DNA of 64,000 nucleotides from an uncultured Alphaproteobacteria bacterium (GTDB lineage: Bacteria > Pseudomonadota > Alphaproteobacteria > HIMB59 > GCA-002718135): NCBI GenBank assembly GCA_902620285.1, contig CACNHT010000004.1, positions 2,651 to 66,650 of the forward strand, read 5' to 3'. The notes under the pieces were generated by a model that was not told where the DNA came from, did no database searches, and saw only the letters and a program-made list of their open reading frames with translations. The translations under genes were made by a program, and so were the position numbers. Numbering within the stretch: position 1 is the stretch's first letter; the number at the start of each line of letters is the position of its first letter. This document shows, piece by piece, positions 1 through 64,000 of the stretch.

Positions 1-1
1 T

Positions 2-127
2 ACTGAATATGCTTATAAAAAAGGAGTTTTTGGAAGTCCAACATTTATATACGATGGCAAAGAAGTATTCTGGGGCGATGATAGACTTGAAGATTGTATT
101 AAATGGATTAAGTTACAAGGTGAGTAA
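2..127 (+). CDS. 3' end of a DsbA-like thioredoxin-fold protein (2-hydroxychromene-2-carboxylate isomerase family), truncated by the window edge
   Basis: Frame 2 reads TEYAYKKGVFGSPTFIYDGKEVFWGDDRLEDCIKWIKLQGE, then TAA at 125-127. The GVFGxPTF...FWGxDRL C-terminal pattern is typical of HCCA-isomerase/DsbA-family proteins. Confidence 0.55.
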   Translation, partial: TEYAYKKGVFGSPTFIYDGKEVFWGDDRLEDCIKWIKLQGE

Positions 128-261
128 AATATTATGAAATTTTTAAATTTTATTTTTCCTAAAGGTCAATGGTCTTTAACTAGAGTGGCAATACTGTTTG
201 TTATATTCATGATTCTTGATTTTATTGTTGTCTATTACAAAATTATATAAGACTTTAATTC

Positions 262-2076
262 GTGGTAAGTGATTTATTATTTTCTCTTAGAGAAGTAGAA
301 ATTAAATTTGGAAAAAAGGTAATTTTTCAAGATTTAAATCTAAATTTACACAAGGGCGATATGATCGCACTAGTTGGTAAGAATGGTGTTGGAAAAACTA
401 CCTTAATGAAAACTATTTATGGTGATCAAGATTTAGATGCAGGAGAATTATGGAATTACCCTGATCTTAAAGTTGGATATTTTAATCAAAAATTTGAAAA
501 ACTAGATAATAAAACCATTGAAGAGAATTTTTCAGACTTACTTAATGAACAAAATAAACATTTTGTTGATATATTTTGTAATAAACTCAATTTAGACAAA
601 TTTGCTAATGTTGAAGATCTTTCAGGAGGTCAAAAAAGAAAAGTTTATTTAATTCGATCTTTATTAAAAGACTCAGATGTTTTGTTATTAGATGAGCCTA
701 CCAACCATTTAGATTTGCAATGCATCGAATGGCTAGAAAGTTATTTACGCAATTTAAATAAGACAATTATATGTGTCAGTCATGATAGAACTTTTCTCAG
801 TAATTTTACTAACAAAGTTTTTTGGATAGATAGAGGAAAATTACGGGTAAGCCCAAGAGGATTTAAGGATTTTGATAAATGGTCAGAGGAGTTACTCGAT
901 CAAGAATATAGAGAATTAAGAAATAGAAAGCAATTTGTTAATATTGAACTCGAGTGGGCAAATAAAGGTGTAAAAGCCCGAGTTAAGCGAAATGAAAAAA
1001 GATTAAAAAGAGCAAAAGAATTAAAAGCGCAATTAGAAAAGGATGAAGCATCTTACAGAAGTGCAATTAAATCTTTAAGACCTCAAGTTTCTAAAAAATC
1101 TACCGATCAATCTAAATTTATTGCTGAACTTCAAGAAGTTTTTGTGAAATATCCAAATCAAAGTGAATTTGTTTTTAAAAATTTATCCATTAAAATTTCA
1201 AAAAATGATCGTATTGGTCTGTTAGGGAATAATGGAAGTGGTAAATCAACTTTTCTACGTACAATTCTTAATGAAATAAAAATTTCTAAAGGTAAAATCA
1301 AGCTGAAAAAAAATTTAGAATTTTCTTATTTTGATCAAATGCGTAATGATCTTAATGGTAGAAAATCTATTAAAGATATCTTAGTACCCTCTGGAGGCGA
1401 TTATTTAAAAGTTCAAGGAAGAGATAGGCATGTTTGTAGTTATGTTAAAGATTTTCAGTTTGATCCTAAAAATGTCAATCATACTATACAAACATTATCA
1501 GGAGGAGAGCAAAATAGATTACTTTTGGCAAAAGTATTAGCTAATCCCAAAACTGGACTTATATTAGATGAGCCAACAAATGATCTAGATTTAGAAACGC
1601 TAGATCTGTTAACTGAAATGTTATCAAATTATAATGGAACATTGCTAATAGTATCGCATGATCGAGATTTTTTAGATCAAACTGTTAACAAAATTTTACA
1701 TTTCAAAGAGGATGGAAATGTATCATTGTTTTTTGGTGGATACAGTGATTTTTTAAAATCTGAAAATCAACAAGTTGCTAAAAATAAAGTAACAAAAAAA
1801 TCAAATTCAGAAAATAACAAAGTAAAGAATTCTAAAGCTAAACTATCATATAAGTTTCAATATGAATTAGAGCAATTACCAAACCAAATAAAAAATATTC
1901 AACAAGAATTAGAAGATATTAAAAATGAATTGAAGGATACAAACCTATATTTGGAAAATTTTGAACGTTATCAAGAAATAACTTCCAAAATGGAAGTTCT
2001 TAATAATGATCTCAATACAAAAGAGAATAGATGGTTTGAATTAATTAAAATGGAAGAGGATCTAGTTAGTAATTAA
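262..2076 (+). CDS. ABC-F family ATPase (Uup-like; two nucleotide-binding domains, no membrane domain)
   Basis: GTG start. Two Walker A motifs (GKNGVGKT, GNNGSGKS), two signature motifs (LSGGQ, LSGGE) and two Walker B motifs (LLLDEPTNHLD, LILDEPTNDLD). Charged inter-domain linker (RNEKRLKRAKELKAQLEKDE) and C-terminal coiled-coil tail. Confidence 0.9.
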   Translation: MVSDLLFSLREVEIKFGKKVIFQDLNLNLHKGDMIALVGKNGVGKTTLMKTIYGDQDLDAGELWNYPDLKVGYFNQKFEKLDNKTIEENFSDLLNEQNKHFVDIFCNKLNLDKFANVEDLSGGQKRKVYLIRSLLKDSDVLLLDEPTNHLDLQCIEWLESYLRNLNKTIICVSHDRTFLSNFTNKVFWIDRGKLRVSPRGFKDFDKWSEELLDQEYRELRNRKQFVNIELEWANKGVKARVKRNEKRLKRAKELKAQLEKDEASYRSAIKSLRPQVSKKSTDQSKFIAELQEVFVKYPNQSEFVFKNLSIKISKNDRIGLLGNNGSGKSTFLRTILNEIKISKGKIKLKKNLEFSYFDQMRNDLNGRKSIKDILVPSGGDYLKVQGRDRHVCSYVKDFQFDPKNVNHTIQTLSGGEQNRLLLAKVLANPKTGLILDEPTNDLDLETLDLLTEMLSNYNGTLLIVSHDRDFLDQTVNKILHFKEDGNVSLFFGGYSDFLKSENQQVAKNKVTKKSNSENNKVKNSKAKLSYKFQYELEQLPNQIKNIQQELEDIKNELKDTNLYLENFERYQEITSKMEVLNNDLNTKENRWFELIKMEEDLVSN

Positions 2077-2083
2077 GCGACAA

Positions 2084-2872
2084 TTAATAAGCGCTAGTAT
2101 TATCAGATTTAGTATCTACATCTTTCAATTCTTTTAATAAACTTTCAGCATGTGATGTCATCATTCTAAAATCAGAAAGTAAGGTGGTAAATTGAAAACC
2201 GTACTCCATCATTTCTTTCATATACTTAACTGATCCATTATGAATACCTGCAATCTTTCCTTTTTCTTTAGCTTTTTTTGCAATCATTTTTATATTTGAA
2301 AATACGGGATCTTCACGAACATCAAATTTAGGTGGTAAACCATAAGAAGAACTCATATCCGCAGGTCCAATATAGATACCAGTTAAGTTTGGAACTGAAA
2401 GAATGGCATCTAAATTTTCTACTGCTTGTTTTGTTTCTATCATTGCCAAACTTACAATATTATCATTTGCATGTTGATAGTAATCTGAACCATAAACTAC
2501 CTGAGCCCTCATTGGACCAAAACTTCTTTGACCTATTGGAGGATAATAACAATATGAAACAAACTTTTCACAGTCTTCTTTTGTATTTATCATTGGCGCA
2601 ATAATTCCTTGAATACCTAAATCTAACATTTTCATAATAATACCTGGCTCGTTCCATGGTACTCTTGTCATAGGAACAGTATCACTATTTGTTAATCCTT
2701 GAACCATTGAAATAGCAGTAGAATAATCATTTTGGCCATGCTGCATATCGATAGTTACTGAATCCCAACCCATTTTACCAAAGGCTTCTGCTGTAAAAGA
2801 ATTAGGTATAGAAAGCCACGCATTTATAGATGCTTTATTTTTTTTCCAAATATCAAATAATTTGTTTTTCAT
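2084..2872 (-). CDS. HpcH/HpaI-family aldolase (2-keto-3-deoxy-acid aldolase type)
   Basis: 262 aa. N-terminal pattern INAWLSIPNSFTAEAFGKMGWDSVTIDMQHG and ...GIQGIIAPMINTKED...RSFGP..., typical of class II HpcH/HpaI aldolases. Convergent with the ABC-F gene, 7 nt apart. Confidence 0.8.
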   Translation of the reverse strand: MKNKLFDIWKKNKASINAWLSIPNSFTAEAFGKMGWDSVTIDMQHGQNDYSTAISMVQGLTNSDTVPMTRVPWNEPGIIMKMLDLGIQGIIAPMINTKEDCEKFVSYCYYPPIGQRSFGPMRAQVVYGSDYYQHANDNIVSLAMIETKQAVENLDAILSVPNLTGIYIGPADMSSSYGLPPKFDVREDPVFSNIKMIAKKAKEKGKIAGIHNGSVKYMKEMMEYGFQFTTLLSDFRMMTSHAESLLKELKDVDTKSDNTSAY

Positions 2873-3122
2873 AATTATGATTAGAATATAATAATAATTT
2901 ATAATATATTAATACTACTCTTAAACATTATTTAATTTATAAAAACTATAAAATGATAAAATTTATAATCTGGTCTTTAATAGCAATTTTTTTAATAGTT
3001 ATTTTTTATTTTTCTTTTAACTATTTTTTAAGTTTAATTAGGGATCAAATGATTTTTATGCTTTAGATTAATTTTTTGTCGCAATTCCTAATTTTCCTCG
3101 TTTTTTTGGATCAAAATATTAC

Positions 3123-3151
3123 ATAAATAGATTTACAGTCTTTCTATTTAT
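3123..3151. promoter_or_regulatory. Perfect 9-bp inverted repeat ATAAATAGA-N11-TCTATTTAT upstream of the ABC/ARH gene string (candidate operator)
   Basis: ATAAATAGA at 3123-3131 and its exact reverse complement at 3143-3151, 19-47 nt upstream of the binding-protein start. Immediately followed by a TATAAA -10-like hexamer. The AT-rich background makes a chance palindrome plausible. Confidence 0.25.
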
Positions 3152-3169
3152 AGTATAAATTTCTTATAA

Positions 3170-4507
3170 ATGGAGGAAATGATGAATAAAATTTTAAATA
3201 TTTTTTTAACTTTTATTCTTACAGCTTTTTTCGCAACATCAACATTTGCTGCCACTAAAGTAGTTTGGTGGATGGAAAGTAGTGCAGATACTGACCCTAC
3301 AGTTCAAGAAATGATGTGTGATGCTTTTAATGCTGAACAAGATGAAGTAGAATTAGAATGTGTATTTAAAGAAGACATTAATGATACTATCAGACCAGCT
3401 CTTTTATCTGGAAGTGGACCGGACATGTTTGATACACCTGGTGCTTCATATATAAAAATTTACCAAGATGCAGGTCTTGTTAAATCTATGCAAGAGTATG
3501 CTGATCAATATGGTTGGCAAGACAAACTTCTAGGTTGGGCTTACAACTCAGGAGTATTTGATGGTGAATTATATTCAATTCCAAAAAACTATGAAACAAT
3601 GATTTATTTTTATAATAAAACTTTGTTTGAAGAAAATGGATGGAGTACGCCAAATAATTTAGAAGAAGTTGAATCTTTAGCTGCTAAAATAAAAGCTAAG
3701 GGAATGAATGTTTATGCGTATGGTTCTGCTGGATGGCAGCCAACTCACGAACATTTAGTAGGTAACTATTTCAACACTTATGCTGGACCAGATAATGTCT
3801 ATAAAGCATTAATTGGTGAAAAAAAGTGGACTGATCCAGAGTTTGTAGAAGCAATTGAACTTTTAAGAAAACACATGGTAGATGAAGGTTATTGGTCTGG
3901 GGATTTAGAGACATATTATTCTTTAGATTGGGATGATTTTAATAACGAGTTTGCTACTAGAGGTTCTGCGATGCTCATGATTGGAACTTGGGGTTTCAAT
4001 GTAACGGCAACAAATTTTGGAGAAACTTCTGATGATTGGGATTGGAATCCTTTACCGATTCTGAATTCACAGGCAGGAAGTGCTCCTAATTACCAACTTG
4101 CAACAGGTGGAACTATGTCCATTAATGCAGCATCTAAAAATGCTGATGGAGCTGCAAAAGTAATTGATTGGATTCTTTCTGATAAAGAAAGAGCTCTTAA
4201 AGTTACTGGCAGTTTAGGTTATGGCGCTTGGTTGTTACCACTAAAATACACTGATGCTGACTTTGATCCTAATATTGATCCAAGACAAAAAAGATTCTTA
4301 ACTGAATTCGCAGAAGCTTCTGATTCTGGAAACTATGGATATACAACATGGACGTTCTATCCGAATGACCCAGGTGTACATATTTGGAAAGATATGGAAG
4401 TTGTTTGGGCTGGAGATATTACTCCACTTGAATTCATGGAGGAATCTCAAAGACTTTGGGATCAAGCTCGTGCAGACGATGCATTAGTTCCAGTTGGAAA
4501 AAGATAA
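3170..4507 (+). CDS. ABC transporter periplasmic solute-binding protein, family 1 (CUT1 sugar/oligosaccharide type)
   Basis: 445 aa. Sec signal peptide (NKILNIFLTFILTAFFATSTFA/AT) and SBP family-1 length and pattern. GGAGG at 3172-3176 suggests the true start may be ATG 3182 rather than 3170. Followed by two MalF/MalG-type permeases. Confidence 0.85.
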   Translation: MEEMMNKILNIFLTFILTAFFATSTFAATKVVWWMESSADTDPTVQEMMCDAFNAEQDEVELECVFKEDINDTIRPALLSGSGPDMFDTPGASYIKIYQDAGLVKSMQEYADQYGWQDKLLGWAYNSGVFDGELYSIPKNYETMIYFYNKTLFEENGWSTPNNLEEVESLAAKIKAKGMNVYAYGSAGWQPTHEHLVGNYFNTYAGPDNVYKALIGEKKWTDPEFVEAIELLRKHMVDEGYWSGDLETYYSLDWDDFNNEFATRGSAMLMIGTWGFNVTATNFGETSDDWDWNPLPILNSQAGSAPNYQLATGGTMSINAASKNADGAAKVIDWILSDKERALKVTGSLGYGAWLLPLKYTDADFDPNIDPRQKRFLTEFAEASDSGNYGYTTWTFYPNDPGVHIWKDMEVVWAGDITPLEFMEESQRLWDQARADDALVPVGKR

Positions 4508-4519
4508 TTTATAAATTTA

Positions 4520-4546
4520 AATAAGGGGAAATTTTTTCCCCTTATT
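4520..4546 (+). promoter_or_regulatory. Intercistronic stem-loop after the binding-protein gene (12-bp stem, 3-nt loop)
   Basis: AATAAGGGGAAA (4520-4531) pairs with TTTCCCCTTATT (4535-4546). No downstream U-tract on the + strand, so it looks more like an mRNA-stabilising or decay-barrier hairpin than a full terminator. Confidence 0.5.
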
Positions 4547-4561
4547 AAAAATAAAGTAATT

Positions 4562-5440
4562 ATGCCAAAATTTTTAACAAGTATAAATGCAATTTCCTGG
4601 TACTTTTTATTTCCAGTTATATTTATACATTTTTTTGTGGTAGCATTCCCATCGATACTAAGTTTATTGTTATGTTTAACGGACTGGAATGGTTTCGGCA
4701 GAATAAACTACGTTGGATTAGAAAACTTTCAAGAATTATTTAGAGACCGTGTTTTCAAGAAAGCAGTTAAACACAACATAATTTGGACAGTAATGTTCTT
4801 AACAATACCAGTAATCGTAGCACTTATTATAGCATATCTTTTAACTGGAATAAAAAGAGGACAACTTTTTTATAGGCTAGTGTATTTTTTTCCATACATT
4901 CTAGCCAGTATCGTTAACTGTTTGATTTGGAGATACATATTCCATCCAAGACATGGCTTAGGGGGTTGGTTTGAGAATCAAGGTATTGATTTTCTTGCTA
5001 AGTCACCTTTTGCAATGAAGGAGACTGCTTTATACGCTGTTGCCTGGGTAGATATGTGGCATTTTTGGGGCTTCTTAGTTATTATTTATTTAACTGGAAT
5101 GTATCAAGTGGATGACTCTCTTTATGAGGCAGCAGATATTGAAGGAGCAACAAAATTTCAAAAATTTAGATACATTACTTTACCAATGATACGACCAATT
5201 TTTGTTTTATCTTTAATAATTATAATCATCTGGTCTGTCCCAACTTTTGACTATGTATATATTTTAACAATGGGTGGGCCAGCATATAGTTCTGAAGTTG
5301 TAGCAAATCATCTGTATTCTCAAGCCTTTCAACGAATGAATGTTGGTTACGCGTCTACTATAGGTGTCATGATGTTCTTCTATGTCGGTATTATAGTTGG
5401 TTTCTTTGCAATTTTGAGGCGGATGGGTTGGGAGGTATAA
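4562..5440 (+). CDS. ABC transporter permease (MalF/UgpA-like, CUT1 family)
   Basis: 292 aa, about 6 TM segments, with the EAA-type loop EAADIEGATKFQKFRYITLPMIRP. Confidence 0.9.
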   Translation: MPKFLTSINAISWYFLFPVIFIHFFVVAFPSILSLLLCLTDWNGFGRINYVGLENFQELFRDRVFKKAVKHNIIWTVMFLTIPVIVALIIAYLLTGIKRGQLFYRLVYFFPYILASIVNCLIWRYIFHPRHGLGGWFENQGIDFLAKSPFAMKETALYAVAWVDMWHFWGFLVIIYLTGMYQVDDSLYEAADIEGATKFQKFRYITLPMIRPIFVLSLIIIIIWSVPTFDYVYILTMGGPAYSSEVVANHLYSQAFQRMNVGYASTIGVMMFFYVGIIVGFFAILRRMGWEV

Positions 5441-5448
5441 AATTTTAA

Positions 5449-6291
5449 ATGGCAACTGCAAGATTTAGACAAAGATCAAGCTATATTAATCACGCCATTT
5501 TGATTTTTATGGCTTTAACAATTATTTTGCCATTACTAGTTTTAGCTTTTAATTCTATAAAACCATCTTCTGAATTTGGAGCAAATCCATTAGGTTTTCC
5601 AAATGAAATAAGATTAATGAATTATTATGATGCTTGGGTGAATGGAAATTATACTCAAATATTTATGAATTCACTTACTTTGGTTATCGGAACATTGATA
5701 TTAAATTTGACTGTTTCAGGTTTAGCTGCATTCAGTTTGGCAGTTTTAAATCCAAGAGGAATTCAAACAATTGTTGTTGGCTTATACCTTTTAGTTGGAA
5801 TAAGTATTCCTGCTCAATTATTTATTTTACCATTATTTTTAATGTGGAAAAGTTTATACCTCCTAGATACAAGGATTGGTTTAGTTATTATTTATAGCGC
5901 CTTAAATGCCCCTTTTGCAACTTTCTTAATTCGCTCTTACATGTTGCAATTACCTACAGAACTTTTTGAAGCCGCTAAACTAGATGGGGCATCTGTAATG
6001 CAATTGTTTACAAGAGTTGCCCTACCTTTATCTTGGCCAGTTTTTTTAACAACAGCACTTATTGTGTCATTAACAGTTTGGAATGAGTTTTTATTTGCTA
6101 TTACTTTTATTATTACTGATGAGTACAAACCTATTTCGTCAATTTTATTTACATTTCAAAGTAGATTTGCAAATGATTATGGATTGGTGAGTGCGGCGTC
6201 TATTTTAATGGCGGCACCAATTGCTATTTTATTTATGTTTTTTCAAAGACGATTCATTGCTGGTTTAACCAGTGGTGCTACAAAAGGTTAG
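5449..6291 (+). CDS. ABC transporter permease (MalG/UgpE-like, CUT1 family)
   Basis: 280 aa, about 6 TM segments, with the EAA-type loop EAAKLDGASVMQLFTRVALPLSWP. Confidence 0.9.
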   Translation: MATARFRQRSSYINHAILIFMALTIILPLLVLAFNSIKPSSEFGANPLGFPNEIRLMNYYDAWVNGNYTQIFMNSLTLVIGTLILNLTVSGLAAFSLAVLNPRGIQTIVVGLYLLVGISIPAQLFILPLFLMWKSLYLLDTRIGLVIIYSALNAPFATFLIRSYMLQLPTELFEAAKLDGASVMQLFTRVALPLSWPVFLTTALIVSLTVWNEFLFAITFIITDEYKPISSILFTFQSRFANDYGLVSAASILMAAPIAILFMFFQRRFIAGLTSGATKG

Positions 6292-6306
6292 TTCAATGGG
6301 AGGAAG

Positions 6307-8472
6307 ATGGAACTTAACAAAGAATATGAGGAGAAAGTTTATTCAGGAGTTTTAGGTAAAATCATAGGCGTCTATCTTGGCAGACCTTTTGAGGGTTGGT
6401 GGTATGATAGAATTATAAAAGAATTAGGCCCAATTAATTATTATGTAAATGATAAATTAAATATGCCTGTTCAAATCACAGATGATGATTTGACTGGAAC
6501 TTTTAGATTCATAAATGCTCTAAAAGATTTTAATTTTGATAAGAATATTTCTTCTAAACAAATTGGACAAACTTGGTTAAATTATTGTTTGGAAAACCAA
6601 GCTGTTTTATGGTGGGGTGGTAAAGGAACATCATCAGAAGATACCGCTTATCAAAATCTTAAACAAGGTATTCACGCGCCAGATAGTGGTTCTATAAAAA
6701 CAAATGGTCGAATTGTTGCAGAGCAAATAGGTGCTCAAATTTTTATTGATGGATGGGGATTAGTTTCGCCAGGTGATCCAGATCAAGCAGCTGATTTTGC
6801 AAAAAAAGCTGGAAGTGTAAGTCATGATGGTGAATCTGTTTATGCTGCTCAAGTTGTTGCTGCAATGGAAGCAATGGCGTTTATAGAAAAAGATACAAAA
6901 AAAATTATTGAGCATTGCAAAAGATATATCCCAAAAGATTCAACAATTTTTAAACTTATATCTGATATTCAAGATTGGAGTTCTGGTAATTTAGACTGGG
7001 AACAAGCAAGAGAAAAAATAGATGATATTTATGGTTATGAAAAATTTATTGGCGGTGTTCATATTGTACCAAATCATGCATTAATTATTTTAGCATTACT
7101 ATTTGGAGATGATAACTTTCAAAAATCTTTAATGATTGTAAATACTTCAGGTTGGGACACAGATTGTAATTCGGGAAATGTCGGATGTTTTCTTGGAATT
7201 AAAAATGGATTAGAGAGTATTAAAGACGGACCCGACTATATTACACCAGTTAATGATACAATTTTTCTTCCAACAAGTAATGGTGCTGAAACGATGACTG
7301 ACGCATTAAGAGAAAGTCAAAATATTGTTAATATTGCTAGACGAATTAATGGTATGGAAAACAAGATAGTAAAAGAAAATGCAAGATATAATTTTGAAAT
7401 GCCAGGCTCTACTCAAGCTTGGAAAATTAATAAGACTAATGATAATAATTTAAATACTACAATTACTAATGTTCCTTATGAAACCAAGATTGGTGAAAGA
7501 GCATTAGAAATTGACTTTTCTAATTTATCAATAGGGCATTCAAGTGTTGCCTATGTTGATACATTTTTTCCAGATTGGTTTACTGAACTAAAAGGATCTC
7601 AGCGGCAGAAATTTTTTCACTATGACTTTGTTGGATGTCCAATTGTCTATAGTGGACAAAAGATTAAAACTGAAATTATTTCAAAAAGTAAAAATAATAT
7701 TAAAGTTACTTTATTTATAAAATATTGGGGTGAAGAAGATAAATTAAAACAAATAGATGCTGAAGAATATGAGCTTTCAAATAATGAAGTAAAATCAATT
7801 GAATGGATAGTTCCAGATACACATGCAAATCCAATTGGACAAATTGGATTTGTCATATCAGCAGATGTTAACACTTCAGGAAAATTACTAATTAATTTTC
7901 TTGATATTACGGGCACACCAAAAGTTACATTTAAAAGACCTGAACACATAGAAAATGCATCAAAAAATGGATATTTTTTTAACCAAGAATTTTATGGTCA
8001 ATTATGGAAAAGAGCATGGGTGAATGATATCGATAAATGGCAATATAGGTGGTTAGAGTCATTTAAAATTATCAATGGAGTTGGTAGAGGTCATATTTTA
8101 CAAGGATCATCTTCCTGGAAAGATTACACCGTTACTTCAAAAGTGAACTTTCCATTAGCATCAGCTGGAGGATTAATAATTAGATCTCAAGGAGTAAAGC
8201 GATATTACTCTTTAGAACTTACTTCCAATAATAAACTGCAGATTAATAAAATGTTTTATGAATTAGAAACATTAAAAGAAATCGATTTTAACTTTGAGTT
8301 TTATAAGGAATATGAATTAAAATTTGAAGTGAATGGAAATAAATTATTGGGTTATGTTGATGATAAGTTATTAATTGAAACACACGATAAAGATAATTCT
8401 TTTGAAACAGGCATGATAGGTTTTGTTACACAAGATGGAACATTGTCATCCAATTCAATAAGTATAGAGTAA
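6307..8472 (+). CDS. ARH-domain fusion protein, paralogue 1: ADP-ribosylglycohydrolase-fold domain + two beta-sandwich (CBM/lectin-like) modules
   Basis: 721 aa with a GGAGG-type RBS just upstream. Residues ~10-340 carry the ARH (Pfam PF03747-type) landmarks: GVYLGRPFEGW (cf. GDALGxPxE), ITDDDLTGT (TDD metal motif), SVSHDGESVYAAQVVAAM, VPNHALIILALLFG and NTSGWDTDCNSGNVGC (cf. GGDTDT). Residues ~355-540 (NFEMPGSTQAW...) and ~560-721 (GRGHILQGSSSWKDYTVTSKV..GGLIIRSQG..YYSLEL..GMIGF) look like beta-sandwich/ConA-LamG-DUF1080-like modules. No signal peptide or TM segment. Confidence 0.75.
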   Translation: MELNKEYEEKVYSGVLGKIIGVYLGRPFEGWWYDRIIKELGPINYYVNDKLNMPVQITDDDLTGTFRFINALKDFNFDKNISSKQIGQTWLNYCLENQAVLWWGGKGTSSEDTAYQNLKQGIHAPDSGSIKTNGRIVAEQIGAQIFIDGWGLVSPGDPDQAADFAKKAGSVSHDGESVYAAQVVAAMEAMAFIEKDTKKIIEHCKRYIPKDSTIFKLISDIQDWSSGNLDWEQAREKIDDIYGYEKFIGGVHIVPNHALIILALLFGDDNFQKSLMIVNTSGWDTDCNSGNVGCFLGIKNGLESIKDGPDYITPVNDTIFLPTSNGAETMTDALRESQNIVNIARRINGMENKIVKENARYNFEMPGSTQAWKINKTNDNNLNTTITNVPYETKIGERALEIDFSNLSIGHSSVAYVDTFFPDWFTELKGSQRQKFFHYDFVGCPIVYSGQKIKTEIISKSKNNIKVTLFIKYWGEEDKLKQIDAEEYELSNNEVKSIEWIVPDTHANPIGQIGFVISADVNTSGKLLINFLDITGTPKVTFKRPEHIENASKNGYFFNQEFYGQLWKRAWVNDIDKWQYRWLESFKIINGVGRGHILQGSSSWKDYTVTSKVNFPLASAGGLIIRSQGVKRYYSLELTSNNKLQINKMFYELETLKEIDFNFEFYKEYELKFEVNGNKLLGYVDDKLLIETHDKDNSFETGMIGFVTQDGTLSSNSISIE

Positions 8473-8484
8473 AAATATAAGAGT

Positions 8485-10689
8485 ATGAAATTAGATAATA
8501 ATTTTGAAAAGAAAGTTTATGCTGGTGTCTTAGGAAAAATTATTGGAGTTTATTTAGGAAGACCATTTGAGGGTTGGCCCTATGATAAAATAATGAAAGA
8601 ACTTGGGCCTATTTATTATTACGTAAACGACAAATTAAATTTACCTCTTCATGTTACGGATGATGATCTCAATGGTACTTTTACTTTTATTAAAGCTTTT
8701 AAAGACTTTAATTTTAATCGAAATATAACTTCAAAGCAAATTGGTGATACGTGGTTAAATTATTGTTTAGAAAATCAGGCTGTTTTAGCATGGGCTGGAA
8801 AGGGATTATTGACCGAAGAGAGTGCGTATTTAAATTTAAAAGAAGGTATTGAAGCTCCAGAGAGTGGATCAATTAAAAGGAATGGTAAAATTATTGCAGA
8901 GCAAATTGGTGCACAAATATTTATTGATGGTTGGGGAATGATTGCAGCAGGTGATCCAGACTTTGCATCTGATTTAGCAAAAAGAGCAGGGAGTGTTAGT
9001 CATGATGGTGAGTCTGTTTACGGCGCTCAAATGGTTGCTTCTATGGAAGCAATGGCTTTTATTGAAAGTGATACAAAAAAAATAATTGAGCATTGTAAAA
9101 GTTACATTCCTAAGAATTCTGTGATTTATAAATTAATTTCAGATATTCAAGATTGGAGTTCTGGTAATTTAGATTGGGAACAAGCTAGATTCAAAATTGA
9201 AGAACACTATGGGTATGACAAATACCAAGGATTTTGTCATATTGTGCCAAATCATGCTTTGATAATTCTAGCTCTTTTATTTGGAGATGATGATTTTCAA
9301 AAAACGTTAATGATTGTTAATACAGCAGGGTGGGATACAGATTGTAACTCAGGAAATGTTGGCTGTTATATGGGTATTAAAAATGGTCTAGAGGGCATTC
9401 AAAAAGGTGCAGATTTTATTACACCTGTTAATGACACTTTATATATTACATCTGCTCGTGGTTCAGAAACTATGACTGATGCATTAACTGAAAGCCAGAA
9501 TATAATTAATATTAGAAGAAAATTAGATGGCCTTGAACATCAATCTATTAAAAACAATGCTCGATATAATTTTGAAATGGAAACATCTACGCAAGGATGG
9601 ATGATTGATAAATCAAATAATAATAATCAAAATACTTTTTTAAAAAACTGTGAACATATCTCTGCTATTGGCAAAAGAGCTTTAGAGATAAATTTTAACA
9701 ATCTTACAAAAGGAATTAATAGTGAATTATATGTGAATACATTTTTCCCAGAAGAATTTACAAGATTGAATGAGCAACAAGAAATGATGCTGATGGTTTA
9801 CAGTTTTGTTGGTTGTCCTACAGTTTACTCAGGTCAAACAATTAAAGCAGAAATTATATCGAAGACGAAAAAAAATATAAAAATTAAATTATTTATTAAG
9901 TATTATGGTGAAGGAGATAAGTTATTTAAATTAGATTCGGAGGAATTTTACTTCTCAGAAAATGAAACAAAAAAAATAGAATGGACTATTCCAGATACAT
10001 TATCAAATCCCATTACTCAACTTGGATATAGTATTGCATCTGATGAACAAGTATCAGGTAAAATATTAATAAATTATATTGATATTTCTGGAATACCTAA
10101 GATGACTTTTAAAAAACCTGAGCATATTAAAAACGACAAAGTAAATACGACAAGTCATAATATTAAATCTTTAACAAATGGTGTTTATATTCCAGATGAT
10201 GAAAAATATTATGGTCAGTTATGGAAATTGGCTTGGGTGAATGATGTAGATAAATGGTATAGTTATGGAAAAAATTCATTTGGGTTAATCAAAAATACAT
10301 CAAGAGGGCATGTATTTACAGGATCCTCCGATTGGAAAAATTATTCGGTAACTTCAAAAATAATGTTTCGTTTAGCATCATCTGGAGGATTGGTAATTCG
10401 ATCTCAGGGTTTGCAGAGGTATTATTCATTAGAAATTAAATCAACAAATAAATTACAGATTAATAAAATGGAATATGGTCTAAAAATATTAAAAGAAGTA
10501 GATTTTGCTTTTGAGCCATTTGAGGAATACTTTATGCGTTTTGAGGCTGATAATAATTTTTTAAAAGGCTTTATTAACAATGAATTGTTAATTGAGGTAG
10601 AAGATAAATCAAATCAATTTGAAAAAGGTATGATAGGCTGTATTGTTGAAAATGGAACTATTATTAGTGATGAAATTTCGATAAATTGA
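8485..10689 (+). CDS. ARH-domain fusion protein, paralogue 2
   Basis: 734 aa, colinear with paralogue 1 without indels through residue ~290. Same ARH motifs (GRPFEGW, VTDDDLNGT, GWDTDCNSGNVGC). Carries a longer linker (EHIKNDKVNTTSHNIKSLTNGVYIPDDEKYYGQLW) before the C-terminal module. Confidence 0.75.
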   Translation: MKLDNNFEKKVYAGVLGKIIGVYLGRPFEGWPYDKIMKELGPIYYYVNDKLNLPLHVTDDDLNGTFTFIKAFKDFNFNRNITSKQIGDTWLNYCLENQAVLAWAGKGLLTEESAYLNLKEGIEAPESGSIKRNGKIIAEQIGAQIFIDGWGMIAAGDPDFASDLAKRAGSVSHDGESVYGAQMVASMEAMAFIESDTKKIIEHCKSYIPKNSVIYKLISDIQDWSSGNLDWEQARFKIEEHYGYDKYQGFCHIVPNHALIILALLFGDDDFQKTLMIVNTAGWDTDCNSGNVGCYMGIKNGLEGIQKGADFITPVNDTLYITSARGSETMTDALTESQNIINIRRKLDGLEHQSIKNNARYNFEMETSTQGWMIDKSNNNNQNTFLKNCEHISAIGKRALEINFNNLTKGINSELYVNTFFPEEFTRLNEQQEMMLMVYSFVGCPTVYSGQTIKAEIISKTKKNIKIKLFIKYYGEGDKLFKLDSEEFYFSENETKKIEWTIPDTLSNPITQLGYSIASDEQVSGKILINYIDISGIPKMTFKKPEHIKNDKVNTTSHNIKSLTNGVYIPDDEKYYGQLWKLAWVNDVDKWYSYGKNSFGLIKNTSRGHVFTGSSDWKNYSVTSKIMFRLASSGGLVIRSQGLQRYYSLEIKSTNKLQINKMEYGLKILKEVDFAFEPFEEYFMRFEADNNFLKGFINNELLIEVEDKSNQFEKGMIGCIVENGTIISDEISIN

Positions 10690-10715
10690 GATAATATTCA
10701 TTTGGAGGGAGGAAA

Positions 10716-12878
10716 ATGAATTTAGATAAAGTATTTGAAGAAAAAGTTTATGCTGGTGTCTTAGGAAAAATTATTGGTGTTTATTTAGGTAGACCATTTG
10801 AAGGTTGGTATTATGACAGGATCATGGAAGAACTTGGTCCAATTAATTATTATGTAAATGATAAACTTGATTTTCCAATACATGTCACAGATGATGATCT
10901 AACAGGTACTTTTAGGTTTATAAATGCTCTTAAACATTTTAATTTTGATAAAAATATTTCGCCTAAACAAATTGGACAAACCTGGTTAAATTATTGTTTA
11001 GAAAATCAAACTGTACTTGCGTGGGCAGGAAAAGGAATTTTAACTGAAGAAAGCGCATACATGAATCTTAAACAAGGTATTCACGCACCTGAAAGTGGTT
11101 CCATTGCTAAAAATGGTAAAGTAATTGCGGAACAAATCGGAGCGCAAATATTTATTGATGGCTGGGGAATGGTTTCTCCAGGTGATCCAGAACAAGCTGT
11201 TGATTTAGCAAAAAGAGCAGGGAGTGTTAGTCATGACGGTGAATCTGTTTACGGCGCTCAAGTTGTTGCTGCTATGGAAGCCTATGCATTCATAGAAAAA
11301 GATTTAAAAAAAATAATAGAGGACAGTAAAAAATTTGTTCCAAATGATTCAACAATTTATAAATTAATTTCTGATATCCAAGATTGGAGCTCTGGTAATT
11401 TAGATTGGGAACAAGCTAGATCCAAGATTGAAGATAAGTATGGGTATAGTAAATTTCCAGGTAATTGTCATATCGTTCCTAATCACGCACTAATTATTTT
11501 ATCGTTGTTATTCGGAGATGATGATTTTCAAAAATCCTTAATGATCGTCAATACAGCAGGATGGGATACGGATTGTAACTCAGGAAATGTTGGTTGTATC
11601 TTAGGAATAAAAAATGGATTAGAAGGAATTAAACAGGGTCCAGACTATATAACTCCTGTAAATGATATCATTTATTTACCAACAGCATATGGTTCTGAAA
11701 CAATGACTGATGCTTTATTGGAAAGTCAGAACATTATTAATATAACAAGAAAAATGAATGGTCTTGAAAGCAAGGTTATCAAAAATAATGCTAGATATAA
11801 TTTTGAAATGGAAACATCTACACAAGGATGGATGGTTGATAAATCAAATGATAACAATCTAAATACTAGCTTATCTAATGTTGATTATAAATCAGATAAT
11901 GGAACTAGATCGTTACAAGTCAGTTTTAATGATCTATCATTTGGTCTTGCAAGTGAAATTTTTGTAGATAGTTTTTTCCCAGAATGGTTTACAAAATTAG
12001 AAGGTTATCAAGTTCAAAGATATTTTCATTATGATTATGTCGCTTGTCCTATTGTATATTCTGGACAAAAGATCAAAACAGAAATTATATCTCAATCTGA
12101 AAAAGATTTGCGAATTAATTTATTTATTAAATATTGGGGAGAAGAAGATAAATTAATCAAATTATCTTCTGATGATTTTAATTTAAGGAGTAAAGAAAAT
12201 AATACAATTGAATGGGTTGTTCCTGATACTTTTGCAAATCCAATAGGACAGATAGGTATTAGTATTAATTCTGATGATAATGTTTCAGGAAAAATTTTAA
12301 TTAATTATTTAAATATCTCTGGAACTCCAAAAATGACTTTTAGAAGACCTGACCACATAGATGAATATAAAAGAGGCATATTTTATAAAGAGGAGGTTTA
12401 CGGTCAATTATGGAAAAGAGCTTGGGTCAATGATGTAGATAAATGGCAATACCGACATAATGAATCATTTAAAGTAGTAAGGGGCATAGGTCGTGGTCAC
12501 ATAATGACTGGGAGTGAGACATGGAAAGATTATACAATTTCTTCAAAGATATCTATTCCTCTCGCATCTGCCGCTGGATTAATTGTTAGGTCTCAAGGTT
12601 TAAAAAGATATTATTCTCTTGAGTTAACATCTGAAAATAAACTCAAGATTAATAAAATGGAATATGAATTAAAAACACTTAATGAAATAGATTTTAATTT
12701 AGAATATTTTAAAGAATATGATTTAAAATTTAAAGTAGATGGCAATAAACTTCAAGGTTATGTTGATAATCAATTACTAATTGAAGCAGAAGATTCATCT
12801 AATCCATTTGAGGAAGGTATGATGGGATTTTTAACTGAAAATGGAGCAATTCAAAGTAATTCAATATCTATAGAATAA
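10716..12878 (+). CDS. ARH-domain fusion protein, paralogue 3
   Basis: 720 aa with a strong RBS (GGAGGGAGG). Same motifs. The N-terminal half shares long identical nucleotide tracts with paralogue 2. The C-terminal half is closest to paralogue 1 at the protein level. Confidence 0.75.
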   Translation: MNLDKVFEEKVYAGVLGKIIGVYLGRPFEGWYYDRIMEELGPINYYVNDKLDFPIHVTDDDLTGTFRFINALKHFNFDKNISPKQIGQTWLNYCLENQTVLAWAGKGILTEESAYMNLKQGIHAPESGSIAKNGKVIAEQIGAQIFIDGWGMVSPGDPEQAVDLAKRAGSVSHDGESVYGAQVVAAMEAYAFIEKDLKKIIEDSKKFVPNDSTIYKLISDIQDWSSGNLDWEQARSKIEDKYGYSKFPGNCHIVPNHALIILSLLFGDDDFQKSLMIVNTAGWDTDCNSGNVGCILGIKNGLEGIKQGPDYITPVNDIIYLPTAYGSETMTDALLESQNIINITRKMNGLESKVIKNNARYNFEMETSTQGWMVDKSNDNNLNTSLSNVDYKSDNGTRSLQVSFNDLSFGLASEIFVDSFFPEWFTKLEGYQVQRYFHYDYVACPIVYSGQKIKTEIISQSEKDLRINLFIKYWGEEDKLIKLSSDDFNLRSKENNTIEWVVPDTFANPIGQIGISINSDDNVSGKILINYLNISGTPKMTFRRPDHIDEYKRGIFYKEEVYGQLWKRAWVNDVDKWQYRHNESFKVVRGIGRGHIMTGSETWKDYTISSKISIPLASAAGLIVRSQGLKRYYSLELTSENKLKINKMEYELKTLNEIDFNLEYFKEYDLKFKVDGNKLQGYVDNQLLIEAEDSSNPFEEGMMGFLTENGAIQSNSISIE

Positions 12879-12902
12879 ATTTGTAAAAAAAGGGGAGAAA
12901 TA

Positions 12903-15062
12903 ATGAAACTAGATAAAGTGTATGAAGAAAAAGTATATGCAGGGGTACTTGGCAAGTTAATTGGTGTTTATCTAGGACGTCCTTTTGAACAATGGACTCA
13001 TGAAAGAATATTAGAAGAGTTAGGTGAGATTAATTACTATGTAAATGAGAAATTAAATGTTCCATTAGTAGTAACTGATGATGATATTACTGGTACCTTT
13101 ACTTTTTTAAGAGCTTTAAGAGAAAATAATTATGATCCTAATATTACGCCAAAACAAATTGGTCAAAGTTGGTTAAATAATCTTATAGAAAATAAAACTG
13201 TTTTGTGGTGGGGAGGTAGAGGTCATTCAGCTGAGGACACTGCATTCCAAAACCTTAAGGCAGGCATTCACGCCCCAATGAGTGGTTCGATTGAAACCAA
13301 TGGAGAAGTTGTTGCACAACAAATAGGAGCTCAAATATTTATTGATGGATGGGCTTTAGTATCACCAGGAGATCCAGAAAAAGCTGCTGATCTTGCAAAA
13401 AAAGCTGCAAGCGTAAGTCATGATGGCGAAGCGATTTACGGAGCACAAATGGTAGCCGCTATGGAGTCTTTAGCTTTTATCGAAAAAGATATTAATAAAA
13501 TTATTAATGAAAGTAAGAAATATATTCCAAATACATCTGAGATTTACAAAGTAATTGGAGAATTACAAAATATACGATCAGGTAATAGTGACTGGATGCA
13601 AGCAAGAGAATTTTTAGCTGAAAACTATGATTATGATAAATATTTAGGTGAGTGTCACATGATACCTAATCATGCTATTATAATTTTATCATTATTATTT
13701 GGGGATGATGATCTTCAAAAAACATTAATGATTGTTAATACTGCAGGTCGAGATACAGATTGTAACTCAGGAAATGTTGGTTGCCTGATGGGAATTAAAA
13801 ATGGACTTGAGGGATTAAATAATGGCCCAGATTATCTTTCTCCAATCCAAGATAGAATGTATTGCCCTACGGCAAATGGTGGCGAAACACAGACAGACGC
13901 ATTAACTGAAGCTTATAAAGTAATTAATACTGCAAAAAGAATGAACAATGAGGATATTGTTCAGCCTAAAAATGGATCCAGATTTCATTTTGAAATGCCT
14001 GGTTCAGTTCAAGGGTGGAGAGCAAACTATAAAGAAAATAAGAATATTTCCACTCATGTACAAAATATTGAATATGATAGTAAAATTGGAAAAAGAGCCC
14101 TTGAGATTAAATTTGATAGAGTAGCGCCTGGTGTCTTCTCTGAAGCATTGGTAGATGTATTTTTTCCTCAAGAGTTACACGAATTAGCAGGAAAAGCTAG
14201 AGAGAGATTTTTTCAAAGTTATAATTTTATTTCATCTCCATTATTATATTCTGGTCAAACAATTGAATCTGAAATTAATTTTGTCACAAGTTCAGATAAA
14301 CCAATCAATGTTAAATGTTTCATAAATATGTTTGGGAAAGATGATGAATATGAAAGAATTAATTCAGAGGAAATAATTTTGTATCCAGGTAAATCACATA
14401 ACTTAAAATGGAAAATTCCTTCAACTGAGGGAAATCCAATTACTCAAGTTGGATTTTCTATTGAATCTGAAGAAGCAAATTCTGGCAGCTTATTAATAAA
14501 CTATCTAACATTTACGGGAGAACCAGATTGTTCATTTTATAAACCAAAACATATTGGAGAACATAAACGGGGTGTGAAAACATCAAACGCTGTTATGTGG
14601 AAATCAAGTTGGGTAAATGCTGTTGATAAATGGGAAGTAGGTGCAAGAACATTTAGAATAACAAAAGATAGTGGGAGAGGGATTATCATTACGGGTAATG
14701 AAGCTTGGAAAAACTATACTGTTAGCGCAGATATAGCAGTGCAAAGACTAACTACCGGTGGCCTTGCTGTAAGAGTACAAGGTTTAAATAGATACTATGG
14801 ACTGGTAATTAATTCTTCAAACAAACTTCAATTAATAAAAGTGGTAAATGAAGTAAAAGTTTTAAAAGAAATGGATTTTAATTTAGAATATTTTAAAAAT
14901 TATAAATTATCTCTTAAAATTAAAGATAATGTTCTTTCTGCATACTTAGAAAATAAATTAGTTTTAGAATATGAAGATAAGAATAATCTTCTTGATTCAG
15001 GAGCTATGGGATTGATTGTTGAGGATGGTACATTAGTCACTGATGAAATAGTTGTAGGATAA
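12903..15062 (+). CDS. ARH-domain fusion protein, paralogue 4 (most divergent copy)
   Basis: 719 aa with RBS AAGGGGAG. Motifs retained (GRPFEQW, VTDDDITGT, GRDTDCNSGNVGC). The middle and C-terminal modules are clearly homologous to copies 1-3 but much more diverged. Confidence 0.75.
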   Translation: MKLDKVYEEKVYAGVLGKLIGVYLGRPFEQWTHERILEELGEINYYVNEKLNVPLVVTDDDITGTFTFLRALRENNYDPNITPKQIGQSWLNNLIENKTVLWWGGRGHSAEDTAFQNLKAGIHAPMSGSIETNGEVVAQQIGAQIFIDGWALVSPGDPEKAADLAKKAASVSHDGEAIYGAQMVAAMESLAFIEKDINKIINESKKYIPNTSEIYKVIGELQNIRSGNSDWMQAREFLAENYDYDKYLGECHMIPNHAIIILSLLFGDDDLQKTLMIVNTAGRDTDCNSGNVGCLMGIKNGLEGLNNGPDYLSPIQDRMYCPTANGGETQTDALTEAYKVINTAKRMNNEDIVQPKNGSRFHFEMPGSVQGWRANYKENKNISTHVQNIEYDSKIGKRALEIKFDRVAPGVFSEALVDVFFPQELHELAGKARERFFQSYNFISSPLLYSGQTIESEINFVTSSDKPINVKCFINMFGKDDEYERINSEEIILYPGKSHNLKWKIPSTEGNPITQVGFSIESEEANSGSLLINYLTFTGEPDCSFYKPKHIGEHKRGVKTSNAVMWKSSWVNAVDKWEVGARTFRITKDSGRGIIITGNEAWKNYTVSADIAVQRLTTGGLAVRVQGLNRYYGLVINSSNKLQLIKVVNEVKVLKEMDFNLEYFKNYKLSLKIKDNVLSAYLENKLVLEYEDKNNLLDSGAMGLIVEDGTLVTDEIVVG

Positions 15063-15064
15063 AT

Positions 15065-16048
15065 ATGAAATATAGAAAATTTGGATCATTAGATTGGAAC
15101 GTATCCGAAATTGGATTAGGTTGCTGGCAAATTGGAGCAGATTGGGGAGAAGTTCGTGAAGATAAAGCTAAAGAAGTATTAAAATCATCATTTGATAATG
15201 GTGTTAATTTTTTTGATACTGCTGATGTCTATGGCATGGGTAGAAGTGAAAAATTTGTAGGTGAATTCATTAAATCAGTATCTGAAAGAATTTATGTGGC
15301 AACAAAAGCTGGAAGACAAATCAACCCTCATGTGGCCGAGGGATACTATAATAAGGAGTTAATGGAGTCTTATGTAGACCAATCTTTATCAAATCTTAAT
15401 GTTGAAACAATTGATCTCTTACAAATGCATTGTCCTCCAACCGAAGTATATTCATCTGATCATACATTTGATATGTTAGATCATTTAGTGAGTAAAGGAA
15501 AAATTCAACATTACGGATTTAGTGTTCAAACAGTTGATGAAGCTTTAGCTTGCATCAAACGTCCAAATACAAAATCGATACAAGTTATTTTTAATATTTT
15601 TAGACAAAAACCTGCTGAAAAATTATTTGAAATAGCAAAAGAAAAAAAAGTTGCAATTATAGTAAGGGTGCCTCTTGCAAGTGGTTTGTTAACAGGTAAG
15701 TTCTCAAAAGATTCTTCTTTTGCTCCTGATGATCATAGAAATTATAATATCAATGGTGATGCATTTGATGTTGGAGAAACATTTTCAGGTGTTAACTTTA
15801 ATAAAGCATTAGATGCAGTTGAAGATTTAAAAAATATTTTGCCAACTGATATAACTTTGTCACAATTATCGCTAAGATGGATTTTGATGCATGATGCAGT
15901 TAGTGTTGTTATTCCTGGCGCTAAAAATAAAGATCATGTGAATCTAAATACTTCTTCTTCAAATATTAATGAAATTTCTTCTTTGATGGATAAAATCAGT
16001 AATATTTACACAGAGTACTTTTTTGATGATGTGCATCATCGTTGGTAA
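15065..16048 (+). CDS. Aldo/keto reductase family oxidoreductase
   Basis: 327 aa. GLGCWQIG..., NFFDTADVYGMGRSEKFVGEF and LQMHCP motifs typical of the AKR (Tas/YhdN-like) family. The start is 2 nt after the stop of ARH paralogue 4. Confidence 0.85.
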   Translation: MKYRKFGSLDWNVSEIGLGCWQIGADWGEVREDKAKEVLKSSFDNGVNFFDTADVYGMGRSEKFVGEFIKSVSERIYVATKAGRQINPHVAEGYYNKELMESYVDQSLSNLNVETIDLLQMHCPPTEVYSSDHTFDMLDHLVSKGKIQHYGFSVQTVDEALACIKRPNTKSIQVIFNIFRQKPAEKLFEIAKEKKVAIIVRVPLASGLLTGKFSKDSSFAPDDHRNYNINGDAFDVGETFSGVNFNKALDAVEDLKNILPTDITLSQLSLRWILMHDAVSVVIPGAKNKDHVNLNTSSSNINEISSLMDKISNIYTEYFFDDVHHRW

Positions 16049-17202
16049 AAAATTTTGTGTTAGAAGAAAATATAATTTTTAGAAGAGCTACGCTTGCATC
16101 AGTAATTACTTCTACCTACCCAATGATAGTCGTGGGTTGTTATTTTGGAATAACACCTTGGAATATGGAAAGACTTTCAATTGACGAGTCTGATTTAAGC
16201 TATGCAATATTACTTTTTGGTATTTTTTTTATAATTTCTAATCAAATTGCTGGAAGGATATTAGTCCCAAAATATGGAACTAAATTAGTTATGACTTTAG
16301 CTTTTCCTATTGTTACATTTTCCGCCTTATTGACTGTTATTTCCTCATCATATTTTTATTTTTTATTAACTTTTATATCTGGCGGAATAGGATGGGGTGC
16401 TTCTGGACCAATTGGAGGTATACATAGTCAACTTATTGAAAGACATTTTAAAAAAATTATTACACCATATTATGCCATGGGATTTAATTTAGGAATTCTC
16501 CTTGGAGGGGGATTAGCGGGTTTAATAATGAGAAATAATTATGAACCTTACATATCGTTTACGATTTTATCCTTTTTATCAATCTTAGTTTCCTCTTTTG
16601 TATATTCTTATGGATTACCTCGAGATTTAGATTTTAAAGGCGAAGGTGAGAAATTTAAATTACCAGAGACGAATGTTCTTTTATTTGGATTTTTGTTATT
16701 TTTTGTTTTTGGATCAGGTGGAATAATTATGGATTGGTCGACATTATGGTTGTCAAAAGATTTAAATACTCCTCTATACTTAGCAAGTATGGGATTAATC
16801 TTTTTTAGCATTGGAGGGATTTTTGCAAATTTATTTTCAAATTCTTTGATTAATTTATTCACTGAAAAAGTTGTAGGTTGTCACTTTGTGATGATTGGCG
16901 CAGCTATAATGTTTTTGTCTTTATTAACAAATAACTTCTACATTATACTAGGTGTTCTATGTATTTATGGATTTGCTATTGCAAATTTAGTTCCTATAAT
17001 AATTCGACAAGCGGTTAAACAATCCAATGAAAGTATCCCAATGACTGTAACTAATCTTATAACAATTGGATTGTCTTCTACAATGATTTTACCTGCTGGA
17101 ATTGGTTTTCTAGCTGAAACATATTCATTAACATTAAATATGTATTTATTAACCTTTGTAGTATTTATTTGTGCGGTTATATTTTCGCTTAAATATAAAT
17201 AA
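16042..17202 (+). CDS. Multi-pass membrane transporter, MFS-like
   Basis: 386 aa, about 11-12 hydrophobic segments with a central charged loop (PRDLDFKGEGEKFKLPE). TTG start overlaps the AKR stop, and the exact start is uncertain. The family call is pattern-level only. Confidence 0.55.
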   Translation: MVKNFVLEENIIFRRATLASVITSTYPMIVVGCYFGITPWNMERLSIDESDLSYAILLFGIFFIISNQIAGRILVPKYGTKLVMTLAFPIVTFSALLTVISSSYFYFLLTFISGGIGWGASGPIGGIHSQLIERHFKKIITPYYAMGFNLGILLGGGLAGLIMRNNYEPYISFTILSFLSILVSSFVYSYGLPRDLDFKGEGEKFKLPETNVLLFGFLLFFVFGSGGIIMDWSTLWLSKDLNTPLYLASMGLIFFSIGGIFANLFSNSLINLFTEKVVGCHFVMIGAAIMFLSLLTNNFYIILGVLCIYGFAIANLVPIIIRQAVKQSNESIPMTVTNLITIGLSSTMILPAGIGFLAETYSLTLNMYLLTFVVFICAVIFSLKYK

Positions 17203-18008
17203 TGGCTAAACTTAAAATATCTCAAATTCAATTTAGTGCTAGTCACATAGCAAATTTAAATGCAAAAAATTTAGAACAAAATTTTAAAAAAACATTAAAA
17301 TTTAAACCTGATTTAATTTGCACACCAGAATGCTCAAACATTATTACTAATGATAAAAATTTTTTATTATTAAATGCTCCATATCAAAATACATGCCCAG
17401 TTTTAAAAATGGCAAAAAATTTTGCTAAAAAAAATAAGGTTAATATAAATCTTGGTTCTTTACTCTTAAAAGTAAAAAAACAACGCAAACTAGTTAACAG
17501 ATCTTTTTTTATTGATAATCATGGAGTGATAAAAAAAACATATGATAAAATTCATATGTTTGATGTCGAAATTAATAATAATGAAAAACATCAAGAATCA
17601 TATTTATTTAAAGCAGGAAATAAAATAATTTTTACAAAAATTAATAATATTAAATTAGGAATGACAATTTGTTATGATTTACGATTTCCTAATTTGTATA
17701 GGCAGCTTGCTAAAAAAGATTGTTCAATTATTTTAGTTCCTGCTGCTTTTACTAGACCAACCGGAAAAGATCATTGGGAGGTTTTGAATAGATCACGAGC
17801 TATAGAGAATAATGTTTTTATTGTAGCAACAGGTATGTGTGGAAATCATCATATGAAAAGAAAGACTTATGGATATTCTCTTGTAGCAGATCCATGGGGG
17901 AGCATTGTAAATAGTACTAAAAATAAGCCTGCAATTCTTAATTCAATAATTAATATTTCTGATGTTAAAAATATAAGAAAAAAAATTCCTTCTCTAAAAT
18001 ATGACTAA
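17202..18008 (+). CDS. Carbon-nitrogen hydrolase (nitrilase superfamily, omega-amidase-like)
   Basis: 268 aa. Glu-Lys-Cys triad context: CTPECS, YDKIHMFD, TICYDLRFP. The start overlaps the upstream stop (TAATG). Confidence 0.85.
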   Translation: MAKLKISQIQFSASHIANLNAKNLEQNFKKTLKFKPDLICTPECSNIITNDKNFLLLNAPYQNTCPVLKMAKNFAKKNKVNINLGSLLLKVKKQRKLVNRSFFIDNHGVIKKTYDKIHMFDVEINNNEKHQESYLFKAGNKIIFTKINNIKLGMTICYDLRFPNLYRQLAKKDCSIILVPAAFTRPTGKDHWEVLNRSRAIENNVFIVATGMCGNHHMKRKTYGYSLVADPWGSIVNSTKNKPAILNSIINISDVKNIRKKIPSLKYD

Positions 18009-18624
18009 TTTTAAATCATTAGTTTCAGGTGTTGGAAATGTAAATAAAACTAGAAAATATTATGATGATTGGTCAGCAAAATATGATGAAACACTTAAGT
18101 TATGGAATTATCAAGCACCTAAAAAGAGCATTAAATTTTTAAAAGAAACAAATAATTTTAAACCAAAAAATATCTTAGATTTAGCATGTGGAACTGGCTT
18201 ATTTGGTGCTGAATTAAAAACAGTTTATCCAAAAAGTCATATTTATGGTTCAGATATTTCAAAAAAAAGTGTGAAAATTTCATCAGGAAAAAAAATTTAT
18301 AAAAAATTACAAATAAAAAACTTTGAACAATTACATCATTATAAAATAAAATTTGATCTTATTTCATTGATTGGTTCGATGACGTATTGCAAAAACTTTG
18401 ACAAATTTTTTGCTAATATTAATAAAAATATTAAAGAAAAAGGCTTTGTACTATTTACCCATAGAATAGATTTATGGGAGAAACAGGATTTTTTAAGTAT
18501 TTTAAAAAAACATCAAAAGACATTAAAAATCAGTAAAATTTCTAGACCTTTAAATTATTTACCTTTGAACAATGATTTCAAAAATAAAATAAAAATAAAA
18601 ATTGTTTTATTACAAAAATATTAA
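18001..18624 (+). CDS. Class I SAM-dependent methyltransferase
   Basis: 207 aa with motif I ILDLACGTGLFG. Overlaps the C-N hydrolase stop by 8 nt. Confidence 0.8.
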   Translation: MTNFKSLVSGVGNVNKTRKYYDDWSAKYDETLKLWNYQAPKKSIKFLKETNNFKPKNILDLACGTGLFGAELKTVYPKSHIYGSDISKKSVKISSGKKIYKKLQIKNFEQLHHYKIKFDLISLIGSMTYCKNFDKFFANINKNIKEKGFVLFTHRIDLWEKQDFLSILKKHQKTLKISKISRPLNYLPLNNDFKNKIKIKIVLLQKY

Positions 18625-18719
18625 AATTTAGGCTTTTTAATTAAAAAATTTGAGCCAAAACCGAGAATCGGGTATTTATTATTTAGGTTTATTTTCTATC
18701 CATAAACCAACGATGAAAA

Positions 18720-18752
18720 GAAGGGATATTCGCCGTGTCCCTTCTTTTTTTT
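18720..18752 (+). terminator. Rho-independent terminator ending the long + strand gene string (possibly bidirectional)
   Basis: Stem GAAGGGA (18720-18726) / TCCCTTC (18738-18744), 11-nt loop, then T8 (18745-18752). Lies 96 nt after the methyltransferase stop and 38 nt beyond the mntR stop on the other strand. Confidence 0.7.
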
Positions 18753-18789
18753 ATACACTAGATAAAATTGATTTGGCAACAAATTAAAT

Positions 18790-19203
18790 TTATTTCTTTG
18801 AGTTAAAATTATCCATTTTTCGAAGTGTCTTTTCACTAACATGATGCTCTATTCCTTCAGCATCTTCAGAGGCTGTATTCTTGTCTAAACCAAGATTTAG
18901 TAAAAAATTGTATACAATATTATGCCTTTTTTTTGATTCACTTGCTATTTTTTGACCTTTAAAAGTTAAAAAAATTGATCGATAGGGTTCTCTTTTAACG
19001 TAACCCTGTGTCTGTAATCTTTGTATCGTTTTATTGGCTGTGGCTTGTGCAATACCCAAGTTTTCAGCAATATCAACAATACGAGCTTCACCTTTGGAAT
19101 TTAAAAGTTCTGCAATTAATTCTAAATAATCTTCAGTATTTTCTGTTTTATGAGCATTTCGGACTTTGCTAAATGACATCCTTTTTTTTAACATAATAAT
19201 CAA
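18790..19203 (-). CDS. mntR: DtxR/MntR-family metal-dependent transcriptional regulator
   Basis: 137 aa. Pattern TEDYLELIAELLNSKGEARIVDIAENLGIAQATANKTIQRLQTQGYV...RHNIVYNFL...EGIEHHVS, typical of MntR (winged HTH plus metal-binding helices). The true start may be an internal Met (MLKK/MSFSK). Confidence 0.85.
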   Translation of the reverse strand: MIIMLKKRMSFSKVRNAHKTENTEDYLELIAELLNSKGEARIVDIAENLGIAQATANKTIQRLQTQGYVKREPYRSIFLTFKGQKIASESKKRHNIVYNFLLNLGLDKNTASEDAEGIEHHVSEKTLRKMDNFNSKK

Positions 19204-19217
19204 TAAAAATTAACAGA

Positions 19218-19258
19218 AAATGTAGCCATAGCTATATTTATTAGCTATATATACATTT
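19218..19258. promoter_or_regulatory. Palindromic candidate MntR operator in the divergent mntR / transporter intergenic region
   Basis: AAATGTA (19218-19224) and TACATTT (19252-19258) flank two copies of TAGCTATA (19229-19236 and 19242-19249), each containing the TAGCTA palindrome. The whole intergenic region is only 56 nt. Confidence 0.5.
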
Positions 19259-19259
19259 A

Positions 19260-20408
19260 ATGAATGCACTAATTAATGCTATTAATGAAAAAACAAAGAT
19301 CATTCTTGAAAATGATGGAAGGTTATTAAAGAAATCTTTTTTTGGTCTATTATTGCTTTCTCTTGTTTTTCAAGGAGGAGAGTTTGGGGAAGTTATACGA
19401 TCATCAATGATAGATGCTTATATCCAAGTATCTGTTTTTGTAGGATTTACTCTTTTTGTTTTTATTGGATTGGACAGTTTAACAAAGTTTGATGTAAAGA
19501 ATTTTTTATCTAAGACACAAAAGTTCCATGTCGGTATAGCAGCTTTTTTAGGTGCAATACCTGGATGTGGTGGAGCTATAATAGTTGTAACGCAATATAT
19601 TCAGGGGCGTATTTCTTTTGGATCCTTAGTTGCTGTGTTAACAGCAACAATGGGCGATGCAGCTTTTTTAATACTTGCTATTGAGCCCACAACAGGACTT
19701 TTGATATTTGGTATTGGAATAATTGTTGGATCAATTTCAGGTTATATAATTGATTTTATTCATGGCATAAATTTTATGCAATCAGAGAAAAAAATAAAAG
19801 TTGAATTTGAAAAAATAAATAAAACTTTTGTATCGAATTTTAATTTCTTTTGGCTTTTTTTATTTATCCCTGGTTTTATTTTAGGTATTCTAGTTGCATT
19901 CCAGATAGAATTTTCACCAGCTTACAACTCACTTTTAGTTTTTGTAGCTTCTGCTGGAGCAATACTTTCAATATTTATGTGGTCATTAAATCCATTAAGT
20001 GATTTTCAATGCTCAACTGACAAAAGTAGAGGATTATTATCAAGAGTAGTAGATACAACTAATTTTGTAACCACCTGGGTCATTAGTGGTTTTCTTGTCT
20101 TTGAAATATTTATGTACTTTACAAGTTTAGATTTAAAAATATTTTTTGATTTATGGCTGCCGTTTGTTCCATTGGTAGCAATTCTATTTGGTTTTTTACC
20201 TGGTTGTGGACCGCAAGTTGTTGTAGCAACGTTTTATCTAAATGGCTATATTCCTCTTTCTGCTGAGCTTGGTAATGCTATTTCAAATGATGGTGATGCT
20301 TTATTCCCAGCAATTGCTCTTGCCCCAAAAGCTGCGATTTTAGCAACCCTTTATAGTGCAATTCCTGCATTAGTTGTTGCCTACGGATATTTTTACCTAT
20401 TTGAGTAA
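19260..20408 (+). CDS. Polytopic membrane protein, putative Mn2+ transporter (MntX-like / 10-TM metal transporter family)
   Basis: 382 aa, about 10 TM segments. Internal two-fold repeat with a duplicated motif: [16 protein letters not shown] and [16 protein letters not shown]. Divergently paired with mntR. MntX is a manganese importer described in marine bacteria; the assignment here is by context and pattern only. Confidence 0.5.
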
Positions 20409-20562
20409 AATCTTGAAGAAAAACTTACCATCTAAAGTTTGTATTGTTTGCAATAAGCCATTCTCTTGGAGAAAAAAATGGGAAAGAGATTGGAAGAATG
20501 TTTTATATTGTTCTAAGAAATGCTCTAAAAATGGATTAAAAAAAAATAATAATAATAATTAA
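20374..20562 (+). CDS. DUF2256-type small zinc-ribbon protein
   Basis: [29 protein letters not shown] matches the CxxCxxPFxWRKKW...YCSxxC pattern of DUF2256. The ATG at 20374 overlaps the transporter gene, and an in-frame TTG at 20413 is an alternative start. Confidence 0.6.
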
Positions 20563-20571
20563 ATCTTATTT

Positions 20572-20721
20572 ATGACAGATAAATTAAATAAAGAAAAAGA
20601 TACACATCAAGCAAAAGATGATTCCAAAAAAGAAATACGCTTAACGAGATTAAAAAGGTTAGAAAAAAAACTGAAATCAAATATTTTAAAAAGAAAACAA
20701 GCTATTAGCAAAAATGGATAA
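20572..20721 (+). CDS. Hypothetical small, highly basic protein (49 aa), not in the ORF track
   Basis: ATG 20572 to TAA 20719-20721: MTDKLNKEKDTHQAKDDSKKEIRLTRLKRLEKKLKSNILKRKQAISKNG. The stop overlaps the murA start (ATGGATAA), suggesting translational coupling. I recognise no family. Confidence 0.3.
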   Translation: MTDKLNKEKDTHQAKDDSKKEIRLTRLKRLEKKLKSNILKRKQAISKNG

Positions 20722-21970
20722 ATTAATTATTAAAGGAGGTTCTAAAATTTCTGGCTCAATTAATGTTCACGGTTCAAAAAATTCTGCACTACCGATTATT
20801 GTATCTTCTCTTTTATCTAAAGAAACTTTAAAACTCTCAAATGTACCTAATGTGGTTGATGTTCTAAATTTAATAAAATTACTGAAAAATTATGGTGTAA
20901 AAATTGAACACAAAAAAAATAAATTAAAAATAAATCCCTTAAAAATTAAGAATCTATCAGCAGATTATGATGTTGTGCGAAAAATGAGAGCCTCTATATT
21001 GATTCTAGGTCCATTACTTTCTCGATTTGGTGAGGCTAGAATATCTTTACCAGGAGGATGTGCCATTGGAACTAGGCCAATAGATATACATCTTGCTGGT
21101 TTATCAAAATTGGGAGCTAATTTTGAAATTCAAAATGGTTTTGTTGTTGGCAGTGTTAAATCACAATTGATTGGTAATAAAATCAAATTACCTTTTCCAA
21201 GTGTAGGAGCTACTGAAAATATATTAATGGCCTCGGTATTGGCAAAAGGTGAAACTAAAATTTCTAATGCTGCAAGAGAACCAGAAATAGAAGATTTGTC
21301 TAACTGTCTTATAAAAATGGGTGCAAAAATCAAAGGTCATGGAACAAAAACTATTCTTGTTCAAGGCGTTACAAAATTAAAAAAAGCAGAGCATGAGATA
21401 ATTTCTGATAGAATTGTAGCCGGCACATATATAATTGCAGCTTTGATGTTAAATTCAGATTTAGAAATAAATAACTTTAATACTATCTATTTAAAATCCT
21501 TAATTGATATTTTAAAAAAAATGGGTGCAAAATTAAAAGTAAGTAAAAATTCCATAAAAGTCTCTAAAGGATCAAAACTAAAATCTACTAGTCTTTCAAC
21601 TAGTCCATATCCAGGTTTTCCTACCGATTTACAAGCTCAGTTAATGTCTCTTATGTGTATCTCTGATGGGAAGTCAAAAATTAAAGAAACAATTTTTGAA
21701 AATAGATTCATGCATGTTCCTGAACTGAATCGATTAGGTGCGAATATTACAGTAGAAAAAGATACCGCTAAAATAATAGGTAATCAAACATTTAAAGGAG
21801 CGCAGGTAATGGCTAGTGATTTACGAGCTAGTATAAGTTTAGTGTTAGCTGCTATGAATGCGAATGGTCAAACGACACTAAATCGTGTCTATCATCTTGA
21901 TAGAGGCTATGAAAATATTGAAAAAACATTAGGTAGTTTGGGAGCAAAAATAAAAAGACAGAAAAACTAA
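20714..21970 (+). CDS. murA: UDP-N-acetylglucosamine 1-carboxyvinyltransferase
   Basis: 418 aa. Pattern KLIIKGGSKISGSINVHGSKNSALPI and the active-site loop LPGGCAIGTRPIDIHL with the catalytic Cys. Confidence 0.95.
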   Translation: MDKLIIKGGSKISGSINVHGSKNSALPIIVSSLLSKETLKLSNVPNVVDVLNLIKLLKNYGVKIEHKKNKLKINPLKIKNLSADYDVVRKMRASILILGPLLSRFGEARISLPGGCAIGTRPIDIHLAGLSKLGANFEIQNGFVVGSVKSQLIGNKIKLPFPSVGATENILMASVLAKGETKISNAAREPEIEDLSNCLIKMGAKIKGHGTKTILVQGVTKLKKAEHEIISDRIVAGTYIIAALMLNSDLEINNFNTIYLKSLIDILKKMGAKLKVSKNSIKVSKGSKLKSTSLSTSPYPGFPTDLQAQLMSLMCISDGKSKIKETIFENRFMHVPELNRLGANITVEKDTAKIIGNQTFKGAQVMASDLRASISLVLAAMNANGQTTLNRVYHLDRGYENIEKTLGSLGAKIKRQKN

Positions 21971-22016
21971 CTTTTTCTAGTTTTTTCTTTGATCACAATA
22001 TAAAAGCCTGCAATTT

Positions 22017-22664
22017 ATGAGCAAAATAGTTATTGCAGTACCAAGAGGCAGAATAACAAAAGAATGTAAAAACTTGTTACTTAAAACAAGTTTTGCCCCT
22101 GATCCTCTACTATTTGATAAAGATACAAGAAAGTTAACGTTCAAATCTAAAAAAAGAAACATTGAATATATTAAAGTAAGAGCCTTTGATGCATGTACAT
22201 TTGTTGCATTTGGAGCTGCACAAATAGGAATAGCTGGTGAGGATGTAATTAATGAATTTGATTACTCAGAAATTTATGCTCCACTTGATTTAAATATTGG
22301 TCATTGTCGAATTTCTGTAGCTGCTCTGAAATCTTTATTAAAAAAAGAGGATCCAGAAACCTGGAGTAATATTAGAATTGCTACTAAATACCCAAATATT
22401 ACTAAAAAATTTTTTTATAATAAGGGAATACAAGTAGAAATTATAAAACTAAGTGGATCAATGGAATTAGCCCCTTCTTTAAATATGTGTAGAAGAATTG
22501 TAGATTTAGTTTCTACAGGAAAAACATTGAAAGAAAATGGTTTGACAGAAATTGAAGAAATAATGAAAATTCAATCTAAATTAATTGTCAATAGATCAGC
22601 TTATAAGACAAATATGAATGAGGTTTCAAAAATTATTTCTGAAATAGGTACTTTTGTTAAATGA
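22017..22664 (+). CDS. hisG: ATP phosphoribosyltransferase, short form
   Basis: 215 aa. IAVPRGRI..., GIAGEDV and DLVSTGKTLKENGL motifs. Overlaps the hisD start. Confidence 0.9.
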   Translation: MSKIVIAVPRGRITKECKNLLLKTSFAPDPLLFDKDTRKLTFKSKKRNIEYIKVRAFDACTFVAFGAAQIGIAGEDVINEFDYSEIYAPLDLNIGHCRISVAALKSLLKKEDPETWSNIRIATKYPNITKKFFYNKGIQVEIIKLSGSMELAPSLNMCRRIVDLVSTGKTLKENGLTEIEEIMKIQSKLIVNRSAYKTNMNEVSKIISEIGTFVK

Positions 22665-23941
22665 AAATAATAAAATTTAATAAAAATTTTTATAATCAAT
22701 TTCAGACAAAGATTGAAAAAAGAAATTCATTATCAAGTCAATCAATCCAAGAAGATGTAAAAAAAATTATTTATGATGTAAAAAAAAATGGCGATAAATC
22801 TCTAATTAAGTATGCGGCAAAATTTGATAAAGTTAAAATTAGTAAACAAAATCTAAGTTTAGATTTATCTAAAATAAAAATACAATCTAAAGTTGACCCA
22901 CAAATATTTAATAGTTTTAAAAAAGCTATAAAAAATATCTCATCATTTCACAAAAAACAATTACCTAAAAATATTATCTATACTAATAATGGTGCTACAT
23001 TGAAATCTGTATGGAAGCCTATTGATTCAGTTGGATTGTACGTACCTGGAGGAAGGGCTTTTTATCCCTCATCCTTAATTATGAATGCAGTACCAGCAAT
23101 CATAGCTGGAGTAAAAAGAATTGTTTGTATAACACCACCAACTAAATCAATTAATCCATATTTTATAAAATTAATTAAGGAATTAGGTATTAAAGAAACA
23201 TATTTTGTAGGAGGAGCTCAAGCTATTAGTGCACTAACTTTTGGCACTCAAACTATTAAGTCAGTAAATAAAATATTTGGACCTGGCAATGCTTACGTAG
23301 CAGAAGCAAAAAAACAATTATATGGAAAAGTAGGTATAGATTTACTAGCAGGGCCATCAGAAATAATTGTTGTTGCAAACAATAATAATAATCCAACTTG
23401 GGTTGCATCTGATCTTATTGCTCAAGCAGAGCATGATGAAAATGCACAGTCAATTTTAATTACTGACAATAAAAATTTTGCTTCAAAAGTTTTAAATTCA
23501 ATTACAAAAATTAAAAAAGAACTTCCAAAAAAGAAAATAATTGAGAAAAGTTTAAATAATAATGGTGTAATTGTTTTAGTTAAGAATATAGAACTTGCTT
23601 CAGATATTATTAATTTTGTTGCACCAGAACATTTACATATTCACATTTCAAATAATAAAAAATTATTATCAAAGATAAATAATGCTGGTGGTATTTTTTT
23701 AGGTGAATATTCTGTTGAAGCATTTGGTGATTATATCGTAGGAACCAATCATGTACTGCCAACATCAGGAGCTGCAAAATTTTCATCAGGGCTAGGTGTT
23801 TTAGATTTTATGAAAAGAAGTTCTGTTGTTGAGATGAAACAAAATTCTTTTAATACTCTTTCAGATGATACACAAAAAATGTCTGAACTTGAAGGGTTAG
23901 ATGGACATAAATTATCAGTAAAAATTAGACAAAAGAAATAA
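22661..23941 (+). CDS. hisD: Histidinol dehydrogenase
   Basis: 426 aa. Motifs GLYVPGG, AGPSE, QAEHD and APEHL. Confidence 0.95.
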   Translation: MKIIKFNKNFYNQFQTKIEKRNSLSSQSIQEDVKKIIYDVKKNGDKSLIKYAAKFDKVKISKQNLSLDLSKIKIQSKVDPQIFNSFKKAIKNISSFHKKQLPKNIIYTNNGATLKSVWKPIDSVGLYVPGGRAFYPSSLIMNAVPAIIAGVKRIVCITPPTKSINPYFIKLIKELGIKETYFVGGAQAISALTFGTQTIKSVNKIFGPGNAYVAEAKKQLYGKVGIDLLAGPSEIIVVANNNNNPTWVASDLIAQAEHDENAQSILITDNKNFASKVLNSITKIKKELPKKKIIEKSLNNNGVIVLVKNIELASDIINFVAPEHLHIHISNNKKLLSKINNAGGIFLGEYSVEAFGDYIVGTNHVLPTSGAAKFSSGLGVLDFMKRSSVVEMKQNSFNTLSDDTQKMSELEGLDGHKLSVKIRQKK

Positions 23942-23964
23942 TATTTATTATAAGATTATAAATT

Positions 23965-24183
23965 ATGCCGAAAGAAGGATCGATTGAGTTTCAAGGAGTT
24001 GTATTAGAGCTTCTCCCAAATGCAATGTTTAAAGTTAAATTAGAAAATGAACATGAAATTTTAGCTCATTCATCAGGTAAAATGAGAAAAAATAGAATTA
24101 GAGTATTAGCTGGAGATAAGGTCACTGTAGAAATGACACCATATGATTTAACAAAAGGCAGAATAACTTTTAGATGGAAGTAA
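23965..24183 (+). CDS. infA: Translation initiation factor IF-1
   Basis: 72 aa. S1-like fold sequence [67 protein letters not shown]. Confidence 0.97.
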
Positions 24184-24353
24184 AAAAATCTAAAAAAAAT
24201 AATATTATTCCTTTAAAAAAAAAATCTAAGTGCCCAACTTGTAAAAAAGTTTCTAAAGAACCTTTCATCCCTTTTTGTTCAAAAAAATGTGCCAGTATTG
24301 ATTTGATGAAATGGCTTACAGACGAACATGGATTGGAAATAAAATCTGATTAA
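24174..24353 (+). CDS. yacG: YacG-like zinc-finger protein (DNA gyrase inhibitor family), 59 aa, absent from the ORF track
   Basis: ATG 24174 overlaps the last codons of infA; TAA at 24351-24353. Translation [59 protein letters not shown] shows the CPxC...PFCSxxCxxIDLxxW signature of YacG. Confidence 0.7.
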
Positions 24354-24406
24354 TTGTTATATTTTTAATTGAATTAAATTATAAATACTTTATCTGATGG
24401 ATTTGT

Positions 24407-24482
<76 letters not shown>

Positions 24483-24537
24483 CGCAAATAATTATTTCTT
24501 CCCTTAAAAAATTTTTTTAAAAGTTTATATTAAAGAT

Positions 24538-25431
24538 GTGAAAGAAAAAAAAATTATAATAACCTCAACTGACAGTAGGTACTACCACTTAGTAAAAGAA
24601 TTGCTATCGTCTATAAAATTTAACAATTTAGATGATCACTTTGATTTTGGTATTTTAGATACTGGATTAACGAAAGAACAAAAAAATCAATTAAGTAAAG
24701 AAAATGTATTAATCAAATCTGCTGAATGGAATGTTAAAGTTCCAAAATATAAAATAAGAGGAAGAAATCATCTTAAAAATATTGTTGCAAGAGCATTCTT
24801 ACCTGATTATTTTCAGGGTTATCATAAATATATATGGCTTGATGCTGACACTTGGATCAATCACAAAGATACTTTCTTGCTGTTTGATAAAGGTTGTGAA
24901 CAAAATAATATTTGTATCACTCCACAAGTTGATAGATCTTATGGTGAGCTTGCAAAAGTGGAATGGTTTTTTAATTTTCCCAAAAGAATTAAAACAATTA
25001 ATTATAAAAATATTAGTAGATCAATATCCAAATCTTTTGCCAAAAAATTTGCAATGCTCCCTACTTTAAATGGCGGAGTATATTCAATTGGTAATAATTT
25101 TAATATTTGGAAAAAATTTCAAATAAATATTGAACTTGCATTAAAAAAGGGAAGAATATTTGGCTCCGATCAAGTAGCTTTAGCAATTTGTGTATATGAT
25201 GATAATATCCCCGTTCAACTTCTTCCAGCGTATACAAATTATATGTGTGAATTTCGTTATCCTATTTATGATGAAGAAAAATCTTTATTTGTTGAGCCTT
25301 TTCTGCCACATCACCCTATTGGAGTTATGCATTTAGCAGGCTTAGATCTACTTAGAGAGAAAAAAGACTTACTAGTCAAAACAAAAAATTTAAAAGGAGA
25401 AGAAATAAATAAATCTTTAAGATTTATATAA
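24538..25431 (+). CDS. Glycosyltransferase, GT8-like (nucleotide-diphospho-sugar transferase fold)
   Basis: 297 aa, GTG start. DxD motif in YIWLDADTWI, plus LNGGVYSI and GSDQVALAI resembling GT8 blocks. The family call is pattern-level. Confidence 0.5.
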   Translation: MKEKKIIITSTDSRYYHLVKELLSSIKFNNLDDHFDFGILDTGLTKEQKNQLSKENVLIKSAEWNVKVPKYKIRGRNHLKNIVARAFLPDYFQGYHKYIWLDADTWINHKDTFLLFDKGCEQNNICITPQVDRSYGELAKVEWFFNFPKRIKTINYKNISRSISKSFAKKFAMLPTLNGGVYSIGNNFNIWKKFQINIELALKKGRIFGSDQVALAICVYDDNIPVQLLPAYTNYMCEFRYPIYDEEKSLFVEPFLPHHPIGVMHLAGLDLLREKKDLLVKTKNLKGEEINKSLRFI

Positions 25432-25474
25432 TTATTAATTTCACTTAAACCATTTGATAATTATAATTTAAAAT

Positions 25475-26182
25475 ATGTTCAAATTTGAAAAACTTGTTTT
25501 TGGAGATGCAGGGTGGGGCGATGAATTTCTCATAGCAACACTTATGACTTTATTGGTTAGTATTTTATCTATGGGACTAGGTCTATTTTTAGCAATTATT
25601 ACAGTTTGGGCAAAGATAATACAAAACAGAATAACAAGAATTATTGCAAATTTTTATACAACAGTAATCAGAGGGGTTCCTGAATTATTAGTTATTTATT
25701 TAATTTTCTTTGGCGGTAATGCTGTTGTTATGAGTATCGCTAAAGTATTTGGATATAATAAATATATAGAACTAAACGCACTTACAATTGCGACAGTAGC
25801 CATTGCAGTAATATCAGCTACATATTCCAGTGAAGTTTTAAGAGCTTCTTATTTGGCTATATCTAAAGGTCAAATAGAAGCTGCAAGAGCACTGGGTATG
25901 AGTAAATTTAGTATTTTTTTTAAAGTTATTTCTCCTCAAGTTATAAGACATGCTTTACCGGGAATAGGGAATGTATGGCAAATAACACTTAAAGATACTT
26001 CACTCATTTCCGTAACTGGTCTTGTTGAAATTATGCGTCAATCTAGAATATCTTCTAACGTTGAGCATTCACCTTTAACTTTCTTAATAACAGCTGCAAT
26101 ATTATATTTATGCTTAACAACAATCTCTGGCAGGGTTTTTAAAAAGTTAGAAGTAAATTATTCCAAAGGATTTTCGACATGA
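25475..26182 (+). CDS. Polar amino-acid/opine ABC transporter permease (HisQ/OccQ-like)
   Basis: 235 aa with 5 TM segments and the EAA loop EAARALGMSKFSIFFKVISPQVIRHALPGIGN. Confidence 0.85.
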   Translation: MFKFEKLVFGDAGWGDEFLIATLMTLLVSILSMGLGLFLAIITVWAKIIQNRITRIIANFYTTVIRGVPELLVIYLIFFGGNAVVMSIAKVFGYNKYIELNALTIATVAIAVISATYSSEVLRASYLAISKGQIEAARALGMSKFSIFFKVISPQVIRHALPGIGNVWQITLKDTSLISVTGLVEIMRQSRISSNVEHSPLTFLITAAILYLCLTTISGRVFKKLEVNYSKGFST

Positions 26183-26889
26183 TTGAATTTTTAAATAGTA
26201 TTCAAAATTCTCTAATTTATAAAAATTTCTTTTTGGTCCTATCTGGCTTAGATAATACAATTTTATTATTATTAATTTCATTACCACTTGGTTTTGTTTT
26301 GGCATTATTATTTGCTCTAGGAAGAGTTTCTAAAATTACATTATTATCAAGAACAATTGCTAGTTATATTTTTGTTATTAGAGGTACGCCTTTACTTGTC
26401 CAAATATATTTGATTTATTTTGGTTTAGGTTCTGTAAAATTTATTAGAGAAAGTTTTTTATGGTACGCATTGAAAGAACCTTTTTGGTGTGGAGTATTAG
26501 CCCTTACAATCAATACTGTTGCATATGGAGCAGAAATTTTTCGAGGTGGTATTCAATCAATTGAGAAAAGTCAGGTTGAATCAGGTTTATCGCTAGGATT
26601 TGGAAAATTTTTACTTTTAAGAAAAATTATACTACCTATAGCTATACGAAATGTTTTACCATCTTACGGTAATGAATTAATACTAATGGTTAAAGCAACC
26701 TCTTTAGTTAGTTTGACAACCTACATGGAAATGACAGGTATCGCTAGAAAGATAATGGCTAAAACATTTGCACCAGTTGAAGCATTTATTGCTGCAGGTA
26801 TACTTTATTTATTTTTAAATTTTTTAATGGTACAATTCGTTAAATATTTAGAATGGAAATATAATCCACACTTAAGATTAAATAATTAA
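26179..26889 (+). CDS. Polar amino-acid/opine ABC transporter permease (HisM/OccM-like)
   Basis: 236 aa with the EAA loop ESGLSLGFGKFLLLRKIILPIAIRNVLPSYGN. Overlaps the upstream stop. Confidence 0.85.
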   Translation: MIEFLNSIQNSLIYKNFFLVLSGLDNTILLLLISLPLGFVLALLFALGRVSKITLLSRTIASYIFVIRGTPLLVQIYLIYFGLGSVKFIRESFLWYALKEPFWCGVLALTINTVAYGAEIFRGGIQSIEKSQVESGLSLGFGKFLLLRKIILPIAIRNVLPSYGNELILMVKATSLVSLTTYMEMTGIARKIMAKTFAPVEAFIAAGILYLFLNFLMVQFVKYLEWKYNPHLRLNN

Positions 26890-27335
26890 TTTCTAAACTT
26901 TTTGTGACATACCCCACAATTTGCTGACATTACTTTAAAAGCATCATTTAACATTTCACTATCTTCTAATTCAGCACTAAGTGAAATCATTTCAATATCA
27001 CTAACAAACTTATCGTTTAATTCATTAAAAGTTTCTCTATCATTCCATATTTCTTCACTAGCTCCTTTGTGCTGACTTCCTTCAGGATAGTGATCTTTAA
27101 AATCCGATGCTGCGTGTAACAAAGTTTCGTTTAATTCAAGAATTGCTTCATAATCATTAGTTTTTAACAATCTAAATATTTGAGATGACGTACTTTTAAC
27201 TTTTTGCATTAAAGCCATTCTATTATTAACGATCTCTTCAAGAGATTTATCTTCTAAAGTTACTTTATGACTCATCAAAATAGTAGGTGTCATCAACAAT
27301 AGTACTATGAGTATAATTTTAAAGCGTGTAACCAT
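26886..27335 (-). CDS. Class II c-type cytochrome (cytochrome c'/c-556-like), periplasmic
   Basis: 149 aa. Signal peptide and a single C-terminal haem motif CGVCHKKFR, as in four-helix-bundle class II cytochromes c. Confidence 0.65.
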   Translation of the reverse strand: MVTRFKIILIVLLLMTPTILMSHKVTLEDKSLEEIVNNRMALMQKVKSTSSQIFRLLKTNDYEAILELNETLLHAASDFKDHYPEGSQHKGASEEIWNDRETFNELNDKFVSDIEMISLSAELEDSEMLNDAFKVMSANCGVCHKKFRN

Positions 27336-28212
27336 TTTTTTTTAATATAGGTAAAAGGTAATTATATCCAATTTTAGCATATTCAAGTGGGTTAGCTTTT
27401 TTAGGATCCTGTTCAGCTTCAATTATAAGCCATTTTTGATATTTTTCTTCAAATAATATTTTAATTAATGGTTCATAATCGATGCATCCATCTCCAGGAA
27501 CAGTGAAAACACCATCTAAAAAAGACTCTCTAAAACTTAAGTCATCTTTAATAGATTTTAAAAAAACATCTTTTCTAATATCCTTACAATGAACATGGTT
27601 AATTCGAGAAATATAATTTTTTAATACTCTTTCGTAATTTGCTTCGGCAAACATTAAGTGTCCAGTATCGTAAAGCAAAAATGTATTTTGATTTGTCATA
27701 TCCATAAATCGATCTACATCATCCTCGGACTGTATAATAGTTCCCATATGCTCATGATACGACATTGGCATTCCTTCATCCATCAGCATATCAGATAATT
27801 CACTGATTTTTTTGCAATAGCTATCCCATTCATCTTTTTCAAGTATTGGTCTTTTACTAAGAGCTTTTGATTGATCGCCTTGGATTGATCCAGATACATC
27901 AGCAAAAACAAAAACATCCGCATTAATTAATTTTAATAAATTTAAATGATCTTGGAGTGCTATCCATTCTTCTTTTACACTTCTTTCTCTAAGCATTGCG
28001 CCATACCAACCACCTGGCATTTTTAAATTAAATTTTTCTAAAAGATATTTTGTTATTCCAGGATTTCTAGGAAATTTTCCACCTAATTCAATACCTGAAA
28101 ATCCAGATGTGCTTGCATCCTCTAAACATTTTTCAATAGGAGTGTCACCTCCTAGTTCTGGCATATCATCATTGCTCCAGGCAATAGGTGCGATACCAAG
28201 TTTAATTTTCAT
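27319..28212 (-). CDS. Xylose-isomerase-like TIM-barrel enzyme, IolE (inosose dehydratase)-like
   Basis: 297 aa. The N-terminus KLGIAPIAWSNDDMPELGGDTPIEKCLEDASTSGFSGIELGGKFP closely follows the IolE pattern (GxxPIxWxNDDxPELGG). Confidence 0.7.
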   Translation of the reverse strand: MKIKLGIAPIAWSNDDMPELGGDTPIEKCLEDASTSGFSGIELGGKFPRNPGITKYLLEKFNLKMPGGWYGAMLRERSVKEEWIALQDHLNLLKLINADVFVFADVSGSIQGDQSKALSKRPILEKDEWDSYCKKISELSDMLMDEGMPMSYHEHMGTIIQSEDDVDRFMDMTNQNTFLLYDTGHLMFAEANYERVLKNYISRINHVHCKDIRKDVFLKSIKDDLSFRESFLDGVFTVPGDGCIDYEPLIKILFEEKYQKWLIIEAEQDPKKANPLEYAKIGYNYLLPILKKNGYTL

Positions 28213-28255
28213 GAAGTTTTACATATTTCATGATAGATGAAAAATAAAGATAAAT

Positions 28256-29077
28256 ATGAACATATTATTAGTCGATGGAAATGAAAAAGAAGCTTCTGAT
28301 CGATATACAAAATTGAGTATGGATACTCAATTTCAAGTATATGAAAAAATTTTAAAAAAATATTCTAGTTCAACTATCAATATTACAACAATTCATCCTG
28401 CTGTTCATAATAATTATCTTCCTTTAGGCATAAGTCTTGACGATTTCGAAGCGGTTGCCTGGACAGGAAGCTTACTTAATATATATAACATGACAAAATC
28501 CATAACTAATCAAATAGACTTAGCTAAAGAATTATTTAAAAAAAAGAATAAAATATTTGGTAGTTGTTGGGGGCTTCAGGTTTTAGTAACTGCCGCAGGA
28601 GGTAAAGTAAGAAAAAATCCAAATGGCCTTGAAGCAGTTTTAGCTAAAAATATTACATTAAATCAAGATGGTGAAATTCATCCCATGTATAAAAACAAAA
28701 AAAAATCATTTAATGCACTATGTTGGCATTATGATGAAGCAGAAAAGCTTCCAAATGAAACTAAGGTACTAGCCTCAAATAAGATCAGTCAATTCCAATC
28801 TATAAGTTTTGAAGTAAATCAATCAAGTGTTTGGGCAGTGCAATACCATCCAGAATTTAATTCAAAATGGATGGCCGGACTTATGGAAATGAGAAAAGAT
28901 ATTTTGTTGGAACAAAAAGTATATGAAAATTTATCAGAATTTGAAAACGAAAAAATGATTTTACAAAACCCTGATAATCTTGAGAAAAAAGAATTACATT
29001 TATATGATGATGTGGTTGATGAAGAAATCCATTCTTTAGAAATTTCAAATTGGTTAAATCTTAATAAAAATTATTGA
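28256..29077 (+). CDS. Class I glutamine amidotransferase-like protein
   Basis: 273 aa. Nucleophile elbow FGSCWGLQ and the His motif VQYHPEF. Confidence 0.7.
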   Translation: MNILLVDGNEKEASDRYTKLSMDTQFQVYEKILKKYSSSTINITTIHPAVHNNYLPLGISLDDFEAVAWTGSLLNIYNMTKSITNQIDLAKELFKKKNKIFGSCWGLQVLVTAAGGKVRKNPNGLEAVLAKNITLNQDGEIHPMYKNKKKSFNALCWHYDEAEKLPNETKVLASNKISQFQSISFEVNQSSVWAVQYHPEFNSKWMAGLMEMRKDILLEQKVYENLSEFENEKMILQNPDNLEKKELHLYDDVVDEEIHSLEISNWLNLNKNY

Positions 29078-30542
29078 CTGCATTTATAATTGATTTCCAC
29101 TTACTAATACTAGAAGTTGAAATAGATTTGTTAATATTTGCTTTTACTGTTTTATCTTTTTTCCAAAGTTTACTTATTTGGCTTGTATTTTTTAAATATC
29201 CAGATTGAATTGCTGCAAGATATGCTGCACCAAGTGAAGTAGTCTCAACATTACTTGGTCTGATAATTTTAATTTGAGAAATATTTGCTAAACTTTGTAA
29301 AAAGCTATTATTTTTAACCATACCTCCATCAACTCGTATCTCACTAATCTTTGTTTTAGAATCTTTTTCCATACACTCAATTAATTCATAGGTTTGAAAA
29401 GATAGGCTGTCCAAAGTTGCTTTGATAATATCTTCTTTAGACGTATTTCTAGTGATACCAAAAAATGTTCCTCTCGCATTAGGGTTCCAATATGGTGCGC
29501 CAAGTCCAGTTAAGGCTGGAACAAAAAATAAATTTTCATCTTTATTAGCTTTTTTATACAACTTATCACTTTCACTAGAATCTTTTATAAATTTTAAATT
29601 ATCCCGAAGCCATTGTATGGCAGAACCTGCTACAAAAATGCTTCCTTCGTAGCAAAACATTTTTTTGCCATTAATTTTAAAAGCAACAGTTGTTAATAAT
29701 CTATTCTTAGATAATTTAAATTTTTCTCCAATATTCATAAGAAGAAAACAGCCAGTACCATAGGTACTTTTTGATTGCCCTTTTTTAAAACAAGCTTGAC
29801 CAATTGTTGCTGATTGTTGATCTCCAGCCATGCCGCCAATTGTTATTGCATCACCAAATAATTTAGTAGAACCAAAATCATATGCATTTTCAACTACAGT
29901 TGGTAAGATATTTTTTGGAATATTAAAAATTTTTAAAATTGTGTCAGACCACTTCTCTTTTTGAGAATCAAAAATCATGGTTCTTGAGGCATTTGATATA
30001 TCTGTTAGGTGAGATTTTCCTTTGGTTAAATTCCATAATAACCAGGTGTCTATTGTTCCAAAAAGTAAATTATTATTTTTAAAATTCTTATTTGCTTCCT
30101 TAACGTTATCAATAATCCATTTAATTTTAGTTGCAGAAAAATAAGGATCAAGTTCTAAACCAGTTATTTTTTGAATTTTTTTATCAATCCCTTTTCTTTT
30201 TAACTTTTCACAAACATTAGCTGTTCTTCTATCTTGCCAGACTATTGCTCTATAAATTGGTTTCCCAGTTTTTTTATTCCATAAAACTGTTGTTTCACGT
30301 TGATTTGTGATTCCAATTGAAATTATATTTTTTGAATTTAACTTATTTTTTTTTAATATTTTTGAAATTAAATTTCTAACATCGTTCCAAATTTCTGTTG
30401 CATTATGTTCTACCCATCCTTCATTTGGAAAATATTGTTTAAATTCTTTTTGTACAATATCAAATATTTCAAATTTTTTATTATACAGTACAATTCTTGA
30501 ACTAGTTGTTCCTTGATCAATAACTAAGAAATATTTATTCAT
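29061..30542 (-). CDS. glpK: Glycerol kinase
   Basis: 493 aa. FGGY kinase motifs LVIDQGTTSSR, GITNQRETTVLWNKKTGKPIY, AIVWQDRRT and GGMAGDQQSA. Confidence 0.95.
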   Translation of the reverse strand: MNKYFLVIDQGTTSSRIVLYNKKFEIFDIVQKEFKQYFPNEGWVEHNATEIWNDVRNLISKILKKNKLNSKNIISIGITNQRETTVLWNKKTGKPIYRAIVWQDRRTANVCEKLKRKGIDKKIQKITGLELDPYFSATKIKWIIDNVKEANKNFKNNNLLFGTIDTWLLWNLTKGKSHLTDISNASRTMIFDSQKEKWSDTILKIFNIPKNILPTVVENAYDFGSTKLFGDAITIGGMAGDQQSATIGQACFKKGQSKSTYGTGCFLLMNIGEKFKLSKNRLLTTVAFKINGKKMFCYEGSIFVAGSAIQWLRDNLKFIKDSSESDKLYKKANKDENLFFVPALTGLGAPYWNPNARGTFFGITRNTSKEDIIKATLDSLSFQTYELIECMEKDSKTKISEIRVDGGMVKNNSFLQSLANISQIKIIRPSNVETTSLGAAYLAAIQSGYLKNTSQISKLWKKDKTVKANINKSISTSSISKWKSIINAVNNFY

Positions 30543-30545
30543 ATA

Positions 30546-32480
30546 TTAGACATCTAAATTTTTAATGAAGTTAGCATTATTTTGAATAAATTTAAAACGT
30601 AACTCTGCTTTTTTTCCCATTAAGGTTTCAAATAAATTTTCTGTAATTTTTAAATTTTTTTTTGCTTTTTCTGAGTTAATTAAAATAAGATTTCTTTTCT
30701 TTTGATCCATAGTTGTTTCTTTTAATTGATCTGCAGGCATTTCACCCAATCCTTTAAATCTTGTGATATTATAATTGTCAGACTTAAATTCTTTTTCAAT
30801 CAATTTATCTTTCTCTTTCTCGTCATATGCGTAAAAAGATTTATTTTTGTTATAAATTTTAAATAGAGGAGGCATTGCTAGATAGAGTTTATTTTCATCA
30901 ATTAAACTTTTCATATATTTGTAAAAGAAAGTAATAAGTAGAGTCGCTATATGTGAACCATCCACATCAGCATCCGTCATTAGTATTATTTTCTCATATC
31001 TAAGTTTTGAAATTTCAAAATTTTTTCCGATTCCACATCCTAACGATTGAATGAGGTTTTGTATTTCATTATTATCAGCAATTTTAGATAACCCAACATT
31101 ATAAACATTTAATATTTTTCCTCTCAAAGGAAGTATTGCTTGAAATTCTCTATTTCTAGCTTGTTTTGCAGAACCTCCAGCACTATCACCTTCAACAATG
31201 AATATCTCAGAATCTTTTATTGATTTACTCGAGCAATCTACCAACTTGCCTGGAAGACGATTTCTTTCTTTAATACTTTTTCTATCTAACTCTTTAATTT
31301 TTGATAAATCTGTCCTCTGAAGTGCTCTTTCTATTAAATTATCTAAAAGTATTTTTGAATTTTTTTTATTAGCATTTAACCATAATAAAAACTCTTGTTG
31401 TGTCTTTGTTTCAACTTCTTTTTGTAAATTTGGCATTATTATTCTTTTTTTAGTTTGTCCTTCAAAGCTTGGATCATTAATAAAAATAGAAATTATAACA
31501 TTACAATAATCAAAAATATCACTGTGATTGATATTATTTATTTTTGAAAATTGATTTTTTTGTCCATAAAGTTTTATAGCTTTTAAAATTCCATTTCGAA
31601 TACCATTTTCATGAGAGCCGCCATCTGGTGTTTCAATAGTGTTACAATATGACATTAAACTTGAATTTTCATTTGTATTAAATGAAATTAATGTTTCAAA
31701 ATTTTCATTATCTTTAATTTTTGATTTTAATAAAAAATTTTTATCAAATAATTTAGAGTTGTTTGCGTATTCTAATTGAAAATAATCTTCAATTCCTTTT
31801 TTATAAAAAAAACTTTTTTTGTTAGGGGTTTTATCTTTTATTAATTCTTTATCAATTTCAAAGTTGATAGTTGTGCCCCCAACTAATACTGATTTCATGT
31901 TTATAAAATTATATAATTTTTTTGGAACAAATTGTGTTTCTTCAAATATGCTTTCATCTGGGATAAAAGAAATTTCTGTACCTTTTAATTTTTTGCTACA
32001 TTTTTCAATTTTTATTTTTGTCTTAACCTTTCCTTTTGAGTAATCTTGTCTATACACTTTTCCATCTTTGAATACCTGAACTTGTAATAAAGAACTTAAT
32101 GCATTTACAACAGAAATCCCAACCCCGTGTAATCCACCAGAAGTTTTGTAAGCATTACTGTTAAATTTACCACCTGCGTGAAGTGTAGTTAAAACTACTT
32201 CAAGTGCTCTTTTATTTTTATATTTTGGATGAAAATCAATAGGAATACCTCTTCCATTATCTTTTATTTTAATTGAACCATCTTTTTTATATTGAAAACT
32301 TATATCGGTCGCGTGACCAGCTAAAACTTCATCTATACTATTATCTAGTACTTCGTTAACTAAATGATGAAGACCATCTTGATTTGTGCTTCCAATATAC
32401 ATACCCGGTCTTTTACGAACTGGCTCAAGACCCTCAAGTACTTCAATATCTTTGGCATTATAAGTAGATTTTTTAGCCAC
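30546..32480 (-). CDS. parE: Type IIA topoisomerase subunit B, most likely topoisomerase IV ParE
   Basis: 644 aa, GTG start. GHKL ATPase motifs (LEGLEPVRKRPGMYIGST, HHLVNEVLDNSIDE) and TOPRIM (EIFIVEGDSAGGSAKQARNREFQAILPLRGKILNV). The length fits ParE rather than the ~800-aa GyrB. Confidence 0.8.
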   Translation of the reverse strand: MAKKSTYNAKDIEVLEGLEPVRKRPGMYIGSTNQDGLHHLVNEVLDNSIDEVLAGHATDISFQYKKDGSIKIKDNGRGIPIDFHPKYKNKRALEVVLTTLHAGGKFNSNAYKTSGGLHGVGISVVNALSSLLQVQVFKDGKVYRQDYSKGKVKTKIKIEKCSKKLKGTEISFIPDESIFEETQFVPKKLYNFINMKSVLVGGTTINFEIDKELIKDKTPNKKSFFYKKGIEDYFQLEYANNSKLFDKNFLLKSKIKDNENFETLISFNTNENSSLMSYCNTIETPDGGSHENGIRNGILKAIKLYGQKNQFSKINNINHSDIFDYCNVIISIFINDPSFEGQTKKRIIMPNLQKEVETKTQQEFLLWLNANKKNSKILLDNLIERALQRTDLSKIKELDRKSIKERNRLPGKLVDCSSKSIKDSEIFIVEGDSAGGSAKQARNREFQAILPLRGKILNVYNVGLSKIADNNEIQNLIQSLGCGIGKNFEISKLRYEKIILMTDADVDGSHIATLLITFFYKYMKSLIDENKLYLAMPPLFKIYNKNKSFYAYDEKEKDKLIEKEFKSDNYNITRFKGLGEMPADQLKETTMDQKKRNLILINSEKAKKNLKITENLFETLMGKKAELRFKFIQNNANFIKNLDV

Positions 32481-32516
32481 AAATATTTCTTATCAAAAGT
32501 GTTATTCTAAAAACAT

Positions 32517-32542
32517 AAAAAAAACCGCCCTAAGGCGGTTTT
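32517..32542 (-). terminator. Rho-independent terminator of glnA
   Basis: On the minus strand: stem CCGCC/GGCGG with an AT extension (32521-32529 / 32534-42), a 4-nt loop and a run of 8 U. Sits 23 nt after the glnA stop. Confidence 0.8.
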
Positions 32543-32564
32543 CTTTATAGAGACAAGTATAATT

Positions 32565-33995
32565 CTACACGTCGTAGTATAATTTAAACTCGTGTGGATG
32601 AGGTCTTATATTAATAGGGTCAACCTCACTCTCTTTTTTATAGCTAATATAAGTTTCAATTACATCTTTGGTGAATACATCACCCTCTAATAAAAATGCA
32701 TGATCCTTCTCAAGAGCTTCAAGAGATTCAGCTAAAGATCCAGGTGTAGATTGAATTTTAGACAAAACTTCATTGCTAGCAGCATAGAGATTTATATCTG
32801 TTGGATCACCAGGATTAATTTTATTTTTAATTCCATCTAATCCTGCCATTAACATTGCTGAGAATGCTAAGTATGGATTTGCACTTGGATCTGGACATCT
32901 AAATTCCATTCTTTTTGCTTTAGGGCTTTGAGAATAAGCAGGAATTCTAACAGATGCAGTTCTATTTCTTTGAGAGTAAACAATGTTCACTGGAGCCTCA
33001 AAGCCTGGGACCAATCTTTTATAAGAATTAGTGGTAGGAGCACAAAAAGCTAAAAGAGCAGGTGCATGTTTAAGTATACCGCCAATATAATTTAGAGCTA
33101 AATCACTTAGGTTAGCATAGTTACCCTCTTTATACATTAATGTGTCACCGTCTTTCCAAACACTTTGATGAACGTGCATACCTGAGCCATTATCTTCGAA
33201 TAAAGGTTTAGGCATAAATGTAGCTGTCATTCCATGTTGTCTAGCAACATTTTTAACAACGTACTTATATTTCATCATATCATCAGCCATTTTTAGTAAA
33301 GGCGAAAATTCTAAATCAATTTCACATTGTCCACCTGTTGCAACTTCATGGTGATGTGCTTCAACTGTAAGACCAATGTCTTGCATTGTCATTACCATTT
33401 CAGTTCTTACATCTTGAAGTGTATCAACTGGCGGTAAAGGAAAATAACCTTCTTTATGTCTAGGTTTATGACCTAAGTTTGGGTTTTCATCAGCACCACT
33501 ATTCCAAGTACCTTCAACAGAATCAACTTCATGAAATGCAAAGTTTGATCCTGAGTCAAACTGAACGTTATTAAACACAAAAAATTCTGCTTCTGGTCCA
33601 AAAAATGCTGTATCGCCAATACCAGATGATTTCAAATATGCTTCAGCTTTTTTAGCAATATTTCTTGGGTCACGACTATAATCAACTAAAGTTACAGGAT
33701 CTTTAATATTACAATGTAATGCTAAAGTTTTTTCTGAAAAAAATGGATCAATATAAGCTGTTGTTGCATCTGGCAAAACAATCATATCACTATCTTGAAT
33801 TTCTTGGAAACCTCTTACTGAAGATCCATCAAAACCAAGTCCGTCAGAAAATATATCTTCGTCTAAAAATTTAATTGGTATTGTAAAATGTTGAGTTGTT
33901 CCTGGTATATCAGTAAAGCGCATATCAACCATCTTAATGTCCATATCTTTAATTTCAGACATTAAATCTTTTGGAGTCGAGCTTTTTAATTTCAT
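32565..33995 (-). CDS. glnA: Glutamine synthetase type I
   Basis: 476 aa. Motifs [43 protein letters not shown] and RMEFRCPD. Confidence 0.97.
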
Positions 33996-34012
33996 ATCTA
34001 TCTCCTTACTTC

Positions 34013-34042
34013 AACAAAAGGGTATGCTGTCCAGCGTTACCC
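34013..34042 (-). terminator. Terminator-like hairpin in the glnA leader, downstream of the riboswitch aptamers (candidate expression platform)
   Basis: Minus strand: GGGTA-AC-GCT-GGAC-AGC-A-TACCC (34042 to 34020) followed by TTTTGTT (34019-34013). Located 3-10 nt upstream of the glnA AAGGAG RBS. The stem is short, so this is weak to moderate. Confidence 0.35.
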
Positions 34043-34082
34043 GGTTAAATCATGCTCTAGTTATGAAATCTGCTTTTGATGC

Positions 34083-34132
34083 GCGTTCCTTCAGCTTTAA
34101 GCTTACTTCCGACCTATAACATAGGTTGAACG
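34083..34132 (-). promoter_or_regulatory. Glutamine riboswitch aptamer (glnA RNA motif), glnA-proximal copy
   Basis: Minus strand: CGUUCAA-CCUAU-GUU-AUAGG-UCGGAAGUA-AGCU-UAA-AGCU-GAAGGAACGC. P1 is CGUUC/GAACG. The conserved UCGGAAGUA and GAAGGAACGC strands match my memory of the glnA-motif consensus. Confidence 0.75.
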
Positions 34133-34149
34133 ATTTATAACTTTTGCAT

Positions 34150-34197
34150 GCGTTCCTTCGGCACAATGCCTACTTCCGACTCTAAAAGAGTTGAACG
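34150..34197 (-). promoter_or_regulatory. Glutamine riboswitch aptamer (glnA RNA motif), glnA-distal copy
   Basis: Minus strand: CGUUCAA-CUCU-UUU-AGAG-UCGGAAGUA-GGCA-UUG-UGCC-GAAGGAACGC. The single-stranded core is identical to the proximal copy. Both internal hairpins differ completely in sequence but still pair (compensatory). Confidence 0.75.
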
Positions 34198-34240
34198 ATT
34201 ATAGATTAATTACTTGCTTTTAAACAAAAGTAAAGAAGAA

Positions 34241-34582
34241 TTAGACAGCATCACTGTCTTTTTCACCAGTTCTTATTCTAATTACTTGCTCTATATTAGA
34301 TACAAAAATCTTTCCATCCCCAATTTTTCCAGAGTATGCACTAGATTTTATTGATTCTATAACATCATCTACCTGATTATCTTCGACTATTACCTCTAAC
34401 TTCATTTTGGCTAAAAATTCATCATCATAAGCATCATTTGCATCCATGCCCCCAGTCGATCCTCGTTGTCTTCCAAAACCCTTAACATCAATTAAAGTCA
34501 TTCCAGAAATTCCAATTTCATGGAGTGCCTCTTTTACTTGAGAAAGTTTAAAAGGTTTAATTATTGCCTCTATTTTTTTCAT
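34241..34582 (-). CDS. glnB: Nitrogen regulatory protein P-II with a divergent T-loop
   Basis: 113 aa. MKKIEAIIKPFKL...VKGFGRQRG...GKIGDGKIFV...VIRIRTGE is a clear PII sequence. The T-loop reads STGGMDANDAYDDEF instead of the usual [14 protein letters not shown]. The start overlaps the aminotransferase stop (ATGA). Confidence 0.9.
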   Translation of the reverse strand: MKKIEAIIKPFKLSQVKEALHEIGISGMTLIDVKGFGRQRGSTGGMDANDAYDDEFLAKMKLEVIVEDNQVDDVIESIKSSAYSGKIGDGKIFVSNIEQVIRIRTGEKDSDAV

Positions 34583-35736
34583 ATCGTAGATAATCTATTA
34601 ATAGCTTCTTTAATGTTTTCTAAAGAATTAGCAAAACTTATTCTAACAAATTCACCAGCATTATCTCCAAAGCTAGACCCTGGAACTAATGCAACACCTT
34701 TCTCTTCAAGTGCAACTTCTGAAAATTTATTTCCGCTCAATCCAGTTTTTGAAATATTTGGGAATGCATAAAAAGCACCACCTGGTTCAAAACAAGAAAT
34801 TTTTTCTAATTTATTCAATTCATTAAAAACGTACTCTTTTCTTTTTTGAAATTCACTAACAATTTTTGTTATTTCTTTCTGAGAGCCATTTATTGCTTCT
34901 AATCCTGCATATTGTGAAATTGATGAAGCACATGAATTATAATTTACACATATTTTGTTAGCATGTTCAATTAAATTTTCTGGCCATATACTCCAACCTA
35001 ATCTCCATCCAGTCATACAATATGTTTTGCTCCATCCCTCAAGAACTATTAATCTATCTCTTATACTTTCGTATTCTAATAAAGATGGCATTTGTTGATT
35101 ATTAAAAATAATATTACTATAAATTTCATCACTTAAAATAAATACGTTTGGGTACTGCTCTAATAAATTAACAAGATCAGTAATTTTTTTCTTATTCATA
35201 TATGATCCTGTTGGATTGTTTGGATTATTTATTATTATCAAACTTGTTTTATCAGATATTAACTCGTTTAATTGTTCAGTATTAATTTCGAAATTATCTT
35301 TTTCGGAAAGTTGCAATGGTACAGCTTTTGCACCACTGTATTTAATCATAGATCTATAAATTGGAAAACCAGGATCGGGAAAAATTATTTCTCTTTCTTC
35401 ACTTCCTAATAACAATGCTGAAATGAAAATTACTGGCTTACCTCCTGGAGTTATTAAAACATTTTCTGGTTTAATATTTGTTTTGTATTTTTTAAGTACT
35501 AATTCTGAAATTCCTTCTCGTAATTCAGGTATACCATTTGAAGGAGTATATCCATGATAACCATCTTTAATTGCTTTAATAGCAGCTTCTTGAATATTGA
35601 TTGGTGTCGGAAAATCAGGTTGTCCAATTCCCAAATTAATAATATCTTTACCTTTGGCTGCTAGATCATTGGCTTTAGCAAGAATAGAGAATGCTGTTTC
35701 TGTTTCTAAATTAAATATTCTTTTTGAAACTTCCAT
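34579..35736 (-). CDS. Pyridoxal-phosphate-dependent aminotransferase, class I/II (aspartate aminotransferase-like)
   Basis: 385 aa. Motifs NLGIGQPDFPTP, NNPNNPTG and the PLP-lysine block SKTYCMTGWRLGW. Confidence 0.9.
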   Translation of the reverse strand: MEVSKRIFNLETETAFSILAKANDLAAKGKDIINLGIGQPDFPTPINIQEAAIKAIKDGYHGYTPSNGIPELREGISELVLKKYKTNIKPENVLITPGGKPVIFISALLLGSEEREIIFPDPGFPIYRSMIKYSGAKAVPLQLSEKDNFEINTEQLNELISDKTSLIIINNPNNPTGSYMNKKKITDLVNLLEQYPNVFILSDEIYSNIIFNNQQMPSLLEYESIRDRLIVLEGWSKTYCMTGWRLGWSIWPENLIEHANKICVNYNSCASSISQYAGLEAINGSQKEITKIVSEFQKRKEYVFNELNKLEKISCFEPGGAFYAFPNISKTGLSGNKFSEVALEEKGVALVPGSSFGDNAGEFVRISFANSLENIKEAINRLSTI

Positions 35737-35788
35737 ATTTTTGATATAGCGATTTAATATAAAAATTAAACTTTTAATTAAGTTATAT

Positions 35789-35866
35789 GGCGAACGTAGC
35801 TCAGTTGGTTAGAGCGCAGGCTTGTGGTGCCTGATGCCGTGGGTTCGAATCCCATCGTTCGCCCCA
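35789..35866 (+). tRNA. tRNA-His (anticodon GTG) with genome-encoded G-1 and C73
   Basis: G-1 at 35789. Acceptor GCGAACG/CGTTCGC, anticodon loop TTGTGGT, T arm GTGGG-TTCGAAT-CCCAT, discriminator C at 35863, encoded CCA at 35864-35866. Confidence 0.92.
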
Positions 35867-35933
35867 TTCTCAATATTAGTTAATTTTCTCTATTGTTTTT
35901 TAATTTATTGTCCATAAAAGGCTAATAATAATA

Positions 35934-36018
35934 GGGCCGGTGGTGGAATTGGTAGACACGCTAGATTTAGGTTCTAGTGCCGCGAGGTGTGAAGGTTCAA
36001 GTCCTTTCCGGCCTACCA
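35934..36018 (+). tRNA. tRNA-Leu (anticodon TAG), long variable arm
   Basis: 85 nt. Acceptor GGGCCGG/CCGGCCT (G1-U72 wobble), anticodon stem CTAGA/TCTAG with loop TTTAGGT, variable arm TGCCGCGAGGTGT, T arm GAAGG-TTCAAGT-CCTTT, encoded CCA. Confidence 0.9.
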
Positions 36019-36034
36019 TTGGTTTTGATGAATT

Positions 36035-37387
36035 ATGAATACAAAAGAATTAAAGTCAACAAAACTTTATAAGGAATACTCATTAGAAATCCCTTATGAA
36101 GAAATTGATATTGAAGTAGATAATAAAATAAATCAAATACTACCTACAGTTAATATTCCAGGTTTTCGAAAAGGTAAAGCGCCACTAAATATTGTTAAAA
36201 AAAAATATGAAGATAATGTCTTAAATGAAGTAATTCAAAAAGTAATAGATACAAATACAAAAAAATTAATTGATGAAAAAAAGTTTTCTCTTTTTAGAGC
36301 CCCTAAAGTAGAGCTTAGTAACTATGAAAAAAATAAGCCAATGATTATAAATTTAAAATTTGATTTAAAACCTGAAATTAAACTTAAAAATTTTAAGGAT
36401 CTTAAAATTAATAAGTATGAAATTCAATTAGGTAAAAAAGTAGAAGAAAATCAATTTAAGAGTTTTATTGACTCACAAAAAAATTTTAAAAAAATTGAAA
36501 CTTCGAGACAGATTAAAAATTCTGACAAGGTTATTGTCAATTTTGAATCCTCTCAAGAAGAACTTCCAGAATATTTAAAATCTCAAAAAAATTTTCCTAT
36601 TGATTTAAGTTTTGATGACGGAATACTACCAGGTTTAAATAAAGAATTGATAGAAAGAAAAGTAAAAGTTGGAGATAAAATTGAATTAAAAATCAACTTA
36701 TCTAAAATTCTTAAAGATGATAAATTTAAAAAAACTACTTTTCATTTTGAAATAATTTCGATTGAAGAAAAAATTAAATTTGAACTCACTAAAGAGTTTT
36801 TAGATAAAAATGGTTTCAAAACAGAAAAAGATCTTAAAGAGTTTCTAGTAAGCAATGTTAAAACTCAATATGAGCAAGGAATAAAACAAATAGAAAAAAA
36901 AGAATTGATGGATCTTTTAGATAATAATTATAAATTTGAATTACCTGATGGGGTATTAGAAGATGACTTTAATCAAATATGGAGTCGTTTAGAGCAAGCT
37001 AAAAAAGAAGGCAGTTTAGATGAGGATGATAAGCTATTAAAAGATGACGATCTTAAAAAAAGATATAAAAAAATTTCAGAAAGAAGAGTAAAACTTGGTC
37101 TATTAATGCAACATATAGCTACAGAAGAAAAAGTTGTGATTTCTGAAGAAGAAATTAACAAAGGTATATTAGAATATACTAGGCAATATCCTGGTCAAGA
37201 AAAACAGATTATGGAATATTTTGAAAAAAATCCATCATCATTGGATACGATTCGAGCACCTCTTATTGAGCAAAAAGTAATTGATTCAATTATTTCCAAA
37301 TCGAAAACAAATGTTATAAAATTAAGTGAAGATGATTATAAAAAACTTGAAGTTAAAACATTTGATATTAAAGATGCAAAAAAATGA
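36035..37387 (+). CDS. tig: Trigger factor
   Basis: 450 aa. Ribosome-binding signature GFRKGKAP and trigger-factor domain order. Conserved tig-clpP-clpX-lon context. Confidence 0.93.
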
Positions 37388-37995
37388 AAGATCCGGTAGA
37401 TAATATTACAAATAATCTTATCCCAATGGTTGTTGAGCAATCATCAAGAGGTGAAAGATCTTATGACATTTATTCAAGACTATTAAAAGAAAGAATAATT
37501 TTTTTAACTGGCCCTATAGACGATAATGTTGCAAGTCTAATCTGCGCTCAAATATTATTTCTAGAGTCTGAAAATCCAAAAAAAGAAATTTCTTTTTATA
37601 TTAATTCACCAGGTGGTATCGTTTGGTCTGGTTTGGCTATTTACGATACAATGCAATATGTTTCTTCTAAAATTATGACTATTTGTATTGGTCAAGCCGC
37701 CTCTGCTGGTTCGTTACTTTTGACTGCGGGAGAAAAAGGAATGAGATTTTCATTGCCTAATTCTCGAATTATGGTTCATCAACCAAGTGGAGGTTATCAA
37801 GGTCAAGTAACAGATATTGAAATACAAACTAATGAAATAAAGAGAGCAAAGTTAAAATTAAACGAAATTTATTCTAAACATACAGGAAAAAAAATATCAG
37901 AAATATCAAGTATCATGGAAAGAGATAAGTATTTCTCTGCGGATGAAGCAATTAAATTTGGTCTTATAGATAAAGTTGTAAAAGGTAGGAAATAA
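37384..37995 (+). CDS. clpP: ATP-dependent Clp protease proteolytic subunit
   Basis: 203 aa. [29 protein letters not shown] (catalytic Ser) and IMVHQP (His). Confidence 0.97.
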
Positions 37996-39260
37996 TGAAT
38001 AAAAAAAATGATAAAGATTCTTTGTTCTGTTCTTTTTGCGGCAAAAACCAAAAAGAAGTTAAAAAGTTAATAGCAGGCCCGACCGTTTTTGTTTGTGATG
38101 AATGTGTCGAGTTATGCATGGATATAATTAAGGAAGATAATAAAAATAATAAATTTAAAATTAAAAAAGATATACCTAAGCCCTCTGAGATAAATAAATT
38201 CTTAAATGATTATGTGATAGGTCAAAAGGACTCAAAAAAGATTCTTTCAGTAGCTGTTTACAATCACTATAAAAGATTATCTTCTAATCTTGAAAATGAT
38301 AATATTGAAATTTCAAAGTCTAATATACTTTTAGTTGGCCCTACAGGTACAGGTAAAACTTTATTAGCTCAGACTTTAGCAAAAATATTAGATGTTCCCT
38401 TTACAGTTGCTGACGCAACTAGTTTAACCGAAGCAGGATATGTTGGGGAAGATGTAGAAAACATAATTCTTAAACTTTTACAGGCTTCTGATTACAATGT
38501 TGAGCGTGCACAAAAGGGGATAGTCTATATTGACGAAATTGATAAAATAGGAAGAAAAAGTGACAATCCGTCTATAACAAGAGATGTATCTGGTGAAGGT
38601 GTTCAACAAGCCTTGCTTAAAATAATGGAAGGAACAATAGCTAGTGTTCCACCACAAGGAGGCAGAAAACATCCTCAGCAAGAATTTTTACAAGTTGATA
38701 CCTCTAATATACTTTTTATTTGTGGAGGAGCTTTTTCAGGTTTAGAAGAAATAATAAATTATCGTTTGAAAGGTACAGCTATAGGTTTTAATTCTAAATT
38801 AGATTTAGAACCAAAAAAGACTACAGGTGAAGTACTAAAAAAATTAGAGAATCAAGATTTATTAAAATTTGGAATGATACCAGAATTTATCGGCAGATTA
38901 CCAGTAATCACTACTTTGAGAGAATTAGATGAAGATATGCTAATTCGAATAATGACACAGCCAAAAAATGCTATTGTAAAGCAATTTGAATCTCTTATGA
39001 AAATGGATGGTGTTAAACTAGAAATAAAAGAAGATGCGTTGAAAGAAATTGCAAAATTAGCAGTTTCGCAAAATACTGGGGCCAGAGGACTAAGATCTAT
39101 AATAGAAGACTCACTGATGGATCTTATGTATAAAGTCCCGGATCAAAAAGATTTATATAAAGTTGTTATAAATAAAGATGTAATTGCAAAAAAAACTGAT
39201 CCGATTTTAATTTATTCAAATAAAGAAAATAGTCAAAAATTAATGACTAATAACTCTTGA
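37995..39260 (+). CDS. clpX: ATP-dependent Clp protease ATP-binding subunit ClpX
   Basis: 421 aa. Zinc ribbon CSFCGK...CDECV, Walker A GPTGTGKT, Walker B VYIDEIDK and the ClpP-docking loop (AIGF). Confidence 0.97.
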
Positions 39261-39290
39261 ATTTAATCAATATATAGACATTTATAAATT

Positions 39291-41657
39291 ATGTTAAAAA
39301 ATCAAATCCCTGTTCTTCCACTTAGAGATATAGTAGTTTTTCCCAACATGGTTGCACCTCTATTCGTGGGAAGAGAGCAGTCAGTAAATGCTCTTAATTA
39401 TGTAATGACAGGTGATAAGAAAATTTTTTTACTTTCTCAAAAGAACTCAAAAATTGATAATCCTAATAAGGAAAACCTTTATTCTTTCGGAACTATTGCC
39501 AAAATTATCCAGTTACTAAAACTTCCAGATGGAACCCTTAAAGTCTTAGTGGAAGGTATTCAAAGAGCAAAAGTCAATAAAATAAATTTTGATAAAGAAT
39601 TTATTACTGCATCAATTACTGAAATTAATCAAAAAAATAAAAAGAATTCAAATATAAAAGCTTTACAGAAACTTATTATTGAGCAGTTTATTGAGTTTCA
39701 AAAAATTAATAAAAAAGTTTCTCTTGATGTAATAAACAATGTCAAAACGTTTAATGATCCAGATAAAATTGTTGATGTAATAGTATCTAACATTTCAATT
39801 GCTTTATCTCAAAAACAAGAGATTTTAGAAATAACAAATACAGAAGATAGGCTTAATAAAGTCTATGGTTATTTAGTATCTGAAATTGATTCTTTTCAAG
39901 TTGAAAAAAAAATAAAGGGTCGCGTAAAAAGACAAATGGAGAAAACACAGAAAGAATATTATTTGAATGAACAAATGAAAGCTATCCAAAAGGAGTTAGG
40001 AGAAAACGAAGATTTAGATGAAATTACTGAACTAGAAAAAAAAGTAAACCAATATAATTTATCTAAAGAAGCTAAAGATAAATGCTCTGCTGAAATTAAA
40101 AAATTAAAAAATATGAGTCCTATGTCAGCTGAGGCAACTGTAATTAGAAACTATTTAGACTGGGTAATGTCAATACCATGGAATAATCCTGAACAGATTT
40201 CTCAAAATATCAATAAAGCATCAAAAATACTAGAGAATGATCATTACGGATTAGAAAAGGTTAAAGAAAGAATTCTTGAATATTTAGCTGTTCAAAAAAG
40301 AACTAATAAACTTAAAGGTCCTATATTGTGTTTGGTTGGGCCACCTGGTGTCGGAAAAACTTCTCTTGGTAAATCCATTGCAAATTCAACAGGAAGAAGT
40401 TTTGTTAGAATGTCCTTAGGAGGAGTAAGGGATGAAGCTGAAATTAGAGGTCATAGAAAAACATATATTGGTTCAATGCCTGGAAGATTTATTCAAGCAA
40501 TGAAAAAATCAAAATCTTCTAACCCTCTGATATTACTGGATGAAATTGACAAACTGGGTTCTGACTGGAGGGGGGATCCATCTTCAGCACTTCTAGAGGT
40601 TCTTGATCCTGAACAAAATAGTAAGTTCAATGACCATTATTTAGAACTAGACTATGATCTTTCTGATGTTATGTTCGTATGTACTGCCAATACGCTTAAT
40701 ATACCTCCAGCGCTGCTTGATAGAATGGAGGTTATCAGAATTCCTGGATACACAGAAAAAGAAAAAAATCAAATTGCAAAAAGATACTTAGTACCTAAAC
40801 AAATCAAAAATCATGGAATTAAAAAAACTGAAATTTCATTTAATTCTTCAGTTTTAAACTCTATTATTAGAAATTATACTAGAGAGGCTGGAGTAAGAAA
40901 TCTTGAAAAAGAAATTTCTAAAGTTTGCAGAAAGACTGTAAAAAAACTAGAAACTACTAAACTTAAAAAAATTAAATTAAATGATAAATCTTTACAAGAT
41001 CTTCTTGGTATTGCAAAATTTAGATCAAGTGAGATTGAAAAAAAGAATTTGGTAGGAGTTACCAATGGTTTAGCTTGGACAGAAGTAGGTGGAGAAATTT
41101 TATCAGTTGAAGTTATATTATCTATAGGTAAAGGAAAACTCACTATCACAGGTAAATTAGGTGAAGTAATGAGAGAATCAATTCAAGCAGCTACTTCATA
41201 TGTAAAATCAAAATCTGTGAGTCTAGGAATAAATCCTAAAGATTTTGAAAACTATGATATCCATATTCATGTTCCTGAAGGAGCCACACCTAAAGATGGA
41301 CCAAGTGCAGGGATAGCAATTTTTAACTCATTAGTATCCTCATTGACAAACAATAAGATTAGAAGAGATGTCGCGATGACAGGTGAAATTACCCTCAGGG
41401 GTCGAGTACTTCCTATTGGTGGTTTGAAAGAAAAAATTTATGCTGCCAGTAGAGCCGGTATAAAAAAAGTTCTTATACCTCAGGAAAATTTTAGAGAAGT
41501 ATCTGAATTTGACAAAGAAGTTATTAAAGGTATTAAGATAATTCCTGTATCCGATGCATTCTCAATTCTTGAGCACACTCTCACTAAATCAGTAATTCCA
41601 TTAAATTTAACCGAATCACAATTAAAGAATAACCAAAACACCACTAGTACGCACTAA
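39291..41657 (+). CDS. lon: Lon protease (LonA)
   Basis: 788 aa. N-terminal LON domain (IPVLPLRDIVVFP), Walker A GPPGVGKTS and the protease Ser motif PKDGPSAG. Confidence 0.97.
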   Translation: MLKNQIPVLPLRDIVVFPNMVAPLFVGREQSVNALNYVMTGDKKIFLLSQKNSKIDNPNKENLYSFGTIAKIIQLLKLPDGTLKVLVEGIQRAKVNKINFDKEFITASITEINQKNKKNSNIKALQKLIIEQFIEFQKINKKVSLDVINNVKTFNDPDKIVDVIVSNISIALSQKQEILEITNTEDRLNKVYGYLVSEIDSFQVEKKIKGRVKRQMEKTQKEYYLNEQMKAIQKELGENEDLDEITELEKKVNQYNLSKEAKDKCSAEIKKLKNMSPMSAEATVIRNYLDWVMSIPWNNPEQISQNINKASKILENDHYGLEKVKERILEYLAVQKRTNKLKGPILCLVGPPGVGKTSLGKSIANSTGRSFVRMSLGGVRDEAEIRGHRKTYIGSMPGRFIQAMKKSKSSNPLILLDEIDKLGSDWRGDPSSALLEVLDPEQNSKFNDHYLELDYDLSDVMFVCTANTLNIPPALLDRMEVIRIPGYTEKEKNQIAKRYLVPKQIKNHGIKKTEISFNSSVLNSIIRNYTREAGVRNLEKEISKVCRKTVKKLETTKLKKIKLNDKSLQDLLGIAKFRSSEIEKKNLVGVTNGLAWTEVGGEILSVEVILSIGKGKLTITGKLGEVMRESIQAATSYVKSKSVSLGINPKDFENYDIHIHVPEGATPKDGPSAGIAIFNSLVSSLTNNKIRRDVAMTGEITLRGRVLPIGGLKEKIYAASRAGIKKVLIPQENFREVSEFDKEVIKGIKIIPVSDAFSILEHTLTKSVIPLNLTESQLKNNQNTTSTH

Positions 41658-41793
41658 TATTGATTTATAAATAATCTATATTTTAAGCCATTTAATTGAT
41701 AAATTCCCTTATTTCTGCGAAAATTTTTATAATAATGTTGACTTGTTGGGAAAACAAACAATTATCAATAAAAATAAATAAAGGAGATTAAAA

Positions 41794-42069
41794 GTGAACA
41801 AAAATGATCTTATCGCATCTGTAGCTTCTTCCGCTGGACTATCAAAATCTGATGCAACTAGGGCAATTGAAAGTTTCCTAGATTCAATAACTAATGCTTT
41901 AAAAAGAGATGAAAAAGTTAGTATTGTTGGTTTTGGTAACTTTAGTGTGAGCCATAGAAAAGCAACGACTGGTAGAAACCCGAGAACAGGTGAATCAATT
42001 CAAATACCAGCATCTAAAAGACCTAAATTTACTGTAGGAAAAGCTTTAAAAGACTCAGTAAACAATTAA
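41794..42069 (+). CDS. hupB: Nucleoid-associated protein HU
   Basis: 91 aa, GTG start with AAGGAG RBS. MNKNDLI..., GFGNFSV..R.ATTGRNPRTGESIQIPA...PKF..GKALKD. Confidence 0.95.
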   Translation: MNKNDLIASVASSAGLSKSDATRAIESFLDSITNALKRDEKVSIVGFGNFSVSHRKATTGRNPRTGESIQIPASKRPKFTVGKALKDSVNN

Positions 42070-42088
42070 TTATCTTTTTTTCTTGCAC

Positions 42089-42123
42089 CGGCTGTTAAAT
42101 AAATTTAACAGCCGCTTTTATTT
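42089..42123 (+). terminator. Stem-loop with U-tract after hupB, directly abutting tRNA-Val
   Basis: CGGCTGTTAAA (42089-42099) pairs with TTTAACAGCCG (42104-42114), followed by CTTTTATTT. tRNA-Val starts at 42124. Confidence 0.65.
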
Positions 42124-42199
42124 GGGTGTTTAGCTCAGTTGGTAGAGCATCTCGTTTACACCGAGAGGGTCGGGAGTTCAAGTCTCTCAACACCCACCA
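42124..42199 (+). tRNA. tRNA-Val (anticodon TAC)
   Basis: 76 nt. Acceptor GGGTGTT/AACACCC, anticodon stem TCTCG/CGAGA with loop TTTACAC, T arm GGGAG-TTCAAGT-CTCTC, encoded CCA. Confidence 0.93.
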
Positions 42200-42202
42200 T
42201 GC

Positions 42203-42279
42203 GCGGGAGTAGTTCAGCTGGTTAGAACGCTGCCCTGTCACGGCAGAGGCCGCGGGTTCGAATCCCGTCTCTCGCGCCA
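42203..42279 (+). tRNA. tRNA-Asp (anticodon GTC)
   Basis: 77 nt. Acceptor GCGGGAG/CTCTCGC (one G-U pair), anticodon stem CTGCC/GGCAG with loop CTGTCAC, T arm GCGGG-TTCGAAT-CCCGT, discriminator G, encoded CCA. Only 3 nt after tRNA-Val. Confidence 0.93.
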
Positions 42280-42377
42280 TTTATTTCAGTGTTTTTGTGT
42301 ACTAAAGTCGCAACGAGACACGTTGTTATTGTTGAATAAATCGTTAAATACATTACTAATTTATTTGTGAGATTATA

Positions 42378-42743
42378 GTGTCAGAGTTTCTATTTGAATA
42401 TTTACCCATATTAATTTTTATTTTCATAGCTTTGGCATTGGCTGTTGGAATGACTTTATTATCTTTTGTAGTTGGAGACTCTCAACCAGACCAAGAAAAA
42501 TTATCTGCTTATGAGTGTGGGTTTGAAGCTTTTGACGATGCTCGTGGAAGATTTGATGTGAGATTTTATTTAGTAGCAATCTTATTTATTATCTTTGATT
42601 TAGAAGTTGCCTTCTTGTTTCCATGGGCGATAACACTTGGTAAAATTGGATTGTTCGGTTTTTGGTCAATGATGATTTTCCTGACTGTTTTAACTATTGG
42701 TTTTATTTATGAATGGAAAAAAGGAGCTTTAGAATGGGAGTAG
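42378..42743 (+). CDS. nuoA: NADH-quinone oxidoreductase subunit A
   Basis: 121 aa, GTG start, 3 TM segments, YECGF motif. First gene of a 14-gene nuo cluster. Confidence 0.93.
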
Positions 42744-43246
42744 ATGAAGCAAAAAAAATAGTTGATGATACTCTAAACACAGAATTATCGTCTAAGGGTT
42801 TTTTAGTCGCTAGCTACGATAAAATTCTTACTTGGGCTAGAACTGGTTCGTTATGGCCAATGACATTCGGATTGGCATGTTGTGGTGTAGAGATGATACA
42901 TTCTTATATGGCAAGATATGATCTAGATCGTTATGGAGTTATACCAAGAGGTAGTCCTAGACAATCTGATGTAATGATTGTTGCTGGCACATTAACAAAT
43001 AAAATGGCACCGGCTTTAAGAAAAGTTTATGATCAAATGCCAGAACCTCGTTGGGTAATATCAATGGGTTCGTGCGCAAATGGTGGTGGATATTATCACT
43101 ACTCGTATTCAGTAGTTAGAGGGTGTGATAGGATAGTTCCCGTTGATGTTTACGTACCAGGATGCCCACCAACAGCAGAAGCTTTAGTTTATGGAATATT
43201 GCAATTACAAAAAAAAATTAAAAGAGAAAATAAATTTAAAAGATAA
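42734..43246 (+). CDS. nuoB: NADH-quinone oxidoreductase subunit B
   Basis: The ORF opens at 42713, but AAGGAG (42719-42724) plus ATG 42734 gives MGVDEAKK... N2 cluster ligands [20 protein letters not shown] and PGCPP. Confidence 0.93.
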
Positions 43247-43252
43247 TTTTAT

Positions 43253-43834
43253 ATGATTAAAATTCTTAATAAGATAGATGGCACAAATAATGTTTTGGAA
43301 AATAATAATTTGTTAGAAATGCAATTTGAAAAAAATAAAATTATAAAAATTTTTAATGAATTAAAAGACAACACTGAGCTTAATTTTAATCAACTATTAG
43401 ATATTACAGCTGTTGATTATCCTTCAAGAGAATTAAGATTTGATATGATTTATATTTTGCAAAGTTTAACAAAAAATAAAAAAATTATTCTTAAAACTTT
43501 TATTAAAGAAAACGAAAACATAGAATCAATAACCAATATTCACAAATCTGCAGATTGGTATGAAAGAGAATGTTATGATTTATTTGGAATTGAATTCATC
43601 AACCATCCTGATTTAAGAAGAATAATGACGGATTACAATTTTGAAGGTTATCCATTGCGCAAAGATTTTCCTTTAACAGGACATACAGAAGTTCGCTATG
43701 ATGACCTTGAAAAAAAAGTAATATATGAGCCTGTTAAGTTAAGCCAAGAGTTTAGAAATTTCGATAGCGAATCTCCTTGGGAAGGAATGGAAAATAAACT
43801 TTTTGGTGATGAGAAATCTAATGGTAAAAATTAA
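43253..43834 (+). CDS. nuoC: NADH-quinone oxidoreductase subunit C
   Basis: 193 aa. 30-kDa subunit block WYERECYDLFGIEFINHPDLRRI. Confidence 0.93.
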   Translation: MIKILNKIDGTNNVLENNNLLEMQFEKNKIIKIFNELKDNTELNFNQLLDITAVDYPSRELRFDMIYILQSLTKNKKIILKTFIKENENIESITNIHKSADWYERECYDLFGIEFINHPDLRRIMTDYNFEGYPLRKDFPLTGHTEVRYDDLEKKVIYEPVKLSQEFRNFDSESPWEGMENKLFGDEKSNGKN

Positions 43835-45013
43835 ATGAAAGAAGTAGAGCTTAATACAACTACAATCAACTTTGGCCCTCAACATCCAGCTGCGCATGGT
43901 GTTTTACGTTTAGTAGTTGAGCTGGAAGGTGAAGTAGTTCAAAGAGCAGAACCACACATTGGATTGTTACATAGGGGAACAGAAAAATTAATTGAATATA
44001 AAACATATCTTCAGGCAGTTCCTTATTTTGATAGACTTGATTATGTTTCGCCAATGTGTCAAGAACATGCTTTTGCATTAGCAACTGAAAATCTCCTAGG
44101 TATTAGTGTCCCTGAAAGAGCTAAATATATTCGTGTTATTTTTGCTGAAATTACTAGAATACTAAATCATTTATTAAATATACCTGCCTATGCTGCTGAC
44201 ATTGGTGCAGTTACACCATTTTTATGGTGTTTCGAAGAAAGAGAAAAGCTATTAGAATTTCATGAAGCCGTATCTGGGGCAAGATTTCATGCAGCTTATT
44301 TTAGACCTGGTGGCGTTCATCAGGATATGCCAGAAGGAATGGAAGAAAAATTATTTGAGCATTTTAAAAGTTTTCCAAAATTTATTGATGATCTTGAAAG
44401 CTTGCTGACTAATAACAGAATATTAAGACAAAGATCAGTTGATATTGGAATAATTTCAAAGTCGGAAGCAATTGAATGGGGGTGTTCGGGTCCTGTATTA
44501 AGAAGTACAGGTGTAGCATGGGATTTAAGAAGATCTCAACCTTATGATGCCTATGATCAAGTTGATTTTGAAGTTCCTGTTGGAAAAAAAGGCGATTGTT
44601 TTGATCGATATTTGGTTCGCATAGAAGAAATGAGACAAAGCATTATTATTATTAACCAATGTTTAAATAAAATAAAACCAGGTCCAATTTCAATTGAGGA
44701 TAATAAAATAACCCCTCCTAAAAGAAATCAAATGAAAAAATCAATGGAAGCTTTAATTCATCATTTTAAACTTTTTACTGAAGGTTATCGTGTTCCAGCT
44801 GGTCAAGTTTATAGTGCAGTAGAAGCTCCAAAAGGTGAATTTGGTGTTTACCTTGTTTCTGACGGATCAAGTAAACCATATAGATGTAAAATTAGAGCTC
44901 CAGGTTTTGCACATCTTCAAACATTGGATCATTTATCTAAAGGTCACTTAATGGCTGACATAGCCGCTATACTAGGTAGCTTGGACATCGTTTTTGGAGA
45001 GATAGATAGATAA
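43835..45013 (+). CDS. nuoD: NADH-quinone oxidoreductase subunit D
   Basis: 392 aa. [22 protein letters not shown] and a C-terminal DIVFGEIDR. Confidence 0.97.
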
Positions 45014-45612
45014 TGCATCATCCTGGTACAAATAATAAAGTATATAAAAAAATTAATGATAATTTTGAATGGTCATCAGAAAATTTTAAAAAAATTTCTG
45101 AAATTATAAAAAAATATCCATCAAACCGTATTCAAAGCGCAGTTATTCCTTTACTTGATTTAGCACAAAGACAAAATAATGGATGGTTAAGTAAAAACTC
45201 AATGGAAAAAGTAGCTGAAACTCTAAGTATGTCTTATATAAGAGTGTTGGAAGTTGCCACTTTTTATTCGATGTTTAATTTAGAACCTATTGGTAAAAAT
45301 TTTGTCCAAATTTGTAGAACGACACCTTGTTGGTTAAGAGGTAGTGATAAACTTTCTAAAGTTGCACAAGAAGTATGCGAAACTAATATTGGTGAGACAA
45401 GTAATGATGAAATATTTACAGTTGTTGAAGTTGAATGCTTAGGTGCATGTTGTAATGCTCCTATGGTTCAGATCAATGATGATTATTATGAAGATTTAGA
45501 TGAAGAGAGTTTTAAAAAAATACTTCGAGATTTAAAAGATAATAAATCAATAAAAGTAGGTTCACAAATTGGTAGAAAATCATCACAACCTGAAAGAAAA
45601 TTTGATGCTTAA
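45013..45612 (+). CDS. nuoE: NADH-quinone oxidoreductase subunit E
   Basis: 199 aa. The [2Fe-2S] ligands are in [11 protein letters not shown] and [12 protein letters not shown]. Confidence 0.95.
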
Positions 45613-46879
45613 GGAAAAAGATAAAATTTTTAAAAATTTATATGGTTTTGAAGACTGGAAATTAGAAGGTGCCAAAAAAAGAGGTATTTGGTCAAATACT
45701 AAAGAACTTATTAAAATGGGTAGTGATAAAATTGTTGAGGAAATTAAAAATAGTCAATTAAGAGGAAGGGGAGGAGCAGGTTTCCCTGCGGGACTTAAGT
45801 GGTCATTTATGCCAAAAGACTCTGGAAAAGATCATTACCTAGTTGTTAATGCAGATGAGTCAGAGCCAGGCACATGTAAAGATCGAGAGATTATGAGAAA
45901 CGACCCACATCTTCTTTTAGAAGGTTGTTTAGTTGCTGCCTTTGCAATGCATGCACATACTTGTTATATTTATATAAGGGGTGAATATTATTCTGAATCT
46001 TCTAATTTACAAAAAGCAATAGATGAAGCTTACGCAAATAATTTAATTGGTAAAAATGCATGTGGAACAGGGTGGGATTTTGATATTTATCTTCACAGAG
46101 GAGCAGGAGCATATATTTGTGGTGAAGAAACTGCTTTACTTGAAAGTTTAGAGGGTAAAAAAGGTCAGCCCCGATTAAAGCCTCCATTTCCTGCTGGTGC
46201 AGGTTTATATGGATGTCCTACAACAGTTACAAATGTTGAAACAATCGCTGTCTCGCCAACTATTTTAAGACGTGGTTCAAAATGGTTTGCTAACTTAGGT
46301 AGTGCAAATAATACAGGTACAAAAATTTTTAGTATCTCTGGACACGTAAATAATCCATGTAATGTAGAAGAAGAGATGGGCATACCACTGAAAGATCTCA
46401 TTGAAAAACATGCAGGTGGGGTAATTGGTGGTTGGGAAAATCTATTAGCTGTAATTCCTGGAGGCGCAAGTGTGCCTTTATTACCTAAGTCTATTTGTGA
46501 TACTGTTAAAATGGATTTTGATAGTCTAAAAGAAGTGCAAAGTGGATTAGGCACTGCGGCTGTTATTGTAATGAATAAATCAACAGATATTGTTGAGGCA
46601 ATAGCCAGATTATCACATTTTTATAAGCATGAAAGTTGTGGTCAATGTACACCTTGCAGAGAAGGTACTGGATGGATGTACAGAATGATGGAAAAAATGA
46701 TTCATGGAAATGTTAAACATAAAGATATTGATAAAATTTTAGATGTAACAAAGCAAATTGAAGGTCATACTATTTGCGCCTTAGGTGATGCTGCTGCTTG
46801 GCCTATTCAAGGTTTGTTTAGACATTTTAGACATGAAATTGAAAAAAGAATTGAAGAAAGAAACAGAAGAGTAGCCTAG
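45605..46879 (+). CDS. nuoF: NADH-quinone oxidoreductase subunit F
   Basis: The ORF opens at 45569, but ATG 45605 (8-nt overlap with the nuoE stop) gives the canonical [15 protein letters not shown]-terminus. FMN/NADH site [13 protein letters not shown] and 4Fe-4S motif [12 protein letters not shown]. Confidence 0.95.
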
Positions 46880-48918
46880 TGCCAAAGATAACAATTGACA
46901 ATAAAGAATACGAATTTGAAAACGGCATGACCGTAATGCAAGCTTGTGAACAAGCAGGAACTGAAATTCCAAGATTTTGTTATCATGAAAAACTCTCAAT
47001 AGCAGGAAACTGTAGAATGTGTTTAGTAGAAATGGAAAAAGCTCCAAAACCTATTGCATCATGTGCCATGCCAGCTTCAGATGGAATGGTTATAAAAACT
47101 AATACCGAAACAGTTAAAAAAGCTCGTAAAGGCGTAATGGAGTTCCTTCTTATTAATCATCCATTGGATTGTCCTATTTGTGATCAAGGAGGAGAATGCG
47201 ATCTTCAAGATCAAGCTATGTATTATGGTTTTGACAAAACAAGATATGAAGAAAATAAAAGAGCAGTTCAAAATAAAAATATGGGACCACTTGTCAAAAC
47301 AATTATGACAAGATGTATACATTGCACAAGATGCGTAAGGTTTTCTACAGAAGTTGCAGGAGTTGATGATATAGGATTGCTAGGTAGAGGTGAAAATGCT
47401 GAGATCACGACATATTTAGAAAAAACTATTGAGTCAGAATTATCTGGAAACGTAATTGATTTGTGTCCTGTAGGTGCATTAACAAGTAAACCATACGCGT
47501 TTAAATCTAGACCATGGGAACTTACTAAGACAGAAACATTTGATGTATTTGATGGTATAGGATCAAGTATAAGAATTGATACAAGAGGAAAAAAAGTTTT
47601 AAGAGCTCTTCCTAGAATAAATGAAGAAACTAATGAAGAATGGATAAGTGATAAATCTAGATTTGCAGTTGATGGACTCTCAAGTCAAAGATTGGATAAT
47701 GTATATTCTAAATCAAATAAAAAACTCCAAAAATCTTCATGGGATGATGCATTTGAATTAGTAAAAAAAGAAATTACAAAAAGAGGAAAAGAAAATACGG
47801 TGTTCCTATCTGGTAAGTTTACCGATGTTGAAACTTTATATTCTTCACAAAAATTTAGTAATTCACTAAAATCAAAAAACTATGATTGCAGATTTGATAA
47901 TGCACAAATTATCGATAATTCATCTTCAAGTTATAAATTTAATTCAACAATTCAAGAAATTGAAAAGGCTGATGCTATTCTTTTAATCGGATCAAACCCT
48001 AGATGGGAAGCGGCGGTACTAAACGCTAGAATTAGAAAGGCATATATTGAAAATAACTGCAAAATTGGTCTTATAGGTCCTAAATTAGATCTTACTTACG
48101 ATTATCATCATTTATCTGATTCTTTAGATTACCTTAATAAATTATCTAATAATAAATCTGAATTCAATCAAGTTTTAAAATCTGCAAAAAACCCAATTAT
48201 AATATTAGGTACTTCAGCAATAAATAATGATCATGGAAAAAAAATATTAGAAACTGCAGGATTAATTGCGAAAAAAATTCAAAAAAATAAAAATACTAAT
48301 CCATTAAATATTCTTAACCAAGATATTTCTAGAGTAGGAGCATTAGATTTGAAATTTTATAATAAAAAATTTGATAATGATTACAATAAACAATTAAAAA
48401 AACATATTGATAAAACAAAGCCTGTAGTTTTCTTAATGGGGTTAGACGAGATAAATTTTTCAACATTTGAAAATGCTTTTGTTGTTTATCTTGGTCATCA
48501 TGGAGATGTTTCAGCATCTATAGCTGATATAATTTTACCAACCCCTGCATATACTGAGAAAAGTTCTACTTATATGAATATAGAAGGTAGAGTTATTCAA
48601 ACAACTAAGTGTCATAATCCAATAGGTGAAGCAAAAGAGGAGTGGAAAATTTTTAGAGTTTTAAGTGACTTATTTGAAAAAAATTTAAATTTTAATAATC
48701 TTGGAGAGCTTCGAAATGAGCTTACAAGTACCTATGGTCAATTTGCTCTCTTAAATGAAGTTAATTCTATTGGCGAAATAACTTTTGCTAAAAATAATAA
48801 AATTGAGAATATTAAAATTAAATATAACATTGAAAATTTTTATATGAATGATTCTATTTCTAGATCTTCTGAAACAATGGCGAAATGCACTAAAGATATT
48901 TTAAATAAGGCAGCATAA
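46879..48918 (+). CDS. nuoG: NADH-quinone oxidoreductase subunit G
   Basis: 679 aa, GTG start. CYHEKLSIAGNCRMCLVE, HPLDCPICDQGGECDLQD and CIHCTRCVRF. Confidence 0.95.
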   Translation: MPKITIDNKEYEFENGMTVMQACEQAGTEIPRFCYHEKLSIAGNCRMCLVEMEKAPKPIASCAMPASDGMVIKTNTETVKKARKGVMEFLLINHPLDCPICDQGGECDLQDQAMYYGFDKTRYEENKRAVQNKNMGPLVKTIMTRCIHCTRCVRFSTEVAGVDDIGLLGRGENAEITTYLEKTIESELSGNVIDLCPVGALTSKPYAFKSRPWELTKTETFDVFDGIGSSIRIDTRGKKVLRALPRINEETNEEWISDKSRFAVDGLSSQRLDNVYSKSNKKLQKSSWDDAFELVKKEITKRGKENTVFLSGKFTDVETLYSSQKFSNSLKSKNYDCRFDNAQIIDNSSSSYKFNSTIQEIEKADAILLIGSNPRWEAAVLNARIRKAYIENNCKIGLIGPKLDLTYDYHHLSDSLDYLNKLSNNKSEFNQVLKSAKNPIIILGTSAINNDHGKKILETAGLIAKKIQKNKNTNPLNILNQDISRVGALDLKFYNKKFDNDYNKQLKKHIDKTKPVVFLMGLDEINFSTFENAFVVYLGHHGDVSASIADIILPTPAYTEKSSTYMNIEGRVIQTTKCHNPIGEAKEEWKIFRVLSDLFEKNLNFNNLGELRNELTSTYGQFALLNEVNSIGEITFAKNNKIENIKIKYNIENFYMNDSISRSSETMAKCTKDILNKAA

Positions 48919-48925
48919 TAATTAG

Positions 48926-49927
48926 ATGACTTATGATATATTAATTACAGGGTTAATAATCATTGCCCAAATACTTGCTGTTGTTGTGCCAGTTTTAATA
49001 TCTGTAGCTTTTTTAGTTTATGCTGAAAGAAAAGTTTTAGCATTAATTCAATTAAGAAGAGGTCCAAATATAGTAGGGCCTTTTGGTATATTACAAAGCT
49101 TTGCTGATGCATTAAAACTTATTACTAAAGAAAATATTATACCTAGTGGATCAAATAAAATTGTTTTTATTTTAGCACCCATAATAACAATGGTACTTAG
49201 CTTAGCAGGTTGGGCAGTAATACCTTTTGCTCCAGGATGGGTAGTCTCTGATATTAACGTAGGTATCATGTATCTGTTTGCAGTATCATCTCTTGGAGTA
49301 TACGGAATAATAATGGCTGGATGGGCTAGTAACTCTCAATATCCTTTTCTAGGAGCATTAAGATCAGCTGCTCAAATGGTTTCATATGAAGTATCTATTG
49401 GATTTGTAATAATTACAGTATTATTATGTGTAGGTTCTTTAAATTTATCAAAGATAGTTTTAGCTCAGCAGACTGTATGGTTTGCAATTCCATTATTACC
49501 TATGTTCATTATTTTTTTTATTTCTGCGTTAGCTGAAACAAATAGATTACCTTTTGATCTTCCTGAAGATGAATCAACACTTGTTGCAGGATTTTTTACT
49601 GAATATTCATCTGCTTCATTTGTATTATTTTTTTTAGGTGAATACGCGAGTATGATTTTAATGTCTTCTATGACTGTCATTCTTTTTTTAGGCGGATGGC
49701 TTCCTCCATTTGATGTATACCCATTAAATGTTGTTCCTGGAGTAATCTGGTTTACTGTGAAAGTAATATTTATATTATTTTTATTTATTTGGGTTAGAGG
49801 AACTTTCCCAAGATATAGATATGATCAGTTAATGAGACTTGGATGGAAAGTTTTTCTACCGTTTTCTTTGTTTTGGGTTGTGGCAACTTCTGGTTTTTTA
49901 GTATATTTTGACATGCTGCCAAATTAA
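48926..49927 (+). CDS. nuoH: NADH-quinone oxidoreductase subunit H
   Basis: 333 aa, ND1-like. [16 protein letters not shown] and [20 protein letters not shown]. Confidence 0.96.
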
Positions 49928-49928
49928 T

Positions 49929-50408
49929 ATGTATAAATTAATTAAATCTTTTGCTTTATTTGAATTACTTCAAGGACTATTTTTAACTTTCAAATACATA
50001 TTTAAGTCTAAAGTTACAATAAATTATCCTCACGAAAAAGGTCCATTAAGCCCACGTTTTAGAGGCGAGCATGCTTTGAGAAGATATCCCAGTGGGGAAG
50101 AGAGATGTATCGCATGTAAACTTTGTGAAGCAGTATGTCCTGCTCAGGCAATTACAATTGAAGCAGAGCCAAGAGAGGATGGAAGCAGAAGAACAACAAG
50201 ATATGATATAGATATGACTAAATGTATTTATTGTGGTTTATGTCAAGAATCTTGCCCAGTTGATGCGATAGTAGAAGGACCAAATTTTGAATTTGCCACT
50301 GAAACAAGAGAAGAATTAATTTATAATAAAGATAAACTTTTAGAAAATGGAGATAGATGGGAGCAAGAAATTGCTCAAAATATTCATCTCGATAGAAAAT
50401 ATAGATAG
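49929..50408 (+). CDS. nuoI: NADH-quinone oxidoreductase subunit I
   Basis: The ORF opens at 49908. ATG 49929 (2 nt after the nuoH stop) gives MYKLIKSF... Two 4Fe-4S motifs: [12 protein letters not shown] and [12 protein letters not shown]. Confidence 0.95.
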
Positions 50409-50409
50409 A

Positions 50410-51021
50410 ATGGTTCTTTATTCATTAACATTTTATCTTTTTTCATCTGTTGCAGTTCTTTCTGCTCTAATGGTTATAAGTGCAAAAAATCCAGTTCATT
50501 CAGTTTTGTTCTTAATTTTAAGCTTTGTTAATGCATCAGGACTCTTTGTTTTATTAGGTGCTGAATTTTTGGCAATGATCCTTGTCGTTGTATATGTTGG
50601 AGCTGTTGCCGTCCTTTTTCTATTTGTTGTAATGATGCTTGATATAAATTTTGTAAAGTTGAGAGAAGGCTTTTTGCAATACTTACCTTTTGGAGCATTA
50701 TTAGGGATAGTTCTAGTAATTGAACTTGGAATACTTTTTTTAACAGATAGATCGTCTAATATTTATAACAATCAAACACCACTGCAACCTATAGTTAATG
50801 AAGTAGAAAATACAAAAATGATTGGGCAAATACTCTACACTGAATATTTTTATTTATTTCAAATATGTGGGATAATTTTATTAGTCGCAATGATTGGCTC
50901 TATTACACTTACATTAAGAGATAAGGGTGGTGTTAAAAGGCAAAATATAGATTCTCAAAATACAGTTGATGCATCAACAGCTATAGAAAAGAAAAAAGTA
51001 AAAATAGGCGAAGGAATTTAA
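50410..51021 (+). CDS. nuoJ: NADH-quinone oxidoreductase subunit J
   Basis: The ORF opens at 50347 inside nuoI. ATG 50410 (2 nt after the nuoI stop) gives MVLYSLTFYLF... ND6-like, with the motif NPVHSVLFLIL. Confidence 0.9.
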   Translation: MVLYSLTFYLFSSVAVLSALMVISAKNPVHSVLFLILSFVNASGLFVLLGAEFLAMILVVVYVGAVAVLFLFVVMMLDINFVKLREGFLQYLPFGALLGIVLVIELGILFLTDRSSNIYNNQTPLQPIVNEVENTKMIGQILYTEYFYLFQICGIILLVAMIGSITLTLRDKGGVKRQNIDSQNTVDASTAIEKKKVKIGEGI

Positions 51022-51024
51022 TTA

Positions 51025-51330
51025 ATGATTACACTTGAACACTATCTTTTTCTCGGTGCAATTATTTTTACCTTAGGTGTTTTAGGAATATTTTTAAATA
51101 AGAAAAATTTAATTATAATTTTAATGTCTATAGAACTCATCTTGTTGTCGGTAAATATTAATTTTATTGCTTTCTCAGCGTATATTAATGATATTTCAGG
51201 GCAAATCTTCGCAATGCTTACACTTACTGTTGCAGCCGCTGAAGCAGCAATTGGACTCGCCATACTTGTAGTATTTTTTAGAAATTTAGGATCAATAGAA
51301 GTAAATAAAATTAATCAGCTTAAGGGATAG
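51025..51330 (+). CDS. nuoK: NADH-quinone oxidoreductase subunit K
   Basis: 101 aa, 3 TM segments, ND4L-like ([19 protein letters not shown]). Confidence 0.95.
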
Positions 51331-51333
51331 TAG

Positions 51334-53241
51334 ATGGCAACCTCAATTATATTTTTACCTCTACTTGGTTTTCTTTTTTGTTTTTTACTCGGTAAACAGT
51401 TTAACTATAAGGTTTATCAAATATCAACAACGTCAATCCTTTTTCTTTGTACTTTATTTTCTTGGATAATATTCATTCAGTTTATTAATAATAAGGAAAC
51501 TGAAATAATTTTTATTCTTAACTGGATCACTTCTGGAAACTTTATTGTTGATTGGTCAATTAGATTAGACACTTTAACTGCTGTGATGTTCATTGTGGTT
51601 ACAACTGTTTCTGCTTGTGTTCATTTATATTCAATAGGCTATATGGAAGAAGATCCATCAAAAATAAGATTTATGAGTTATCTAAGCTTATTTACTTTTT
51701 TTATGCTTGTTCTTGTATCAAGTAATAACTTGTTGCAAATGTTCTTTGGTTGGGAAGGTGTTGGGCTAGCCTCATATTTATTAATTGGTTTTTGGCACCA
51801 TAAAGATTCAGCAAATAAAGCTGCTATAAAAGCATTTGTTGTAAACAGAGTTGGAGATTTTGGATACGCAATTGGAATTGCGGGAATTTTTTATATTTTT
51901 GGCACGATAAGTTTCGACAGTATATTTTCACAAGTAGATCAATTTAGTGAGCATCAAATGCAATTCCTTTCTTTCAGTTTTCCAACTTTAGATTTTTTAT
52001 GTTTTCTTTTATTCATAGGTGCAATGGGTAAATCTGCCCAATTAGGTTTACACACCTGGTTGCCAGATGCTATGGAGGGGCCTACTCCTGTATCTGCACT
52101 AATACATGCTGCAACAATGGTAACTGCTGGTGTATTTTTAGTTGCAAGAATGAGTCCTCTTTATGAATTTGCGACATTTACTAATTTATTCATTACTTTT
52201 ATTGGTGCGGCCACAGCTATTTTTGCTGCCTCTATAGCCTTAACGCAAAATGATATTAAACGAGTCATTGCATATTCAACATGCAGTCAATTAGGATATA
52301 TGTTTTTTGCAGCAGGTGTCGGCGCTTATAATGCATCAATATTTCACTTAACAACTCATGCCTTTTTTAAAGCTCTTCTATTTCTTTCCGCAGGTTCTGT
52401 AATTCATGCAATGCATCATGAACAGGATATGAGAAAAATGGGGGGACTTTATAAAAAAATACCTTTTACTGCTACAATGATGTGGATTGGATCTCTTGCA
52501 ATTATTGGTTTCCCATATCTATCTGGTTACTATTCAAAAGAAAGTATTTTAGAAAATGCTTTCTATGCTTCAAATGGAATAGCATACTTTGCATATTTAG
52601 TAGGTATTTTAACTGCTTTACTTACTGCTTTTTATTCATGGAGATTATTATTCCTAACATTTCATGGTGAAAATAGATCAAATAGTAAAACATATGATCA
52701 CGCCCATGAATCACCTTTAGTGATGACAGTTCCATTATTTATTCTTGCAACTGGTTCTATTTTTTCTGGAATATTCTTTGCTGATTATTTTATTGGATAT
52801 TATAAAAAAGAATTTTGGGATAATGCAATATTACTAACAGAAAGTTCTCATAAATATCTTCCTCTTACGCAATCACTAATATCAAAATCGGCTGTTGCAA
52901 TTGGAATCCTTGTCTGTGTGTTGATATATTCAAATAATTTAAACAGAGCAAAAAATCTTTCCTATAACTTAGATCCTTTATATTCTCTTTCAAAAAATAA
53001 ATGGTATGTGGATGAGCTATATCATAAAGTATTTGTTTTAACTTTTTTCAAATTGGCAAACTTTTTCTGGAAAAAAGGAGATGAAAAAACTATTGATGGT
53101 TTAGGACCAAATGGGGTCTCCTGGATTATTTCAAAATCTTCATCTTATGTAAGTTTGTTTCAATCAGGGTATTTGTTTCATTATGCTTTTGCTATGCTTG
53201 GAGGTTTAGTAATAATTTTAACATGGTTTTTATATTACTAA
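51334..53241 (+). CDS. nuoL: NADH-quinone oxidoreductase subunit L
   Basis: 635 aa, ND5-like antiporter subunit (GWEGVGLASYLLIGFW, GKSAQLGLHTWLPDAMEGPTPVSALIHAATMV). Confidence 0.96.
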   Translation: MATSIIFLPLLGFLFCFLLGKQFNYKVYQISTTSILFLCTLFSWIIFIQFINNKETEIIFILNWITSGNFIVDWSIRLDTLTAVMFIVVTTVSACVHLYSIGYMEEDPSKIRFMSYLSLFTFFMLVLVSSNNLLQMFFGWEGVGLASYLLIGFWHHKDSANKAAIKAFVVNRVGDFGYAIGIAGIFYIFGTISFDSIFSQVDQFSEHQMQFLSFSFPTLDFLCFLLFIGAMGKSAQLGLHTWLPDAMEGPTPVSALIHAATMVTAGVFLVARMSPLYEFATFTNLFITFIGAATAIFAASIALTQNDIKRVIAYSTCSQLGYMFFAAGVGAYNASIFHLTTHAFFKALLFLSAGSVIHAMHHEQDMRKMGGLYKKIPFTATMMWIGSLAIIGFPYLSGYYSKESILENAFYASNGIAYFAYLVGILTALLTAFYSWRLLFLTFHGENRSNSKTYDHAHESPLVMTVPLFILATGSIFSGIFFADYFIGYYKKEFWDNAILLTESSHKYLPLTQSLISKSAVAIGILVCVLIYSNNLNRAKNLSYNLDPLYSLSKNKWYVDELYHKVFVLTFFKLANFFWKKGDEKTIDGLGPNGVSWIISKSSSYVSLFQSGYLFHYAFAMLGGLVIILTWFLYY

Positions 53242-54726
53242 ATGATTGATTGGCCATTAGTATCAGTAATAATTTTTTTACCTTTAATTGGTGCCTTAAT
53301 TATTCTTTTTATTAAAGAAGATGAACTAACATCAATTAATATTAAATGGGCTGCTTTACTAGCAACATTAGGAACATTTATTTTAAGTTTAATACTCTGG
53401 TTACAATTTGATTATTCCAATCCGTCTTATCAATATGAAGAAAAATTTAGATGGTTTGATGATTTTAATTTCTTCTACCATGTTGGAGTTGACGGTATCT
53501 CACTTTTTATGATTTTACTAAGTACATTTTTGACCCCACTTTGTATTTTAGCTAGTTGGAATAATATAAAAAAAAGAGTCAAGGAATACATGCTTTCTTT
53601 TTTATTTTTAGAGACTGTAATGATTGGAATGTTTACTTCTATAGACATACTTTTATTTTATATTTTTTTTGAAGCTGTATTAATACCAATGTATCTAATC
53701 ATAGGTATATGGGGAGGTAATAGAAGAATCTATGCTTCTTTTAAATTCTTTCTCTACACTCTTTTGGGGTCAGTACTCATGTTGATTGCTATTATTGTGA
53801 TGTACAGAAATACAAGTTCAATGAGTATTGAATTCTTACAAGGTAACTATTTTTCCTATAATACTCAGTTGTTTCTATGGCTCGCCTTTTTTGCTTCCTT
53901 TGCAGTTAAAATTCCTATGTGGCCGTTTCATACATGGTTGCCCGATGCCCATGTTGAAGCTCCAACAGCTGGATCTGTTATTTTGGCAGGAGTACTTTTA
54001 AAAATGGGTGGATATGGTTTTATCCGTTTCTCTTTAGGCATGCTTCCAGAAGCAACAGAGTTTTTTATTCCTTTAATTATGACATTAAGTATAGTTGCCA
54101 TAGTATACACTTCCTTAGTAGCACTAGCACAAACTGATATTAAAAAACTAATTGCATATTCATCTGTTGCTCATATGGGAATTGTAACAATTGGAATTTT
54201 CTTAGTGAATCAACAAGGCTTAGAAGGAGCAATGATGCAAATGATTAGTCATGGACTAGTTTCAGCAGCTTTATTTTTATGTGTTGGTGTTATTTATGAT
54301 CGAATGCATACTAGAGAAATTGAATTTTACGGAGGATTAGTTCAAAGAATGCCACTTTATGCAACAGTATTCATGATTTTTATGCTGGGATCAGTTGGAT
54401 TGCCTGGAACTAGTGGTTTTATTGGAGAATTTTTAGTCATTGTTGGCGCATTTAAATTTTCAAGTTACGTCGTTATTGGCGCGGCTTTTGGAATAATATT
54501 ATCCGCTGTTTACATGCTATACCTTTATAAAAGAATTATTTTTGGCACCATAACTAATAATAAACTTGCAGATATTTTAGATATAAACACAAGAGAGAAA
54601 ATCATATTAATTCCTTTAGCGATTTCAGTAATATTACTAGGTATATTTCCAAATCTATTTTTAGATCCTATGAGATTATCACTTGAAATGATTATAACAA
54701 ACTATGAAATAGCCAATGCTAAATAA
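53242..54726 (+). CDS. nuoM: NADH-quinone oxidoreductase subunit M
   Basis: 494 aa, ND4-like (FAVKIPMWPFHTWLPDAHVEAPTAGSVILAGVLLKMGGYG). Confidence 0.96.
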   Translation: MIDWPLVSVIIFLPLIGALIILFIKEDELTSINIKWAALLATLGTFILSLILWLQFDYSNPSYQYEEKFRWFDDFNFFYHVGVDGISLFMILLSTFLTPLCILASWNNIKKRVKEYMLSFLFLETVMIGMFTSIDILLFYIFFEAVLIPMYLIIGIWGGNRRIYASFKFFLYTLLGSVLMLIAIIVMYRNTSSMSIEFLQGNYFSYNTQLFLWLAFFASFAVKIPMWPFHTWLPDAHVEAPTAGSVILAGVLLKMGGYGFIRFSLGMLPEATEFFIPLIMTLSIVAIVYTSLVALAQTDIKKLIAYSSVAHMGIVTIGIFLVNQQGLEGAMMQMISHGLVSAALFLCVGVIYDRMHTREIEFYGGLVQRMPLYATVFMIFMLGSVGLPGTSGFIGEFLVIVGAFKFSSYVVIGAAFGIILSAVYMLYLYKRIIFGTITNNKLADILDINTREKIILIPLAISVILLGIFPNLFLDPMRLSLEMIITNYEIANAK

Positions 54727-56152
54727 TATTTACAATATTTTTTTTATACCCGAAATTTTTTTAGCATGCTCTTCTTTTATTTGCTTACTTTTTGGGCTTT
54801 TTTTAAAAAAGAATGCATTTAGACAAACTTCCAATCTAGCAGTTTTCGTTTTATTATTAACCATTTTGCTTGTTTACTATGATAGTGAATCAAATTTTGC
54901 AAATTATAAAAGTTTATTTAGTCACTCTTCTTTTATAAATTTTTTTAAAATTTTAGCTCTATTAGGATCTATAGCTAGTATCATCATTTCTAAAGATTAT
55001 TTCTTAGGCATTAAGCTTAAAAACTTTGAAATTCCTGTTTTATTTTTATTTTCTACACTTGGGATGATGTTAATGATTGCTTCAAATAATCTTATGTCCA
55101 TGTATCTAGCAATAGAACTTCAAAGTTTATCTCTATACGTTGCTGCAGCAATAAAAAGAGATTCAATCTCATCAGCTGAGTCAGGAGTAAAATACTTTAT
55201 TTTAGGAGCATTATCGTCTGGTATACTTTTATACGGCTTCTCCTTAATTTATGGATTTACTGGTTCAATCAATTTTAATGAAATAAGTTTCTATTTATCA
55301 AAATATGATAATTTAAATTTAGGTCTAATATTTGGGCTTGTATTTGTGATGGTAGGTTTGGCTTTTAAGGTTTCAGCCGTACCTTTCCATATGTGGACTC
55401 CTGATGTTTATGAAGGGGCTCCAAACTCAATTACAGGTTTTTTTGCTATTGTCCCTAAAATTGCTGCAGTAGCTTTAATTTATCGTTTTTGCTTAGTTCC
55501 ATTTGAAAATTTTTACTTAGAATGGAGTCAAATAATTTTATTTTTATCAATAGCCTCAATGTTTCTTGGAGCTATAGCGGCTATAGCACAGTCAAATATC
55601 AAAAGATTATTAGCTTATAGTTCTATTGGACATATAGGTTATATCTTAATAGCTTTAGTTGCCGCAAATGATGATGGAATTAAAGCAGCATCAATTTATA
55701 TGTTTTCATACATGATAATGAATGTTGCTATTTTTGCTATTTTACTTTCGTTAAAAGTTAAAAATGAATATTTAATTAATATAAGTGATTTAAAAGGGTT
55801 AAGTAAAAGTAATCCAATCGTTAGTCTTTCTATTTCAATAATAATGCTATCTATGGCTGGCATCCCACCCTTTATAGGATTTTTTGGAAAGTTTTATGTT
55901 TTCATTGCTGCAATTGAACAAGAATTATATGTGCTTTCAGTTCTTGGCGTCCTAGCTAGTGTTATTTCTGCTTTTTATTATTTAAGAATTATAAAGATAA
56001 TGTATTTTGATGAAAGTATAAGTGAAGGAATAATTAATTTTCAAATTTCTTTTCAATCAAAAATTATTCTGTCCTTAAGTTTATTTGTAATTATTTGTTT
56101 TATATTTTACCCATCTTTATTGATTAATATATCAGCAAGTTTGACCATTTGA
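54716..56152 (+). CDS. nuoN: NADH-quinone oxidoreductase subunit N
   Basis: 478 aa, ND2-like (FKVSAVPFHMWTPDVYEGAP). Confidence 0.95.
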   Translation: MLNNIYNIFFIPEIFLACSSFICLLFGLFLKKNAFRQTSNLAVFVLLLTILLVYYDSESNFANYKSLFSHSSFINFFKILALLGSIASIIISKDYFLGIKLKNFEIPVLFLFSTLGMMLMIASNNLMSMYLAIELQSLSLYVAAAIKRDSISSAESGVKYFILGALSSGILLYGFSLIYGFTGSINFNEISFYLSKYDNLNLGLIFGLVFVMVGLAFKVSAVPFHMWTPDVYEGAPNSITGFFAIVPKIAAVALIYRFCLVPFENFYLEWSQIILFLSIASMFLGAIAAIAQSNIKRLLAYSSIGHIGYILIALVAANDDGIKAASIYMFSYMIMNVAIFAILLSLKVKNEYLINISDLKGLSKSNPIVSLSISIIMLSMAGIPPFIGFFGKFYVFIAAIEQELYVLSVLGVLASVISAFYYLRIIKIMYFDESISEGIINFQISFQSKIILSLSLFVIICFIFYPSLLINISASLTI

Positions 56153-56155
56153 TTA

Positions 56156-56890
56156 ATGTCATTAGATAAAATTAAAAATCTATTAGATAAAAACAATTTT
56201 GATTTTCATTTTATTGAATCTGTAGACTCTACAATGTCAGAGGTTAAAAAACTTATTGATAATAGAGATATATGTTTGATGGCAAATGAACAAAAAAAAG
56301 GATTTGGAAGACGGGGAACAACTTGGGAAAGTCCAAAAAATAATGTCTATATTTCTATTTTATCTAAAAATATATTGCCAATAGAAAATCATTTTTTAAA
56401 TAATGCTTTTATTACTAATATGATCTGTTCTGTGATTGAAAATATTTGTAATGTTAAAACTCAAATTAAATGGCCAAATGATATTTTAATTAATAAAGAA
56501 AAAATTTCTGGAATAATTTCTGAAATATTTAGTATCAAAAGTGATAAATATATCAATACTGGTTTTGGAGTTAATATAGTATCTTCTCCAAAAATTGAAA
56601 ATTATCCAACAACTAATATTAATAAATACAATAAAGAAATTAACAATTTTTATTTTGTATATGAAATTATGGAAGAGTATTTTAAAAATTTTAAACAACT
56701 GCTAAATAACCACGAAAAAATTATGACTGAATATAAAAGTAGATTATTATATTTAGGAGGCAACATTAATTTAAAAATTGATGAACAAAATGTAAAACAA
56801 GGAATATTTCATAATCTTAACCCAGATGGTTCAATCACTTTAAAAAATAATATTAATTTTGAAAATATATATAATGCTAGAATAATTTAA
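56156..56890 (+). CDS. birA: Biotin--[acetyl-CoA-carboxylase] ligase (group I, no N-terminal HTH)
   Basis: 244 aa. GFGRRGTTWESP (GRGRxGRxW-type), KWPNDI and ISGIISE. Confidence 0.85.
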   Translation: MSLDKIKNLLDKNNFDFHFIESVDSTMSEVKKLIDNRDICLMANEQKKGFGRRGTTWESPKNNVYISILSKNILPIENHFLNNAFITNMICSVIENICNVKTQIKWPNDILINKEKISGIISEIFSIKSDKYINTGFGVNIVSSPKIENYPTTNINKYNKEINNFYFVYEIMEEYFKNFKQLLNNHEKIMTEYKSRLLYLGGNINLKIDEQNVKQGIFHNLNPDGSITLKNNINFENIYNARII

Positions 56891-57651
56891 TGATTGTTAT
56901 AGATGTAGGTAATACGAATATAGTTATAGGTTTTTATACAAAAAATAAATTAATTAAAATTATTAGATTAAAAACAGATAAAAAAATCAATTTTACAAAA
57001 AAAGAAATTAATAAATTTTTTAAATCTAACAAAAAATTGATTAATAATCTTAAAGATAGATTTTGTATCTTGTCCTCTGTTGTACCTTCTTTAAATTTAA
57101 TTTTAAAAAATATTTTTCAAAAAAATAAATTCAAATTTTATGTAATTAATCCCAAAAAAATATCATTTAGAAATAGTATCAATTATAATTTAAATCAAAT
57201 TGGGAGTGATCGAATAGCAAACTATGCCTATGTATATAGTAAGAAAATCAAAGACTGTATAATTCTCGACTTTGGTACAGCTACTACTTTCGATGTCATT
57301 AAAAATAATCAATATTTAGGTGGATTAATTTTTCCAGGTATAAATCTTTCAATTGAGACACTTTTAAAAAATGCTGAGTTAATAAAAACTTCAAAAATCT
57401 CAAAATCAAATAAAATTGTTAATAATAATACATCTGCTTCTATTCAATCAGGTTTCTATTTTGGTTATTTGCATGCAGTTAATGGCATATTAAAGCAAAT
57501 AATTAAGGAGAACAACTTTAAGCCCAAAGTCTATATTACGGGTGGTCTAGGTAAAATATTTAGGGATAAAATTATTTATAAACCTATATATATGGAACAT
57601 TTGACATTAGAAGGAATAAAAGAAATCGGTAACAAACATTTTTATGAGTAA
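56890..57651 (+). CDS. coaX: Type III pantothenate kinase
   Basis: 253 aa. VIDVGNTN, GSDRIAN, DFGTATTFD and TGGL. Confidence 0.9.
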   Translation: MIVIDVGNTNIVIGFYTKNKLIKIIRLKTDKKINFTKKEINKFFKSNKKLINNLKDRFCILSSVVPSLNLILKNIFQKNKFKFYVINPKKISFRNSINYNLNQIGSDRIANYAYVYSKKIKDCIILDFGTATTFDVIKNNQYLGGLIFPGINLSIETLLKNAELIKTSKISKSNKIVNNNTSASIQSGFYFGYLHAVNGILKQIIKENNFKPKVYITGGLGKIFRDKIIYKPIYMEHLTLEGIKEIGNKHFYE

Positions 57652-59317
57652 TAATTTACAACTAAATGATTTTAATGAAGGACTACACTTTTTATCTCTT
57701 GGAGGTATTGGAGAAATAGGTGCAAATTGTTATCTTTACGGATGTGATGGAAAATGGATAATGATAGATTTAGGTCTTTCATTTGCAGATGAAAAGTTTC
57801 CTGGTGTAGATTTATTAGTACCAAAAATTGATCATATTGAAAGTTTAGAAGATAATCTCGAGGCAATTATAATCAGCCATGGTCATGAAGATCATGCAGG
57901 AGCTGTTGCATTCTTAGCAAATAAAATTAAATGTCCAGTATATGCAAGTAAATTTGTAAAATTTCTTATTGAAAATAGGCTAAAAGAATTCAATAAAGTA
58001 GAAGGATTTACTTTAGAAGAGATAAATCTAGAAAAGAAATTAATACTCAATAATTTTGATATAAGTTTTATTCCAACTACACACTCAATTCCTGAACCAA
58101 CTGCAATTGTAATTAAAACAACATATGGATCATTACTTCATACTGCTGATTGGAAAATAGATCATTCACCTACTTTAGGAGACTCATTTTTAAAAGAAAA
58201 ATTTGAAAAATTAGGAAATGATGGATTACTTGCCTTAATAGGTGACTCTACTAACGCAAATGTGCCTGGCAAATCAGAATCTGAAAGTGACGTTAGGGAT
58301 GAACTGACAAGTATATTTTCAAGATTTTCTAATAGAATTGTTGTTACCTGTTTTTCTTCAAATATTGCAAGAATGAAAAATATTATTCATGCAGCAAAAA
58401 AAAATAAAAGAAAGGTCGCTCTTGTTGGTAGGAGTATGAAAAAAAATATCGAAGTAGCAAGAAAATGTGGTTATGTTGCAGATGATGAAATTTTTATCAG
58501 TGAAGATGAAGCTTCTTATATACCAAGAGAAAATTTAGTCATAATTTGTACTGGAAGTCAGGGTGAAAAAAGATCTGCGCTTTTCAGAATAGCTTATAAT
58601 TCTCATCAACATTTACATTTAGAGCCTGAAGATGTAGTAATTTTTAGTTCTAGAGATATTCCTGGTAATGAAAAATCAATAAATAATTTAAAGAACTTAC
58701 TTGTTAGACAAAGAGTTGAGATAGTAACAGCTGATGATGATTTAGTACATGTTTCAGGTCATGGTTATGCAGATGAAATAAAACAAATGTATAATTGGAC
58801 AAAACCCTACCTATCTATTCCTGTGCATGGTGAACCCATGCATCTAGAAGCGCATAAACAATTATCTTACTCATCTCAAGTGCCATTTACTAAAATTTTA
58901 GAAAATGGAAAATGTCTCAAAATTGCACCTGGTGAACCTCAAATTGTAGAAAAATTTGAAACTGGAAAGTTAATTGTTGAGGGTAAAAATCTTTATGACT
59001 CTGAATCTGCATTTATTAAAGAGAGAAGGAAATATTCATTTGAGGGGTTAGTTTTAATTTCTTTAATTATCAATGATGATGACTATTCAATTAATAAAAA
59101 TATGTTACTTACCTTAAAAGGATTGCCAGGAATAGATGAAGAAAATATTAAAAGTGATTTTAAAATACTCTTTATAGAAAACTTTACAAAACTTAACAAA
59201 GATCAAAAATCATCAGATCTTATAGTATCTGACTTAGTTAAAAGTAGTTTTAGAAAGATTATCAAAAATTCAATTCAAAAAAAACCAGAAATTGAAGTTC
59301 ATTTAATACGATCTTAA
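57644..59317 (+). CDS. rnj: Ribonuclease J (metallo-beta-lactamase / beta-CASP family)
   Basis: 557 aa. HGHEDHAG, a GDSTNA-type motif and VHVSGHG. Sits in the conserved alphaproteobacterial position after coaX. Confidence 0.88.
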   Translation: MSNNLQLNDFNEGLHFLSLGGIGEIGANCYLYGCDGKWIMIDLGLSFADEKFPGVDLLVPKIDHIESLEDNLEAIIISHGHEDHAGAVAFLANKIKCPVYASKFVKFLIENRLKEFNKVEGFTLEEINLEKKLILNNFDISFIPTTHSIPEPTAIVIKTTYGSLLHTADWKIDHSPTLGDSFLKEKFEKLGNDGLLALIGDSTNANVPGKSESESDVRDELTSIFSRFSNRIVVTCFSSNIARMKNIIHAAKKNKRKVALVGRSMKKNIEVARKCGYVADDEIFISEDEASYIPRENLVIICTGSQGEKRSALFRIAYNSHQHLHLEPEDVVIFSSRDIPGNEKSINNLKNLLVRQRVEIVTADDDLVHVSGHGYADEIKQMYNWTKPYLSIPVHGEPMHLEAHKQLSYSSQVPFTKILENGKCLKIAPGEPQIVEKFETGKLIVEGKNLYDSESAFIKERRKYSFEGLVLISLIINDDDYSINKNMLLTLKGLPGIDEENIKSDFKILFIENFTKLNKDQKSSDLIVSDLVKSSFRKIIKNSIQKKPEIEVHLIRS

Positions 59318-59550
59318 TGGCACTTTTTACCCATGTTCTAATTTTTATCCTTGTTTGGTGGATTTTATTTTTCATACTCCTACCGATTAAGATAAAAGTA
59401 CCCCAAAAAGTAGAATCTGGACATGCAAAAAGTGCTCCGAGTAAGCCATATCTTCTAATAAAATTTATAGCAACTTCATTAATAGCAGCTTTAATTTTAT
59501 TTTTTTTGATTTTATTTGGATTTGATTTATCAAATATATTTAATAAATGA
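59317..59550 (+). CDS. Small two-TM membrane protein (DUF1467-like)
   Basis: 77 aa with two hydrophobic helices. Translationally coupled on both sides (ATG overlaps the rnj stop; its stop overlaps the proS start). The family name is recalled from its conserved position between rnj and proS in alphaproteobacteria. Confidence 0.5.
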   Translation: MALFTHVLIFILVWWILFFILLPIKIKVPQKVESGHAKSAPSKPYLLIKFIATSLIAALILFFLILFGFDLSNIFNK

Positions 59551-60842
59551 AATATTCTAATTTTTTTCTTCCCACCATTAAAGATGCACCATCAGATGCT
59601 GAAATAATTTCACATAAATTAATGATCAGAGCAGGTATGATTAAGCAATCTAGTGCAGGTATTTATTCTTGGTTACCATTAGGTTTACTTGTATTAAAAA
59701 AAATTGAACAGATTGTCCGAGAAGAACAAAATAATGCAGGAGCAATAGAACTGCTTATGCCTACGATACAATCTTCTGATTTATGGATTAAATCAGGAAG
59801 ATATGATGATTATGGAAAAGAAATGTTGAGGATTACAGATCGAAGTGGAAGAGATATGCTATACGGCCCAACAAATGAAGAATTAATTACTGATATATTT
59901 CAATCACATGTTAATTCTTACAAAGATCTTCCAAAAAACCTTTATCATATTCAATGGAAATTCCGAGATGAAGTAAGGCCTAGGTTTGGAGTAATGCGAG
60001 GAAGAGAATTCTTAATGAAGGATAATTATTCATTTGATCTTGATGAAAACGAAGCAAAAAAATCTTATGACAATATGTTTAAAGCATACATAAAAACTTT
60101 TATTAGAATGGGTTTAACACCAATTTCTTTAAGAGCGGAAACTGGACCAATTGGCGGTAACTTAAGTCATGAATTTCAAATACTAGCTAAGACTGGTGAA
60201 AGTACACTTTATTATGATAAAAAATTAGAAACACTAAACCCTGAAACTATAGATCCAAATGACTTACAGTCATATTATGCTGCAGTTGATGATCAACATG
60301 ATGAAAAAAATTGCCCAATTTCAAATGAAGATTTAAAAATTTCTAAGGGCATTGAAGTGGGTCATATATTTTATTTTGGAACAAAATATTCTGAGAAATT
60401 AAACGCATTTGTTCAAGATAAAAGTGGGAAAAATGTTCCAGTACATATGGGATCATATGGCATTGGTGTTTCAAGACTTGTGGGTGCAATTATAGAAGCT
60501 TATCATGATGAAAAAGGAATTAGATGGCCTTTAGAAGTTGCTCCATTTAAGGTTTCCATAGTTAATTTAATGCCAGAAGATCAAGATTGTGCCACAAAAT
60601 CATCAGAGTATTATGAATATTTTATGAAAAATAATATTGAAGTCATTTTAGATGATAGAATCTGCAGTATAGGAAAAAAATTATCTGATAATGAGTTAAT
60701 TGGGACACCATATCAAATTATTATTGGCAAAAGAGATTTAAAAGATAATTTAGTAGAAATAAAAAATCGCCAAAATAATGAAAGTGAAAAAATTTCATCC
60801 AGTAGTGTAATTGATTTTATTAATAATAAGTTAAAAAAATAG
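59547..60842 (+). CDS. proS: Prolyl-tRNA synthetase (short alphaproteobacterial form without the INS editing domain)
   Basis: 431 aa. Class II motifs FRDEVRPRFGVMRGREFLMKD, GIEVGHIFYFGTKYS and MGSYGIGVSRL. Confidence 0.95.
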   Translation: MKYSNFFLPTIKDAPSDAEIISHKLMIRAGMIKQSSAGIYSWLPLGLLVLKKIEQIVREEQNNAGAIELLMPTIQSSDLWIKSGRYDDYGKEMLRITDRSGRDMLYGPTNEELITDIFQSHVNSYKDLPKNLYHIQWKFRDEVRPRFGVMRGREFLMKDNYSFDLDENEAKKSYDNMFKAYIKTFIRMGLTPISLRAETGPIGGNLSHEFQILAKTGESTLYYDKKLETLNPETIDPNDLQSYYAAVDDQHDEKNCPISNEDLKISKGIEVGHIFYFGTKYSEKLNAFVQDKSGKNVPVHMGSYGIGVSRLVGAIIEAYHDEKGIRWPLEVAPFKVSIVNLMPEDQDCATKSSEYYEYFMKNNIEVILDDRICSIGKKLSDNELIGTPYQIIIGKRDLKDNLVEIKNRQNNESEKISSSSVIDFINNKLKK

Positions 60843-62093
60843 ATGATTTCTAAATCAGAACGATTACTGATTTTTAGGTTTTTATTTTCTAAGAAATCTG
60901 ATGGCTATGTGTCTATTTTCGCTTGGTTTTCAATAATAGGTATTAGTTTAGGAGTAGCAGCAATTATTATAGTAATGTCTGTTATGAATGGTTTTAGAAT
61001 TGATCTAACTAACAGAATAATTGGACTTAATTCACACCTTAATATTTATAGTTTTGATAATGAGATAACAAATAAGCAAGCTGATGATCTCATATTGAAT
61101 ATTGATAATTCTTTTTTTTACCAATACTACAAATCTATTGAAACAAATGGATTAATTATAAAATCAAATAACTCTAAAGGTGTTATGATCAAAGGCTATG
61201 ATGCATATGATAAAAATCATTATTTGTTTAATTCAATTAATATGGGTGCATTAATTCAAAATCCAAAAAGTGAAATATTGATTGGAGACTCCTTAGCGCA
61301 CGAATTGAATTTAAGCATAGGGGATAAGGTTAAAATAGCAATTCCAAAGACTGATAAAACAATATTAGGAAATATTCCAAGATTTAAAACATTGGAGGTA
61401 GTAGGTATATTTGATCTAGGTTTATATGAATATGATTCAAATTTAATTTTTTTATCTTCAGAACTTGTTAGAAAATTACTCTTATATGATGAAGATATAT
61501 ATAACAAAATTGAATTCTTTACATCATCTCCTAATGAAATTGAATTATTTAAAAATAAAGTAGAATTAGAAACATCTAATCTTTTATTAAATTTTTATTC
61601 AATATCTTGGAAGGATCAAAACAAAACTTTAATAAATGCACTTAAGGTGGAAAAGAATGTTATGTTTATTATTCTTTCTTTAATTATTTTAGTTGCATCA
61701 TTAAATATAATTTCAGGATTAATTATATTTGTAAAAGAAAAAAACAAAGATATCGGAATTTTGAAAACTATAGGAATGAGTAATAAAAGTATTATAAAAA
61801 TATTTTTTACTATTGGAATCTCAATTGGTTTAATAGGATCTTTAATAGGATTAATAATTGGAATTCTTTTCACAATAAATATTAAATCAATTCAAAGTTT
61901 TTTAGAATATTTACTTGGAACAAAACTGTTTTCTGAAGAAGTTTATTATTTATCGTCTTTACCTTCTAAAATTAGCGTAAATGAGGTAGTGTACGTACTT
62001 TGTGTAGCAACAATCATATCAATTATATCAACTATTTTTCCAGCTTTAAGTTCAGCCAGAATAGATCCTATTAAGAGTTTAAGAAGTGAATAA
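60843..62093 (+). CDS. Lipoprotein-releasing ABC transporter permease (LolC/LolE family)
   Basis: 416 aa. N-terminal TM segment, large periplasmic MacB-like domain, and a C-terminal FtsX-type 3-TM bundle. Followed by lolD. Confidence 0.88.
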   Translation: MISKSERLLIFRFLFSKKSDGYVSIFAWFSIIGISLGVAAIIIVMSVMNGFRIDLTNRIIGLNSHLNIYSFDNEITNKQADDLILNIDNSFFYQYYKSIETNGLIIKSNNSKGVMIKGYDAYDKNHYLFNSINMGALIQNPKSEILIGDSLAHELNLSIGDKVKIAIPKTDKTILGNIPRFKTLEVVGIFDLGLYEYDSNLIFLSSELVRKLLLYDEDIYNKIEFFTSSPNEIELFKNKVELETSNLLLNFYSISWKDQNKTLINALKVEKNVMFIILSLIILVASLNIISGLIIFVKEKNKDIGILKTIGMSNKSIIKIFFTIGISIGLIGSLIGLIIGILFTINIKSIQSFLEYLLGTKLFSEEVYYLSSLPSKISVNEVVYVLCVATIISIISTIFPALSSARIDPIKSLRSE

Positions 62094-62775
62094 CAAATAT
62101 TTATTAGAGATATCTAGTTTAGGTAAACATTATTCTAATGAAAATAATTTAAAAATTGAGATAATTAAAAATCTGAATTTTAAATTAATGCAAAACACAA
62201 AAGTTGCGATTGTTGGACCTTCAGGTTCAGGCAAAACTACTTTTCTTAATATTATTGGTTTACTTGATTCTGAATATGATGGAAAAGTTTATTTTAAGAA
62301 TAAAGATATTTCTTTATGCCCTAAAGATGAAACAAATAAAATTAGAGGATTATCAATTGGTTTTATTCATCAATTTTTTCATCTGATTCCTGAACTCACT
62401 GTTATCGAGAATGTTATGCTTCCATTATTAATAAATAAAAATGAAAAGAAAAGTTATGAAATATCTAAAAAACTACTTCTTGAATTTGGCTTAGATGAAA
62501 GGATTAATTATAAACCTTTAAAGTTATCAGGAGGAGAACAACAAAGAGTCGCTATTGCAAGATCATTAGTTAACAATCCAGATTTAATATTAGCTGATGA
62601 GATGACTGGAAATCTTGATGAAGATACTGCTAACAACATTTTTAAATTTTTTATAAATTATATCGAACAAAATAAAAAAACTTTAGTATATGTTACTCAT
62701 AACAAAACTTATTCTTTACTAGCTGATGAAATTTATTATTTTAAAAACAAGAATATACAATTAAAGAATGAATAA
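62086..62775 (+). CDS. lolD: Lipoprotein-releasing ABC transporter ATP-binding protein
   Basis: 229 aa. Walker [10 protein letters not shown], signature [13 protein letters not shown], Walker [12 protein letters not shown]. Confidence 0.9.
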
Positions 62776-64000
62776 TCCTTTTATTCATTTACGATCTTTA
62801 TCTTCATATTCATTATCTGAAAGTACTCTAAAAATTAATAATTTAGTAGATCTTGCTAAAAAAAATGACATGCCTGCAATTGCCATTACAGATAATAATA
62901 ATATGTTTGGAGTCTTTGAGTTTTCAAAAGAATGCGTAAAAAATAATATTCAACCTATAATTGGGACTTCAATAAATTTATTAGATGTTGTTGTAAATAA
63001 ACAAATTTCCCAAGTTACATTTTTAGTCAAAAATGAAATCGGGTATAGAAATCTATTAGAATTAAGCTCACTTTCTCATCTTAATGAAGGAAATTATGTT
63101 GGTATATACTTTTCACAATTAGAGAAATTTTCTGAAGGTTTATTCTGTTATGTAGGTGGTGAATTTAATCCTCTACTTTTATTAAACAAAGAAAACAAAA
63201 AAAATGATATCATTCAATTAATAAGTAATTTTAAAAAAGTTTTTAAGCAAAATTTTCTTTTTGAAATTCAAAGAATAAATGATCAAAATATTGATGTTTT
63301 TGAAAAAGAATTTATTAATTTATCAAAAGAATTTGACATATCCCTTATTGGCTCAAATAATATTAAGTATGCTAATAAAGATGATTATTCAGCTCATGAT
63401 GCATTATTATGTATTGCTCAAAAATCTACAATTAATAATTCTCAAAGAAATACATCAAATGAAAATATTTATTTTAAGTCAAATGATGAAATGTATTCAA
63501 ATTTTGAAGATATTCCTGAGATAATACAAAATAATTTAAATGTTTCTCTTTCTTGTAATTATTTTCCTGAGTCAACAAAACCACAATTACCTGAATTTAA
63601 AAATGATTTAAATCTATCAGCAGAAGATTTTTTATTAAAATCCTCAGAACAGGGACTTGAAAAAAAAATAAAAGAAAAGAATGTTAAGAATATAAAAATT
63701 TATAGCGATAGATTGAAATATGAAAATGAAATAATAATTAGAATGGGTTTTGCAGGGTACTTTTTAATAGTATCAGATTTTGTTAATTGGGCTAAAAAGC
63801 AGCTTATTCCTGTTGGTCCCGGAAGAGGATCTGGTGCAGGCAGTTTAGTAGCTTGGTGTTTAGGAATTACTGATTTAGATCCAATAGAGTATGAATTATT
63901 ATTTGAAAGATTCTTAAATCCAGAAAGAGTGTCAATGCCTGATTTTGACATAGATTTTTGTCAAACTAGAAGAGATGAAGTTATAGAATATGTAAATAAT
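62768..64000 (+). CDS. dnaE: DNA polymerase III alpha subunit, 5' part (runs off the window; not in the ORF track)
   Basis: ATG 62768 overlaps the lolD stop, and the frame is open to 64000 (411 codons). PHP domain [19 protein letters not shown]...[12 protein letters not shown], then [69 protein letters not shown]. Confidence 0.95.

Follow-up and report, generated by a model that had tools for sequence, protein, structure and literature searches.

Organization of the tandem gene array

Within the analyzed window (the whole 64,000-nucleotide stretch of DNA, with a GC content of approximately 30%), the region 6307-15062 was occupied by four head-to-tail genes on the + strand, which were ARH1 (paralogue 1; 6307..8472, 721 aa), ARH2 (paralogue 2; 8485..10689, 734 aa), ARH3 (paralogue 3; 10716..12878, 720 aa) and ARH4 (paralogue 4; 12903..15062, 719 aa), referred to below as copies 1 to 4. 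The ORF list showed that all four reading frames were intact and separated by spacers of 12, 26 and 24 nt, giving a repeat period of 2178/2231/2187 nt. The lengths, the intactness and the 12-26 nt spacers described in the initial annotation agreed exactly with this list. Its further statement that each copy has its own RBS was a slight overstatement: the Shine-Dalgarno motifs of copy 1 (GGGAGG), copy 3 (GGAGGGAGG) and copy 4 (GGGGAG) were clear, but copy 2 had only a weak AAGAG. The other genes of the window had been described as single-copy, and all-vs-all BLASTP indeed detected no other close paralogues among the ORFs of the 64-kb window. The remaining pairs were ancient, family-level relationships of 22-35% identity (51334-56152, 25475-26889, the ABC ATPase domains and the two permeases).

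An ABC transporter was encoded directly upstream of the array, a functional link missing from the initial annotation. The first gene of the operon (3170..4507, + strand, 445 aa) encodes the periplasmic substrate-binding protein (SBP) of a CUT1-type carbohydrate ABC importer (PF01547 SBP_bac_1, E 4.5e-25), the nearest solved relatives of which were the oligosaccharide-binding proteins 4g68, 3vxb and NagB1 (E ~1e-17). It was followed on the + strand by permease 1 (4562..5440, 292 aa; PF00528, best NCBIfam matches to GlcT/UgpA/MalF-type sugar permeases) and permease 2 (5449..6291, 280 aa; PF00528, E 2.9e-17, GlcU/UgpE/MalG-type), ending 15 nt before copy 1.

Downstream, an aldo/keto reductase (AKR) gene (15065..16048, + strand, 327 aa; PF00248, E 3.6e-62, nearest relatives IolS/YdjG-type) started 2 nt past the stop codon of copy 4 and is probably co-transcribed with the array, although a functional tie is unproven. 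This gene was conserved downstream in all SAR11 loci, which was not the case in other phyla. An MFS transporter gene (16042..17202, + strand, 386 aa; PF07690) overlapped the AKR stop codon and was by synteny a SAR11-specific neighbor, its link to the array being uncertain. Divergent from the SBP gene, an HpcH/HpaI-family aldolase of the 2-keto-3-deoxy-acid aldolase type (2084..2872, - strand; PF03328) was also a conserved SAR11 neighbor in the synteny comparison. It matched the HpaI/GarL/rhamnonate aldolase models below cutoff, and tying it to the array is speculative. Genes for ribokinase, nucleoside hydrolase or LacI were found neither in the SAR11 operon nor in the 64-kb window.

Domain architecture and catalytic site

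Each of the proteins, from copy 1 to copy 4, consisted of an N-terminal ARH domain (PF03747 at aa 14-307 in all four, E 1e-45 to 1e-50), a beta-sandwich resembling CBM22 and, at the C-terminus, a domain resembling CBM66, and copy 2 carried a 13-aa insertion separating the middle domain from the C-terminal one. The ARH part of the fusion had been recognized in the initial annotation; the extra ~400 aa could now be assigned to two carbohydrate-binding-module-like domains. The AlphaFold2 model of copy 4 (pLDDT 91.7, pTM 0.92) implies that the inter-domain packing is fixed and the domains are rigidly joined.

The catalytic domain of copy 4 (aa 1-347; 12903..13943, + strand) showed the all-helical ARH fold by PF03747 and Foldseek, with TM scores of 0.73 to MJ1187, 0.72-0.74 to DraG and ~0.6 to ARH3. 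Its catalytic motifs were E29, T58-D59-D60-D61, H173-D174 and D284-T285-D286-C287-N288. In family alignments of 34 and 57 sequences, D60 and N288 were invariant, and E29, D59, D61, H173, D174, D284, T285 and D286 were invariant or at least 90% conserved. All the conserved metal-ligand motif residues were kept in the four window copies. The middle beta-sandwich (aa ~360-546; 13980..14540, + strand) was identified as CBM22-like from the secondary structure of the model and Foldseek, in which a tandem CBM22 (4xup) matched both sandwiches. The C-terminal beta-sandwich (aa ~570-719; 14610..15059, + strand) was CBM66-like or GH59 lectin-like by Foldseek and profile comparison. It superposed on CBM66 (4azz/4b1m) at a TM score of 0.79-0.83 and an rmsd of 1.7-2.0 A, the family profile matched the levanase CBM66 with E 1.6e-4, and PF21708 scored 27.5 bits in copy 4, at the threshold. 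As a signal peptide was not found in any of the four proteins, the ARH domain beginning at about residue 8, they are predicted to be cytoplasmic.

The ~700-aa architecture was widespread, with 519 clusters at E<=1e-30 from bacteria of several phyla and fungi. There was no NCBIfam model for the fusion family, no full-length PDB relative and no match to the DraG and Tri1 equivalog models. The source-database names of the homologues were generic (all ADP-ribosylglycohydrolase), and a characterized member or solved structure was not found in the literature and databases searched. Within these resources the fusion family was uncharacterized, as had been supposed, but it is large and neither rare nor SAR11-specific. 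The sequence of the ARH domain itself was very far from those of all solved ARHs, the best PDB E-values being 0.0066 and 0.0086.

Divergence and copy number

The copies shared 50-72% identity in protein and 62-74% in DNA, copy 4 being the most divergent (50-53% to the other three) and the middle beta-sandwich the most divergent region (36-59%). Synonymous sites were saturated between copies (dS 1.2-1.4). The overall dN/dS of 0.17-0.34 indicated purifying selection on every copy; the ratio was 0.10-0.20 for the catalytic domain, against 0.18-0.55 for the two beta-sandwiches. The copies differed mutually at positions 108, 250, 325, 102-113 and 283, which show at least 95% conservation among the other family members, and the SAR11 clade deviated from the family consensus in 33-48 of 226 highly conserved columns.

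The four-gene array with matching flanks was present in ten independent assemblies (loci L001-L004, L006-L009, L021 and L042, the last ending inside the third copy), and near-identical loci occurred in single-cell genomes of Pelagibacteraceae and uncultured Alphaproteobacteria. These loci and the GC content supported the assignment of the window to SAR11. The copy number at this site varied, being 1, 2 or 4 among SAR11 (Pelagibacterales) genomes. Each copy type formed its own orthologue group that was kept across genomes. Orthologues in other four-copy genomes were 92-100% identical for copy 1, and those of copy 2 were 84-100% identical; the copy 3 type occupied the first slot in most two-copy genomes, and the copy 4 type was found in every two- and four-copy genome.

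An expanded or mis-joined repeat produced during assembly was considered and refuted. Nothing except the repetitive layout favored such an artefact; the DNA identity was too low for it, no long identical stretches between copies were found, and the agreement of ten independent assemblies excluded it.

Another explanation holds that the copies are functionally alike, either as subunits of a hetero-oligomer or as duplicates raising the activity on one substrate, dosage being accompanied by drift. All four indeed agree in their catalytic residues and in how their domains are ordered, lie in a single operon with very short spacers and are served by one SBP, and genomes with one or two copies evidently cope with fewer. 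Dosage duplicates are, however, normally near-identical and unstable, whereas the divergence seen here was old and large with purifying selection on each copy. The conservation of each type as an orthologue group and the mutual differences at positions invariant elsewhere in the family also argue against equivalence, and the variable copy number speaks against an obligate four-subunit complex. We therefore regard functional equivalence as unlikely. The saturated dS, the purifying selection, the orthologue groups and the differences at conserved residues supported the earlier proposal that four diverged copies were kept for functional diversity rather than dosage.

Gene neighborhoods of homologues

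Neighborhoods were counted at 68 loci with at least two neighboring ORFs, within a range of five genes from the fusion gene. Homologous permeases were present at 31 of the 68 loci, an SBP at 17 and a LacI regulator also at 17, and the commonest gene order was LacI-SBP-permease-permease-fusion. SBP-permease-permease lay directly upstream in both SAR11 and Thermomicrobiales (L025); permeases 1 and 2 of the window were 41% and 46% identical to their L025 counterparts, and the window SBP fell into one homology cluster with SBPs preceding the fusion gene in other phyla. A PfkB kinase with ribokinase as its best match occurred at eight loci (about 12%), all non-marine, and directly adjoined the fusion in five of them; six of these eight kinases scored above the TIGR02152 equivalog cutoff and two just below. 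An IUNH-type nucleoside hydrolase gene directly adjoined the fusion in L040, L055 and L109 (about 4% of loci). All four cassette-linked LacI regulators tested matched RbsR best, followed by CytR or PurR, at scores below the equivalog cutoffs. Ribokinase was the only recurring catabolic enzyme, and no fructokinase or GH32 gene recurred among the neighbors. About half of the loci had no informative neighbors, and other-sugar contexts were seen in L029 (UxaC and GH31) and L037 (GH20 and GH78). Homologues outside SAR11 were single-copy genes within sugar-uptake operons.

This genomic context argues for glycoside catabolism over protein de-ADP-ribosylation. Genuine ADP-ribosyl hydrolases like DraG, ARH1 and ARH3, with extra domains recruiting targets, would act on ADP-ribosylated proteins or nucleic acids, or on ADP-ribose derivatives such as O-acetyl-ADP-ribose. 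The strong PF03747 membership with intact metal-ligand motifs, the fold resembling DraG and ARH3, and the uniform database names fit such a role. It is nevertheless rather improbable, considering the lack of a DraG or Tri1 equivalog match, the remoteness from solved ARHs, the carbohydrate-binding-module folds of the appended domains, and neighbors that were LacI, CUT1 importer, ribokinase and nucleoside hydrolase genes rather than those for ADP-ribosyltransferases, nitrogenase or sirtuins.

ARH-fold proteins such as Tri1 serve as immunity proteins, and the array could accordingly be a poly-immunity or defence locus of diverged Tri1-like proteins against different ADP-ribosylating toxins of competitors or phages. 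Tandem arrays built from diverged paralogues are a typical feature of immunity-gene clusters, and copy number differed between strains. However, there were no PADLOC hits and no adjacent toxin, secretion-system or mobile-element gene, the flanks being conserved housekeeping or metabolic genes. The 720-aa proteins with CBM-like domains are also unlike the ~360-aa Tri1, the model of which gave no hit, and the single-copy homologues in sugar-uptake operons fit poorly with defence, making this role very improbable.

Proposed function

We propose, with about even confidence, that the four proteins are cytoplasmic metal-dependent hydrolases, differing in substrate, that act on imported glycosides of the ribosyl or another furanosyl type. 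The upstream CUT1-type transporter would import a small glycoside, and each gene would supply a divalent-metal-dependent glycosidase composed of the ARH-fold catalytic domain and the two CBM-like beta-sandwiches. The known ARH enzymes DraG, ARH1 and ARH3 hydrolyze bonds at ribose C1''. By analogy with this chemistry and from the gene neighborhoods in other phyla, the enzymes would most likely cut the glycosidic bond of a ribofuranosyl (or another furanosyl) group, releasing free ribose and an aglycone or second sugar. In this reading, a single ancestral gene was duplicated long ago in SAR11. The copies retained the metal site but diverged in the beta-sandwiches and in catalytic-domain loops that are otherwise invariant, so that a single transporter would supply two to four hydrolases differing in specificity. 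If true, this would point to a so far unrecognized food source of bacteria that are very abundant in the ocean.

The substrate is deduced from gene context only, and the link to ribose is weakest in SAR11 itself, where ribokinase, nucleoside hydrolase and LacI are missing and AKR and MFS genes follow the array. The deviations from the conserved columns mean that the SAR11 enzymes may have a substrate different from that of their terrestrial relatives. The sugar might not be ribose but, for example, that of fructofuranosides or a different sugar with a cis-diol, in which case the association with ribokinase elsewhere would not apply to SAR11. The C-terminal domain is closest to CBM66, which is known to bind fructan, not ribose; the ribokinase-free SAR11 loci, the many family-invariant residues changed in this clade and the loci adjoining UxaC/GH31 or GH20/GH78 point in the same direction. 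Against a non-ribose sugar, ribokinase recurs among the neighbors whereas fructokinase and GH32 do not, and all known ARH chemistry sits at ribose C1''. We consider a non-ribose sugar possible but unlikely.

Comparison with known systems

The array proteins share the all-helical fold of DraG, ARH1, ARH3, Tri1 and MJ1187 (Foldseek TM 0.6-0.74; PF03747 E ~1e-50), and the GGDTDS motif of MJ1187 aligns with their acidic metal-binding motifs TDDD and DTDxN. They differ from solved ARHs in being twice as large, with two added beta-sandwiches and 13-16% identity. Unlike these known proteins, they have Cys rather than Thr or Ser after the second Asp motif, and are encoded in sugar-import operons, not with ADP-ribosyltransferases or nitrogenase.

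The yegTUV operon of E. coli encodes a nucleoside:H+ symporter-like protein (YegT), an ARH-family protein (YegU) and a PfkB sugar kinase (YegV), under the repressor GgaR/YegW (PMC10819704). The likeness is that the gene for an ARH-family protein is co-transcribed with those for a transporter and a PfkB-family kinase and is controlled by a sugar-type repressor, and the function of yegTUV is likewise unknown (PMC10819704). YegU is, however, a single-domain protein of 334 aa with 25% identity over only ~100 aa, and its transporter is of the MFS type, in contrast to the ABC type at the fusion loci.

The CBM66 of the exo-levanase SacC from Bacillus subtilis (4azz, 4b1l, 4b1m) superposes on the C-terminal ~155 aa with ~20% identity, and the lectin domain at the C-terminus of galactocerebrosidase (GH59, 3zr5) is also similar, PF21708 giving a threshold score. 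In the array the partner of this domain is an ARH-fold enzyme predicted to be cytoplasmic, in place of the catalytic domain of a secreted GH32 or a lysosomal GH59 enzyme. The IUNH nucleoside hydrolases (RihA/RihB/RihC, UriH) together with ribokinase are the proposed functional analogue, as cytoplasmic metal-dependent systems of ribose release, and IUNH genes and rbsK adjoin the fusion gene in several loci. IUNHs have an unrelated fold and cut the beta-N-ribosidic bonds of nucleosides. The co-occurrence of the genes suggests that the IUNH and fusion activities are complementary rather than redundant.

Array of four intact paralogues in the window

The array consisted of four co-directional genes on the plus strand, encoding the paralogues ARH1 (6307-8472, 721 aa), ARH2 (8485-10689, 734 aa), ARH3 (10716-12878, 720 aa) and ARH4 (12903-15062, 719 aa), with spacers of 12, 26 and 24 nt. 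All four ORFs were intact, and our ORF list exactly reproduced the sizes and spacers proposed in the initial annotation. The claim that each copy possessed its own RBS held for ARH1, ARH3 and ARH4, which were preceded by clear Shine-Dalgarno sequences, but not for ARH2, where only a weak AAGAG was present. The all-against-all ORF comparison detected no other close paralogues in the window, in agreement with the previous view that every other gene in the 64 kb is single-copy; the remaining paralogue pairs were ancient family-level ones with 22-35% identity. The four copies shared 50-72% identity at the protein level and 62-74% at the DNA level, and the repeat period of the array DNA was 2178/2231/2187 nt, with long identical stretches absent. 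The GC content of the window was approximately 30%. As near-identical loci were derived from Pelagibacteraceae or uncultured alphaproteobacterial single-cell genomes, the attribution of the window to SAR11 holds.

Domain architecture and family membership

The Pfam domain PF03747 was detected at aa 14-307 in all four proteins with E-values of 1e-45 to 1e-50, scoring 155-172 bits against a gathering cutoff of 26.2 and covering profile positions 2-286/287. The AlphaFold2 model of ARH4 built from a 57-sequence alignment (mean pLDDT 91.7, pTM 0.92) was composed of a helical domain (residues 1-347) followed by two beta-sandwich domains (residues ~360-546 and ~570-719). In the Foldseek search against the PDB, the N-terminal domain matched MJ1187 (TM 0.73), DraG (0.72-0.74), the Thermus thermophilus protein 2cwc (0.69) and ARH3 of the known enzymes (~0.6), so the modeled domain is predicted to adopt the all-alpha ARH fold. 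All four copies had the residues E29, T58-D59-D60-D61 and D284-T285-D286, which were invariant or at least 90% conserved in the family. Based on the alignment with MJ1187 and established knowledge of the fold, these residues correspond to the ligand clusters of a predicted binuclear Mg/Mn site.

The C-terminal domain of ARH4 showed structural similarity to CBM66 (TM 0.79-0.83, rmsd 1.7-2.0 Å, ~20% identity), and CBM66 was also detected by sequence with the family profile (E 1.6e-4), demonstrating relatedness in both fold and sequence. This domain also matched the lectin domain of galactocerebrosidase, both sandwiches together matched tandem CBM22 modules, and PF21708 was found at threshold in ARH4. 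The ARH domain started at about residue 8 and no signal peptide was found, so that the fusion enzymes should be cytoplasmic.

The Pfam scores, fold and motifs place the fusions within the ARH superfamily. They fall outside the functional families of DraG, Tri1 and ARH1-3, as judged from the lack of equivalog matches, the twofold size and the different genomic context: the NCBIfam ARH-type models, including DraG (TIGR02662) and Tri1 (NF041672), gave no match to the four proteins at E≤0.1. The PDB contained no entry resembling the full-length fusion, and in the literature searched we found no paper characterizing this architecture or discussing the SAR11 array. The proposal that the family is uncharacterized was thus upheld by NCBIfam, PDB and literature alike, although its existence itself is already on record in databases. 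The sole mention in SAR11 that we found was in a table published in 2007, where SAR11_1227, "adp-ribosylglycohydrolase", is listed among the genes never occurring in conserved gene order on Sargasso Sea fragments.

Conservation and copy number of the array in SAR11

The scan with one genome per species identified 23 Pelagibacterales loci, onto which the window proteins were mapped (loci with homologues in other genomes carry the prefix L). The four-gene array with identical order and flanks was present in nine independent assemblies (L001-L004, L006-L009, L021), and the metagenome contig L042 also carried it, ending inside the third copy. The occurrence in ten independent assemblies, together with the 62-74% DNA identity between copies, ruled out an assembly artefact; the array is not an expanded or collapsed repeat, a possibility that the initial annotation had raised. 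In twelve other genomes (L010-L015, L017-L020, L023), the site was occupied by just two copies, the first ARH3-like (86-87% identity) and the second ARH4-like (82-83%), and L035 had a single copy at this site. The constant flanks of the SAR11 loci were genes for an ABCF protein, an HpcH-type aldolase on the opposite strand, a substrate-binding protein (SBP) and two permeases before the array, and an aldo-keto reductase (AKR), an MFS protein, a CN-hydrolase and a methyltransferase after it.

In the neighbor-joining tree, all SAR11 copies grouped into a single clade that excluded the non-marine homologues. The ARH4-type was the first to split, and the single-copy gene was basal to the ARH1/2/3 group. 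Each copy type formed its own orthologue group across genomes, indicating that the duplications are older than the divergence of these genomes and that the copies have been retained since.

The ARH3-like slot of L013 and L014 was occupied by a distinct variant with 73% identity. This fifth paralogue type of 719 aa, located in the first slot of the two-copy loci (L013, 7446-9605; L014, 3238-5397), branched apart from the ARH3 clade. The 6667-nt contig of L018 (NYXO01000061.1), titled "MAG: Methanobacteriota archaeon", carried the SAR11 order permease-ARH3-like-ARH4-like-AKR with 82-94% protein identity to the window; it almost certainly belongs to Pelagibacterales and was binned wrongly. The SBP occurred in two allelic classes with 98-100% or 87-88% identity to the window (comparison of window 3170-6291 with L001, L003, L011, L019 and L020). 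The class was uncoupled from the identity of the array, as seen in L001 (ARH1-4 99-100%, SBP 87%, permeases 93-94%), and this mismatch suggests recombination breakpoints within the operon.

Divergence and selection of the copies

The dS values between all copies were 1.2-1.4, corresponding to saturated synonymous sites. Over the whole length, dN/dS among the copies was 0.17-0.34; the catalytic domain gave 0.10-0.20 and the two C-terminal domains 0.18-0.55. The identity was 63-81% in the ARH domain versus 36-67% in the other two domains. All candidate metal ligands were kept in ARH1-ARH4. In 39 non-marine homologues, 226 alignment columns were at least 95% conserved; at 33-48 of these columns, the window copies deviated. 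Position 108, N in the family, was H, T, L and I in ARH1-ARH4, respectively, and position 325, D in the family, was N, N, R and Y. Position 250 and the loop 102-113, family-conserved elsewhere, were variable among the four, and ARH4 had the substitution W283R beside the metal ligand D284.

This pattern of substitution and selection indicates that the copies have probably been diverging in specificity, rather than decaying or being kept for dosage. The earlier idea of functional diversity over dosage was therefore supported by the saturated dS, the purifying dN/dS and the differences at family-conserved positions. We conclude with high confidence that the array is a real, selected and diverged set of paralogues.

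Operon context in SAR11

The array was preceded by genes for a family-1 SBP (PF01547; 3170-4507, plus strand) and two MalF/MalG-type permeases (PF00528; 4562-5440 and 5449-6291, plus strand) with gaps of 8-55 nt, and the nearest solved relatives of the SBP were oligosaccharide binders. An SBP and two permeases co-directional with a putative catabolic enzyme constitute the arrangement of a CUT1-type uptake cassette. No MalK/MsiK-type ATPase was found in the operon or the 64-kb window, where the only ABC ATPases were the ABCF protein (262-2076) and a 229-aa ATPase (62086-62775). As no ABC ATPase is encoded among the operon genes, that of the transporter must be encoded elsewhere in the genome; a shared ATPase encoded elsewhere is common for CUT1 systems. 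The region 3170-18624 comprised thirteen co-directional genes with gaps of at most 55 nt or overlapping start and stop codons, including those for the SBP, two permeases, four ARH fusions, AKR (15065-16048), MFS protein (16042-17202), methyltransferase and CN-hydrolase. The best match of the last was deaminated-glutathione amidase, below the cutoff. Promoter and terminator scans gave the same counts as shuffled sequence and thus say nothing on operon boundaries.

A GC-rich palindrome (GGGGAAAAAATTTCCC, minus-strand reading) was located at 4526-4541, within the 55 nt separating the SBP gene from the first permease gene. It could be a partial terminator or an mRNA-stabilizing hairpin uncoupling the expression of the SBP from that of the downstream genes.

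Neither a ribokinase nor a nucleoside hydrolase was found when searched for in the window. On the minus strand, approximately 12 kb downstream of the array, 27319-28212 encoded a xylose-isomerase-like TIM-barrel protein and 29061-30542 an FGGY-family sugar kinase. A defence or poly-immunity array was rejected for the four genes, as the PADLOC defence models gave no match, no toxin or secretion genes were adjacent and the neighbors were transport and metabolic genes.

Distribution of the fusion family

The exhaustive HMMER search over 1.84 billion cluster representatives gave 3453 matches at E≤1e-3 and 519 at E≤1e-30, and the best 150 were mostly proteins of ~700 aa aligned end to end. Named members belonged to Spirochaetota, Actinomycetota, Chloroflexota and ascomycete fungi, all annotated only in general terms, for example as "ADP-ribosylglycohydrolase family protein" or "ADP-ribosylation/Crystallin J1". 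With hundreds of clusters across phyla and fungi, the fusion is a large and old family and not an invention of SAR11. The C-terminal 363 aa as the sole query retrieved only 12 proteins, a search in which other fusion partners of the sandwiches are not visible. Two ascomycete homologues, P0158 of Hypoxylon fuscum (KAI1398158.1; 721 aa, 38% identity, aligned end to end) and P0127 of Lasiodiplodia mahajangana (521 aa, C-terminal domains matched at 27%), indicate that the family spans kingdoms, possibly as a result of horizontal transfer.

Of the ~100 loci inspected, those of Pelagibacterales were the only ones in which the full-length gene had been closely duplicated in tandem. A second ARH-family gene, encoding 393-586 aa, lay next to the fusion gene at four non-marine loci: L032 (8749-9930; 393 aa, PF03747), L056 (7743-9101), L059 (6237-7988) and L062 (10115-11875), the last three with 26-31% identity to the fusion. 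A two-enzyme ARH pathway may be present in these loci.

Gene neighborhoods in other genomes

The order SBP-permease-permease-fusion was also found in the Thermomicrobiales locus L025, with permeases 41-46% identical to those of the window. Neighbors were clustered for 93 non-redundant loci and counted within five genes of the fusion in the 68 loci having at least two neighboring ORFs. Homologous ABC permeases were the most frequent (31/68), followed by SBPs and LacI regulators (17/68 each), PfkB kinases with ribokinase as the best match (8/68, with a ninth cluster member six genes off in L055), ABC ATPases (7/68), IolG-like oxidoreductases (5/68) and IUNH-type nucleoside hydrolases (3/68). The usual gene order was LacI-SBP-permease-permease-fusion.

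Eight non-marine kinases, leaving out that of marine L036, were tested against the ribokinase equivalog TIGR02152. Six exceeded the cutoff (334-358 bits versus 299.65) and the other two were just below it (272 and 291 bits); five of the eight abutted the fusion gene. The kinase of L036 was weakly ribokinase-like (98 bits). The IUNH nucleoside hydrolases directly adjoined the fusion in L040, L055 and L109, the assignment in L109 being by homology clustering only, and L055 had the order rbsK / LacI-SBP-permease-permease-fusion-IUNH. Four cassette LacI regulators scored highest against RbsR, followed by CytR or PurR, all below the equivalog cutoffs, so that these matches are no more than suggestive. 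A ribokinase lay near the fusion in ~12% of the loci, a large enrichment when compared with the well below 1% that we roughly estimate, rather than compute, for a given single-copy gene in a ten-gene window.

Most of the individually inspected neighborhoods agreed with a sugar-import context. Those of L029 (UxaC, ROK, GH31) and L037 (GH20, GH78) pointed to other carbohydrate genes, and those of L027, L033 and L041 were uninformative. The marine locus L036 (3043-12163; SAG GCA_902607895.1) encoded a 57%-identical fusion along with SBP-permease-permease, the PfkB kinase, Amidohydro_2, a BtpA/SgcQ-family protein and a MalK-type ATPase, and is a second, more complete catabolic cassette at a distinct locus.

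Proposed function

Known ARH enzymes rely on a binuclear Mg/Mn centre to hydrolyze O- or N-linked glycosidic bonds at the ribose C1''. The best-supported reading is that the fusion would act in the cytoplasm, hydrolyzing imported ribosyl (or other furanosyl) glycosides and releasing free ribose, based on the intact metal site, the predicted location, the rigid domains of carbohydrate-binding type, the importer operon across phyla, and the recurrent ribokinase and nucleoside hydrolase. The genomic context argues for a non-nucleotide glycoside, rather than an ADP-ribosyl linkage, as the predicted substrate. In SAR11, one transporter would supply two to four enzymes differing in specificity; conservation among them is highest in the catalytic domain and lowest in the parts presumed to recognize the substrate.

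While the biochemical claim is entirely inferential, we consider it rather likely that the fusion is a catabolic hydrolase coupled to a transporter. That the sugar is ribose in the family as a whole is plausible yet somewhat doubtful, and it is less likely still for SAR11, because these loci lack rbsK, LacI and IUNH, are followed instead by AKR and MFS genes, and have many family-invariant residues changed. A more far-reaching proposal, which we put forward tentatively and regard as rather unlikely in full, is a new glycoside-hydrolase family on the ARH fold acting on non-nucleotide ribofuranosyl or furanosyl substrates, expanded in SAR11 to up to four specialized enzymes served by one high-affinity transporter. 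If true, a class of dissolved organic compounds would be important enough to occupy 8.7 kb of a streamlined genome.

SAR11 ranks among the most abundant groups of marine bacteria, and its genomes are the textbook case of streamlining with very few paralogues. The expansion is surprising in such a genome, and the conserved two- to four-fold amplification of a 2.2-kb gene therefore points to a function that is strongly selected in the surface ocean. Only some of the carbon substrates used by SAR11 are known, and an importer with diverged hydrolases offers a concrete experimental route to a missing substrate class. The family comprises hundreds of 50%-identity clusters from bacteria and fungi, all labeled "ADP-ribosylglycohydrolase". 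If the members are riboside or glycoside hydrolases, this label is misleading, and the ARH fold gains a branch devoted to carbohydrate catabolism, possibly a new glycoside-hydrolase family in its own right. Overall, the fusions represent a family of ARH-fold enzymes whose architecture is new, with probably a new class of non-nucleotide substrates and with a lineage-specific expansion in SAR11.

Comparison with known systems

CBM66 binds terminal fructosyl residues of fructans. The levan-binding CBM66 of Bacillus subtilis SacC resembles the C-terminal domain of ARH4 in sequence and fold; however, CBM66 usually occurs in secreted fructan-active enzymes, whereas in the fusion its partner is an ARH-fold domain and no signal peptide is present. 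The closest thematic parallel was yegTUV of Escherichia coli, in which YegU, an ARH-family protein, is encoded together with a transporter and a PfkB kinase; this operon is still uncharacterized (PMC10819704). YegU, itself uncharacterized, was ruled out as a close relative of the fusions, with 25% identity over ~100 aa. In contrast to the DraG, ARH1-3 and Tri1-type enzymes, which are single-domain proteins of ~290-360 aa, the fusions have 719-734 aa and carry two extra folded domains.
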